Of a stretch of DNA of 64,000 nucleotides, positions 1 to 64,000 are shown in pieces. The position numbers were made by a program, and so were the translations under genes. The DNA comes from Nageia nagi (taxonomy: Eukaryota > Plantae > Pinophyta). Location: the NCBI GenBank assembly GCA_050084985.1, contig JBITNC010000001.1:201872001-201936000 (forward strand), read 5' to 3'. The notes below the pieces were generated by a model that did not search any database, had not been told where the DNA came from, and was given only the letters and a program-made list of their open reading frames with translations. Position 1 is the stretch's first letter; the number at the start of each line of letters is the position of its first letter.

Positions 1-1370
1 TCACATCGTTCTCCTCTTCATTTCTTAGATCAAAGCAATCTAAGATTCATTGGTTGAATTCATCAAAAGTGCAAATGAAGCTATGATCCTGGTTATCCTC
101 ACCATGATGCCACCATTCTTGTGCTAATCCATCCAAGTGCAAGATGGTAATCTGCAATGAATCTCCCTCAGATATGAGATTGAGTGTGATGAAGGTCTTC
201 AACTTGTGCAACCATGCCCTAATTAAGATTTCCCCTTCTCCATCAAAAAGTGAGATCCTATCCAACCCCATAGTCTCCTCATGCTTCTTTGATGACTCAT
301 ATGTTCCTTGGCCCATGATCTCTAGATAATTTTGATAGCTGACCTCTTCCTTGAACTCCTCGGAATTCTCTTGGTAGATCTAGAACAAGATTCCACCCTG
401 GGAGGAGATCTTCGCTCCAAGTGTGGCCATGGTAGTGGAGATGGACGCAAAGGTAGTGGGTGCTCTGGTGTACTCATGTGACCATTCTCCCTTCCAATCT
501 TTTTTTCATGTTGCTTCATGAGATACAAGAATAGATCATCCTTTTCTTCATGATGAACGCCTATTAGGGTTACCTTCTTGAGCAACTTTTGTACTAGATA
601 TAGGGTTGCATCCCATTTCAACGTTCTTGATATAGATCTAAATGGTTCTTCTCTATCCATCTCCATAGGAGGCAAGATCTTAGCTCTGATACCACAATGA
701 TGTTCTTTGTTCCAAATTAATTACAAAATGTGCAAATGGATTAGAATGAGAATACAATGCAACATACAAAAATACTAAATGCATAAGAAAATATAGATCA
801 AGTGCCAACGCCTCAATATGTATTAATGATAAAGCAAGTAAAGAAAATATGCCCAATAGGCTAACGTCTGGCTCAAGGAACCATATCTAGGGCATGACAC
901 TCAAATAACCACCTGGAAATTTGACATCACACTACTAAGGCCTTTAACCCTAGGATCTAACATGAAGAACTAAATGGATTAAGAGTTTCCATCCTTAGCC
1001 AAGATCTAATGAGGGTTTCGTCCCACTAACCCTTCCCTTGCTAGGTTGTTGTCCAATAAGAGGCCCAAGAGATGACTCTATGTCACGCTCTGAACGCAAA
1101 CAGTATAATGTGTATGAATAAGCCAAAGATATCTTTACAATGATGTGCTCCTCCTTTATATAGCTTCATCTAGATTTAGATCTCACCTTGGAATCATGCT
1201 AGGCTAGGTTCCTTGTAGTCACCACAATCAGTCCTCGTAGTCACCACAATTATCTAAAATGCTAATAAACACTCCTAACTATAAAAGGGTACATAAAGAC
1301 TCCTAATTATATAGCTCACTCCTAGATACAATCAACTACTAACTCATATCCTTAGGAGAGGGATGTCACA
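1..1370 (-). mobile_element. Ty3/Gypsy (chromovirus-type gag) LTR retrotransposon, 5' part: 5' LTR ~698-1370, PBS, degenerate gag running off the window
   Basis: Minus-strand LTR starts TGTGACATCC at 1370. tRNA-iMet PBS lies at 683-694. ORF 47-316 (RAWLHKLKTF..LHLDGLAQEWWHHG) matches the gag at 45503. Confidence 0.85.
683..694 (-). promoter_or_regulatory. Primer-binding site (tRNA-iMet)
   Basis: gctctgatacca is the reverse complement of TGGTATCAGAGC, next to the LTR end. Confidence 0.9.
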
Positions 1371-1818
1371 TAGATAAATCCTATTAAATGGGGGAAAACA
1401 GTAATTTCTCGTGCCAACAACTGTAGAGGACTGGTTTGGTAGGCGAACTTCAAAATACAATATTCCACTCGTTTCTTTATGAAACCATGTCGTATAACCT
1501 ATCAAAACGTTTGGCACAATATGCTCTATCCAATCCAAGAGACGAATCAACAATCTGTGACTTGTGGCGAAGGATAATAATAAGAAAAAAGAATGGAAAT
1601 AAGTTTGGAACATTACAGTAGTTGAATATTTTTGCATAATTATGAGTTGAAGCAAGAGAAGTTATAACAAAGTTTTAGCTTAAGTTTGTAAGATATTCAA
1701 TGTTGATATCTCATGATGTTATATTGTAACAACCATATTTTGAAGCATACGAAAGAGAGCCATCGATTCAAGTTTGAAACCTTGAATCGATTCTAGAATA
1801 AAATTTAAATTTTGTTTA

Positions 1819-2156
1819 CTAAGTTGCAGGAAACCTGTAAAACAGATGTGTTCCCGTTTCAAAAACCTCCGGAAACTTGTAAAACCTCATCTATAAAGGT
1901 CTATTTTGGATTTTACCTTGTGTAATCATCTATGGGTGTTAATATAGATATGGTTTTCCTTCTAAAATGTTATTTATGTATATCATTCTTATTTTTTTGC
2001 AAGTTAATGTTGTAATTTAAAAAAAGCAGAGATATATTTATATATTTTATTTTTTATATAACATGTTTCCCCCGGTGTACCCATTTTGGAAGGGTCAAAT
2101 TTCCAAGCGTTCCCGTTTCGAAAACTTGGAACGTTTCCACATTTCGTGCAACTTAG
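1819..2156. mobile_element. hAT-type MITE
   Basis: TIRs CTAAGTTGCAGGAAA / TTTCGTGCAACTTAG match 14/15. Flanks TTTGTTTA / GTTGTTTA form a 7/8 8-bp TSD. Subterminal GTTCCCGTTTC repeats; no ORF. Confidence 0.8.
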
Positions 2157-3751
2157 GTTGTTTATACTTGTTCATGGTAATGGGTATTTAATTTTAATCA
2201 TTTTAGTATGTTTGTATGGCTAATTGCACAAGCTTCTCTCCATTAATAAATGTAAGAATACCCTATACCTCAATCTCCCAACAATTCAATCACAGAAAAT
2301 AACATAATAAAAAAAACGCATTTACAGATATTACATACATACAAGGCTTTAAGGCTTGTGCAAAAACAATATACACATGCTTTCCCACCAACAAGAAAGG
2401 AATCAAGTGTATCTATTTCTCTAGATACCACTCAATGAAATATTAAAGGACCAAGAAAACTTGGACTAATCTCCTGTCAGCGCAAGTATCACAGTATCAG
2501 CTTACTCTGTAATTTGCTGTAATTTGTTGCAGAACAAACCGTGTCCATTATGATGATACTGGATTGTTTATGATGGTCTGTTTAGTGTGGCCTTCCATGT
2601 TAAACACAAGTCCTTTTAGGAGGTCGTGGTTTGCTGATGTAATATCCTGAAAGCAACCTGTTTATAATGTATTTCTATGCTATTATGGACAGTACCGCGT
2701 ATAAAGAAAATTTATGCTTGTAAAAAAATAATTAATTCACTTTGCATGTGAATAATAAAAAGAAATTATTATTCTGAATGCAAGAAGTTTTTACTTGGTG
2801 TTGGTATCTCAAAATATCTTCCAAAAGGGTTTGGACATGTAACCCTTACTTATATAGATGTTTCACATAAACATGACATTTGCTGTCTGCGTCAATGTAT
2901 ATATACTGATACTCTTGTCCAGCATTTGGATTAAGAAGATTTTAGGAACCAAGTACCATATTTAATACACCACTTCAAAAAAAGCTAAATGCACATAACA
3001 TTTTCACAATAGTTTGTGCATACACAGTGTAGATAGAATGAGAAATTTAACTTCTTGATATTGGAGATTGAGAGGGGTGGATAGACAAAACTTCTAACGA
3101 TAAGCCATCCAATCTGGAACACTTCAAGGGCGCAAATGCCACCAAAAATCATTCAAGATGACATTCATTGAATAATCCTCCGTTATATGAGACACAATAA
3201 AAAGTAAAGAATGTGAGATTTGAGCATGAAACTCAGGTGAGATTGTGTTTAATATTCATTAACTAAGATTTTTGAGTGATATTTAAACCTTTTAAGGCAA
3301 AGAAGAAATCAAAGTTCTTTAAGCTGGTTCATGAATACACTTTCCCTAGAACCAGATAGAAAGTGATTTGCAAGTGAATAGAATTTCAGCTTTGTTCATA
3401 CTCTTTTTCATTACTTACCATAAGTACGCAGCCAATCATTTCTAAAACTAATATAGGCATGGTATTGCATGCTGGCACAACACTTATCCTCAGAACGCAC
3501 ATGTAGGAGCTCTATTATTGATTCATTATGGTCAAAAGAGACCAGCCAAGTCATCCAGATTCCAAACTAGTAGATTACAACCATGAAATGAGGCACTTCA
3601 ACTTGTGTTTCCAGAATGCAACCAAACATCAACTTTGGTCATTAAGTTCAGTCTGTAGAACATAACTAAGAAGCAATACTTTGCTGCATAGTCAATTCTC
3701 TCCAACACAAAAAATTCATTTTAAAAATCCTTAACAGGTAAAGACAATTAC

Positions 3752-3834
3752 CTCCTGACGAAAGCGGTCAGCTGAAGCAGCATTCTTGGCCAAAATCAGA
3801 AGTCCAGAGACTAATCTATCTAGTCGATGTATAG
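3752..3834 (-). CDS. RNA pseudouridine synthase (RluA family, plant synthase 7/RPUSD2-like), catalytic exon
   Basis: AG/GT-bounded 83-nt exon encoding (P)IHRLDRLVSGLLILAKNAASADRFRQE. HRLD is the RluA catalytic-Asp motif. Confidence 0.95.
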
Positions 3835-4011
3835 CTGTCAGACAAGGTTACTGAGTCAAGATGAACTAGAAAGCTTTTATATTACATAAACATGAAACTG
3901 GCAGGAAACAAAAATAATAACAATGGCATATTTTAACTTATAGCAATAAATGTCTTAACTTCAACAAAACATATAACAAAATAACAATAGTAGTATTTGT
4001 TGTATGGATAC
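3835..4011 (-). other. 177-bp intron, candidate U12-type (GT-AG)
   Basis: 5' site GTATCCAT versus U12 consensus GTATCCTT. Branch-like TTCATCTTGAC has its A at 3856, 21 nt from the 3' AG. No clear polypyrimidine tract. Confidence 0.6.
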
Positions 4012-4090
4012 GGAACAATGGCTGAATCCCATGCTCTGCCTGCAAAATGCCAAGAACTGTGTTCTTGCGATACTGCCCACATGGATGTAC
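4012..4090 (-). CDS. RNA pseudouridine synthase exon
   Basis: 79-nt exon encoding VHPCGQYRKNTVLGILQAEHGIQPLF+C. Phase matches the next exon (C|CT = Pro). Confidence 0.95.
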
Positions 4091-4736
4091 CTGCAAAGTT
4101 CAACCTCAAAACCTTTGATTAAATGAGAAAAAAAAATTAATCAAAAACACTTTACTGGTAAAATCACTGCCACTGCATTCGACAGTATTCTTTATATTGT
4201 GATCATATTTGATTTCAGGTTGATCAACTGATATAAATATTTTCCTCAATCTGTAGCTCTGGATGAGACGAAACAAGAGAAGCGGTGGTAAATAAGTTCA
4301 TCAGTCCAATTTGCAACCCACATGTTGGCGGCAAGTGAAGGATTGGATGTTAAGTTCAAGCAACATGTCTAAATTTTATATTAGATCACATATTGACAAC
4401 GACAAAGAGATTTAATAGTCTTGAATCAGCTACTGAACGTTGTAACAATGAAAAATGCATACATTGAAGCAAACGGTGTTGCTTAAGTAGAGATGGACCT
4501 AATCAATGTTTAAGTGCAAGGATATAGAGAGAACAGAATCAACATCAAGTACTTTATAAGATTTAATACAAGATCCAATGCAAGAGTGACCAGGGCTGAA
4601 AAAAAACAACATTACTGTTGTCTAACAACAATGAAAGTAAACATGCAAGAAGGAATATAGTAATGTGTATCTAAGTGGGCCAAACTCATCAGCCAAGAGG
4701 AGTGGTTGGCCCATAACATAGGAAAGGCACTGACCT

Positions 4737-5401
4737 TGTGATGTTCCCTTTTATTTTTTGTTTTTTTATTTCTAGCAAACCCTCAATATAAAAATGCAGA
4801 AATAAATTGCAGCAATAAAATAACTCAGAAATTGCTCATAAAATAACACTAGTATGAGGAGAAATCAGCCAGTATCATATATTAAATATTTCCCAACTAA
4901 TACAAAGCTGGAATGGACAAATGGAATCCTCACGAAACAAAAAAATGCAGATACAAACTTTCCAAACTGAGTGAATCCCTCCACAAAAGAAATGCCACGA
5001 ACCACTCACAGATGCCTCTTTTTGTATTTTTGATATTTTAGGGCAATAACACCTCCAATGATATTGCCAAGTCCCCAACCATGCACCTCCAATGCACTAT
5101 GGGAATGAGCAAGACCTGCAATCTCAACTCATGGAAACTCTAGGGTTTCAATATTCAATTCTCATATCACATAACATCCTCCAAATGAGATGCTCACTTC
5201 CTTTTATAGAATGAGGTTCTAATTTGGAGTTGACATCTCCTAACCCTAAAATCACTTAAAGTACCTTATTACAAAAAATAAAAATATAAAACATAAATAA
5301 ACACAACTTAAGTTATGTCTCCTAGTCACATGAAACCCTTTTCCACTTTTATAATTAAGTGTAGGAGACATTTACAAAATATTTATTTTCGGAACATTAC
5401 A
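4737..5401 (-). mobile_element. Solo LTR, related to the Reina-type element at 44117
   Basis: TGTGATGTTCC...GGAACATTACA termini with perfect 5-bp TSD GACCT. Its 5' end matches the 44117 LTR in reverse complement. Confidence 0.92.
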
Positions 5402-5649
5402 GACCTTTCCCTGTCTAGGGTGCAGAAGGAAGGTTGTAGAGACCCTAGCAGCTGCAACTTACACTGCAAACATAACATCATAAATTGCCCCTCATCACAT
5501 TGGTCCTGGTAGCATTAAAAGGGTGCTTGATGCTTGTAATAATTGAGATAAGAGGAAACCAGTGGTTAACCTAGAAGGGTGTTTGATCCCTCCTATAAGG
5601 TATAATGTCTTAAAGTGGTAGCATCTCTAATATATTAAACAAAGTGGAT

Positions 5650-6700
5650 AGAGAAAGAAGGTAGTGACCCTATAGAATTTCTAAATAGTTAATAATATCT
5701 CCCTCAAATGTCAAATAGACAGGGGCACCAGAAATGAAATGTTCCTCAATCACAACCTCTTGGATGAAGCATAAGCAACAGATCCTCTCATCTCTAGGAA
5801 TGCAGTCATTTGTCTATACTCGAGCTTAATGGAAGCAAACTTTGAGATGATCGAATAGTGTAAGTAGGCCATGAGTCCATTGTCATTGAATAGAGTCAAG
5901 ACAAGTGATGATCCCATCCTCAATGCAAAGGAAAATGTAGGAATAGAAAGACAATTTGGACCTTAGACGATAGGGTGGAGAGATCCACATAGCCTGAATG
6001 TATTCTCAATAGGTGTCCTCTATAACTATTAGATTGATCAATTTTGGTAGAAGGTGAGAGAGGGCATTCGAGCATATGAAGACAAGGAGTCTTTTACTAG
6101 AAACGTTTATAAAGAGAAGGGTGGCAAAAAAAAAACCATCCTCCTCGTCTGCTTATGGTGACAATCATCTAGCAAAGGGCTAAAAGCGGAAACCTCTCCC
6201 TACCCATTGCAGAATCACCTACACATCCAGGCCTTACGAAAATGGGAAATAATCTTATAAATGGCATCAAGATGCAATGGTTCATCACAAATTTCAAGAA
6301 TCTCAAACAAAGTCATCTTGATAACAACTTTTGAGCAAACAATAAGCTCCATCCCCTTTAAGGAATAAGTCTACGCCATATTACCATCCACCGAAAGTGT
6401 AATTATGATTGAAGTAGGGTTCATAAATATTGAAAAGTGAGCAAATTAGTAGGGAGAAGGAAAAAATGAACTCGTGACTTCAATACGACTTGAACATTGA
6501 TGGGAAAATGGGCAATCTTTTGAGGTGTTTAGAGAATCAACAAGCATTAGGATGATCAACAAAGGCCTCCATGCTTCCATTTTGGTAGCTGACTTGCTCA
6601 GAAGCTCTAGTAGATCCATGTAAGCCTATTAAAGGCAACCTAAAGTCTATTCTATTGATGGTTTTGTTAGAAACTATGCCCAAACTAGAACTCAAAACTT
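5650..6700 (-). mobile_element. Degenerate non-LTR retrotransposon (LINE) ORF2 3' fragment; boundaries approximate
   Basis: Minus-strand translation near 5720-5810 reads IPRDERICCLCFIQEVVIEEHFISGAPVY, resembling the C-terminal Cys/His motif of LINE ORF2. Confidence 0.5.
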
Positions 6701-9700
6701 AAAGACATCATGATTATTAACAGAAGCACTCTACCACTTAACTAAGGGCTATCTTGTTCCAATGATTCTTCTAGTGTGCTCATTAACCTTCAACACCACC
6801 TAACATGCTACATATCAACTTGAGAATGCAAAGCATAGCTTTCTCAATGTATGCAAATTCTTAAAACTGAGGTGACTGAACCACTCATGCCCGAACTGAC
6901 TATCATTCATCTATACAATTACAGCCTTTGTTGCCTCTTTATCTATGCAAATAGGTCAAAACAAACCTCATTATCCAACAACCAGAGCAACAACTCTATT
7001 CCTCTACTATGTGACGTCCCCATTTTGATTATTGTACTTAATTCTAGAATCCAATGGATTCCCTCTTTGTATCATATTTAATTATTAATCATGTTTATTA
7101 CTTAGGACTTGGGATAGAAGACTTAATGGGTCATTAGATCCCACTGTGAGCCCCAAGTGGGACGTCTCCCTCCCAAGTGTAGATTAGTGTTTTAATGTAC
7201 TTGTAGATCCCGAAATATGATAATGGGAATCCCAAGGTCTATTTAGCATTTAGTGGATGGATGAGCACTAAATGGCCCCAACTTTGAGATTTGGAGCACT
7301 AGTACACATGCGCCAGCCTTGGAAAGACTTCTAGACCCCCACGTTGGGCAATGACACCCACGTTGTCCCCCTAGATGCCCACGCATGACTTCTAGACCCA
7401 TGCATGCATTCTTGGGCCCATGTGGAGCATGAAAGAGGCCTAGATACCCACGTTGAGCTTGGAATGACTCCTATGTGCCAACGTTGAGGCGAGATCCAGG
7501 AAAGCTATATTAGCCCTTGGAGCTTTATTGTGGGATATACAGATTTGATATTATTCTCATACCGTCCAGAGGATAGAAGTCTTAGCACAGCCCTAAGCAA
7601 GATCTCTAGGTGCAACATCTAGGAAGGAAGACAGGCTGAGGGATTGTGACGTCCCATTTGGGTCAATGATAAATTGTATCATGGCCACTTTGTATTCTAG
7701 TATGTGCTCATGTTCATGTTCTGATTGTGTAACTCAAGCAAGAGCTTATGGTCTGCGGAGCCCAATGTGAGCCCAACAATGGGGCGTCTCTCCTTGAGTA
7801 GTGATGTTGTGTAATGTAATGGGTTATCCCCGATTATGGGAATCCCAATGTGTCGTGTGTAGTTCATGGGTGATCCTAGATTGTGGGAATCCCTAGGTAG
7901 ATATTTTTCATGTATGTTCCAAGTGCACAGAGGAGCGTGCTAGCGTTGGGAGGACCCCAAATACCCCACATCATCCCAAGAGGCCATTTGGACCCCATGT
8001 CAACCTTGAGGGCCTTCATGACCCCCATGTTGGCATACTAGGCCAATGGGATCCCCACGTTGGCATACTGGGCCAATATGACCCCCATGTTGGCACTATT
8101 GACTTGTTGACCCCAACGTTGCATTAGAAAAGGCTTGGAGTGATAACGAGGCATGGCTTATGTACATGAGAGACTATATATAGGGGATGGAACTCCATTA
8201 TGAGGTTACCACTTATCATATACTTTCCATACCAGACCTGCTCGAGCAACAAAGTCTTAGCGGTGCTGAGCAACTATTCCTAGACAGCGTTTAGAGGAGT
8301 GGCAGGGTTGGGAGCCTGACATTCTACGACTTAGGTGGGTCACCTAACCCATCCGATAGAATTCCAACAACGAGCTTCTACCTTCAGTGGTTGCCAAGAT
8401 TTGAGGAGACTCCTTCGCAGGAGGGGATTCGGATTGCTAAGGAAGTTAGTCTAATCCTATTGTGTGTTCGGCTTGTTGAGGTTTGGCACCCTAGATCTAT
8501 TGGTCTACCTCCATTGTTTACTCACTGTCTCTCATAATCAAAGAGCTCATTGTGTCCCACATTGTTGTGTTGTTCCATTGTATGTTCCATGTGTTTGATA
8601 TATTGGTGTTGGAAGCTTCATACTGGTATCATATTGTTGTGTATACCCATCATTGGCAATCTTGTGTTATGCATTGTTGTTGTAAGGTATTTGTAGGGTT
8701 TGTAGGGTGTTGGAGAAGCCCTAGAGGCTGACATCAGCATTGTGTGATACTTGTTTAGTGTTGTGTGTTGTTTGGGAAGCCTAGGAGGCCCACGTTGGAG
8801 TGTTGAGGGGTTTGTGTGCCCTAGAGGGCAATCATTGGGTGTTTGAGGGTTGCAAAAACCCTAGCATTGTCCGTTTTTGATTGAGGGTTATTTGGGATCC
8901 TCACAAGTGGTATCAAGGCCCGAATCTTGCCGACCTGTTGTATGAGACCCAAGATCCATAACTACTACACCATATCTAGTAAGAGAGAGATGTCGTTCGT
9001 CAAGAAGGGTGGAAGATCTGAAGATGGCCGCCAAGAGGAAGGGCCACGACATTGGATGGAAGAGGAGACAGAGATCCCAGAGCAAAGGTATGAAGAAGCT
9101 ATGCAAGAGGAACCTCAAATCGAGAGGAGGAAAAACCAGGATGGCACACCCAAACGAGAGTTTAGGGCATTGATCTCAACCTTGCATAGCATGACAAGAG
9201 CCATGAGATACATGGAGCAAATAATGGATATATATTGGGGCGAATATGAACAAGGAGATTGGTGGAGAAGACAAGGAAGAGATGAGAAGACAAGGAAGAG
9301 ATGAACCCAAGACACGGCGCCATGTTCAGGAGCATTTGGAGCCTTCACGACATGATTTGGATAGGCGGCATGGATGGAGAACCAGAGATGCAGGAGTGGG
9401 TCCACAAGTAGATGAGATGGAAGATTTGGAGCCACATCATACTCAAGGGGGTCACAAGGCCCCACAAGGTGATAGAGAAGGCCTTGAAGGACCACGTTAG
9501 CATGGTGAGGGGCAGAAGGGGCCACGACAGACCCATGAGGGTTTCAGGACCCCACATCACACAAAGGAGGCAACCCCACCCCCACATCAGGATGGGAATG
9601 ACTCTGGGTATTCTTCGAAGGAGGATGAAACAGATGGGGAGCATTTGTTGGGGAGAACCAGGAGCATGAGGGAAAGGGATTCCATCCGAGGATCCAGCGA

Positions 9701-11474
9701 ACATGTACCACAATTCTGGAGATCTCAATCACAAATGATGCTGCAACATGAAAGCCCTCTCTTAAAACGCTACCTGGAGGCCAACATTGGAGGAATAGAT
9801 GACCAGCTCATCATTCCAAGGCCGAACAAACCTATTTTTGCACCGAAGGGAGGTGAGGATTCGAAAACAAGGGTACCTGGTCCATTAAAGTTGAACAAGC
9901 ATCACAAGGATTACAACATGCTTCATCTTGAAGTTAGGCGAGATATCACCTTCAGCAGTTACTTGGAGTTGTTAGGGTTGAAGGGAGGCTCATATGGCCA
10001 ACGTCAATTAGGAGGACAGTGGGAAGGAAAGAAGGACTTGTAGCATAAGATCAAGAAGATGCAAGTACCCACATTCGATGGAAAGAAGATGACAGCAAGG
10101 GCTTGCGTGCACCAATTGCAGACATATTATGTGTTGAACCCTAGCATGGTAAAGGTAGCCGCCATCAAAATTGCATCATTGCATCTTGAGAGTGATGCGT
10201 TGGAGTGCTGGCGTCATGGCATGGTGAGTCAAAGGTATGCACACATCACCACGTTTGAGGAGTTCACTAGGAGGCTGGTGAAGAGATTCGACTAGAAGAA
10301 GGAGAACGATTATTGCCAGGATTTGAATTCACTGAGGCAGACGGAGATGGTGGATGAGTTCGTGGCTGAGTTTTAGAAGCTTGCAGTAATGATCCACCAT
10401 ATTCTGGAGGAGAGGGTGACATTCCTCTTCATCAAGGATTTGTCCAAGCCGCTGAGGGGGATGGTCAACGTTTCATACCCTAGGACCTTGAACAATGCTA
10501 TTTGGGGTGCATATGACTTAGAGCCTATTTGTATATTTTTCTTTCCTTGCTCAAAACATGCACAAGACTTGGACGAAATGGCGTTACTTGTTCCCGCCTG
10601 AAAAGACTAGTTACCCGAAGTGCTCACATGGAATATGGTCTTGATGGCTCAGAAGTCAGAGATGCATGTTGTTAACTATATACAAGGGAAACTCGCATCA
10701 CGATTCCTTTCCTTAATGAGGAAAAACTGCAAATGTGAACGAAAGAGAAGAAAGATCACAAATGCAGGCGAAGAACACAGGGATAAATGCAAGGGAATGC
10801 GAGGAAAGGAAAGGATCTATGAGGGCATCACCAGGGATACAGTGTCTCGATAGGTCATCTTCAGATTCATTAAGGTCGATACACTCACTATCAAGCCGAG
10901 CAATAAATAGCAAATATGCTCAAATAATTGCCAGACAAGAGCAGGAAGCTATAGGGTGTTTATAGAAGATTCAATGGAGAGGGTAAAGATGGAGTGAGGG
11001 CGTAAGTGCAGTAACCTAACCGAATGATATAAAGACAAGCTGTAAGCCTCAGAATATATCTACTTGCGTGCAAACTATGCAAAAAAAGGAATCAGACTCT
11101 TTCACAAAATAAACAATATGCAATTCATAGAGAGAACCATTCAGATATGCATAATCCCACAAATGATGTTCCTCATAGTACGAGTTTATGATTTTATTCC
11201 TCTAAACAAAACACATTTGTATTGATTTCCAATAACAGAATATGCATAGAACCCCTTATGCAACAATCTTCTATGCAATGGAACGTGGATCTTATGATAT
11301 GCAAAAGCTCAAAATGATTATACGAATGAACTCAATAGCCACAATCTCAAGATGCAGGAACTCCAATATATGATGCTTTCATTATGTGCAAAGTCCCATG
11401 CAAACATAGTACAAGATCATATCAAAAATTCCTCATGCAAAATCCCATATGTCCCCCCCCTACTTTTCTAAATG

Positions 11475-13430
11475 GCCCGAATGGCATCACCTCCCTCTTC
11501 CTCTTCTCTCTGGCTCTTTGACTCTTCTGTAGAGTCTTCAGCCGTACGATCGTGATTTCCATCAGCTTCTTCATAGGAAGAAGAGAAAGAGGGCTCGGAG
11601 CTACTAGGACGTTGTTGTGATGGGGAACTTTCCCTCTTTGCCCAAGAGAACAGGTTGATCTAGAGGGAATCGCTTCCGTGGAGGAGTCACTCCCACAGGC
11701 TGTGTTTATCACCTCGTAAGCACATCTGAAGGGAGAGTACAATACCCAACATCTCTAAGGTCAGTTTCCAACACACTACACTTGCTGGGCCCTAGAAGAG
11801 GCTCTCTCAAGGTCTCTTGCCTTTTTCATACAGAAAGCAAGGGCTTCTTCTTCTTGGGTGAGGACGTTGTGTGGGTAGGATATTTGATCTTCAAAGTAGC
11901 CTCCATAGGTCGAGGTTTGATCGTTCGAAGTTTCTGAGGGGGCTTTTCTATTCGAAGGGGAACCTTCTTCATTTTCAAATGAGCTGTGATACGTGCAATT
12001 TCCCCTTCGTTCTGCACATTACTATACCTTTCTTCATCTCCCAATGATTTGTTAGGAAATGGAATGGGCCAATGAAAAGTAGAGTCATAGAAATGGACAA
12101 TCATCCCCTTAGGATCATAGTTCCTTGCAGCAGCTTCCCTGAAGAAGTTATATTCCTGTAACTCCTCTCGCATGTGTGTTGCCTCCACCCAAGTCTGGCA
12201 CACATATCCAGATATAGAAATAGGCAAGTTGATAGTGGCGTTTTTCTTCTTCCATACCTTCTCCTTCAAGCACAAGAGTTGCCTAGCAAACTCCATGAGG
12301 ACCAACCTATCACTGGCATACATGGGCAAGAGCATGGGTTGCTCCTCTGAACCATAAACTCTAATGTAGGTGAAGTCAGCGTCTTGCAGAAAAAAGTCTA
12401 CATGCACGTAAACAGCCTAGATGGTAGCATTAGAGATCTTCTTCACCACGGACTCTCCCTTGATATCCTTGTAGATATCATATTCCAAGGCATCAGTCCT
12501 TTCATAAAAATACTCAAATTTACTCTGGCACCACCATTTCTAGTATGCCCTCCACACGAGAGTGTTCTTCTCTCCCAAGTATCTCTCATCATCCAGCTCC
12601 TTAGATCTAACCTTGCCATGCAGTAACAGGTATACCAGGTAAGAGTTCATGTACAATCTCTTTGAGGAGCCAAACAAAGACAACTGCTAGTGCAAGGCAT
12701 CACTGATAACCCCTACCCACCTAATGGACCTCCCTGAACTGATTGCAACCATAAATCCTATGAACTCCCTTCAGTACTTGGCATCATTCACTTGGCCGGT
12801 TACTTTTGATAACAAGGTGATCAATTTTGCCACCACTGGTAGAATTTCTTCTCTTCGTGCACTGGTCAACCTTTGCCCTTGAAGGTTCTGAAATTCTTCA
12901 AGCAACTAGGGCCTAACATAGTCCCCAAGCTGGGAAGTGGAATCATGAAACTCCTCCGAATGCACCAATGTATAGTCATCCTTGTAACGTTTCCAGCCAA
13001 AAGTTGCTTCAATGCTAGCAAGGGTGAAGTCCATGATTACATTACCTTCCATATCCCGTAGCACTCTCTTGCTGAAATCACACCTTGCCACTTCACTACA
13101 CAAGTCGGGAAAAGGTATTGCAAATGGTATCATGGCGGCATTGAACAAGCCGCACGTGTGGATAAGTTCTGCAGACATGTCCTCCTTGCTGAGAGAGGTT
13201 GTAGAGGCCAAGGTCATAATTGGGTCCAAGTCACCCCAATCAGTGTCACCAACAAAGATATATTTCCCCTTGAATTTGGCCTCGGGAAGCTTTGGTTTGC
13301 CTTTCGGCTGAAATTCTATCAAATTCTCCCCCAAAAATGGAGTCATCTGGCTTTTAGTCACATGCCTCTCGAATAATTGGCTTTGGGTCTTTCTAGCCTT
13401 CAAAGTGGGTACTTTGGTGCTTGAAGCCCT
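11475..13430 (-). pseudogene. LTR-borne ORF of unknown function, copy 1 (N-terminal half only)
   Basis: Motifs VGDTDWGDLDP, PFPDLCSEV and YIRVYGSEEQPMLLPMYASDRLVLMEFARQL are shared with copies 2, 3 and 5. Contains stops/frameshifts. Confidence 0.8.
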
Positions 13431-13583
13431 AGAGGATGCTACCCTAATCCTTCCTCAATTTGAATTGGTTAACTAGTCCAAGCGCACAGTATGAATGAGT
13501 GCAAAAGTATAGCCAGGAATGAATGTAACTAGGCCTGGTGATACTTAGTCAATTTCCCGAACTAAATTCTTCATTCCAAAGTT

Positions 13584-15065
13584 GGTCGCATGGTTTTGAA
13601 TAAGTGCCTAAAGCATGTATGAAAAATGATGTGACTAGGTTCAAGGGTGGATCTGAAATGCCTTAGCCAAAAGAGGCTTACTGGATGTACAACGTCCTTG
13701 TATCTCTCTTCTTGGTCGCATGATCTAAAGTGGGTGCTTGAGCATGTATAAAACATGATGCGACTAGGTTCAGGGGTGGATCTGAAATGAATGCAATGTA
13801 TTTTAATGTCCTTTCCTTGGTCACATGTTTTTGGATGGATGCTTAAGCATGCTTAGAAAATGATGCGACTAAGAAGAGGGATGCAAATGAGAGATGAAAT
13901 GCTCAAAAGGGGGTGATATTTATAGGTTTGCTCTTTGGCCAGGTGTTACTTTCTTACCAGCTCGCTAAAAGGTCCAATAGGAGGCTTACAAACAAGGCCG
14001 CATGGATGGTTGAGGATGCAAAAGGATCAGATAGGAATGGTGCGACTAGGAGGTGGGACCAAGGGACTTAGTCAATTTCCAACACATTAGAGTTCTTAAC
14101 TCCCTTGTTGCATCCTTTTAGATGGGTGCTCAAAGCACAAGCTTAAATCCTTGCGCCTAGTCTCTGGCACACTTCCCAAGGTATAAATCTTTAATCAAAA
14201 CTTGAAAGATGTGGAGGCTGTCCTTGGTCGCACGTCCAAGAAGGGGTGGTTTTCTCCTATCTCCCTATGCTCTGGCCCTCCTTCAATTTTGCAAACTGAA
14301 ATGAAGGGGGTGACTTCCCTTTTATAGCTTTCAAGGTAAGACACGTGTCACCATGAGATAGGCATAGGTTGAGGTCCAGTGCATGGGGTTCAACTTGTCA
14401 CTAACATCCAACACTTAGCCCTTTTCCTTTTATTTTTGTTGGTCGTATGATTTAGGACGAGTTCAAAATAACTCACCTCCATCCTTGCGACGAGCCTCGA
14501 AGCTCCGAAATTTAGCAAAGTGTCCTTCAAGATGGTCGCACCCTTTGGGAGGAGTGCAAAAGGACTCGCTCTAGTACATGCAACGGCCTTTGAGGTTCCA
14601 AAAATACACTAAGCATGAAATTCCTGGTCGTATGGTTTCTGAAGAGTGCAAAAGGACTCACTCCAATGCATGGGACATCCTTCAAAATGATGCTAAGTTT
14701 GAAACATTGGTCGCATGTTTCCTGAAGAGTGTAAAAGGACTCACTCCAATGCATGCAACAACCTTCAAAATGATGCTAAGGCTGAAAACTGGTCGCATGT
14801 TTCCTGAAGAGCATAAAAGGACTCACTCCAATGCATGCGACATCCTTCAAAATGATGCTAAGGCTGAAACACTGGTCGCATGTTTCCTGAAAAGCGTAAA
14901 AGGACTCACTCCAATGCATGCGACATCCTTCAAAATGATGTTAAGGCTGAAACATTGGTCACATGTTTCCTGAAGAGTGCAAAAGGACTCACTCCAATGC
15001 ATGTGACAACCTTCAAAATGATGCTAAGGCTGAAAAAAAGGACTCCCTCAAAAACATGCGACAGC
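13584..15065. repeat. Array of ~50-bp quasi-palindromes; tandem ~83-bp period from ~14625 to ~15040
   Basis: GGTCGCATG..GAGTG(C/T)AAAAGGACTC..CATGCGAC units start at ~14626, 14709, 14791, 14874 and 14957, with dispersed copies from 13584. Confidence 0.9.
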
Positions 15066-18000
15066 CTGAAAACATGTCTTTTTCCTGCATTTTTCGACAT
15101 GATGACAGACAAGATGCAAGTTGGGTGAAATGTAAAAGGGAAGGCCCTCATAAGCCTTCTAAAGTGCATGATGTAAATGACAAAGACAATGCTGCACGGA
15201 CGCATGATTGAAAGGAGGTGCAAAAGCACTCTGTGAAAAACATGAGACAGGAGAAAAGTACTTGAGAAATGACCCTACTGCTGTGAAAATGCAAACTTTA
15301 CATATTTCCAACATCATCCGAAAGGTATGCATCTTATTGGTGAGATTTCATGCAATCTTTTCTTCCTTTATGTTTCCTGAGGGTCCTTAAAATGCGAAAA
15401 ATTTTGGGGTGGTGTTGTGTAGGCACAACAGAGCCTACCGTGAAATCCCTTAGGGGAGGACCGGTCAACAAGGCACCACCAAATTAAAGGATGTTGGAAG
15501 GGCCTAGCAAGGCCAAGGTACCCCCCATGCCTAAACCGAATCAGTTGGATGCAGCTACCAGGAAGAAACTGAGACAAGAGGGCAAGTGCTTTTATTGCAA
15601 GAAAACTTGGGAGCCCGAACACCGTTGCTTGGGTGAGGGGCAAGTGCACTTCATTGAGGTGTATTCTGAGGAGAGTTCGGAGGAATCGGAGCTGGACTTG
15701 AACGAGGGATTGGATGACTCACGGCTGCTGCGTGCGAAGGGCACGTTAGGGAGCATGGTGGCTTCACTTCATGGGGTGAAGTTTTTGACATTGAAGCTGA
15801 TTGGGGAAGCTTGCGGTCAGGATGTTGTGGTGATGATAGATCCGGGATTTAAAGACCAAGGGTTTTGAAGGCTTCCGAGTTTCCAATGCTAATGGGAAGT
15901 TCACATTGGTGGATCGGATTGTAGAAAGGCTTGGAGTCAGATTGCAGGGCTGTGTGGTCAGGGAGGACTTCTACCTCTATCCACTCAAAGGGCATCCACA
16001 TATCATCCTTGGAGTGCAATGGCTGTTCGAGTTGGGTGACATTCACACCAACTACCAAAACCTTACTATAAGGTTTGAGATAGATGGGGTGGAACACAAA
16101 CTACAGGGATTGCGAGATGAGGACACCTAGAAGACGAATAACCGACTGGAGTTGATAGAGTTGGATGAGGGGGCAAAATAGGTAGCTACTCTGGGGGTTC
16201 AATGAGGTGAGGACCCCACGCTGAGCACAGACATGACTGGAATGGCCACGGTGGGCAACCTAGGAGGTTGGGACCCCACGTTGGATAAGGAGTTATCGAG
16301 AGCAGTCACATTGAGAGTCCAAGGAGGAGGGGACCCTATGTTGGACCTTGGGGAGGTCGGAATGTCAGTGCTTAGGGTCCAAGAGTTTTGGAACACCACG
16401 TTGAGGCTTGGGGAAGCCATCATTGCTGAGGACAGTTCAAACCCTAAGATGGGTCTAGGCCCCACACATTTTACACTGACAATCGTCATTCACAGCTCAT
16501 TGCAAATACAGTTCAGTGTGGAGGTGAGTGCAATTCTATGGCTGAAGAGACTTTTCCACGAACACATACTGAGGGAAGAATGCCATGGCCGATTCTGGAG
16601 AATGCAGGTCATTGAGGTATTCAGCGCTGAGGACTCAATACAGCCAGAGGGGCTAGGAGTCACGTTGGTTTTCAAAAGAGGTGTGGTGCAGCTGAAGGCA
16701 CCAAAAGATTCTTGGTAGACAATCCATAGTTGTCTCTTACCTTTGCTTGAGGGCAAGAAATTCGAGAGGGGAGACTTTGTGGCGTCCACTTTGTATTCTA
16801 GTATGTGTTCATGTTCATGTTGTGATAGTGTAACTCAAGCAAGAGCTTATGGTCTGCGAAACCCACTATGAGCCCAGCAATGGGACGTCTCTCCTTGAGC
16901 AGTGATGTTGTGTAATGTAATGGGTTATCCCGAATTGTGGGAATCCCAATGTGTTGTGTGTAGTTCAGGGGTGATCCCAGATTGTGGAAATCCTTAGGTA
17001 GATATTTGTCACGTTTGTTCCAAGTGCACAAAGGAGCATGCCAGCATTAGAAGGACCCCACATACCCCACGTTGGCTCAGAAGACCTTACAAACCCCCAC
17101 ATCGGCCCAGGAGGCCATTTGGAGCCTGACATTCTATGACTTAGGTGGGTCACCTAGTCCATCCGGTAGAATTCCAAGGATGAGCTTCTACCTTCAGTGG
17201 TTGCCAAGATTCGAGGAGACTCCTTCGCAGGAGGGGATTTAGATTACTGAGGAAGTTAGTCTAATCCTATTGTGTGTTCGGCTTGTTGAGTGTTTGGAAC
17301 CCTAGATTTGTTGGTCTACCTCCATTGTTTATTCATTATCTCTTATAATCAAAGACAGCTCATTGTGTCCCACATTGTTGTGTTGTTCCATTGTATGTTC
17401 CATGTGTTTGACATACTGGTGTTGGAAGCTTCATACTAGTATCATATTGTTGTGTATACCCATCGTTGGCAATCTTGTGTTGTGCATTATTGTTGTAAGG
17501 TATTCGTAGGGTTTGTAGGGTGTTGGAGAAGCCTTAGGGGTTGACATCAGCATTATGTGATACTTGTTTGGTGTTGTGTGTTGTTCGGGAAGCCAAAGAG
17601 GCCCACGTTGGACTGTTAAAGGGTTTGTGTGCCCTAGAGGGCAATCATTGGGTGTTTGAGGGTTGCAAAAACCCTAGCATATTCTGTTTTTGATTAAGGG
17701 TTATTTTGGATTTGTATACTTTCATATTGCAACGTTGTGGTGTATTTACTCTTTCCCGCATGTTATACCTAGATGTTAACATTGTGAGGTGTTGAATGTT
17801 GATATTTGCTAGTCTTGGCTAGATGTTGGCATTATTGCATTGTTGAAGCTTAATCTGGATTCCCTAGGTCAGACGTTGGAGAATACTTGTCTGTTTTGAG
17901 TTACTTGCACTTGATTTTGTAATTGGGTCTTTATAGTGGTATCAGAGCTTGGATCTGGCCAACCTGTGAAGGAAACTTGCTTTTCACAGCTACTACACCA

Positions 18001-20690
18001 GGTCAAGCATCAGAATGGAGATCGCATCCGTAAGAAAGAGAGGAAAATCTCAACATGAAGAGACCCCTTCTAGAGCCGCCCAAGAGGAAGACCATTGACC
18101 ATGGATGAATAAAGTCCCGAATGAGGATGATACCAATAAGGAGAATGAGGCGACAAGGGGGAGGACCACATTGGCTAGGAGGAGAAGTTCTACTCCAACT
18201 AGGGTGTCCACACCTGAGAGGAGGTTTAATGAGCTCATCTCAGCAATCCACAGCATGATAGGACCCATCACCACCATGCAAAAACAATTAAACATCGTCC
18301 ACAAGCAATTCGAAGGTCAAGATGTGTCGAAGAGGCACATGAGCCCCCCACTTCCTAACCCTGATGAAGAAGAGGAGCTTTGCGAGGAGGATAGGGTAGA
18401 GAGAGAGCCGATTCTGAAGAGATCCCGCAATTTGAGTGATAGAGGATCCACTCACCATAGATCCATGGGTCGTCCAAAACCCACCTTTTTGGGATCACAC
18501 TCTTACAGAGTTCCACAAGGAACTAACCTCTCCTAGGGAGGTTCCTAAAGGAAGATGTTAGGAAGATAGGTGCGCAGCTCATTATCCCCAAGCCATCAAA
18601 GACCTTATTTGCCAAGAAGTCCGTAGTAGAGGCAAAGAACTAGGTTCCTGACCCACTAGAGCTGAATCAGATTTTCAGCAAGTATTCCATGTTGGATCCA
18701 GGGTTGAGAGACGTGAATTTCAACGGCTACCTAGAAATCCTAGGGTTGAAGGGAAGCAGTTCATATGACATGCATACCCAAAGCAACTCGTGGCGAGATA
18801 AGAGGGACCTACAACAGAAGATTAATAAAATGCAAGTGCTGCTATATGATGGCAAGAGGATGACAGCTAGGGGTTGGCTACATCAGCTATAGACCTACTT
18901 CACTTTGAGCCCGAATATGGTAGAGGAGGATGCAATGCACTTTGCATCATTACACTTTGAGGGTGATTCCCTAGAATGGTGGTAGCATGGAGTAATCAGC
19001 CAGGCTTAAAAAAACATCACCTCCTTTAATGAGTTTGCCAAGCGATTGGTAAAGAGATTTGATAGGAAGAGGGAGAATGATTACTTCAGAGAGTTGACAT
19101 CTCTAAGACAACAAGGAGTCATGGATGAATATGTATCTGAGTTTCAGAAGATTGCAATCATGATTCACCACATCCCTAAGAAACGGTTGACATTCCTCTT
19201 CATAGAGGGATCAATGGAGCCACTACAAGGGATGGTGAAGGTATCTTCACCAAGGAGCCTTGACGATGCTATCAAGGCTGGTATATGACTTGAAGCCGAC
19301 CATGAAATCCCTCAAGGAAGGGCAAACGTACAAGGGGCCGACCACTCAGAAGACATTTGCTAAGGAGGGGCCTAGTAGGTTCGAACCATTTCCTCCACCT
19401 CGAACGAACTAGTTGAATGTAGCCACTCGGAGGAAGTTAAGGGAGGAAGGCCAGTGCTTCTACTATAAGAAGACTTGGTAGCAGGGCACTATTGCCAACG
19501 CAAGGGGCAAGTGCATTACATTGAGGTGTTTTCTGATGAGGAGATTGACGATTCAGATTTGGATCTTGGCATGGACATGTTGGCTCAGGAAGCACCCAAG
19601 GCGGAAGGCTCATTGGGGAGTATAATCGCTTCACTCCATGGGGTGAAGAGGTACCTCACATTGAAGGTGGTGGGGCAAGCAGGTGGTTAGGATGTAATGG
19701 TCTTGATTGATCCTGGAGCATCCCACAACTTCATTGATGAAGGATTTGTAGAGAAGAAGAACTTGAAGATTAAGGTATTCGAAGGGTTTAGTGCTTCCAA
19801 TGCCAATTGGAAACTCACCTTAAGGAAACACATAGTTGAGAAGTTTGGGGTGAGGCTACAAAGCTATACAGTGAGGGAGAACTTCTATGTTTATCCTTTG
19901 AAGGGACATCTTAACATCATTCTGGGAGTGCAGTGGTTGTTTGAGTTGGGTGACGTTCACACCAACTACCAAAAATTCACTGAGTTTCGAGTTTGAGGGG
20001 AAGACCCATACATTGTAGGGGATTCAAGATGATTGTCCACAGGTGGACAAAAAATGGCTAGAGGTGGCTGAGTGGTGTCAAAAGGAGGAAGAAGAAAATC
20101 AAGACACGTTGGATATGGAGGAGTCCTAGAACGAGGTTAGGAGCAATGAGGAGCTCCCATACCCCACATTGCATGTTAGGAAGTTGGGATACCTGACATG
20201 GAGATTGGAGGGTCTTCTACACACCACATTGGAGCTTGGGGAGGCTAGGTGCTGCACGTTGAGCTTGGAGGAAACAACGTAACTTGTTTCCTCCTGAAAG
20301 GTCTGGTTACCCCAAGCGCTCACATGGAATATGGTTGTTAGGGCACAGTAGTCAAAGATGCATGTTGTTAACCGTATACAAGGGAAATACAAAGTTGAAG
20401 TTCTTTTCCACAATGAGGAAAGACTACAAATGTGAATACAAGGAATACAAGGAAAGATGAACATATGAAGGTATCACCAGTGGTGTAGTGTCTTGGCAGG
20501 TCATCTTTAAATTCATTAAGGTTAGTGTACTCACTATCAAGCCGGGCAACAAATAGCAATATGCACTCAAATCACTACCAGACAAGGGGAAGAAGTTGTA
20601 GGGTCTTGGTGGAAGACTCGGTGGCAAGGAATAAATGAGGTGAGAGTGTGAGCACAAGAACCTAACCGAATGATATAAAGACAAGCTATA

Positions 20691-21864
20691 TGTGACATCC
20701 CATTTGGACCATTGACAAATTGTGTCATGGTCACTTTGTAATCTAGTGTTTGTTCATTGTCATGTTGTACATGTGTAACTCAAGCAGGAGCTTATGGTCT
20801 GTGGACCCCACTGTGAGTCCAGTAATGGGACGTCTCCCCTTGAGTAGTGTTGTGTTAGTTTGTATTGGGTAATCCCGGATTGTGGGAATCCCTAGATAGG
20901 TATGAGTCTTGCGTAGGCCAAAGTGCATGGAGGAGTATAGGAATGTGGGGAGGGCCCCACATACCCCACGCTGGCTTATGAGGCCACCTAGACCCCACGT
21001 CAGCCTTGAGAGGCCCGTCAAACCCCACATCAGCCTTGAGGGCCTTTATGACCCCCATGTTGACACACTGGGCCCATGGGACCCCCACGTTAGCATACTG
21101 GGCCAATATGACCCCCACGTTGGCATGGTTGACCTGTTGACCCCAACGTTGGAATAGACTTGGCTTGGGATGATAACGAGGTAGGATGGATAGACACATG
21201 ATGCTATATATTGAGGATGGAGCTCCATGATGGGGTTAGCTATTGATTATACTTCTATTACATTGAACCCAATTGGGCTTGCAAGTCTTGGCGATGTCTA
21301 AAGGGGTGACAAGGTTGGGAGCCTGGCACTCTACGACTTAGGTGGGTCATCTAGTCCATCTGATGGTATTCCGAGGGCAAGCTTTTACCTTCAATGGTTA
21401 TCCAGGGATCGAGGAGGCTCCTTCGCAGGAGAGGATTTGGAGTCTGAGGGAGTTGGTCTTTCCTATGGTTTTCGGCTTGTACAAGGGTTTGGAACCCTAG
21501 ATCTATATGTTGAGATCGTCATTGTACTCCATTGTTATTCCATGATATAATATAGCTTGTGTCTCTCTCCATTGTGTTATTCATTGATGTGTATGTGTTG
21601 TCTCTTGTATACTGGTGTTGGAAGCTACATTGTGTTGTGCTCATATCTGTGAGGCATTCGTTGAGGTGCCAAGTGTTACTATGTGCCCTAGAGGGCTGAC
21701 GTCAGGGTGTAGGGATTGCGTGGAGGCCTTAGGAGGCTAACGTTTGCATTGTGGGGTGTTAGGGTGCCCTAAGGGCCCAACATAGGTGTGCTAGCTTCAT
21801 TTGTTGAGGGTTTGAGTCGCATAGTTGGAGTTGTTTGTACTGAGAGTGATTTTAGATCGTCACA
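20691..21864 (+). mobile_element. Solo LTR (B1 family)
   Basis: TGTGACATCCC...CGTCACA; TSD CTATA/CTATG; homologous to 7645-8905. Confidence 0.9.
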
Positions 21865-22722
21865 CTATGAGCCTCATAATACATCCAGTTACATGCAAAC
21901 CATGCAAAGAACAACTCAAACCACTTCAATGAATATTCAATATGCAACTCCAAGAGGTTAAGTTATTCAAATATGCACAATCCCACAAATGATATCCTTC
22001 ACAATATTAACTTTATACTCTCATTCCACAAAAGAAATACATTCATAATGATATTCAATGATAAACATGCATAGAACCCCTTATGCAGCAAACCTCTATG
22101 CAATGGAATGTTAAAGCTTTAGGATGCAACAACTCAAAATCTTACACATGTAAAGGCTGAAAACCAGCATCTCAAAATGCAAGATCCTCAATATGTAATA
22201 CTTCTATTAAATGCAGAGTCTCACATCTACAAATATGCGTAAAATTCTCAACATCATGTAGTACTCCAAATGCAAAATCCCCTTCTAAATGGCCACAATG
22301 GAGTATAAATAGGCCACTAGAAGTGTTGCCCTAAAGGCATCAAATCTGATATGGTGTGCACACACACAACACACATACCGATACAAAATCAGATTGTTCT
22401 CATAAATTGATACAAGTGGAACTTAGAAGTCTGACAAAATCTAAATGCCACTACTAGAATCCATTTAATCTACCTCTAAACTACTCAAAAGCGAATCAGA
22501 TATGCAATAAAGGAGTCCAACATCTAAACTGGCGGGAGCAAAACCTCATCCCTACACCAGTCAAAATCATAAATGAGTTTGACAGATCTGACCTGGAGGG
22601 AGCAAAAACTAATCCCTTCACTAGTCAAATCAAGTAAATAAAGTCTAACATAACAACCACCATCAAATATGCATTAAACAAAAGAACAAATATCGCATAT
22701 GGAATCTGCGAGTGGATCAGAC

Positions 22723-25700
22723 CTAAGCTAAATCTGATCCAATACTGGCGGAGTTCCACTCCTTGGTGGTGAGACCGTATGACTCAATGATCTCCTCCAA
22801 GAATGCCACAATCTTCCGTATGCCCCTGGAAATCATGCAAATGATGCTACCATTCTGCCGAAAGTAGTCTTCTATCTTCTTGGATGTAGCCTACATATGG
22901 TGTCTCCAGATGACCATCTACCTTTCGTGGATGATAGGATGCCTTGCCTTCAACAAGCTGAGGTCATCGATGTCTAGATGCTCCTGTATCAGGATCCAAG
23001 CCTCTACCAATATTGCCTCCTCCTTCATTACATTGTTTTCCTCCCCTTGGAACTTGAGCTAGTAGGCATAGTCGCTCATCTGTTCCTCAACCTCCTTTCT
23101 CAAGGGGATTCTAAGCTACAAGACTGCGTTGCACTTCTCAAGTGCATGACTCAGCCAGTCATGGTGGTAAGTGAACTCGTGGCAGTAGACTAATTTTTCA
23201 AGATTGTTAGTGTAGACATGCTGCAGGTGGGATACGTTGGGGAGATAGCCATTCAACGTGCTAAGGTGCGCTAAGATTTGTGCCTTAAGGTCTCTAATTT
23301 CCAAACTTTCAGTAAGGAGCTTGTAGATTTGAGAAAACAACCTCTCGATAGGCTCCATAATTCCTTTCTTTAGTTGCTCCTTCATCAATTCCCATCCCTC
23401 ATGGAAGGAATTCTGCTTCATCAGATCTAAGGGGGTGGTACTGACCTTCTGGAACTCCTTGATGATCTTCCTGCTAGCCGTGAGTTCCTTTTTCAGCCGC
23501 TTCACCTCCTTTTTGGCTTTGTAGCCTTCTTGTTCCATGATTGCAGCATTTTGAGTGACTATATGTTTTCGGGCTATCAATCCTAACTTTACTGGCATCT
23601 TAAATGTCTCGATGTTACAATCTTCTGCTCCCTAAGGATGTTTCTTCTTTGAATAACAATGGCTGCTGGAGATTTCCTTTCGAGAGGTGGAAAAAAATGT
23701 ATCAACCCTCTGAATCTTTTCACCATCCAAAAGCTCCTCTTCCTCATCTTCAGAGTGCAAATCCTGGTCTATATCTTCATCATGAGCCATACTCATGCTT
23801 AGGGCTCTAAGGCAAGCATCCAAGTCAAGATCTAGATGCTTGGTTGCTGGTTGGGGAGGAAGCCTTTGTACCAATAATCGTCCTTTGTTGATCTTCTTGA
23901 CTTCTTGTACCGGAGTGGTTTGAACAATGGTGATCTCCTTACCTTGGTGCTCTTCCTATCTTCTCTTCTTTTTCTGTTCTTTGGTCTCTCCTTCATCCTC
24001 TCCATCTCCTCCATCACCATCTATAGATATGCCTTTGTTCTGTGGTTGGGGGAACCTTTCATGGCTCGTTCTCTTTGTAGAGGATTTTTATGAAGAAGGG
24101 GACCTTTTCCTATGCTCGGCAGGAGAGAGTTTGGAGTCACCCATCTCTCTGGCATACTTTACTCTAGTGACTTGCACCTCATCATCATCATAGGTCCCAA
24201 CATCCACAATCACATCATCTCCTTGGAGATTCTCGATCTTTGTCTCGTCAAGTGCAGAGGCACCTACGACTACGTCTTCTTGCTCAGGAAAAACAGTAGC
24301 ATCATCATCTTTATCATCTTCCTCTTCTTCTTCTCTTCCACCATAGCTCTCTGACTCTTCTCTGAAGTCTCCTATTGTACGGTTAGGCTGTTCATCAGTC
24401 TCTTCATCGAAAGAGGAAGTGGAGCGTTCAGAACTAGAACTAGAACTAGGTTGCAACGGGGGAATTTCTCTTTGCATCCAGGAGAGCAAGTGAATCTAGA
24501 AGGGACCGCTTCTGTGGGCGAATCACTGGCACAAGCCTCATCCACTACATCATCCAACACATATGAAGGGATAGTGCAATAGCCAACGTCCTTGAGATCA
24601 GCCATCACTATGCTGCTCTTGCTAGGGCTTGGAATGTGCTCCCTCAGAGCTTCTTACCTCTTTCCAACGAGAAGCAAGGGTACCTTAACTAGCAGAGGTG
24701 CAGCACGAATAGGAGGAGGGGATGACCTAATCTTGAGAGGAACCTCATTGGGTCTAGATATAGTAGTTCGGGGTTTCTGAGATGGTTTTTCTGCTTAGAG
24801 GGGAGCCTTTTTCTTTCTCAGGAGAGCATCTACCTTTGCAGTCTCCTCCTCATCTTACATGTTTTGGTATTTCTCCACACTCTCCAAAGATTTATGCTGA
24901 AAAGCGATAGGCTTGTGGAATGCAATGTTGTAAAAATGTGAAATTATGCCTCTAGGATAGTAGTTTCTCATTCTTGCCTCCTTGGAGAAAACATATTGCT
25001 CTAGCTCCTTCATACTGCCTGCTTCAACCCACGTCTAATATACATACCTTGCAATTGAGATAGGCAAGTTGATGGTCACGTTCTTCTTCTTCCAGACTTT
25101 CTCTTTCAAGAACAAAAGTTGCCTGGCAAATTCCATGAGGATAAGCCTATCACTAGCATATCTCGGTAGGAGTAAGGGTCGCTCTTTCGAGCCATAGACT
25201 CTAATAAATGTATGGTTAGCATCCTGCAGAAAGAAATTTGCATGTACACTGATGGCTTGGATGAATGCATCAAAAATTCTCTTCACCATGGACTTCCCTT
25301 TGATATCTTTATAGATATCATACTCCCGGTGATCATTCCTCTCACAGAAATGCTCGAACTTGTTCTGGTACCACCACTTTGGATAAGCCCACCACACGGG
25401 GGTGCCCTTTTGTCCTAAATATCTTTCATCAATAAGCTCCTTAGACCTGACCTTGCCATGCAACAACAAATATACAAGATAGGAATTCATGTAGAATTTC
25501 TTCAAGGAGCCAAAATAAGCTAACTAGTGGCATAGGGCATCACTGATCACCCCACTCCATCAGATAGCTCTCCTCGAACTAATGACTGCAATAAAACCTG
25601 TAACTCCTTCCTATACTTAGCATCATTTTTCTGACCAATGACCTTGGCCAAAAGAGTGATCAGTTTGGCCACGACAGGCAAGAACTCTTCCCTACGAGCA

Positions 25701-26238
25701 CTAATCAACCTCTGGCCCTGAAGATTCTAGTAATCTTCCAATAACCATGGCCAAATGTAGTCCCTATGTCGGACCGTGAAATCATGGAACTCTTCAAAAT
25801 ATGCCAATGTGTAATCGTCCCCATAACTTTTCCAGCCAAAGGCTGCTTCAATTCCAGCAAGGGAGAAGTCCATAATTACATTTCCCTCAATGTCTCGTAG
25901 GACTCTCTTGTCGTATTTACATCTCCTGGCTACCTCATAGCAAAAATCAAGAAAAGAAACTACAAAAGGCATCGTAATCGCATTGAACAATCCACAGGTG
26001 TGGATAAGCTCCTTTGACAAGTCTTCCTTACTAATGGAGGTAGTGGAGGCTAAAGTCTAGATGGGATCCAAGTTTTCCCAATCTGTATCACCAACAAAGA
26101 TATATCCCCCCTTAAATTTGGCTTCAAGGAGCTCTGGTCTTTCCCTCTTAAAACTCAATCAAGCTCTCTTTTGAAAGTTGGGCCCTACCCTTGAATTTTC
26201 CTGGCTCTTGATGGAGGTGGTTTGATATTGGAAGCCAT
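22723..26238 (-). pseudogene. LTR-borne ORF, copy 2 (~1,170 codons, disrupted)
   Basis: Runs from ATG 26238 to TAG 22723. Conserved N-terminal domain (FYMNSYLVYLLLHG; FIRVYGSKERPLLLPRYASDRLILMEFARQL), D/E- and K/R-rich linker, and a coiled-coil-like C-terminus ending SIGSDLA*. Confidence 0.8.
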
Positions 26239-26479
26239 GCAAGAATATCTGGAAATGCCCTCAAGAGAACTAAAGGACGAGTCTGGATGCTATGAAGCGT
26301 GCAGCAAGAAAGAACCAAACGTGCAAGTCAGGGCTGCAGGATGCCCAACACACTGAATGAAAGTTGCCTTCCTTTTATATGAGATGCATGGAGGGTGAAT
26401 GTATGGCAGAATGCATGCCTGCCACTTGTCTTCTCCTCTCAACTCCTGGCATCTCACACTTGACCAATTTCACCTTGTA

Positions 26480-27890
26480 ACGCTGGGAGCACAATTTTGG
26501 ATGAATGTTTTAGCACTTCCTGAAAAACATGCAACTGGGGTCTTGGGTCACTTAGTCAAATTTCGGGGTATAATTCTTCACCTCACACCTGGGAGCATGG
26601 ATTCGGGTGAGTGAAAAAGCATGCACTAGAAATGGTGCGACTGGAGAGTAAGGTGAAAATCTTAGATGAAGTGGTAAAAATGACTAAGGGGGTGGCTTGG
26701 TATTTATAACCTTTCGTGCTGCCACATGTCACCTCTGGGTTGGTCAAATTAAGGGTCAAATAGTAGAGCTAAAACAGAGGACGCATGGTTTAAGACAGGT
26801 GCAAAAGCATGTGTCAAAAAGCATGCGACTGTGAGCCTAGGACTTAGTCAAATTTCAAATCATGATAGGGCTCAATTCTTATTTGCAACGTTTAGAAAGG
26901 GTGCAAAAGCATGCACCTTAAACCTTGCACCTGGCCCTTTCTCTTAAATTTCAAACACTTAGCCAATTTCAATCCCAGGCCAAAACGTCTAGGACTGGGC
27001 ACATGACTTGGGAGGAGTGCTTTTTCATGTACAGGAAATGATGCAACTAGGGTCAAGCACACCTCCTGAGACCAGAAATTTCAAAAATAGACAAAAATGA
27101 CTAAAAAATGCAAATTTGACACACGCACATTTTGGAGGACGTGGTTTTTCTCCCTTAGCTCCACGCAGTGCTCCAAACAATTTTGCAAACAAAATGACTG
27201 AGGCTTTCTTTCTTTTTATAGCCTTCTCAAATAGGACAAGTGTCATCATATGATTAGTGCAAGAGAGGGTAAAATGCATGCACTTCCACTTGTCAACAAT
27301 CCGAGCCCAACACTTAATCAATTTTCATCTCATGAATTTGGTCACATGGTTTTGGGTGGGTGCAAAAGCACTCATTTGAAAACATGCGATTGGCCTTGAT
27401 TGTCTCAAAAATGGCTTAAGTCCCCTTTTTTTTGGTTGCATGGTTTGAGTTGGGTGCAAAAGCACTCACTTGAAAACGTGCAACTAGGTCTTGAAAGTTC
27501 CAAAATGGCTAAGTACAAGTCTCTTCTTCCCTGGACGCATGGATCTGGTTGGGTGCAAAAGCATTCACTTGAAAACATGCGACTAGCTTCTTCCAGAAGA
27601 ATGCTAAGTATGAGAGCCTCCAATTCTGGTCGCACCATTTTGGGTGGGTGCAAAAGCGCACACTTGAAAACATGCAACTAGCTGAAAACGCGTTTTTGCC
27701 TTTGAACTCTGACCAGAATGACTTCAAACATGAAATGCAATGAGGGAGGGATGAACTTCCGAAGTATGAGGGACCCTGAAAGTCTAGTTTTAAGACTGAA
27801 AAATGTAAGTAATGAGTATGAAAATGCAGCATGAGGTTGGTCGCACCGTTTAGGGGACATGCAAAAGCATGTCCCTCCAAAAATGCGACT
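26480..27890. repeat. Palindrome array of copy 2
   Basis: GCATG-N34-CATGC units with a GGGTGC-AAAA-GCACTC core; ~97-bp period at 27340-27680. Confidence 0.85.
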
Positions 27891-28065
27891 GAGGAAAAAT
27901 ACATGTTTCTGACTTGAGTAGACCATGAATGTAAAAGTTTAACATGTTTCCTAAAGCTAGACCAAGATGCATACATTCCCTTAGTGTTTACTTCCATGCA
28001 TTATTCTTTTATTTTCGAGGGTCCTCCAAATGCAAAATTTTGGGGATTGTTGTGTAGGCACAACA

Positions 28066-28262
28066 CTTGGGATACCCACAATCACACTTAAGTGCTCTAA
28101 ACTATCTCAAGGAGGGAGACGTCCTACATTGAGGCTCAGAATTGGTCCATTGGACCCATAAGTCTCCTATCCTGATGTTACAATCATGCCTACAATACAT
28201 TAAACACAACAAACTACCAAATCACACCTAATAAGGAACTAGTACTAAAAAGGGACATCACA
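28066..28262 (-). mobile_element. LTR 5' fragment (host of copy 2; remainder deleted)
   Basis: Minus strand starts TGTGATGTCCC at 28262 and carries the shared GAGCC..GGACGTCTCCCT motif. Confidence 0.7.
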
Positions 28263-29820
28263 ACCTCCTGATTACTGACACAAATGCTCTACCATCGAGC
28301 TATCAGCCTTCTTGTTCAAGTATTTTTCCTGAAATGTGGATTGACCTCCAATAGGTTCTTAGTGCCATTTATACCATTCTTTTCTAGTTGGCCAACAATC
28401 ATTTCACACGCAGATGTTTTTTTGCAATGCCAGTTGATGCTAACTTTAGTTTTAGGTAAATTATAGATAAACATGATTCCGTGTAACCACTTCCTGGTTC
28501 TGAATCACCAAATATAGGTATACCGTATAGCATATATCATTGGAGATCTCTTAATCAGTTTCACAAATGTATATTTCATGTCATTCTCATGCATCTTATA
28601 AATAATATAGATTCTATTACTACAATTCAGCTTCCTACTCCATTATTGCCCATGTGAGCTTTGTAGGTCTTCCTTAATCATCCGGAGTGTTATTGTTATT
28701 TTAATAGTCATATATTATGGACCTTGAAGGCATTCTTCAATCTACTATGTAAGTATTTGCTTTTGCAAATCTGTATGTAGAAAATTCGGTTATAACAGTC
28801 CTATAGTAAAAATATTAATCAACGTTCCTCTTAACTCACAATTGTTGTGTTCCCGTGAAGCAATTCTGTTTTAGTGCGAAATAAAGATAAGTGTTCAAAT
28901 TTAGACCTTACAACAAGTGTATTAGTTAGTTTTAGGTTGAACACCTGTTTCACTAAGGAAAGAAGATGAACAAGAGTAAGTTTTTGGTCAGTCATACTTC
29001 ATAAATTTGACCAAAAATAAAAATAAAAATAATTTTAACAAATAAATAAAACTATTTTTCTTGAAACAAGAGCTAGTTTCTTTTAATAACTTGGTCCTGA
29101 AAATTCCTACCCTTGTTTTTAGGTTCAGCTTTCTAATTATCAATTGGGATCTCCGTTCATCTCAAGGAATTAAGAATCTGAACAATTAAACCAATGCCCC
29201 ACACTACTTTTCCAATTTCATGACACATTAACTTTCCAAGAAAATTTGTACGTGATATTTTTTAATAACAGTTGGTTGTAACAAAATCCAAAACACTGAG
29301 GCTTTGCACAAATGAACTCACTGAAACAAGCTCAAGTAGTTTGCCTGGAATAAACATTACAAAAACCATGATCATTAAAAACTATCAGCAAAGCATTCCA
29401 ATAAGTTTAATTTGGGAAATCAAAAAAATGATAGAACATTAAAGAATATTATTTGACAAATCAGGAAAAATTTTAAGAGAATCTAAAAACTGGGAAGCAT
29501 TTGCAAACTCCCAAATTAATCATGCTATTATGAAAGAATTGCAATATTTAAAGTTTTTGGATAAAGGGGCATAAAACATTAACAACAAATAAAAAGTTGG
29601 AAAATAATTACCAATTTTAGAAACAGAACATACGATCCAGATCGCATGATATACAAGGTTTTTCTTGATTGTAAGGATATTAAAAAAGGAACATTGAATT
29701 CATCTGTCTGTATAATGTGAATGGACTAAAAATACACCCTTTAAAATTTCGGAAATTTAGACAATTATGTGAATCAATTACTCATATTTGTGAACCAAGG
29801 AGAGTATACAGGTAACTCAC

Positions 29821-29908
29821 AGGAATAGATGAAGGCTTGCAAATGATAACAACATCACTTGCTTCTTCCAAAACTATAATTGGCTTTGCCATTACAGGAG
29901 GTTCATGC
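29821..29908 (-). CDS. RNA pseudouridine synthase exon
   Basis: 88-nt AG/GT exon encoding (R)HEPPVMAKPIIVLEEASDVVIICKPSSIP, in phase with VHPCG. Confidence 0.95.
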
Positions 29909-31584
29909 CTGAACAATTTTTCCAATCATAATGTTACTAATAATTTTCATAATAATATAGAGAATAAACTGACTAAATATCATTACATTGAAACTCCGAG
30001 TAAGGTAAAATCATTGTCAAATTCTTGTAAATGTAACATAACAAGAACCTTTTGAGTAGATATACTAATATAGGTGAAAGCTATAATACAAATTGTAAAT
30101 TAGGAAAGTTGTTATAACATTAAACTGACAGAAAAAAAAAAGTAAACCTCCTCACATGAACATGTCCCTCTCCTTCGTTTTGCAACAAATGCAACTTATA
30201 TTACACCAGAAAACATAAGTTACATTATGAAAATTCAAAATTGTCATATCATGGGTGCAATAAAATGCAGAATACAAACCTTTGCCTGAAGGGGCAAAAA
30301 GGCTACATCCTTCAAAAAGCTGTAAAATCTGGCTTTAACATGCATAGCCAGATTCCTTCTATAAGTACTCAATTTTCCTAAGATAAATGATGTAGCTTGA
30401 AAGGATACTATTGGTGGCTTTTTCTTTCCTACCTTGCTAAAAGGCAAATGAACTTTCAAGGCTTGTAGAAAGACACCAACACCTGAGTGATAGGGCATAA
30501 CCCCTACCCGCTATGAGGACTAGTTACCTCAAAGGTATAGTGATGGGTGTGCAAGAGGTTGGTCAAGTGACCGGTTGAGATGTTTCAAGCTATCTCCAAC
30601 TCAAATATTATTTGTTAACCAAGGACTCGAAGGGTCCCTGTTTCCAGAAATTGTTGTTTCTCAAAAGAAAAGGAAAATGTGGTTGTGAAAGCCACACAAA
30701 AAAATGGAAAATAAAAGAAAAAGGATAGATTAGACAATGGTATATGAGTCGGGCACAAGTGCATATGATCTCACCGACTAGTGCAAGTAATGGGATCTAC
30801 TTCTTTTGGGCTTCATGCAAGTTCCACACACTCCTTATCTTTATCACTAGTCAACTACAAGAATGAACTAGTGAAAAGAGCGTGAAGCTGTAGACAAGAG
30901 TTGTTGTAGAGCAGATTGCGGGTGAATTATCAATGAGGGAGTGAAGTTCTTGCGCTAAGCAACATGAAAGGAGTCATTCCAGACAACACAAGTCTAATAT
31001 GCAAACCATGGACTATTGCACATCATATCTCACTCAATAATCACTTCGAATAGTATTCAACAAATTCTCTCATCCACCTTAACACGAGGTTTATGAAATG
31101 AACCAAGTAAACTTGAGCAACACAAGGGAGCAATGGCATTCAACCAAAAGAATTCAACACATGTTCATGATTCCATCAAAGAGAGCATTCACTATTCAAT
31201 TACTTGGAGTAATACCACATTCACAAATGGAGAAAACTTTTCAATTGGAAGTAAAAATTAAGTCTCTCACAAGTACAAAAATATCTAATCCCCTACAAAT
31301 GATCCCAAATGGGCTATAAATAGTTTTCCTGGCAACCTAAAATGTTACCCTAACCCTAATTTCAAAATGCGAGAAATAACAAATGGACAAATCAAAACCT
31401 ACCACATGTCATTACAAAATGTCATCCAAGCTTGTGGGAGCAAATTCTCATCCATCACAAGCTTGGGAATTGAATAACAAATATAATAAAAGTATTTTAT
31501 AAGAATAAGTGTCTATTCTAGGAAATAACACCACAAGCTATGAAAATTGTGACTAAGGTTCATGTGGACCCAAAACCTAAACGC

Positions 31585-34500
31585 ATCACTCGAAATCTTC
31601 GTCCAAGAACTTTGTCGTGAGTTCCAACCCATGCAGCATCTTTGACAAGTTCGGCCCATTCCTAGCAATGCAGCGTCCAACCTTGTCTACCATCCATTAC
31701 ATATCATTCTTCCAAGCCTAAGCTCTAAGCAAGTGCTTCAGGTGACTCCCAGTCTGGTAGGTGTTCACATCATTGGTCATGATCAGGCTGTGAAGGAAGT
31801 GTCTCACTTCCACCACTACCAGGTTTTTATCTCTAATGGTGGCATCATCATCAATGAACTTGACTTGGAACTCCATTTGCTCAAGGCTAGTGTTAGCCTT
31901 GTCATCGAGTTTCTCGACCTCCTTCTGCACCTCTTGGAAACATATGGCTATCTGATTGACGACCCCCAAGTAGAATGTAATGTTCTAAAATCACCCTCAG
32001 CAAAAACAACTCAACACTAAGGCAACACAAACCCTCCAATACTCTCACGTGGACCTCTTAGGCCTTCCGGGCTATGCACCACACAAAAAAGGATCTCACA
32101 ATGCTGATGTTAGCCCCTAGGGCTTCTCCAGCACTCTGCAAACCCCACAGATGCCTTACAGCAACAATGGACAATACAGCAATACCAACAATGGGTTCAC
32201 ACAACAATATGAAGCCAGAACAAGCTTCCAACACCAGTATATCACAACGCATGCATACAATGGAACAACACAATGATAAGAGGCACAATGATATGTATTT
32301 TATTATGATATGGTAATGGAGTACAATGGAGATTACAACTCTCAAATCTAGGGTCCAAAACCCTCCACAACCCGAACATGCAATGGGAAAGACTAACTCA
32401 CTCAGTATCCGAATCCTCTCCTGTGAAGGAGTCTCCTCGAACCCTAGCGACCAATGAAGGTAGAAGCTCGTCCTCAGAATACCACTGGATGGGCTAGGTG
32501 ACCCACCTAAGCCGTAGAATGTCAGGCTCCCAACCCTGCCACTCCTCTAGACCCCATCTAGAAATAATGCTCAGCACCGCCAAGACTTGAATGCCCAACC
32601 GGGTTCGGTATAGAAGAAGTATAATCAATAGCTAACCTCATCATGGAGCTCCATCCTCAATATATAGCCTCTCGTATCCATTTTTCATGCCTCGTTATCA
32701 TCCCAAGCCAAGTCTAATCCAACGTTGGGTTCAACAGGTCAACCATGCCAACGTGGGGGTCATATTGACCCAGTATGCTAACATGGGGGTCCAATGGGCC
32801 CAGTATGTCAACGTGGGGGTCATAAAGGCCCTCAAGGCTGATGTGGGGTCTACTCCTAAGCTGACATGGGGGTCCAAGTAGCCTCATAAGCCAACGTGGG
32901 GTATGTGGGGCCCTCCCAACGTTGGTATGCTCCTCTGTGCACTCTGGACTATACAAGACTCATGCCAATCTAGGGATTCCCACAATTTGAGATAACCCAT
33001 TACAATTAACACAACACTACTCAAGGAGAGATGTCCCATTACTGGGCTCACAGTGGGGTCCACAGACCATAAGCTCCTGCTTGAGTTACACAAGTACAAC
33101 ATGACTATGAACAAACACTAGAATACAAAGTGACCATGACACATGTTATCATTGGTCCAAATGGGACATCACATAGAACCAGTATTCTTCACAAAACTTC
33201 ACATCTTCTGGCCTTCGATCCTGTGTCATCTCGAATGTCATGAACATGGGCCTTCGGGAATCCAAAATCCTAAGAAGGCTGGCTCTCTCCACCACAATGT
33301 CCTTCAGCTTCTGCTCTTCAAATGCTACCCTCTGCAGTGCACCAATGAATTGTTGTACCACTACCAAGACCTCATCAATTTCTTCTTGTTTTACTACAAT
33401 CATGCCCTCTTTAAGTGGTTTTATCTTTCGAAGCTCCTCCATGGGCACCTTAGCTGACTCTAATTCTCTAGTCAATTTCTTCTATGCAACTAACTCCTTC
33501 CTGAGGCTTTTAATCTCCTTTTCTTTCATCATCCCATCTTTGGTAATTGCCTCAGTGTTGGAGATGATTGCATGTTTTCGACCAGCCACACCAATAGGAC
33601 TTGTGTTGATAATCTGGTTTACCTGCCATAGGTCTTCAGGTCGTTGGGGATTCTCTTTGTCCGTGATTATAGTCTTGATGTGAATCGCATTTTTGGCCAA
33701 ATGCACATAAGTCTGGGTCTTAATCGAGCGAGTGGAGATTTCTCCAATCTGATCATTCTCTTCTCTCACTCCAAACTCTTCCCTAACATCCATGTTAAAC
33801 ACATCTAGATATTCCTCCATATTAACTCCCCACTCATTTGTAGGTGATGGTTGTTATGTCTCAACAACTGCTTCCTGAACGGTGGTGGTACTTTTCCTGG
33901 CCCTTTTCAAGGGTCTTGCTTCTTCTTCATCGAGCTCATCAGAGGTCTTTGTCGTCCATGATTGTGAAGTCCTCTTCAACTGGGCTTTCCTCTGTACTGT
34001 CTTTGAAGCTGGTCCCTTACCCTTCTCTGTGGATGGTTCAGAAGCTGGGGGATTCTAGACCACCTTCACTATCTCCAAGGATCCATCTTCTTGCTATGTA
34101 TCTGGGATGTCGTGGTGTTGCACGGCATTCGCCCCCTATTCACCTTCTGACTCTCCTACTTCTCCCTCCTCTTGACTTTCATCAAGTTTGTACATGGGAC
34201 TGGATGATGAAGATCTAGATGGTGGAATGACTGGTGACGGGTCTACAACTACTCCTCTAGGTGGTCTGGATGGTGGGGATGAATCCTTCTCTCTATCCCT
34301 AAAACACTTCACTACCTTGTCAGTGGCCACATGCTTTAGCTCTCTCACGTCATGCTCATCAATGGTGTCCCTTACTTGTTGTACTACCAGTTCTACTGGG
34401 TTCTTACCAGGCATTGACGCATACTATCCAACTGGTGCTTCAACTATGGGAGGAAACTGGGTGACCCTAGAAATGGACTCCTGAGGTCTTCTTCCTTTTT

Positions 34501-35982
34501 GTTGTGACAATCTCTTGTTGATAGTGGCCTCAACAAGGTATTGCTGATCATGGGCATCCTTATGCATCTTTTCACAAATCCTTCTCATCTCTACCTTGTT
34601 GCTCACATTTTGGAAAGATTCCTCTTCTCCAAGTGGTTTGTGCTCATATGCTTTCTTCCTTTCCTTCATAAAGAACTGGTGCATCCTGTGGTCAAAATCA
34701 TAATGGTCAACGACAAGCATCTTCTTGAAGTTAAATCTCGCCAACTCTTCCTTCATAGTGTCAACGTCCACCCAAGACTTACACTGGTATTCAACTACTA
34801 TAATCGGCAAATTTGAAGTAGCCAATTTCTTCTGCCACACTTGTTCATGTAGATAGGCCAACTGCCTCATCATCTCCATAAGAAGCAATCTGTTGCTAAC
34901 GAATCTCAACAATTGGTACGGCTGCACGACTGACCCATGAATTTTGATATAGGAATAGTGTTGGTGATGGAGGAAGAAGTCCCCATGCTTCTTCAATGCA
35001 TCCTGGGCTGAGTTAGAGATCCTTGCCACTATGATTTCTCCTTTGAGTTCCTTGTAGATCTCATACTCCCATCCACCGTTCTTCAGGGTGAAACTATCCC
35101 ATCTCCTCTCAAGCTTCCATTTGGGGTAGCATCTCCAAATGGCATAGGTCCCTTTCTTGATCAATGTTGATTCTCCTTTCGTCGTGGCCTTGTATTTGCC
35201 ATGAAGCAACATGTACACCAAGTATGAATTGAGGTAGAATTTGCAAGTGGTGCCTTGGATGATAACTGATCAACGATTGTGTCACTCAACACCTTGCTCC
35301 AGATAATCCTTTTCCCTCTAGCAATTTCAATGATGAAGACAAAAAACTCTTTCTTGAATTTCGAAGCATCTTCCTTCCTGAGAACTCTGGACAACATCAA
35401 GATCATCAACTCAACTGAAGGGCAGAAATTGGAACTAGAAGCATTTATGAGAGCATTCCCCTTGAGCCCATGATGCTCATCCAACATCCAGTTCTTGATT
35501 GCCATGGCAGCCTTGTGGGTCTCCTGGTAGCACGCCAATGACTTGGCTTCACTATACTCGAAATTTCCCTTGGAAGTCCATTGGAACGTCATTTTGATCA
35601 CATCGGAACTGAAATCCATGATGATGTGTCCTTTGATGTCACGGAGGACTCTCCCTCCCTTCTGCCAATGGTGACCGACCTCCATGCACAATTCAGGGAA
35701 TGGAGATGTGAAGGGGACCAATGCGCAAGTGGAGAGCCTGGAGAAGAAGATGATGTCTTGTTTGAGGTCAGTGGCAGGCAGCCCACATATTTTCTCCCTC
35801 ATTTTCATCGGGTCAATGTCCTGCCAATCTGTGTCTCCGATGGTAGCAAGACCGTTTCTAGAGAATCTGGCCCCTTGCGGAAGGGAGTCTTGTCTCTCAC
35901 TGATGGTGATGACATAATCTTGTCTCAACCGCTCAAGGTCCCTAGCAAAGTCCAAAGCCGAATTGCCCTTGGAAGTAGTCAT
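31585..35982 (-). pseudogene. LTR-borne ORF, copy 3 (split by solo LTR 31976-33173)
   Basis: Motifs IGDTDWQDIDP, PFPELCMEV, LVYMLLHG, YIKIHGS..SNRLLLMEMMRQL and KEIKSLRKELVA. Confidence 0.8.
31976..33173 (-). mobile_element. Solo LTR (B1 family)
   Basis: TG...CA termini with perfect TSD TAGAA; reverse complement of the 42028 and 7645 LTRs. Confidence 0.93.
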
Positions 35983-36327
35983 GGTGTTCAAGCTTGCAAC
36001 AAAATCTCTCAAGGGTGATGCGAGGGTTTCCAAGTGGTGAAGGCACCCCACGTTGGATTGGTTTGCCTCCCAAATGCTTGCACAAGCGCTAGGATGAAGT
36101 ATGATGGAATCCAAACTCGAAAATCTACTATTTCCTGTTATTTGAGAAAATGAGGTCCCTAGGCTTCCATTTATAGCCAAAACTAGCTTCCAACAAACCC
36201 TAGTTGGTTGGATCAAGGAGGGGAATTCATCTCAGCCATCCACTTGAATCACCTCGGGATGTGTGCCTACGCCAAATTTCATGGTCAGCCAAGGCTAAAC
36301 GTGGGGGTTTCAAAGCTCTTTCTGGCT

Positions 36328-37290
36328 TGGCACATGCCCAGAAAAGACAACACTGTGTCTTTCTAGATCATGCGTCAACCTTAGGGGTGAGTGTTATACC
36401 CATGTTGGCCTTCTTTACTCACTTGCTTGCTCATCTTGACCCTGAAGCTCGCCCTGTGACCTGATCTTGCCTGAATTTTGGTCTTTCTGGTGCCTACGCT
36501 TGTCAAATTTCATCTCATCATGGGCACTCCCCAAGCTTGGTGCATGATTCAGAAAGTCATGTTTTTGTCTTTTTGAGGCATGCGCCAACCTATCCTGCTC
36601 TTCCATTTTAGTTGCATGGTTCAAAAAGACAAGATTTTGTCTTTTTGAATCATGCGCCAGCCTCCAGATGGTCAATTTTTCATTTTTGCATGTTCTTTTC
36701 TTCGTGCCTTTGCCAAATTTTTCACCTTCGTTCGATCGTGGAGGCTTCCTGGCTCTGGCACATGGTTCAAAAAGTCAAAAACTTGTCTTTTGAAATCATG
36801 CACCAGCCCTCCTGGGTGTGCTGAAGTTGGTCTTGGGGTTTTGGGCTTCATGCCTTAGCCGATTTTTCATCTATGAACAAACTGGAAGCCCTTCTGGGTT
36901 AGGTGCATGATTCAAAAAGATAAGATTTTGTCTTTTTGAGGCATGCACCAACCTCCTGGATGCCTAGGGTTCGCTTCTTGGTCTTCGAACTTGTCCTATT
37001 GCTCCCAGCTTGGTCACATGGTTCAAAAAGACAAGATTGTCTTTTGAAATCATGCGCCAGCCTTGAAGTGTCCTTGCCTGGTCTTTTTCGAGCTTCATTC
37101 CTATCCAATCTGCTCCTTGTCCTTGGCGCATTCTCCAAAAAGACAAGATTTTGTCATTTGGAGGCATGCGCTAGGCTTGAAAGTGGCCCAAATTGTCTTT
37201 TCGAGTCTCAACTTCAATCTAGATGGCTCCTCGACCCAATCGCATGTTTCAAAAAGGTAAGATTTTGTCTTTTGAAATCATGCACCAGCC
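36328..37290. repeat. Eight ~50-bp palindromes with variable spacers (copy 3)
   Basis: Consensus GG(C/T)GCATG(A/G)TTCAAAAAGACAAGATTTTGTCTTTTTGAATCATGCGCC at ~36328, 36538, 36611, 36756, 36901, 37011, 37124 and 37238. Confidence 0.9.
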
Positions 37291-38043
37291 CTAGGAGTAA
37301 CCCAATTTGGCTTGACTCTATTCCGACTTGTCCTGGACTCTCCTGGTTCATCTAAAGTCGGCTTTCAGTTTCCAAACATTGCCATTTTTTGGAAAAATTT
37401 CTCACTTTTAGCTTGGTATGATTGACTCTGGACGAAGGATGAGGCTTGAACCTGAGGGGCTTGTCCTTGAAACTAGGTCTTGCGACATCACTTGGGTTGG
37501 ACAAGACTACAACATGACAAAGTATTTGCATGAGGCGTTGAGGGTACCCTGTTGTGTTTCAGTCACAACAAATACATTCCATCATATCTTACAATGCAAA
37601 AAATACTTTTAAAGCACTCTTAAATCAAGCACAACGTAAAATAAATAAATTACAGTGATATTGGCAAATGACCTAAGTAGGTCAAAAAGCTAATCAAATC
37701 ACAATTGCTAGTCAGAACTGCCAAAAGGAAACCAAAAAAACAAAAACAAATTATTTAAAATGAAACCCACAAAGAAATAGCTGGAATAAGGGAGGACTAA
37801 ATGCCAAACAAACCAAAATCTACACTAACCATGAAATAAAATCAAGAGAAAGGAGCCAAGATCAAAGCTGTAGTCTACATGAGAGTCAGAAGCAGAAGAG
37901 GAGATATCGTTTTAAGTCACTGTCATTGTTATATGCTGCTATTCAAATCTTTTAAATCCCATGTCTCCCACCATCACAGGGTTCAGATAGATCTGGATAG
38001 CTATTTTATCTAAAATAGAAAAAGAATGATTAAGTAGTCATAC

Positions 38044-38144
38044 CTGTGAACAAAATGACTAAGTTTCTCGGAAGTTTTAGCAATGTAATCAGCTGGTATT
38101 GATTTTCCATTAAGACGAATTCTTCCTGACTGTAAAGCCTCTAC
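38044..38144 (-). CDS. RNA pseudouridine synthase exon (S4-like region)
   Basis: 101-nt AG/GT exon encoding VEALQSGRIRLNGKSIPADYIAKTSEKLSHFVH+AG, joining G|HEPPV. Confidence 0.93.
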
Positions 38145-38459
38145 CTGAAAATTAAAATTACTTAGTTCCCTTTCCAGAAATCAATCATAAAAACAAAGGA
38201 ATATATTTGGAATTAAGAAAATTTGAAGAAAATCCCTAGCAATCATACAGGACAATTGCATATCTTAAATATGCAGTCATAGTCGGTGATATAGAGAACT
38301 TTTATATTCAATAATATAACTATTCAAGATTATGAAAAGAATCCCCTCATAAAACCCAAAGGAATCATATAAAGCATCAAACCTCTTACAAAAACCGGTA
38401 TTTACTAATTGATTTTCCTCTTTCTTGGTTGGATATGATTTCTTCTTGTTATTGTTTGA

Positions 38460-38950
38460 AGTTACATTTCCATATTTTACTACAACGTCAACAAAATATT
38501 TTCCTTTGTATGCAATTTCTTTGTTAATGGACCAAATAAATCACTTATTGCTTTAATTGCATATGGTCCAAGTCGTTTGAGCAAAGCTTTTATGAAAATC
38601 CCATTGATATGCTCTTCTTCATGCTCAGTAGTAATGCCTTGCCATACTTTCTTAAACCTAGGGATGAACTTAGCCAAACTTTCATTAGGACATTGTTGAA
38701 CTCCAGAAATCTACTAGGGTAGTTCTCTTCTTCATGTTATACCAATAATGCTCTACAAACTCTTTGGCTATTTCTTCATTGTTGTTCAATGACTCTGACA
38801 CCAACTTGTAAAACATTTTGATGCTTCACCTCTCAAACTCCTAGGAAAGAACCTAGCCATCAATTTTTTGTCGTACCCAAATCTGATACTACATTCTTCT
38901 TGGAATGTTAAAAGATGATGTTTGGGATCCTCCTACCCATTGAACAAATC
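38460..38950 (-). pseudogene. Degenerate retrotransposon gag fragment (non-chromovirus type)
   Basis: Reads YDKKLMARFFPRSLRGEASK..., then AKFIPRFKKVWQ..FIKALL, a Retrotrans_gag-like pattern. Confidence 0.55.
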
Positions 38951-41900
38951 AAATTTTGGATTTTTATAGTCTGTTGGTGTAGCCAAGTCACGACTATAGG
39001 TACAACACCTGATATTAAGCTGATGCAGGCATTAAATAGGCTACAAATGGAGTCAGAATTGGGATACAGCGATAATCCCATTGCATGCAAGTATCAACTC
39101 CAAAATTCTCATCAAGATGGATGACATCAAAATACTAAAATATACGCTAAATATGAGGTCAACGCTAGCTCAAGCTAAGATGACTAGAACTCCCGGATAT
39201 AGATGAGCATGCATGGACATGCTCACCCAAGCTGTTAGTATTGTTGGAAGATGAACAACTGTTGCAAAGCATGTGAACAGACTCAAACAAGACCAACTCA
39301 CAGTACCAAGCATGTGGATTGATTGGAAGGAGATAGGACAATGAAAATCACCATTTGTAAAGCAGAAGACTAAAGGTTTTTGTAACTGATATGTATGATA
39401 ATTTCATGACCACCATGCATTACAAAAGGAAACAAAGGTCATTGTGTCAAAGGTCAAATTTTCAAGAGTATGCCATTTTGTTTAAATAAAGTTGTATTAT
39501 CATTATTATATAATTCATAGTTTTTTTACCTTCTCCAAATTGATATTGTCGTATACATTTATCGTTGATGAAGGCATGTAGAGGTTGGTAATATTTAGGA
39601 TTATGCTAGTTTTTTGGATTACTTCAATTGAGATATGTGTCTATTAGGCCAAATTTTATTGTGAAGATAAGCTATTCACTTATTTGAATCGGTGGTTGTT
39701 ATTTGCATACAATCCACCTCCCCCCTGCTTTTGGTTTCCCTAAATCTTATCCATTTCTACTCTTTTCTTCCTAACCCTATCTATTTTTGAACTTTCTTCT
39801 TCTCCACTCAATTTCTAATGAGTACAAATAGTACCAAAGGTTGATCAACAGTGTACTTTTCTAGCATGCCACCACCTTTGAGTTTATTGTTGATAAGATC
39901 TAAAGTGTGATCTTACTGGCAATTCCACTGTAAGATCCAATTCAGAATGTTTGTGCTTACAAAATTCAGAGCAATAAAGCTCAAAGAACCCCCATAGTTC
40001 TTTGTATTATTTGATTCTACCTCTATAGGCCAAAGGAAGACTTGGTCTCTTTCTCTTGATAAAAAATCCCACTCCTCTACAAGTTATAATCCCGAACCCA
40101 CCTCCCTTAAGAATGATGATTGCACGTATCATCTTGATATATCGTTGCTATCATAGTTGTAAAAATTGTCAGTTAATCGCAAAAAATCACAATCAGCCAA
40201 GAAGATGATTTTTTTCAAACCGATTTCAATTCCGATTCCTGAAATTTTTGCTGATGTGGCAATTTTTTCCCAAAAATTGCAATTCTGATTCAGTTTTTTT
40301 GCCAAAAAATCAGATTTTCATTTGGTGGCAGCTAGGAGGATAAAAAGGTCAAATCTGATTTTTTTTCACTTTTTCTTGCAAACAAAAGAAGGGAGGAGCT
40401 AGGAGAAACATCATTTCCATGATTTCAACCAGATTCCATCCAAATAAGTTCTAAAGATTTTTCCAAGAAATTTCTAGTTTTGTTGGGTATTTTTCTCCAA
40501 TCTTTTTGTTTTTTTTTCTAGTTTGTCTATTAATTTTAGTAGGTATTCTTGCTATTTTTTCCAGTGTCTATGATTGCTTGCCCCATGTGACTTTTTCTTT
40601 TTTATACCTGCAACTATGAGTTCTTCACAAGGACAAGGAACAAAGAGGGGCCCTGCTTTGGCTTATATGACAGCAACTGATATAAAAGGCAGCAACATTT
40701 GCAATTTTTGCAATGAAACTATTGTGGGAGGGGCATTTAGGATGAAATTTCATTTAGCAAAAGATTACTAGGCAAAATGTTAGACCTTGCCCCCATGTGG
40801 ATGTTGATGTCCAAAGGTAAATAATTGTCTACTTGGAGACTCAAGCAAAAAAAAGGGAGACAAGAAATGAAACACAAACACAAATGGCTAGACCTCCATC
40901 TCCTCGACCTTCAGGTCCTCCACCCCCAGGGTTTCTTTCGATGACTATCCAAGAAGAAGGTAGTGCCACTATAGAAAAAACCACTACCGGTAGGGATAGG
41001 CATTCTACACCACCTTTTGCAGATGCTAGTAGTGCATTGAGGTGTAATTTTTTTGCACCTTATGATGGCCAGTCCACACTTGATGCAGCATGGTATAATG
41101 AAAAGTTTATAGAAGCTAGAAAAGCAATGGATATTTATTGTATTTCTCTGATATTCCATTCTATGTGGCAAACTTGCCATATTGGGAGTATATGGTTGTA
41201 ACAATTGCAGCTTGTGGTCCTAGGTTCAAGGTATCAACTTACCATGATTTGAGTGGACCTATACTAGATGTTGTTTACGACATTATGAAAGTTATTGAGG
41301 AGCAAAGAAAGATTTGAAAAAAAAGTAGCATTTTCAATGATGCTTGGAATGATAGGGCTGGACAAGATTTGTTGAACTTTTTGGTTTCTTCTTCAGGAGA
41401 CCTAGTCTTCCTAATGTCAGTGGATGCATCAAGACAAAGAAAAACTAATGATTATTTATTTGGCCAACTGTGAGAGGTCATTGAGTATGTGAGGGTTGAA
41501 AACGTTGTCCAGGTAAATTTTAAACAATAAATTTTCTATCTAGATTCTATTTCATTTTCGTTTATTATATTTTATGGAAGTTATCTTTTTTTTTTTAATA
41601 ATTAATTCATTTTTATTTTTGTTTTATATTTGTGTAATTGCAGGTTATCACAAATAACCTTATTACATATGTTTCAGTAGGGAAAATGATTGAGGATGAA
41701 TATCCCACCATTGCTTGGACTCCTTATGTTGCACATGTTCTCAATTTAATTCTTGAGGATATTGGAAAGACTAACTGGGTCAAGAATGTGGTAGAAAAAA
41801 CAAAAAATATCACCAAGTTTATCTACAATCATTCTTGGGTCCTCCATTTGATGACGACAGACTTCATAGAGGGAAGGGACCTAGTATGTCCAAATAAATT

Positions 41901-42027
41901 TTCATTTCATTTATTTTCAGCTTTTTGAATTTTTCATTTAAATAAAATTTTGAATTTTGCATGCAGAGGTTACACAATTTGCAACATCATTTCTTTCTTT
42001 GCAGAGTGTTTATAACAAACAAATTGT

Positions 42028-43262
42028 TGTGACGTCCCATTTTGACCAATGATAAAATGTATCATGGTCACTTTGTATTCTAGTGTTTGTTTAGGGTCAT
42101 GTTGTACTTGTGTAACTCAAGCAAGAGCTTATGGTCTGCGGACCCCACTGTGAGCCCAGTAATGGGACATCTCTCCTTGAGTAGTGTTGTGTTAATTGTA
42201 ATGGGTTATCTTGGATTGTGGGAATCCCTAGATAGGCATGAGTATTGTATAGTCCAGAGTGCACAGAGGAGCATACCAGCATTGGGAGGGCCCCACATAA
42301 CCCATGTTGGCTTATGAGGCTACTTGGACCCCCATGTCAGCTTAGGAGGCTCAATAGACCCCACGTCAACCTTGAGGGCCTTTATGACCCCCATGTTGAC
42401 ATACTAGGCCCATGGGACCCCCATGTTAGCATACTAGGCCAATATGACCCCCACGTTGGCATGGTTGACCTATTGACCCCAACATTGGATTATACTTGGC
42501 TTGGGATGATAACGAAGCATGACAGATGGACACAAGAGGCTATATATTGAGGATGGAGCTCCATGATGAGGTTAACTATTGATTATACTTCTTCTATACC
42601 GAACTCGGTTGGGTATTCAAGTCTTGGCAGCGCTGAGCATTATTCCTAGACGAGGTCTAGAGGAGTGGCAGAGTTGGGAGCCTTACATTCTACAGCTTAG
42701 GTGGGTCACCTAGCCCATCTGGTGGAATTCCAAGGACGAGCTTCTACCTTCAGTGGTTGCCAGTATTCAAGGAGACTCCTTCATAGGAGGGGATTCGAGT
42801 AGTTGAGGGAGTGAGTCTAATCCCGTTTGTATGTTCGACTTGTAAGGGTTTGGAACGCTGGATCCGATCTATTGAGATCCTCATCGTAGTCCATCTCCAT
42901 GCCATAATAAATTACATATTACGTCCCTCATCATTGTGTTGTCCATTGTATGTGTTGTGTATCTTATATACTGGTGTTGGAACCTTCGTCCTTGTGTTGT
43001 TCAATTTGTGTTGCATTCCTGGGTGTTCAAGCATTGCATATTTAGTTGTGAGGCATTCGTTGAGGTGCCAAGTGTTCGATACTGCCCTAGAGGGCTGACA
43101 TCAGGGTGTAGGGGTCACATGGAAGCCTTGGGAGGCTCACACCTGCATTGAAGTGGGTTTGGGTGCCCTAGGGCCCAACGTGGATGTGTTTGCATCATTG
43201 GTTGAGGGTTTGAATGTCCTAGTTGGAATTGATTTTGCCGAGGGTGATTTTAGGTCATCACA
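42028..43262 (+). mobile_element. Solo LTR (B1 family)
   Basis: TGTGACGTCCC...CATCACA; TSD ATTGT/ACTGC differs by two C/T transitions. The transposase frame resumes after it. Confidence 0.88.
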
Positions 43263-44116
43263 ACTGCATTGAAGTAAATGTTTGTGCACAACAAGTGGAC
43301 GGAGTTCAGATATGCACGTGAACCAGACGACAAGAATGTCATTAGTGTAGTCTTTAATGATGATTATAGTATAGCAACCCATCAAGTTATTAAATTATAA
43401 TTTTATTTCAAATTTTCAAATTTTTATTATCAATATTTAATCAATTAATTTTTTTATTAATTTAGTTGCATAATTTACTTTACAAATTACAAAGCCCTTA
43501 GTGAAAACGTTTCACCTTGTGGACTTCAACAGCTTCCATGGGGTACCTGTACGAAGCAATGGATAGGGCCAAGGAGGCCACAGAGGCTTTCTATGTTTAT
43601 GATGCAACCAAGTTTCGTCATAGTTGGGATATGATAGATCGTAGGTGGAATCATCAATTGCATAAGCCTCTAAATGTAGCGGGGTTGTACTTGAACCCAA
43701 ATTCTTCTATAGGGAAAGATTTGAACATAAGAATGGAAAGATTAATAAAGGAGCTTAAAGATTTTGATTTCAATATTCAAGAATCAAGTTTGATTTTAAT
43801 TTTCAACTTAATTTTGATAGGAATTTACAGATCTTCACATGACCATTAAACGTCTGGTGACTAATGTGTATACTAAGTAAATAATTTTAAACAAAGAGAT
43901 TCAAAATTACAAAAGAACACAAGGATACTTGTTTGCATCCACAGAATGTGTAGATGCAAGGACATGTCTAGCTCGAGGTAACAAAATGCATTCTAATTTT
44001 TGTAACTGAATTGATGGATTGTTAACAAATTAAAAAGTGAAAATCTTATTATTATTATTTTTCAAATCTATGGTCGAAGGATTATAGTGGCTATCAAAAT
44101 CTTATCCCAACCATGT

Positions 44117-47100
44117 TGTAATGCCCAAAAAATAAATATTTTTGTAAATGTCTCCTACACTTAATTATGAAAGTGAAAAGGGGCTCATGTGACTAGGAGA
44201 CATAACATTAAATTATTTTCATTTATTTTTTATTTCTTTATGTTGTACTAAGGCACTTTAAGTCAAATTAGGGTTTGGGGATGTCAACTTGAAATTAGAT
44301 CCTCAAGCTATATAAGAGGATGGAGCGTCCCATTTTGAGTATGTATTTGCTATTATATGACTTTGTATCTGAAACCCTAGGTTTTTTGAGAAAGGTTGCA
44401 CCCTACTCAAACTCCACCATTGTTTAGGAGATGTGCCCTAGCTCTATTGGAGGCATTTGCAGTTGACAAGAGATGAGCCCTGCTGTTGCATTTGCAAACT
44501 AAGGAGATGTGCCCTTAGTCGCTTGAAATTGCTGTGGAAGAAATCCAACCAGTTCGTGGTGATTTTGGTTTTGTGTTTTGTGCCCTTGCTGCCCTAGAAG
44601 GGGTTTCCAGCTTTGTGAGCAATATTCAGCCAACTTTTTGTGTTTTTTGAGTTAATAGAAACCATAACGAGGGTTTATCCCACACTAGGGAGCTTTCCAA
44701 TTCATTTTATGTTCATATTTGAGTACCCTTTTGGATGCTCTTTCATTCTATCCATTCAGAAATTAATGCAATTCCATCCTGACTGATTTTTCTAATTGTG
44801 ACGCAACATTTATGCTAATTTCTATGTTTGAGTATCCAGTTTTGTGTAAAAATCAGCAATGAGTCATTTCAAGTGGTATCAAAGCTAGTATCTTGCTAGC
44901 CTGTGGTAGATCTAGCGTTTTTTTGTGTGGGTATCCCAGTTTTCGAGTTTTTCCAAGTTAGGGTTTCTAAAAAATTAGGATTTTCAGAAAAATTTTGTGG
45001 GTACTGTTGATTTGTGGTTAAAACTTATTTTCTATGGTCAAAAACAAGGTTCGCCCAATTTTTTGGTGCAATTTGGTGCCCTAGATCTAAAAATTGAGGG
45101 TTTATGCCTTTCGATTACATCTACATTCGCAGCAAAAAGAGGCAAGAACAGCAAGAGGAAGAAATGGCAGATGAAACTGTGCCTCCTTTGATGACCCAAA
45201 TGGTGCGCAAGCAGGATGAGGCCTTACAACTGGCAAGATCTAAAGAGCCTAGGGCTGAAGCATCTAAAAGGACTCATGGGGAGGAATCCTCAACCAACTC
45301 TCACACTCCCTTGCCCAAACCATCTAAGTCCATGTTCATCTCAAAATCCCTAATGGAGGTTAATGATATTCAAGGTGACTTAGACGAATTGTTTATGGAG
45401 TACTTTGAGAAACCAGAAAATTTCAGAGTTGTAGCAAGCTTTGATAGGTACCTGAAAATCATTGGGTAGAACGTTCGAGAGGCTAAAAAGGAGAACAAGA
45501 AATTGCACCAAAAGATGACCATCCCTACATTCAATGGACAAGATGGGTTGTCAGCTAGGGCATGGTTGCAAAAGCTTCAGACATATTTTTCCTTGGACCC
45601 TATAGCTGAAGAAGATGTTGTTCAAATTGCTACGCTTCATCTTAAAGGTGGAGCATACTCATGGTGGCATCATGGTTTCGTAACCCAAGGGCATGGTGAG
45701 GTTTCTTTTTTTGAGGAATTTTGTCAAAGGTTACTAAATAGATTTGAAACGAAAGATGTGGAGGAGTCTTTCAAGGAACTTGCGACACTCAAACAAACTT
45801 CTTCTTTGAGTGAGTATATTGAGAGTTTTGAGCAGATTGTTTTCCAAGCACAAAGCATCTCTCCAAAAAGGGTTATTTTCTTGTTTGTTGATGAGTTGTT
45901 GGAGCCATTGAAGGGTCTTGTGAAAGCCTTTGAACCAGCCACTCTTGAAGATGCAATCAACAGAGCCATGAACCTTGAATCTATCATGCCACCAAGGCAG
46001 AAATATGTAGCATACAATAACCCTGCAAAACTACCATTTTCAGCCAAAAATACAAGCTTTGGACAACCTAGAAGTGCGACATCCCACTTTGGGAGGGAGA
46101 AGAATGCAATGGAGAAGCCAGAAATACCATATGGAGCTTCAAAAGCACCTTTCAAGCCCTCTAGAAACCCTACGTAGCAACCAAAGATGAGCATCCATGA
46201 GAGAGGCAAACTTAGGAGGAAGCATCTTTGCTTCTCTTGCAAGACTCCTTGGACACCTGGCCATAAATGCCAAGAAAAGGGCATGCATTTGATTGAAATG
46301 CATTCAGAAAGTTCAGAGAGTGAAGAGGAAGAGGAGTACATGTCTTCTAAAGAGCTTGAAGAGTCTACACCACATGAAGAGCCCAAAGGAGGATCCCTTG
46401 CTACTTTTAGTGGGTTGAACCAATTCAGAACTATCAAGGTTCCAAGAAAGGCTTTGGGTGAAAAGGTAATGCTCCTAATTGATGGTGGTGCTACTTATAA
46501 TTTTGTTGATGAAAAATTTATAGCATGTCAAAAACTGAAAACAAAAATCATTCCTGGTTTTAATGTTGCAATTGGAAATAGTGATTTAATTCCTTGCAAC
46601 AAGCTAGTTAGGCATTTGAAAATCAATTTTGGGAGTTATGAGGTGGATGAACAATTTTTTCTTTTTCCCTTGGGTGGTATGCCTCACATGGTTCTAGGAG
46701 TCAATGGCTTTGGTCTCATGGTGATTATGTTACTAATTATCAAAAATTCGAGCTGAAATTTGTGTTAGATGGGAAGAATATAGTGCTGCGTGGAGTTAGG
46801 GACAATTCCACCAAGGATGCATGCAATATTTTGATGGTGTCCTACAAGTGCATGGAGAAGTTAGTGCACCATAAGGACAATATGTGGGCTGCTGTAACAT
46901 TTCAGGCTGAAGGTAAAAATACTTCCACTACACACCCTCATATTCATGCTATTTTGCACAAGCATAGAAAGATTTTTGAGGATTTACCTAAAGGTTTGCC
47001 ACGTAGTAGAGGATTTCAGCATGTTATTGAGTTGGAACCCAATAGCAAACCTGTGAGAATTAGGCCATATAGACATCCTAAGGTTTTCAAAGATGACATT

Positions 47101-50100
47101 GAGAAAACCATTAATGAACTCTTGGAGTGTGGGTTCGTTAAGCCTAGTTGTAGTCCCTTTGCTTCACCTGTTGTATTAGTGAAGAAGAAAGATGGCACTA
47201 TGAGAATGTGCATTCATTATAGGGCCTTGAATAAAAAGACATTAAAAAATATGTATCCCATCCCTAGAGTTGATGAGCTTATTGATGAATTGCACAGGGC
47301 TAACTACTTTTCAAAAATTGATCTTAGATCAGGCTACCATCAAATTTGCATGTGGGAAAAAGACATCCCAAAGACTACTTTCAGGTGTCATTTTCGGCAT
47401 TTTGAATTTATAGTTATGCCCTTTGGTTTGACTAATGCACCTGCCACTTTCCAATCAGCCATGAATCAAATTTTTAGTAAGCAAGGAAGTTTGTGTTGGT
47501 ATTTTTGATGATATTTTGATTTATAGTAAGTCTTGGGATGAGCACTTACAGCATTTGGATGCAATTTTAAACATTCTAGAATAGCAAAAATTTTATGCTA
47601 AACAGTCCAAGTGTGATTTTGCTATGACTGAAATTTTGTAATTTAGGACATGTGGTCAGTCAAGAAGGTGTACAGGTTGACAAAGAAAAAATTGCAGCAG
47701 TACAAAAATGGCCAACCCCTACGAACTTGACTGAATTGAGAGGTTTCATTGGTCTTTGCAGTTACTACAAAAGGTTCATTAAGGTTGTTTCTTCCTTGGC
47801 TGCCCCACTTATAGAATTGACTAAGAAAGGAGCTTTCTCATGGTCTAATGATACTTTGGTAGCATTCTTGAAGCTGAAGGAAATCATAACTACTACTCCT
47901 TTACTTGCTATTCCTGATTTTTCTATTCCTTTCACTATTGCTTGTGATGCTTCAGGTTTAGAAGTTGTAGCCATACTTATGCAAAAAGGGTGTCCCATTG
48001 CCTATGAGAGTAGGAAGTTCACCAAGGAGGAGCGCACCTTTAGCATCTATGACAAAGAGATGCTAGCCATTATGCATGCCTTGATCAAGTTCAAGCAATA
48101 CTTGGTATGTGGTAAGTTTGTGGGCAAGAGTGATCATAACAGTTTGAAATATTTCTTTGGGCAATCTGAACTAAATGAAAGACAACAAAATGGGTTACTA
48201 AGTTGCAATCCTATGATTTCAAAATTGAATTTGTGAAAGGGAAGAAGAATTTTGCAGCTGATGCATTGTCTAGATCCCCCCATTTTCATTTTATATCAGT
48301 TATTTCAGCAGATTGGAAGGTTACAATTATGGATGAATATGTTAAAAATGCATGGACTTCTAAACTTATTGATGGCAGCCTTTTAGATGACACGTACAGC
48401 CTTAGAGAAGGGCTAATTTTTTATAAAAACAAAATTTTTATCGTACCTGAATCCAAAGTAAAAGAGAGGCATATACATTCCCTACATGATGCACCACTTA
48501 TTGGTGCGTGACAAGTTCACTTGGAAGGGGCTGAAAAATGACATTCTCAAGCATGTGCGTGAATGCCAAGTTTGCCAAACAAACAAGACGAAAAACACAC
48601 TTCTTGCAGGGTTACTACAACCATTGCCAATCCCAAATCAAAAATGGGAGTGTGTCCATGGACTTCATCACAGGACTTCTCAAGCTATACATGAGAGATT
48701 GCATCTTGGTAGTGGTTGATAGGCTTACTAAATTTGCTCATTTCTTTGCAATTTCGACCACTTACACAGCCATGCAAGTTGCTGATTTGTTTTTTTGAGA
48801 AGTTTGCGTATTGCATGGGTTGCCAATTACTATAGTTAGTGATAGGGACAGCGGGTTCCTAAGCTTGTTTTGGCAAGAACTGTTCAAACTATGTGGTACT
48901 AAACTCACTTCTAGCACTAGCTATCACCCTCAAACTGATGGACAAACTAAAAATGTGAATAAATGGGTTGAAGGTTACTTGAGGAATTATGTTTCCAGCC
49001 ATCAAAATGCATGGGTTAAGTGGCTGCACATGGGTGAATTCTGTTATAATTCCTCTTATCATATGTCCATTCAAATGTCTCCTTTCAAAGCTCTTTATGG
49101 TTATGATGCTCCAAATTTTACTGATTTGTTGTTGAGTGATAGTAGGGTGCCTAGAGCCCAAGCTTTCATTGCAGAATACCAAGACATCATGAGAACATTG
49201 AAGAACAACATTCAGATTGCATAGAATCAACAGAAGAAATATGCATACCAGAGAAGGGTGGAGCGCTCATTTCAGAAAGGAGACATGGTTTATGTGAGGC
49301 TTCAGCCTTACAAGCAATCCTCTTTGAAGAAAAGTGGTTTAGAGAAGCTTAAACCACATTTTTATGGTCCTTTTAAGGTGCTGCGCAAGATTGGTGAAAT
49401 GGCCTATGTGTTGGAGTTGCCGAAGGAAAGCAGTATTCACAATGTTTTCTATGTTTTATGTCTAAAAAAGGCATTGGGACAGCAGTTACAACCACTTTCA
49501 AAGTTGCCTCCTTTGGATGATGTGGGAAAATTAGTGATTGAACCTGAATTGATCCTAGAGACAAGGGAGAAGAATTTGAAGAGCAGAATTCTCAAAGAAT
49601 ATCTTGTGAAGTGGCATGATTTACCACTTGATGACGCTACATGGGAGGGTGCTGAAATTTTCAACCATCCAGTCTTGCAGTTGCTTGAGGACAAGCAATT
49701 TGAGGACAGTAGACTTGTAATGTCCCAAAAATAAATATTTTTGTAAATGTCTCTTACACTTAATTATGAAAGTGAAAAGGAGCTCATGTGACTAGGAGAC
49801 ATAACATTAAGTTATTTTCATTTCTGTTTTATTTCTTTATGTTGTAATAAGGCACTTTAAGTCAAATTAGGGTTTGGAGATGTCAACTTGGAATTAGATC
49901 CTCAAGCTATATAAGAGGATGGAGCATCCCATTATGAGTATGTATTTGCTATTATATGACTTTGTATCTGAAACCCTAGGTTTCTTGAGGAAGGTTGTGC
50001 CCTACTCAAACTCCACCATTGTTTAAGAGATGTCCCCTAGCTCTGTTGGAAGCATTTGCAGTTGACAAGAGATGAGCCTTGCTATTGCATTTGCAAACTA

Positions 50101-50470
50101 AGGAGATGTGCCTTTAGTCACTTGAAATTGTTGTGGAAGAAATCCAGCTAGTTCATGGTGATTTTTGCTATTGTGTTTTGTGCCCTTGTTGCCCTAGAAG
50201 GGGTTTCCAACTTTGTGAGCAATATTCAGTCAGATTTCTGTGTTTTTTGAGTTAAGAGAAACCCTAAGGGGGTTTATCCCACTCTGGAGAGCTTTCCGAT
50301 TCATTTTATGTTCATATTTGAGTACCCTTTTGGATGTTCTTTCATTCTATCCATTCAAAAATTAATACAATTCTATCCTAACTGATTTTTCTAATTGCGA
50401 CACAACATTTGTGCTAATTTTTGTGTTTGCGTATCCAGTTTTGTGTAAAAATCAGAAATGAGTCATTTCA
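44117..50470 (+). mobile_element. Full-length Ty3/Gypsy chromovirus (Reina-like), decayed
   Basis: 755-bp LTRs at 44117-44871 and 49716-50470, perfect TSD CATGT, PBS TGGTATCAAAGC at 44874-44885, domain order gag-PR-RT-RH-IN-chromodomain. Confidence 0.96.
45104..49734 (+). pseudogene. gag-pol polyprotein with stops and frameshifts
   Basis: PR LIDGGATYNF; [27 protein letters not shown]; RNaseH IACDASG; IN SMDFITGL/SYHPQTDGQT; chromodomain EYLVKWHDLPLDDATWE. Confidence 0.95.
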
Positions 50471-51194
50471 CATGTAGTGTTGTTGGGTGTGAGCGAAATT
50501 GGAGCACTTTTGAGCATATACATTCAAAAAAGCGCACTAGACTGACCCAAGAGCCCTTGAATGATTTAGTTTTTGTGCATTACAACCTTCACCTCCGTCA
50601 AAGATTGATTAAAGGAACTAGTAGTGAGGCAATAGAGTTGGATGAAATTTACGCAAGTGAACTGTGGTCTTCATGGTTGAGGGATGTGTTAGAAGAGATT
50701 AGAGATTCTGATTTCTATTTTCAATTTAATGATAAGTTGATAACCTATTGAATTTGAATATTCAATATATTTTTTATTTTATTTTCTTTTGATGGGCATT
50801 TACAATTTTACAAGTTCAAGATTTTGATTTCATCTATCAAGATGTTGATAGGTTAGAAGAAGAAGCTATTGCAATGGCAAAGGAAGAGGAAAGGGCTAGA
50901 GAGGCAGAGTAAAGGGCTAGAGAGGAAGCAATAGAGTCACAACCACAAGTAGGGGATCCATCATATTCCCAAGAAATAGAACCTAAAGAAGAACCAATAA
51001 GAACCAGGGCTAGAGTACCAAAAAAAAGATTTCAGAAAGTGGAAACAAAAACAATATGGACGTTAAAATCTAGATAACAGTTTTGGTTCAAATTTTGTTT
51101 TGTGAACTTGGAAATCTTTGATGTGTTTTTGGTTCTTAGACATTCAATATGTGCTATAAAACTGAAACTCTACAATTTCCAATGCTACATTATG

Positions 51195-51989
51195 TGTGAT
51201 GTTCCCTTCTTGAAGTTGTTCCTTTCAAGGGTGATTTTGTAGCTAGGAGTATTTAATTATTAGTTGCATGTATTCTTAGCCATCATTGTAACATGGAATA
51301 GGAGACTTATGGGTCCCATGGACCAATTGTGAGCCCCAAAGTGGGACATCTCCCTCCTAGAGATAGATTAGAAGCATTTAAGTGTAGTATTGTGGATCCC
51401 AAGGCATAAGACATGATGAGAGGATGAGCGCATGATTTGATCTGATCTTGAGGCATGATGTGGACGCCCAAGCATGACATCTCCTTGATGAATGTGTAAG
51501 CGCCCATGCTTGAGGGAATCCTATTTATATGGTCGATGCAAGAGTAGGAAGGCATCATTGAGCACATTTGACATCTTTTATCTTCAAGTGGCAGCAACAT
51601 CTCTTGGGCCTCTTGTTGGACAAAAACCCAACATGGAGAAGGGTTTAGTGGGACGTAGCCCTCATTAGATCTTGGCGAAGGACGAAAACCCTTAGCCAAT
51701 CCAATCTTGCATCTCAAATCCAAGGGTTGAAGGCCCTAGCAGTGTGACATCAACATTTGGAAAGTATTGTGCCCTAGATTTGATCCTTTGAGGAAGACGT
51801 CAACCCTCTTGGGCCATTTTGGTTGTATCTTGTTCCATCATTGTTCAATACTAAGACATCAGCATAATTTCTCCATTTTGGCTTGTGCGTTGGGTATTTT
51901 TGTGGTAGAGTTTCTTGTTCTTGCCCAGTTCCTGAAGTATAACTTGATTTATTAATAATTTGGAAAAAGAATAATTTGGGAACATCACA
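51195..51989 (+). mobile_element. Solo LTR
   Basis: Perfect 12-bp terminal IR TGTGATGTTCCC/GGGAACATCACA and perfect TSD TTATG. Confidence 0.92.
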
Positions 51990-52249
51990 TTATGTTTTCA
52001 CTTATGTAATGTGTTATTTGATATGGAATGTTGTCTTATTTTATATGCAATGTTGAGAGATAGCTAAAAATGATTTGTTTCAATGTCAAATTGTAAAAAT
52101 TCCTTGGTTTTTCTTATTTGCCCATTTTTTGCTGATTCTTGATTAATTTGAATCCTCCAAGGCTCCAACCAAACAATTCTGATCCAATTCTGATTCTTAC
52201 AAGTACGTTGGCTAGAACAACGTTGGACCGCTAGATATTCAATATCCTC

Positions 52250-53215
52250 ATGAGATCCTAAAAGCTGCACTAAAAACTTTAGCTGAATTTGATGGGGAAG
52301 ATAGTGTACAAACACTGTCAAGATGTGGCTTCTATGGCCATAATTCATAACATCATGCATGATGATGTCATGCTAAGGTTATTGACCTTGTCTTTCAAGG
52401 GCAAAATATTAGTTTGGTAACATTGGTTGGCAAATAATGATGTAAGCACTTGGGCACAATTAGGTGAGCCATTTGTTCAAGAATTCAACAAGATCAATGA
52501 TCCATTTTCTCTTCTCACACAATTTACCTCTACCAAGAGACATACTCAATAGAACATTATCGATTTCAACATCTGGTTCTGAATGTGGAAGCGGATTCCA
52601 CAAGAGCTAAGTCCATCCGCTTCTCAAGCTTATATTTATTACCTTAGGGTTTTTGTTCTAAATTTGAGCTTGCAGATTCGACAAGCTAATGAAATGAGAT
52701 TCCCACAAGTTTAGGAAGTGGCTATTGTAGCTGAAAATGGTCTAATCTCGATGGGAAAATTACCTTCTAGAGTTACCAAGCCTTACTTTCTAGAAATTAC
52801 CCAACCCACCCAGCAGCCCCTGCTTCCTATTTTCTCAGCTCCTCCATTGGCTCCCCTGCCCACTATTTTGACATAGAAATTTTAACCTTAACCAACTATT
52901 CAAGATAAACCCTTCTTAGTCTTGTCGGCTCCAAAATCTAAAGAATCTACAAACATGCAAGAGCCAAAGGTAGTGATCAAGAATCTAGCGAATAAGCTCA
53001 CTATCATGGAAAGAAAAAACATAGAAAGAAGATTTGAAGGATACCAACAAAGAAGGCAACCTTGCGTCACAAAAGATCAAGGGACTTCTACAGGTAAAGT
53101 CAGAAGAACAAACTCAATGGCCAAAGAATCAAATGTTGAAGCTCCCACCTCTCAAGAAAAACACTGGTGCCTACTACCTACTTTGCAATGATCTACACAA
53201 TTAAGACACTTGCCT
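52250..53215 (+). pseudogene. Degenerate gag fragment (non-chromovirus type)
   Basis: Reads HDDVMLRLLTLSFKGK..W..VSTWAQLGEPFVQEF..IIDFNIWF, with a Cys/His knuckle remnant near 53165-53215. Confidence 0.6.
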
Positions 53216-55350
53216 GAACGACCAGCATCAATGTCAACTCGCAACAGCTGGAAGATTGGAGAAGGTTGCCTAAAAGGTGGACCTGCAGTTGGGTAGCAGT
53301 CCAAGAATATTTAGATACTTTGGCATGTTATATAAAGCTTCCAAACAAGGGTAGAAGGCCATGATGAGACAAGTGTCCAAACACGGTAGAAAGGTATAAG
53401 TGAGGTGAGGGCGTAAAATGCAAGAACCTAACCGAATGATATAAAGAAAAGCTATAAGCCTCAGAATACATTCACTTGTGTGCAAATCATGCAGGGAATC
53501 AATTCAAACCACCAAAATGTATATTCAATAAGCAACCTAAGGAAAGAACCATTTAGATATGCATAACGCCACAAATGATATCCTTCATAACATAAACTTT
53601 TCAATCTCATTCCTCAAAAGAATACATTCATAATGATATTCAATAATGAACATGCATAGAACCCCTTATGCAGCAATCTTCTATGCAATGGAATGTAAAT
53701 AATAAAAGATGCAATGCCTTAAAATGATTACATACATAGACCTCATTGCCAGAATCTCAAAGATGCAAGAGTCCAAATGTATGATATTTTCATTAAGTGC
53801 AGAGTCTCACATATGCAACAATGTGTAAAATCATACAATAGTTTAGATGCAGAATTATAGAGATCCTCCAATGTACATATCTCATATGCAAAAGTCCAAT
53901 GCAAAATTCCCTTGTGTCAAAATCCCCTTCTAAATGGCCTGAATGGGGTATAAATAGACCACTAGAAGCGTCGCTCTAAAGGCATCAAATCTGATATAGT
54001 GTGCAGACATGCAACACATACTGATACATGCACAAAACTATGCAAGTAGCATCTAAAAGCTGACAAAATATAAATGCCACCGTCAAAATGCATCTAATCT
54101 ACCTCTAATCTTTGCAACAATAAATTAGATATGCAATAAAAGGGTCTAAAAAGTCTAACATCTAAACCGGTGGGAGCAAAACCTCATCCCTACACCAATC
54201 AAATCAAATGAAATATAGTTTGACATAATCAATCAACATTAAACATGCATTAAACACAAAACAAGTTACCGCAAACGAAATCTGTGGGTGGATCAGACCT
54301 AGGCCAGATTTGATCCAATACTAACAGATTTCCACTCCTCGTTAGTGAGACCATATGACTCAATGGTCTCCTCCAAGAACGCCACAATCTTTTGTACGCG
54401 TCTGGAGATCATGCCAACAATGCTGCCATTTTGCGGGAAATAATCTTCAACTTTCTTTGAAGTAGCCTACATCTGGTGTCTCCAAATGTCCATCCGTGTC
54501 TCATGGATGATGGGGTGTCCTGCCTTTAGCAAGTTGAGATCATCAACATCAACATGCTCTTGAATCAGATTCTAAGCCTCTGTTAATACCGCCTCCTTCT
54601 TTCTAACATTGTTGTCCTCCCCTTGGAACTTGAGTTGATAAACATACTCACTCATTTGTTCCTCAACCTCCTTTCTCGAGGGATCTTGATTTTCAGGGCT
54701 GCATTGCACTTTTCAAGTGTGTGGTACAACTAATCATGATGATAAGTGAACTCGTGGCAGTAGACTAACTTTTCAAGGTTGTCAGCATAAATGTACTGCA
54801 AATGGGAGATGTTGGGAAGGTAAGTATCCAACGTGCCAAGGTGTACTGAGATACTTGCCTTGAGGTCCCTGATTTCAACACCTTCGGCAAGGAGCTTGTA
54901 GATTTGCGAAGACAATCTCTCGATGGCCTCCATCACTTCCTTCTTGAGATGCTCCTTCATCAGTTCCCATCCTTCATGGAAGAAAGTTTGCCTCTGTAAA
55001 TTTAAGGGGTGGTGCTAACTTTCTTGAACTCCTTGATGATTTTCCTGCTAGCCGTGAGTTCCTTCTTCAACCTCTTCACCTCCTTTTTGGCTTCGTAGCC
55101 TTCCTGCTCCATGACAGCAGCATTCTACATGACTATGTGCTTTCTGGCTATCAACCCTAGTTTCACTGGCATCTTGAATGTCTCAATGACATAGTCCTCT
55201 ACCCTCTGAGGGTGCTTCTCCTTCGAATAGCAATGGCTAATGGATATCTCTTTTCGAGAGGTGAAGACAAAAGTATCAACCCTTCAAATCGGGTCATCTG
55301 GCTTTTAGTTACATGTCTTTCAAATAACTGGCCCTGAACCTTCCTTGCCC

Positions 55351-57323
55351 TATGATGTCCCATTTGGACCATTAACAAAATGTGTCATGGTCACTTTGTA
55401 ATCTAGTGTTTTGTTTATGATCATGTTGTACACGTGTACCTCAAGCAGGAGCTTATGGTCTGTAGACCCCACTGTGAGCACAATAATGGAACGTCTCCCC
55501 TTGAGTAGTGGTGTTAACTTGTAATGGGTTATCCCGGATTGAGAGAATCCCTAGATAGGCATGAGTTTTGTATAGTCTAGAGGTGCATAGAGGAGCATAC
55601 CAGCGTTAGGTGTAATGTCCCAAAAACGAAATTACAGAAATACAAATATAGAAAAATACAGAATTGAAATATTACTCAAAAGACACATAGAAATGAGCAA
55701 TAACCAGCTAAGAGAATATATTAAAATATTGCAAGACAATACATGTGCTAGAATAACCAAGGGCATCCACAAAATAACATCAAAATGCACATATAACACC
55801 CCAAAATACCACGAATCTCCTTGAGACTATTTTTGTGTTTTTAGGGCAATCACACTTTCAATGAAATTGCCAAAGATCCCAACCATGCACCTTCAATGCA
55901 CTTTGGGGTGAGCAAGACCTTCAATCTTCACTCAAAGAAACTCAAGGGTTTCAGATTTCAATTTTAATAATATCAATAACATGTCCAAAATGGTGCGTTG
56001 CATCTCCTTATATAGACTCCAACCCTAATCTTGCATTAACCCCTCTAAGCTAATCTAAGCCATTGATTGGCTTTATTACAAATAAAAGTACTTAAAATAA
56101 CATTAGAATAACATAAAAGCTTATTATAATCCAACGTTGAACTTTTACGTAGAAATCCACTAAGTTAAGTGGATTTTCGTGTGTGGGCAGGATATGGAAA
56201 ACTAGTCCCACTGGCGAACTTCAAGTAGCCATAACTCCTTCATTTCTTGTCCAAAAGGGGTCGTGTGACCATTTAAAACAAATGCCATGAGATGCTCGAT
56301 CCAATTCTGAAGGTGCAACGGCCATATCTGACTTGTAGAAGAAGAGATTTATGGAAAATCCCAAATACAAGATACTCTCAAAAATAGGGTCATTACATTG
56401 GGAGGGCCTCACATACCCCACGTTGGCTTATGAGGCCACACAGACCCCCACATCAGCTCAAGGAGGTTCATTAGACTCCATGTCAACCTTGAGGGCCTTT
56501 ATGACCCCCACGTTGGCATGTTTGACCTGTTGACCCCAACGTTGGAATAGACTTGGCTTGGGATGATAACAAGGCATGATGGATAGACACGTGAGGCTAT
56601 ATATTGAGAATGGAGCTCCATGATGGGGTTAGCTATTGATTATACTTCTTAATATTGAACCCAATTGGGCATATAAGTCTTGGTGGTGCTAAGCATTATT
56701 CCTAGACGGCGTCTAGAGGAGTGACAAGGTTGGGAGCCTGGCATTCTGCGACTTAGGTGGGTCACCTAATCCATCCAATGGTATTCCGAAGGCGAGCTTC
56801 TACCTTCAATGGTCGCCAAGGTTCAAGGAGGCTCCTTAGCAAAAGAGGATTTGAAGTCTGAGGGAATTAGTCTTTCCTGTGGTGTTCGCTTGTACAAGGG
56901 TTTGAAACCTTAGATCTGGATGTTGAGATCCTCATTGTACTCCATTGTTATTCCATGATATAATACAGCTTGTGTCTCTCTCATCATTGTGTTGTTCCCT
57001 TTGTATGCATGCATTGTGATATACTAGTGTTTGAAGCTTGTTCTAGGTTAGTATTGTGGTGTGTCCCCATCATGGGTATTTCTGTGTTGTCAATTGTTGT
57101 TGTGTTATATTCGTGTGGTTAGCTTAGTGCTAGAGAAGCCCTAGGGTTGACGTTAGCTTTGTGGGATCATTGTTTGGTGTGGTGTGTAGTGAGGAAGACC
57201 TAGGAGGCCCACGTTGGTGCATTGAGGTGTTTATATGCCCTAGAGGGCAATCGTTGGGTGCTTGAGGGTTATAGAATCCCTAGCTTGGTTTGTTTTTGCT
57301 GAGGGTGATTTTAGATCGTCACA
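55351..57323 (+). mobile_element. Solo LTR (B1 family) containing a nested solo LTR
   Basis: TATGATGTCCC (TG>TA)...CGTCACA with perfect TSD TGCCC. Confidence 0.9.
55611..56397 (-). mobile_element. Nested solo LTR
   Basis: TGTAATG...CATTACA with TSD TTAGG/TTGGG; central part matches 5040-5150. Confidence 0.88.
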
Positions 57324-57439
57324 TGCCCTCAATGGAGGTGCTTTGATGCCCAAAGCCATGCAAGGATGTCACTTATCTCCTTCTCCTTTCAAATCCTGAC
57401 GTCTCACACTTGACCAGTCTCAGGTTGTAATCCTAGGCG

Positions 57440-59020
57440 TACAGTCTTTGATGAGTGCAAAAGCACAGCTTGAAAAGCATGCGATCGAGCCTAGGGCTGG
57501 ACTGAAATGCCTTAGCCAAAAAAAGACTTCTTGGGTGCACAACGTCCTACAAAACCTCTCCTCTTACCGGTCGCATGGTTTGGAATGAGTGCCTAAGCAT
57601 GCATGAGAAATGGTGCAACTGAAAAAGGGTGGCAAATCTTAAACAAATGGATTGAAATGACTATAGGGTGAGGTAATATTTATAAATCCATGCACTGCCA
57701 TGTGTCATCCCTGAGTTGGTCAGTCAAGATGTCAAATGGTGGAGCAAGGACAAGGGGGATGGTTTTTGATGAGTGAAAAAGCACTTGATGAAAGAATACG
57801 ACTAGTCTTCTGGGGCCAAATTCCAAGTTATCATTGAAGTTCTATCCATGGTCGCACTGTTTTGGAGGGGTGCTAAAGCATGCTTTCTACTCCTTGCGCC
57901 TGGGGTTTGGCACACATCCCAAGACTAGAATTTCCAAAAATTGCCTGAAAAATGCAAGTCTATCCTAGATCGCACGTTTTGGAGGGGGTGCTTTTCTCCC
58001 TTATTCCCATGCTCTACTCCAAACAAGTGTGCAAACTGAAATAATGGGGCTGACTTCCTTTTTATAGCCCTTCAGTTAGGACAAGTGTCCCCATATGGTA
58101 GGTTCAAAAGAAGGTCCAATGCATGAGTTTCCAGTTGTCAACAAACCGGGTGTGACACTTAGCTAATTTTCCCTTCATGGATCTAGTCAAATGGTTTTAG
58201 ATGGTGCAAAAGGACTCATCCAAAAGTATGCGACTAGCCTTAGTTGCCCAAAAAAATGGCTAAGTTATTTGCCTCCTTGTCGCATGGATTTGGATGAGTG
58301 CAAAAGGACTTGCTCAAAAACATGCAACAGCTTTGTGACCTCAAAAGTGACTAAGTATGAAACTGCTCCTTGGTCGCACCCTTTTGAGGGAGTGAAAAAG
58401 GACCCACCTAAAAACATGCGACAACTTTCATGATCTCCCAAATCACTAAGTATGAAATTTCTTCCTGGTCGCATTGTTTTGGGTGAATGCAAAAGGACCC
58501 ACCTAAAAACATGCAACAACTTTCATGATCTCCAAAATTGCTAAGTATGAAATTTCTTCCTGGTCGCATCATTTTGGGTGAGTCCAAAAGGACTCTCGTA
58601 AAAACATGCGACAACCTTCCATGCAACAAAAAATGCTAAGTATGGGGGGGTCTTCACCTTCGTCGCACCTTTTTGGGTGAGTGCAAAAGGACTCTCGTAA
58701 AAACATGCGACAACCTTCCATGCAACAAAAAATGCTAAGTATGGAGGGGTCTTCACCTTGGTCGCACCTTTTTGGGTGAGTGCAAAAGGGCTCCCTTTAA
58801 AACATGTGACAGGGTGAAAAAGATTGGTTTTCCTTGCATTTGGACTAAAAGACACGTACATGGAATGCAGAAGAAAAGAGTGACGAATTCCTACAGTATG
58901 AAGACCTTTAATAGTGTAATTCTATGACATGAAATGCAAATGACAATGATGAAAACGCAGAGAAAGGCTAGTTGCATGGTTCGAAAGGAGTGCAAAAGGA
59001 CTCACTGAAAAACGTGCGAC
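57440..59020. repeat. Palindrome array of copy 4
   Basis: About 12 GTCGCA..GAGTGCAAAAGGAC..AAAACATGCGAC units; ~95-99-bp period at 58280-58810. Confidence 0.88.
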
Positions 59021-59149
59021 AAGCTGAAAAGTGAACTTCTGACCTAACTCTACCAAAAAAATGCAATTAAAACATGTTTCCCGAAGCTAGACCAGAACAT
59101 ATGCATTCCCTTTAAGTGAACTATTTCCATACATTAATGGCCTTGAGTT

Positions 59150-62100
59150 GAGTCCTCGTGTCGATGAAATCGGTGGATTTGACTTTGACATAGAACAAGT
59201 AATCTAAAAGCTAGAACCAATTGTGACAGAAATCTAGCATAATTGGATGATGGGAAGCCCTTTTCCGTAGGTCAAACATTGTGGGTTATCCCTTCCTCCA
59301 TTGAATGATTAAGTTGTCTAGTCTTTTCGTCTAAGAATGTGAACCCTCCTTCTCAATTCATAGCATCAATGAGATCCTTGGTCCATTCTTGTTTGACAGA
59401 GGTAAGTCCAATGTTTAAGTCAACCTGCTTCTTAATGTCTTCAACTATCAAGTTAGCAGCCTTAACTTCACTAGCAGTCATTTCCTCACTAGCCACTTTC
59501 TTCTTTAGTTCTCGGATCTCTAAGTTCAATAAGTTTGAGTTTGAGGTTCAAAATGGGAACAACGACACTCTTGAAGGAACGAATCCTTGGTCAAGTATGA
59601 GTTTGAGGTTCAGGATGGGAAGTGTCTAAGAGTTGATCTCTTTCGAATCAGTTAAGAATTATTCATCCAGTTCTTCCAACTTTGCAAACAAACAACTTTC
59701 AATGTTCGAATTGCTTCAAAGAGAAGCGGGGAGGAATGCTAATTGTCGATACTTTACGAATAGGACCGATGAAATAAAATGGAGATGGATAGTTCAACAT
59801 AAGTGGAACAAGGTTTTCTACAAAGGATCTAGATAGATTTCATGAAAGTAGAAACTAAGATAGAAGACCCTCTCTAGTTGAATGTTGAGAATCAAGCAAC
59901 AAATATAGGTTGGTTTCAAACACTTTGTAAAATGGAACAAGGATAATTTCCCTAAAATTCGTAAGTTTTCAAATGAATGAAGTAAAAGTGCACAAACCAA
60001 CTATGAAAGTTCTTAAAGATCCAATTCACAACACCAATATGAAATGTTTCAAACATAAGTCTTTAGCATAACCACTTTGTATTGATTTTGGAAAAGGATG
60101 ATGCATAGCTTTACAAGTGTGCTCTCCACATTCAAAAAGATCTTTCTTCAACAATGAAGCTCTTATAATAATGAGACCCCATGTCTCTTATAGACTTTTC
60201 GAAACCCTAAAAGTGAGTTGTTGTTGATGTAGTCTTTTGAGGTGGTGGCTTTTAAAATGTCTTTTTCTAAGGTGCGGATTTTGGGGTTGCTGCTCCTGCT
60301 CCTTGTTGTACAATCATATCAATCATGAAATTGTCTTCATCAAGAATCTCTATTGGGTTACAAACTTTGACTCTATCAAAGGCAATGTCTCAATTCACTT
60401 CCATGTCAGTATCAATGATTCCACTAAGATCCATCTCTTCATCAAACTCTGTCGAGCTACTCAGTCCATACTTGTTAGAACTGGATGATGGTGTATTGGG
60501 GTTTGGATTCAAGCAAGCGCCACTCCGATTCAAACCTTGTGGGAGATCTATCTTTTTCTACAAGTATTTGAATGGTTGAGAGATCAAGCTAGTTTTTGTG
60601 AGGTCCCTGATTCCATTCTTCATACCCATGATAGTAGTTTCAATGGTTTGTTTGGGGATGCTATTGGTAGCACATTGCTCGCTTTATCCTTCAACAAGGG
60701 TCATTGAAGGTGATATTATAGGGATAACATACCCATGGCTTGGAGGTACTACGACCTATGCATTAGCTTTCAACCTAGCAACTTCTTTGGCTTCTCGTTG
60801 TTTTTCTTCTTTTTTCATTTCTTTGTGAGTCCGCTGAACCTGCAAGGTGTCTTGAATGTTCTTGTACCTTTCTATATTGTCGAGGGAGATATGTGGATAT
60901 GATGAGCCCCATGTTTTCTTGAAAAAGGCATCAATCACTCCATCAAGATCGTAATGATCTACAACTACCTCAGTCTAGAATTGATAAAGTGCCAACTCCA
61001 ATTCTATCAAATTGATTTGACGCTAGGTAGTGTACTCATACTTTCCAATGATAATTGGTAAGTTGATGAAGATTTCTTTACCCATACCTGATCATGTAGG
61101 CTAAGAAAGTGTCTAGAAAATTCCATGAGAATAAGTCGATCACTTCCATAGCAAGGTAGCTTGTAGGGAGCTTCTTTGGAACCATAGACTCTGATATACA
61201 AAAATTCTATGTCTTCCATGTACAAGTTTGCATGTCCCTTAATAGCAATAGTAGCTTATTTGATATTTTGCGTAAGTTGCTTCTGCCCACGATCTCTTCA
61301 TATATTTGCCTTCAAAACCTACATTCATTATCATCCAATTACCTTCATTCCATCTATTGTGAGAATAGAACCGTGAGAAACTCTCCCCTACTGGGTGTGT
61401 GTAATAACACAAACAAGATCTCGAGCAAATATCAATAATTACAATTAATAAAATCCAACTAGGGCATCCACAATATACAATTCAAACCCTAGGATATCAA
61501 CATGGGCTTCCACAAGTTCAATACACACAAGAAATGCCAACGATGGGCCGAAATCCACAATATGCAACAATTACAACTCAATAATGCCAACGTTGGAGAC
61601 ATGCACACACAATGAGGCCAAACGATGCCAAAATAGGAACAAGTACTCAACAATGACTGAGATCCAATGTGCCCACGACTTATATTCAGATGTATAATGA
61701 ATAAAAATACCAAACCTAGCCCAAAGGGCTAACGTCAGCCTCCTAGGAGCTGAAATGGGCCAGACAAACTCTGTGATGATGTTGGACGGTTTATGGGACA
61801 GTAGTGTTTCCTCACAATTTGACTCCTCCCCATCGAAGGGGCCCTCCTCAGATCTGGATAACCACTTGCATGGTAGAAACCACCTTGGATCCAACGGATG
61901 GGCAATGGTCCTCCATCAATTGCCATAGATTGTCAAGTTCCCTATGCCTACCAACCCTCTTAGGTGCTCCACCTAAGGAATACACTTAGCGCCTTGCTAA
62001 GTTTGTGTCCACTGGACAATGTAAAAGTGTAGTTGTAATAATAATCAAATGTGTCAAGCAAATGAGCCTCCAAGTCTTCTTATACTCTCAACGAAGTCCT

Positions 62101-63674
62101 GGATCTCACCTTGGAATCATCACTACGCTCTAAGGCCCCAACATTAGCCTCCAAAGGGCCCGAGATGCCCAACGTGGGTGCCTAGGTATAAAGCATGCCA
62201 ATGTGGGATTCTTGGGTGCCATAAATGCCAACGCAGGCTAAGGGGTGCCATGCATGCCCACGTGGGTCTAGGTGCCATGCATGCGAGCCTAGGTGTTTGC
62301 AATGGACCAAAATGGGGTCTAGGGGACTCCCCAAGGCTAGCGCAGGCATGCAATCCACAATCTTGGTTAATTAATGTATACAAGCTCTTGGGATTCCCAC
62401 AATCAAGTCTGGGATCTCCAAGTACATTAATAACTCCTATTCTACGCTTAGGAGGGAAACGTCCCACTAAGGGCTCACAGCGGGGTCCATGGACCAATTA
62501 ATTCCTATCCCAAGTTATACAAAATAAACCACAAATCAAACTACAAAACAAACTCCAAAAGGGATGTTATTAAGACATCCTCTTGATCTCTTACATTATT
62601 TTTATATAGTACAAAAGGGATGTTGTCGTGTGTCGGGTCAAATAGGAATTCGGTGTTAGCAATAGAAGCTACCCTCTCCCTATTGTGAAGGAATAGAAAC
62701 ACGAGGTAGGAGTTCATGTAGAATTTTTTTCCAACTTGCACATTTTTCAACTGTTGGGCCAAGCAATCGCTGATCACTCTACTCCACCTTATGCCTTTAC
62801 CACTACTGATTATATCGATAAACCCTGCGAACTTTAGCCGGAATTTGGTGTCGTCTTTTTGTCCATTCACTTTGGAGAGCATTGATATGATCTTGGAAAC
62901 TGTAGGATAAAATTTTGTTCTCTTGGGTGTCACTAAGACTTTCCAAATGAGATGTTTACGGTCATCGGCCAACCAATCTTTGACCAAATCAGATGGAGGC
63001 TTCGAACTCTTGTAGGATCTAAAGGAGTCTTGCACACTATATGATATACCTTCACTTGTCCAAGCGAAGGCTGCCTCTATTCCTTTCTCTGAGAAATCCA
63101 TGATCACTACATTGTTTCTATCCAAGAGTCTCCATTTTCTAATATCGCAATGTTTTCCCAATTCGTAGCACAACTCTGGGAAGGGTGAGGCAAATGGCAC
63201 CATAGATGCCTTTACTAGCAAAGATGATTTCAATGTGTTGTTTACTAGCAAAGCAAGATCCAAGAACTATATCAATGTTTTGATTGGATCCAAGGACTTA
63301 CAATTTGTATCTCCAATCTCACTCAAACAGTCAGTGATCTTCGCCATGGGCATCACCTGCTCTATAGTATGTTCAAGGATGATGTGCCTCTCCATCATAA
63401 ACCTTCTTTGCTTCCGGGCTTTGATATTTTGTGCAACTAACACCATTTTTTCCCTGTTAAGTGAACAACACAGTGTTAGGAGAGCCCTCGAAACTATCTG
63501 GCACTTTCTAGGCAAAAAGCAGAATTTTGGATTTTTTTAGAAAATTTTCCTAAGAGCTATGGTATCACAACATATAATATGCTAAAACATACATGATCAA
63601 TCTTTCATCCACATATTTTAGAATGCAACCATTTTCACTTCTCAAATCAACAATCAAATGGAATGTAGCAAAAG
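59150..63674 (-). mobile_element. ORF-bearing unit, copy 5 (third subfamily, fragmentary; ORF starts ~63515)
   Basis: Motifs IGDTNCKSLDP, PFASPFPELCYEL, KKFYMNSYLVFLFLH and YIRVYGSKEAPYKLPCYGSDRLILMEFSR. Confidence 0.78.
61368..62573 (-). mobile_element. LTR inserted in the copy-5 ORF; ends ragged
   Basis: Carries the shared U3 motif (reverse complement at 62450-62490), ACGT repeats and a TATA-like site. No clean TSD. Confidence 0.7.
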
Positions 63675-64000
63675 TGTGACGTCCCCCTTGTACTTTTAGT
63701 GGGACTAGTCTGGTCATCTTGTACTATATCTATTTGATGTATTTGCATTTACATTGTTGTAACTCAGGATAGGAGTTTTAATGGGTCATGTGGACCCCAT
63801 TGTGAGCCCCAAGTGGGACGTCTCCCTCCTGAGTAGTAGATTAGGCATGTGTTGCATTGGAGCTCTTGGATTGTAGGAATCCCAAGGTATGTTTATGCAT
63901 TATAGTGATTGACGACCACCAACATGCTAGTGCCACACTAGGGAGGGCCCCATACCCCCATGTTGGCTCATGACAACTCCTGGACCCCCACGTTGGCACT
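63675..64000 (+). mobile_element. LTR 5' part, running off the window
   Basis: Starts TGTGACGTCCC; contains TGTGAGCCCCAAGTGGGACGTCTCCCT and CCCCACGTTGG repeats. Confidence 0.85.

What the first reader, a model, noticed from the sequence alone, without database searches (positions are those of the whole stretch)
10526..28065. Giant (~6-7 kb) LTR-like units carrying their own ~1,100-aa gene and no gag/pol
Seen: five copies (10526-15430, 20270-28065, ~30242-37570, ~53330-59138, 59150-63674) carry the same ORF family. Where intact, the minus-strand layout is TGTTG terminus, palindrome array, TATA-like site, long ORF, second TATA-like site (22304, 31315, 53949) and a T-rich R/U5-like tail. Copy 1 sits in gag with a 5-bp TSD (GAGCC) and an LTR-type CA end, and no PBS, PPT, gag or pol lies between its ends. 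Known: plant Gypsy accessory ORFs (Ogre, Retand, Athila) normally lie in the internal region, while ORFs within U3 are known from retroviruses (MMTV sag, HIV nef). Inference: these are solo LTRs whose U3 holds a complete transcription unit, so every solo LTR leaves a gene behind.
Basis: partly seen in the sequence, partly recalled or inferred. Interest (0 to 1): 0.85.

Follow-up and report, generated by a model that had tools for sequence, protein, structure and literature searches.

The report
Giant retrotransposon ends carrying own gene
This stretch of gymnosperm-like DNA holds five decayed copies of a 5-7 kb mobile unit built around one conserved gene of about 1,100 codons; the units are likely the left-over ends (solo LTRs) of a retrotransposon, and the gene may encode a DNA-binding protein that would shield the element from silencing.

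Summary
All five copies carry one ORF family (about 1,060-1,170 codons, broken in every copy) under strong purifying selection (pN 0.13-0.20, pS 0.60-0.82). Copies 1 and 3 are whole units with 5-bp target-site duplications and TGTTG...CAACA-type ends. They show no terminal direct repeat, PBS seed, gag or pol. Two metagenome contigs repeat the layout. Named protein relatives are from Taxus and Ginkgo. Corrections: copy 3 starts at 30409; copy 1 lacks the 3' half of the ORF and the distal TATA; copies 2 and 4 have cut ends; copy 5 shows no ends; the distal TATA is canonical on the plus strand, although a CATT spacing favours the minus reading. The solo-LTR reading is likely but unproven: no gag-pol element flanked by two such units could be fetched, and 0 of 8 fully read termini abut a PBS or PPT. 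New lead: the best of 48,161 PDB chains for the predicted N-domain is the transposon anti-silencing protein VANC21 (Z 4.8, 225 of 271 residues, rmsd 5.5; weak). The palindrome arrays change motif with the protein subfamily, as VANC targets do.

The parts
10526..15430 (-). Copy 1, whole unit (4.9 kb, 3' half of ORF and distal TATA deleted), inserted in a chromovirus-type gag
   Evidence: TSD GAGCC at 10521-10525 and 15431-15435; gag PF03732; uninterrupted gag contigs in 4 of 4 runs
11490..13454 (-). Copy 1 ORF remnant, N-terminal conserved domain (about 12000-13331) with in-frame stops
   Evidence: AlphaFold2 mean pLDDT 80
14624..15035 (.). Copy 1 tandem array, 83-bp unit with GTCGCATG...CATGCGAC-type inverted motifs
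13919..14327 (-). Two TATA boxes upstream of the copy 1 ORF, each with CATT at +24
15413..15430 (.). Terminal 18-bp hairpin (TGTTGTG-4-CACAACA), inferred U3 end
   Evidence: identical at 28048-28065
20264..28065 (-). Copy 2, 6.6 kb net; left end cut about 40 bp inside the terminus, so no TSD test is possible
22723..26238 (-). Copy 2 ORF, ATG to TAG span 1,172 codons, broken by stops and frameshifts: conserved N-domain, acidic low-complexity middle, helical C-domain
22304..22311 (.). Distal TATA-like site (TATAAATA on plus; TATTTATA with CATT at +21 on minus), candidate LTR promoter
   Evidence: same site at 31315 and 53949 and in L001, L002
27337..27586 (.). Copy 2 tandem array, 99-bp unit
20691..21864 (+). 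Unrelated ordinary solo LTR nested in copy 2
   Evidence: TSD CTATA/CTATG
30409..37570 (-). Copy 3, whole unit of a second subfamily (6.0 kb net), lying between exon-like stretches of a host gene
   Evidence: TSD GATAC/AATAC and terminal hairpin 37550-37570
31590..35982 (-). Copy 3 ORF, about 1,060 codons net of a nested solo LTR (31976-33173, TSD TAGAA); the stop position is approximate
36250..37400 (.). Copy 3 degenerate palindrome array with a different motif (AAAAGAC, GGYRCATG)
53405..59138 (-). Copy 4, both ends cut; ORF C-part 54299-55295 kept, most of the 5' ORF deleted; nested solo LTR 55351-57323; array 58274-58811
60792..63440 (-). Copy 5, diverged ORF N-domain split by a nested LTR piece (about 61405-62620); termini not seen

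Best explanation
The units are likely solo LTRs of a gymnosperm LTR-retrotransposon lineage whose 6-7 kb LTR carries, probably in U3, a whole accessory gene that is predicted to encode a VANC/PMD-like DNA-binding protein. Shown by sequence: TG...CA-type ends, 5-bp TSDs, arrays, TATA boxes, an ORF under purifying selection, and a second promoter-like site about 900 bp from the far end. Inferred: read on the minus strand, the LTR runs terminus, palindrome array, two or three TATA promoters, ORF, LTR promoter, about 0.9 kb of R/U5. An internal 3' accessory ORF would have been drawn into U3 when plus-strand priming moved upstream of it, and recombination between the two very long LTRs would then have removed gag-pol and left one copy. 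Inferred function (about 45%): the protein would bind the motif array next to its own promoter and keep the LTR unsilenced, with protein and motif changing together between subfamilies.
For: TSDs in 2 of 2 copies with both ends. TGTTG left end in relatives from 5 runs and 2 contigs. The same terminal hairpin at 4 of 4 right ends in two subfamilies. No convincing direct repeat between unit ends: local scores 56/33/37 against shuffle maxima 44/35/50; the one excess is a gappy low-complexity alignment. Distal site 897, 906 and 932 bp from the left end in c2, c3 and L002. CATT starts at +21/22 in 5 of 5 distal sites read on minus and in 0 of 5 read on plus, matching +22/+23 in the LTRs of the two PBS-oriented host elements; background 0.04 per 5-nt window (four of the five sites are close kin). 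Four ordinary solo LTRs with TSD matches of 5/5, 5/5, 4/5 and 3/5 show that solo formation is common here. Solo:intact ratio is reported to correlate with LTR length (PMC7251063, passages). pN 0.13-0.20 against pS 0.60-0.82 in 6 within-subfamily pairs, shifted-frame controls dN/dS 0.88-0.90. VANC21-DNA (9lnk_A) ranks first of 48,161 chains for both models: Z 4.7, rmsd 5.3, 210 aligned; Z 4.8, rmsd 5.5, 225 of 271 aligned; all other listed rows align at most 99 and 70 residues. Array motif switches with subfamily: GTCGCA 14/6/13 in c1/c2/c4 against 1/0 in c3/L002; AAAAGAC[AT] 1/0/2 against 11/10.
Against: No pair of units around gag-pol was seen. 0 of 4 U5-side and 0 of 4 U3-side termini read in full abut a PBS or PPT. 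Only 1 of 5 single-contig flanks at the left end starts with TGG, and it matches no tRNA I recall. The distal TATA is canonical on the opposite strand. The four solo LTRs of the other family have CCATG rather than CATT at that spacing (0 of 4). Summed contig depth is several-fold higher over the left 0.9 kb than over the ORF, which would also fit a shorter shared LTR. The VANC Z-scores are below the level (8) that the tool calls reliable, identity is 8%, and the two models are not independent. Only two subfamilies support the motif co-variation.
Confidence: 0.55

Rival explanations
1. The unit is a complete, non-autonomous element of its own: a promoter-gene-array cassette with 5-bp inverted ends that is moved in trans by an integrase-type enzyme and never flanks gag-pol.
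For: 0 of 8 termini read in full abut a PBS or PPT. Pooled left-end flanks agree only 0.52-0.65, so flanks are diverse. A VANC-like gene plus arrays is the make-up of VANDAL DNA transposons (PMC5735166, passages). The terminal hairpin is unusual.
Against: A 5-bp TSD with TG...CA ends is the usual LTR-integrase signature (93.4% 5-bp TSDs in PMC6317226, passages). An outward-facing promoter-like site 0.9 kb from the end fits an LTR. Solo LTRs dominate this window anyway. One flank at depth 28.4 starts with TGG right after CA. I recall no plant DNA transposon with these ends.
Confidence: 0.2
2. The ORF and arrays are the ordinary pol-to-3'LTR region of a Retand/Grande/Tat-like element, the true LTR is only about 1 kb, and the units are deletion remnants.
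For: Published accessory ORFs and tandem arrays lie in the internal region (PMC7264820, PMC11963269, PMC6317226). Depth is higher over the left 0.9 kb. The distal TATA is canonical on plus, and a plus-strand gag-like piece lies left of copy 4 (E 0.029).
Against: Random deletions would not give TSD-matched TG...CA ends in 2 of 2 copies or the same hairpin end in 4 of 4 across two subfamilies. No second LTR copy is present within any unit. Purine runs followed by TG inside the units number only 1-2 per copy and precede no repeat.
Confidence: 0.12
3. The unit is a solo LTR read on the plus strand: about 0.9 kb of U3, the canonical TATAAATA as LTR promoter, and the ORF antisense inside a very long R/U5.
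For: TATAAATAG is conserved on plus in 5 of 5 copies that keep the site. Antisense ORFs with their own promoter are known in Grande (PMC7264820).
Against: CATT spacing fits only the minus reading. The single TGG-starting flank is at the left end. It needs a strong-stop DNA of more than 5 kb (inference).
Confidence: 0.1

Closest known systems
Non-chromovirus Ty3/gypsy elements with extra ORFs (Ogre, Retand, Athila, gymnosperm TatII/TatIII; Neumann et al. 2019, PMC6317226)
   Same: 5-bp TSD, very long LTRs (reported up to about 5 kb), tandem arrays, and large fast-evolving accessory ORFs.
   Different: There the extra ORFs are classed as 5' or 3' of the polyprotein within the element. Here the ORF lies between the two TSD-bound ends of a unit with no internal repeat. 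No PF10536, PF04195 or PF03078 hit. No RT was seen, so no lineage can be assigned.
Grande gene23 / Retand TRP28 antisense ORFs (PMC7264820, PMC11963269)
   Same: Accessory gene with its own promoter next to tandem repeats; proposed nuclear or DNA-binding role.
   Different: Internal and antisense to gag-pol, reported from angiosperms; the TRP28 (Transposase_28) family was not hit here.
VANC anti-silencing proteins of VANDAL transposons (PMC5735166; PDB 9lnk) and the structurally related PMD proteins (10.1101/2024.09.27.615353; PMC5418596)
   Same: Best structural match over the whole N-domain (weak Z). Short motifs accumulate in tandem arrays and differ between subfamilies. Conserved domain plus variable region.
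   Different: 8% identity and no DUF1985 or PMD HMM hit. The carrier has LTR-type ends and a 5-bp TSD and holds no transposase. Binding and demethylation are untested.
Retroviral U3 genes, MMTV sag and HIV nef (recalled, from no call)
   Same: A gene inside or overlapping U3 that would persist in a solo LTR.
   Different: Those are a few hundred codons in LTRs of about 1 kb; this is about 1,100 codons in 6-7 kb, with no sequence relation.

Membership tests
Solo LTR of an LTR retrotransposon | TG...CA inverted termini | tested here: met
   Right ends CAACA in c1, c2, c3, L002; left ends TATT (decayed) in c1 and c3, TGTTG in L001, L002 and 5 runs
Solo LTR of an LTR retrotransposon | 4-6 bp target-site duplication at both ends | tested here: met
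   2 of 2 testable copies: GAGCC/GAGCC and GATAC/AATAC
Solo LTR of an LTR retrotransposon | No internal PBS, gag, pol or second LTR | tested here: met
Solo LTR of an LTR retrotransposon | U3-R-U5 order with one LTR promoter | tested here: inconclusive
   Distal site fixed at 897-932 bp; CATT spacing favours minus, canonical TATA favours plus; no transcript data
Solo LTR of an LTR retrotransposon | The same sequence occurs as paired LTRs around PBS-gag-pol-PPT | tested here: inconclusive
   0 of 8 termini read in full; 1 of 5 single-contig flanks starts with TGG; no whole genome held
Tat/Ogre/Athila/Retand lineages | RT/RH/INT phylogeny, aRH position and PBS type | not testable with these tools
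   No linked pol was recovered
Retand/Grande aORF-3R | ORF between pol and the 3' LTR with a TRP28 (PF04195) domain | tested here: not met
   No pol or LTR pair in the units; 0 of 141 family members hit PF04195 among listed families
PMD (PF10536) / VANC (DUF1985) proteins | Profile-HMM match to PF10536 or DUF1985 | tested here: not met
   No such hit; profile search of PDB sequences gave nothing below E 0.2
PMD (PF10536) / VANC (DUF1985) proteins | Shared fold with VANC21 | tested here: inconclusive
   Rank 1 of 48,161 twice: Z 4.7/4.8, rmsd 5.3/5.5, 210/225 aligned
PMD (PF10536) / VANC (DUF1985) proteins | Target motifs in tandem arrays that vary with the protein subfamily | tested here: inconclusive
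   Motif switch between two subfamilies; n = 2, binding not shown
PMD (PF10536) / VANC (DUF1985) proteins | Sequence-specific DNA binding and loss of silencing | not testable with these tools
   Needs EMSA, DAP-seq or methylome data
env-like ORFs (SIRE, Athila) | Transmembrane segment | tested here: not met
   Highest 19-residue hydropathy 1.49 (c1 N-domain), 0.95 (P0016), 1.21 (c2 C-part)
DDE transposase / integrase (autonomous DNA transposon) | RNase H-like catalytic domain in the ORF | tested here: inconclusive
   N-domain model is mostly helical; no Pfam hit; the C-domain was not folded

The most novel reading that the evidence does not exclude
A gymnosperm-wide retrotransposon lineage has moved a complete anti-silencing cassette (VANC/PMD-fold gene, its own promoters and its own binding-site array) into the LTR itself. 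Every solo LTR then remains a self-contained switch that can keep itself and all kin LTRs unsilenced in trans after gag-pol is gone. Its 6-7 kb LTRs fall at or beyond the 6,000-bp limit used in the REXdb survey, so the lineage would have been missed.
Probability: 0.28. Interest if true: 0.85.

Novelty: new variant of a known kind. Interest (0 to 1): 0.62.

Why it matters
If these are LTRs, they exceed the roughly 5 kb quoted as the upper range for plant LTRs, and they put a large selected gene where the papers read here describe none. LTR removal by recombination would then spread a gene instead of erasing the element's coding capacity. The units make up about 38% of this window and relatives occur in Taxus and Ginkgo, so the family may be a sizeable, under-annotated part of giant gymnosperm genomes. 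The VANC-like fold with subfamily-specific arrays makes a standing question testable: what retrotransposon accessory ORFs do, and how elements stay active in heavily methylated genomes.

Tried and rejected
No whole genome is held, so the pair-around-gag-pol test could not be run directly. Word-based protein searches: none with the single query, none among 855-2,440-aa proteins (weak evidence against a gag-pol fusion), 32 unnamed or Taxus hits without Pfam domains. ESM Atlas: no usable hit. Foldseek against PDB and BFVD: nothing at E <= 0.001; no transposase or integrase fold was listed, which does not exclude one. Viral contigs: 0 loci in 6 scans. The one GTDB match, L003, has no other similarity to the window and is chance. 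Rfam: 0 matches in 10400-37700. No RNA holder was listed. Earlier scan findings: none. The first alignment had copy 1 in a wrong frame and was discarded. The X5 flank motif is no more frequent in the window than chance, 7 against a mean of 5.0. The left part of copy 5 (59143-59700) does not match the copy 2 C-domain significantly, E 0.09-0.25 (one search used a wrong frame). Host-gene exon pieces gave no Pfam hit. Rejected: copy 3 starting at 30242; CTTGG as a copy 2 TSD (the left flank is not the continuation of the right flank); an env-like role. In one search I scored only the 8 minus-strand TATA boxes upstream of the ORFs and left out 5 others listed.
Full report
Setting. The window is repeat-rich plant DNA with nested Gypsy elements and no whole genome on file. 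Of 17 protein clusters looked up with the listing of cluster members (20 queries less repeats not removed: 10, 10), the only ones naming an organism are Taxus chinensis (2 clusters, one with 7 near-identical members on different contigs) and Ginkgo biloba (1). A gymnosperm source is therefore inferred.

Observation. tblastx links all five copies through one minus-strand ORF. Copy 1 (10526-15430) is bounded by GAGCC on both sides inside a gag, and contigs from 4 of 4 runs join that gag without the insert (these are paralogous gag copies, not proven empty alleles). Copy 3 starts at 30409, where its left end aligns with that of copy 1 and a second TSD appears (GATAC/AATAC). Copy 2 lacks about 40 bp of its left end. 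Copy 4 lacks both ends and most of the 5' ORF. Copy 5 shows only the ORF. Net lengths are 4.9, 6.6 and 6.0 kb. The copy 2 ORF spans 1,172 codons from ATG to TAG and copy 3 about 1,060; all are broken. One scan of metagenome contigs returned 2 loci. L001 holds a copy-2-type unit with an intact TGTTG left end inserted in a copy-3-type ORF. L002 holds the right end of a copy-3-type unit 31 bp from the left end of a copy-2-type unit. The layout is thus reproducible outside this window.

The gene is real. Within subfamilies pN is 0.13-0.20 and pS 0.60-0.82 in 6 of 6 pairs, in both the N- and the C-domain; dN/dS is 0.12 in the two such pairs that are not saturated, against 0.88-0.90 in shifted-frame controls. 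A full HMMER scan found 139 relatives, mostly fragments. Pfam gives no family for the copies or for 141 aligned members beyond scattered weak hits. The protein has a conserved N-domain of about 440 residues, an acidic low-complexity middle and a helical C-domain, with no transmembrane stretch.

Is the unit an LTR? For: TG...CA-type ends; TSDs in 2 of 2 testable copies; no convincing direct repeat between the ends; an identical kind of terminal hairpin at 4 of 4 right ends; a TATA-like site 897-932 bp from the left end in both subfamilies; and four ordinary solo LTRs in the same window. Against or open: none of 8 termini read in full abuts a PBS or PPT. In five runs the left end is preceded by diverse flanks, with pooled agreement 0.52-0.65. 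One of 5 single-contig flanks begins with TGG directly after the terminal CA and has depth 28.4 in a run where interior contigs reach 60-90. That is what a shared PBS junction would look like, but it matches no tRNA I recall, was not seen in the other runs, and contig depth is no copy number. Depth over the left 0.9 kb is several-fold that over the ORF; stronger conservation of R/U5 or a short-LTR sister family could each explain it.

Direction. Read on the minus strand it has CATT at +21/22 in 5 of 5 copies (0 of 5 on plus). The LTRs of the two host elements oriented by a tRNA-Met PBS have it at +22/23, and the 8 TATA boxes upstream of the ORF at +21 to +27. Four solo LTRs of another family have CCATG there instead. 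I take the minus reading, which puts the gene in U3, as more likely but not shown.

What the protein does. AlphaFold2 gave confident, mostly helical models (pLDDT 80 and 77). Foldseek found nothing. The exhaustive aligner ranked VANC21 bound to DNA (9lnk_A) first of 48,161 chains for both models: Z 4.7, rmsd 5.3, 210 aligned, and Z 4.8, rmsd 5.5, 225 of 271 aligned, covering VANC21 314-636, while other listed rows align short helical pieces. The Z is below what the tool calls reliable and the models share most of their alignment, so this is a lead. The VANC idea predates the hit: the literature search on it was sent together with the collection. VANC binds short motifs that accumulate in tandem arrays and differ between related elements (PMC5735166, passages). 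PMD domains are reported as structurally similar to VANC DUF1985 (10.1101/2024.09.27.615353, passages), and PMD-A clades are encoded by Gypsy elements (PMC5418596, passages). Here the array motif switches with the protein subfamily (two subfamilies only). The most likely role is a sequence-specific DNA-binding anti-silencing or activating factor for the element's own LTR (about 45%).

Comparison with print. Reviews place accessory ORFs in the internal region (PMC7264820, parts 1-2 of 3 read; PMC11963269, part 1 of 5 read; PMC6317226, passages and supplementary table 5). PMC6317226 gives LTRs up to about 5 kb and capped its search at 6,000 bp; its element table and FASTA supplement were too large to read and could hold relatives. 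PMC13468544, PMC13477047 and PMC7251063 (passages) add nothing on ORFs inside LTRs. Searches returned no paper whose listing or read passages describes a plant LTR containing a gene or this family. Most subscription papers, for example Steinbauerova 2011, are outside the library. MMTV sag and HIV nef are recalled.

Verdict. A real, multi-copy, gymnosperm mobile unit with a selected gene. Solo LTR with the gene in U3, 0.55; the same with reversed direction, 0.10; stand-alone cassette, 0.20; internal remnant, 0.12. New variant of a known kind, interest 0.62. It would be higher if the paired element and the VANC/PMD link are confirmed.

Noticed in passing
window 7645-17711 and 17118-20260: The two host elements around copies 1 and 2 have LTR, tRNA-Met PBS, gag and protease; the first then runs to its PPT and 3' LTR with no RT, RNase H or integrase, so it looks like a non-autonomous gag-protease element.
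   Followed up: partly
window 44116-50470: Full-length chromovirus-type Gypsy element (gag, RT, RNase H, chromodomain; LTRs 92% alike) lying between two hAT transposase-like fragments.
   Followed up: partly
window 28260-30340 and 38043-38144: Small minus-strand exon-like pieces of a host gene flank copy 3, which therefore seems intronic. The peptides recall an RluA-type RNA pseudouridine synthase (from memory; no Pfam hit on the short pieces).
   Followed up: partly
L001:5514-5720, L002:3994-4050, window 59138: Units of this family sit in or beside each other: one inside another's ORF, two 31 bp apart, and copy 4 abutting copy 5. This may be a targeting preference or only high abundance.
   Followed up: no
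window 10526-10530 flank, run X5: One contig of depth 28.4 continues past the U5-side end with TGG, a possible unusual primer-binding site.
   Followed up: partly
window 52200-53320: Plus-strand gag-like fragment (PF03732, E 0.029) directly left of the cut end of copy 4.
   Followed up: partly
window 59143-60300: Decayed coding-like stretch with a TATA-like site at about 60190 downstream of the copy 5 N-domain; not significantly like the copy 2 C-domain.
   Followed up: partly
window 20691-21864, 31976-33173, 42028-43262, 55351-57323: One ordinary 1.2-kb solo-LTR family with internal 30-bp repeats is inserted in three of the five units.
   Followed up: yes
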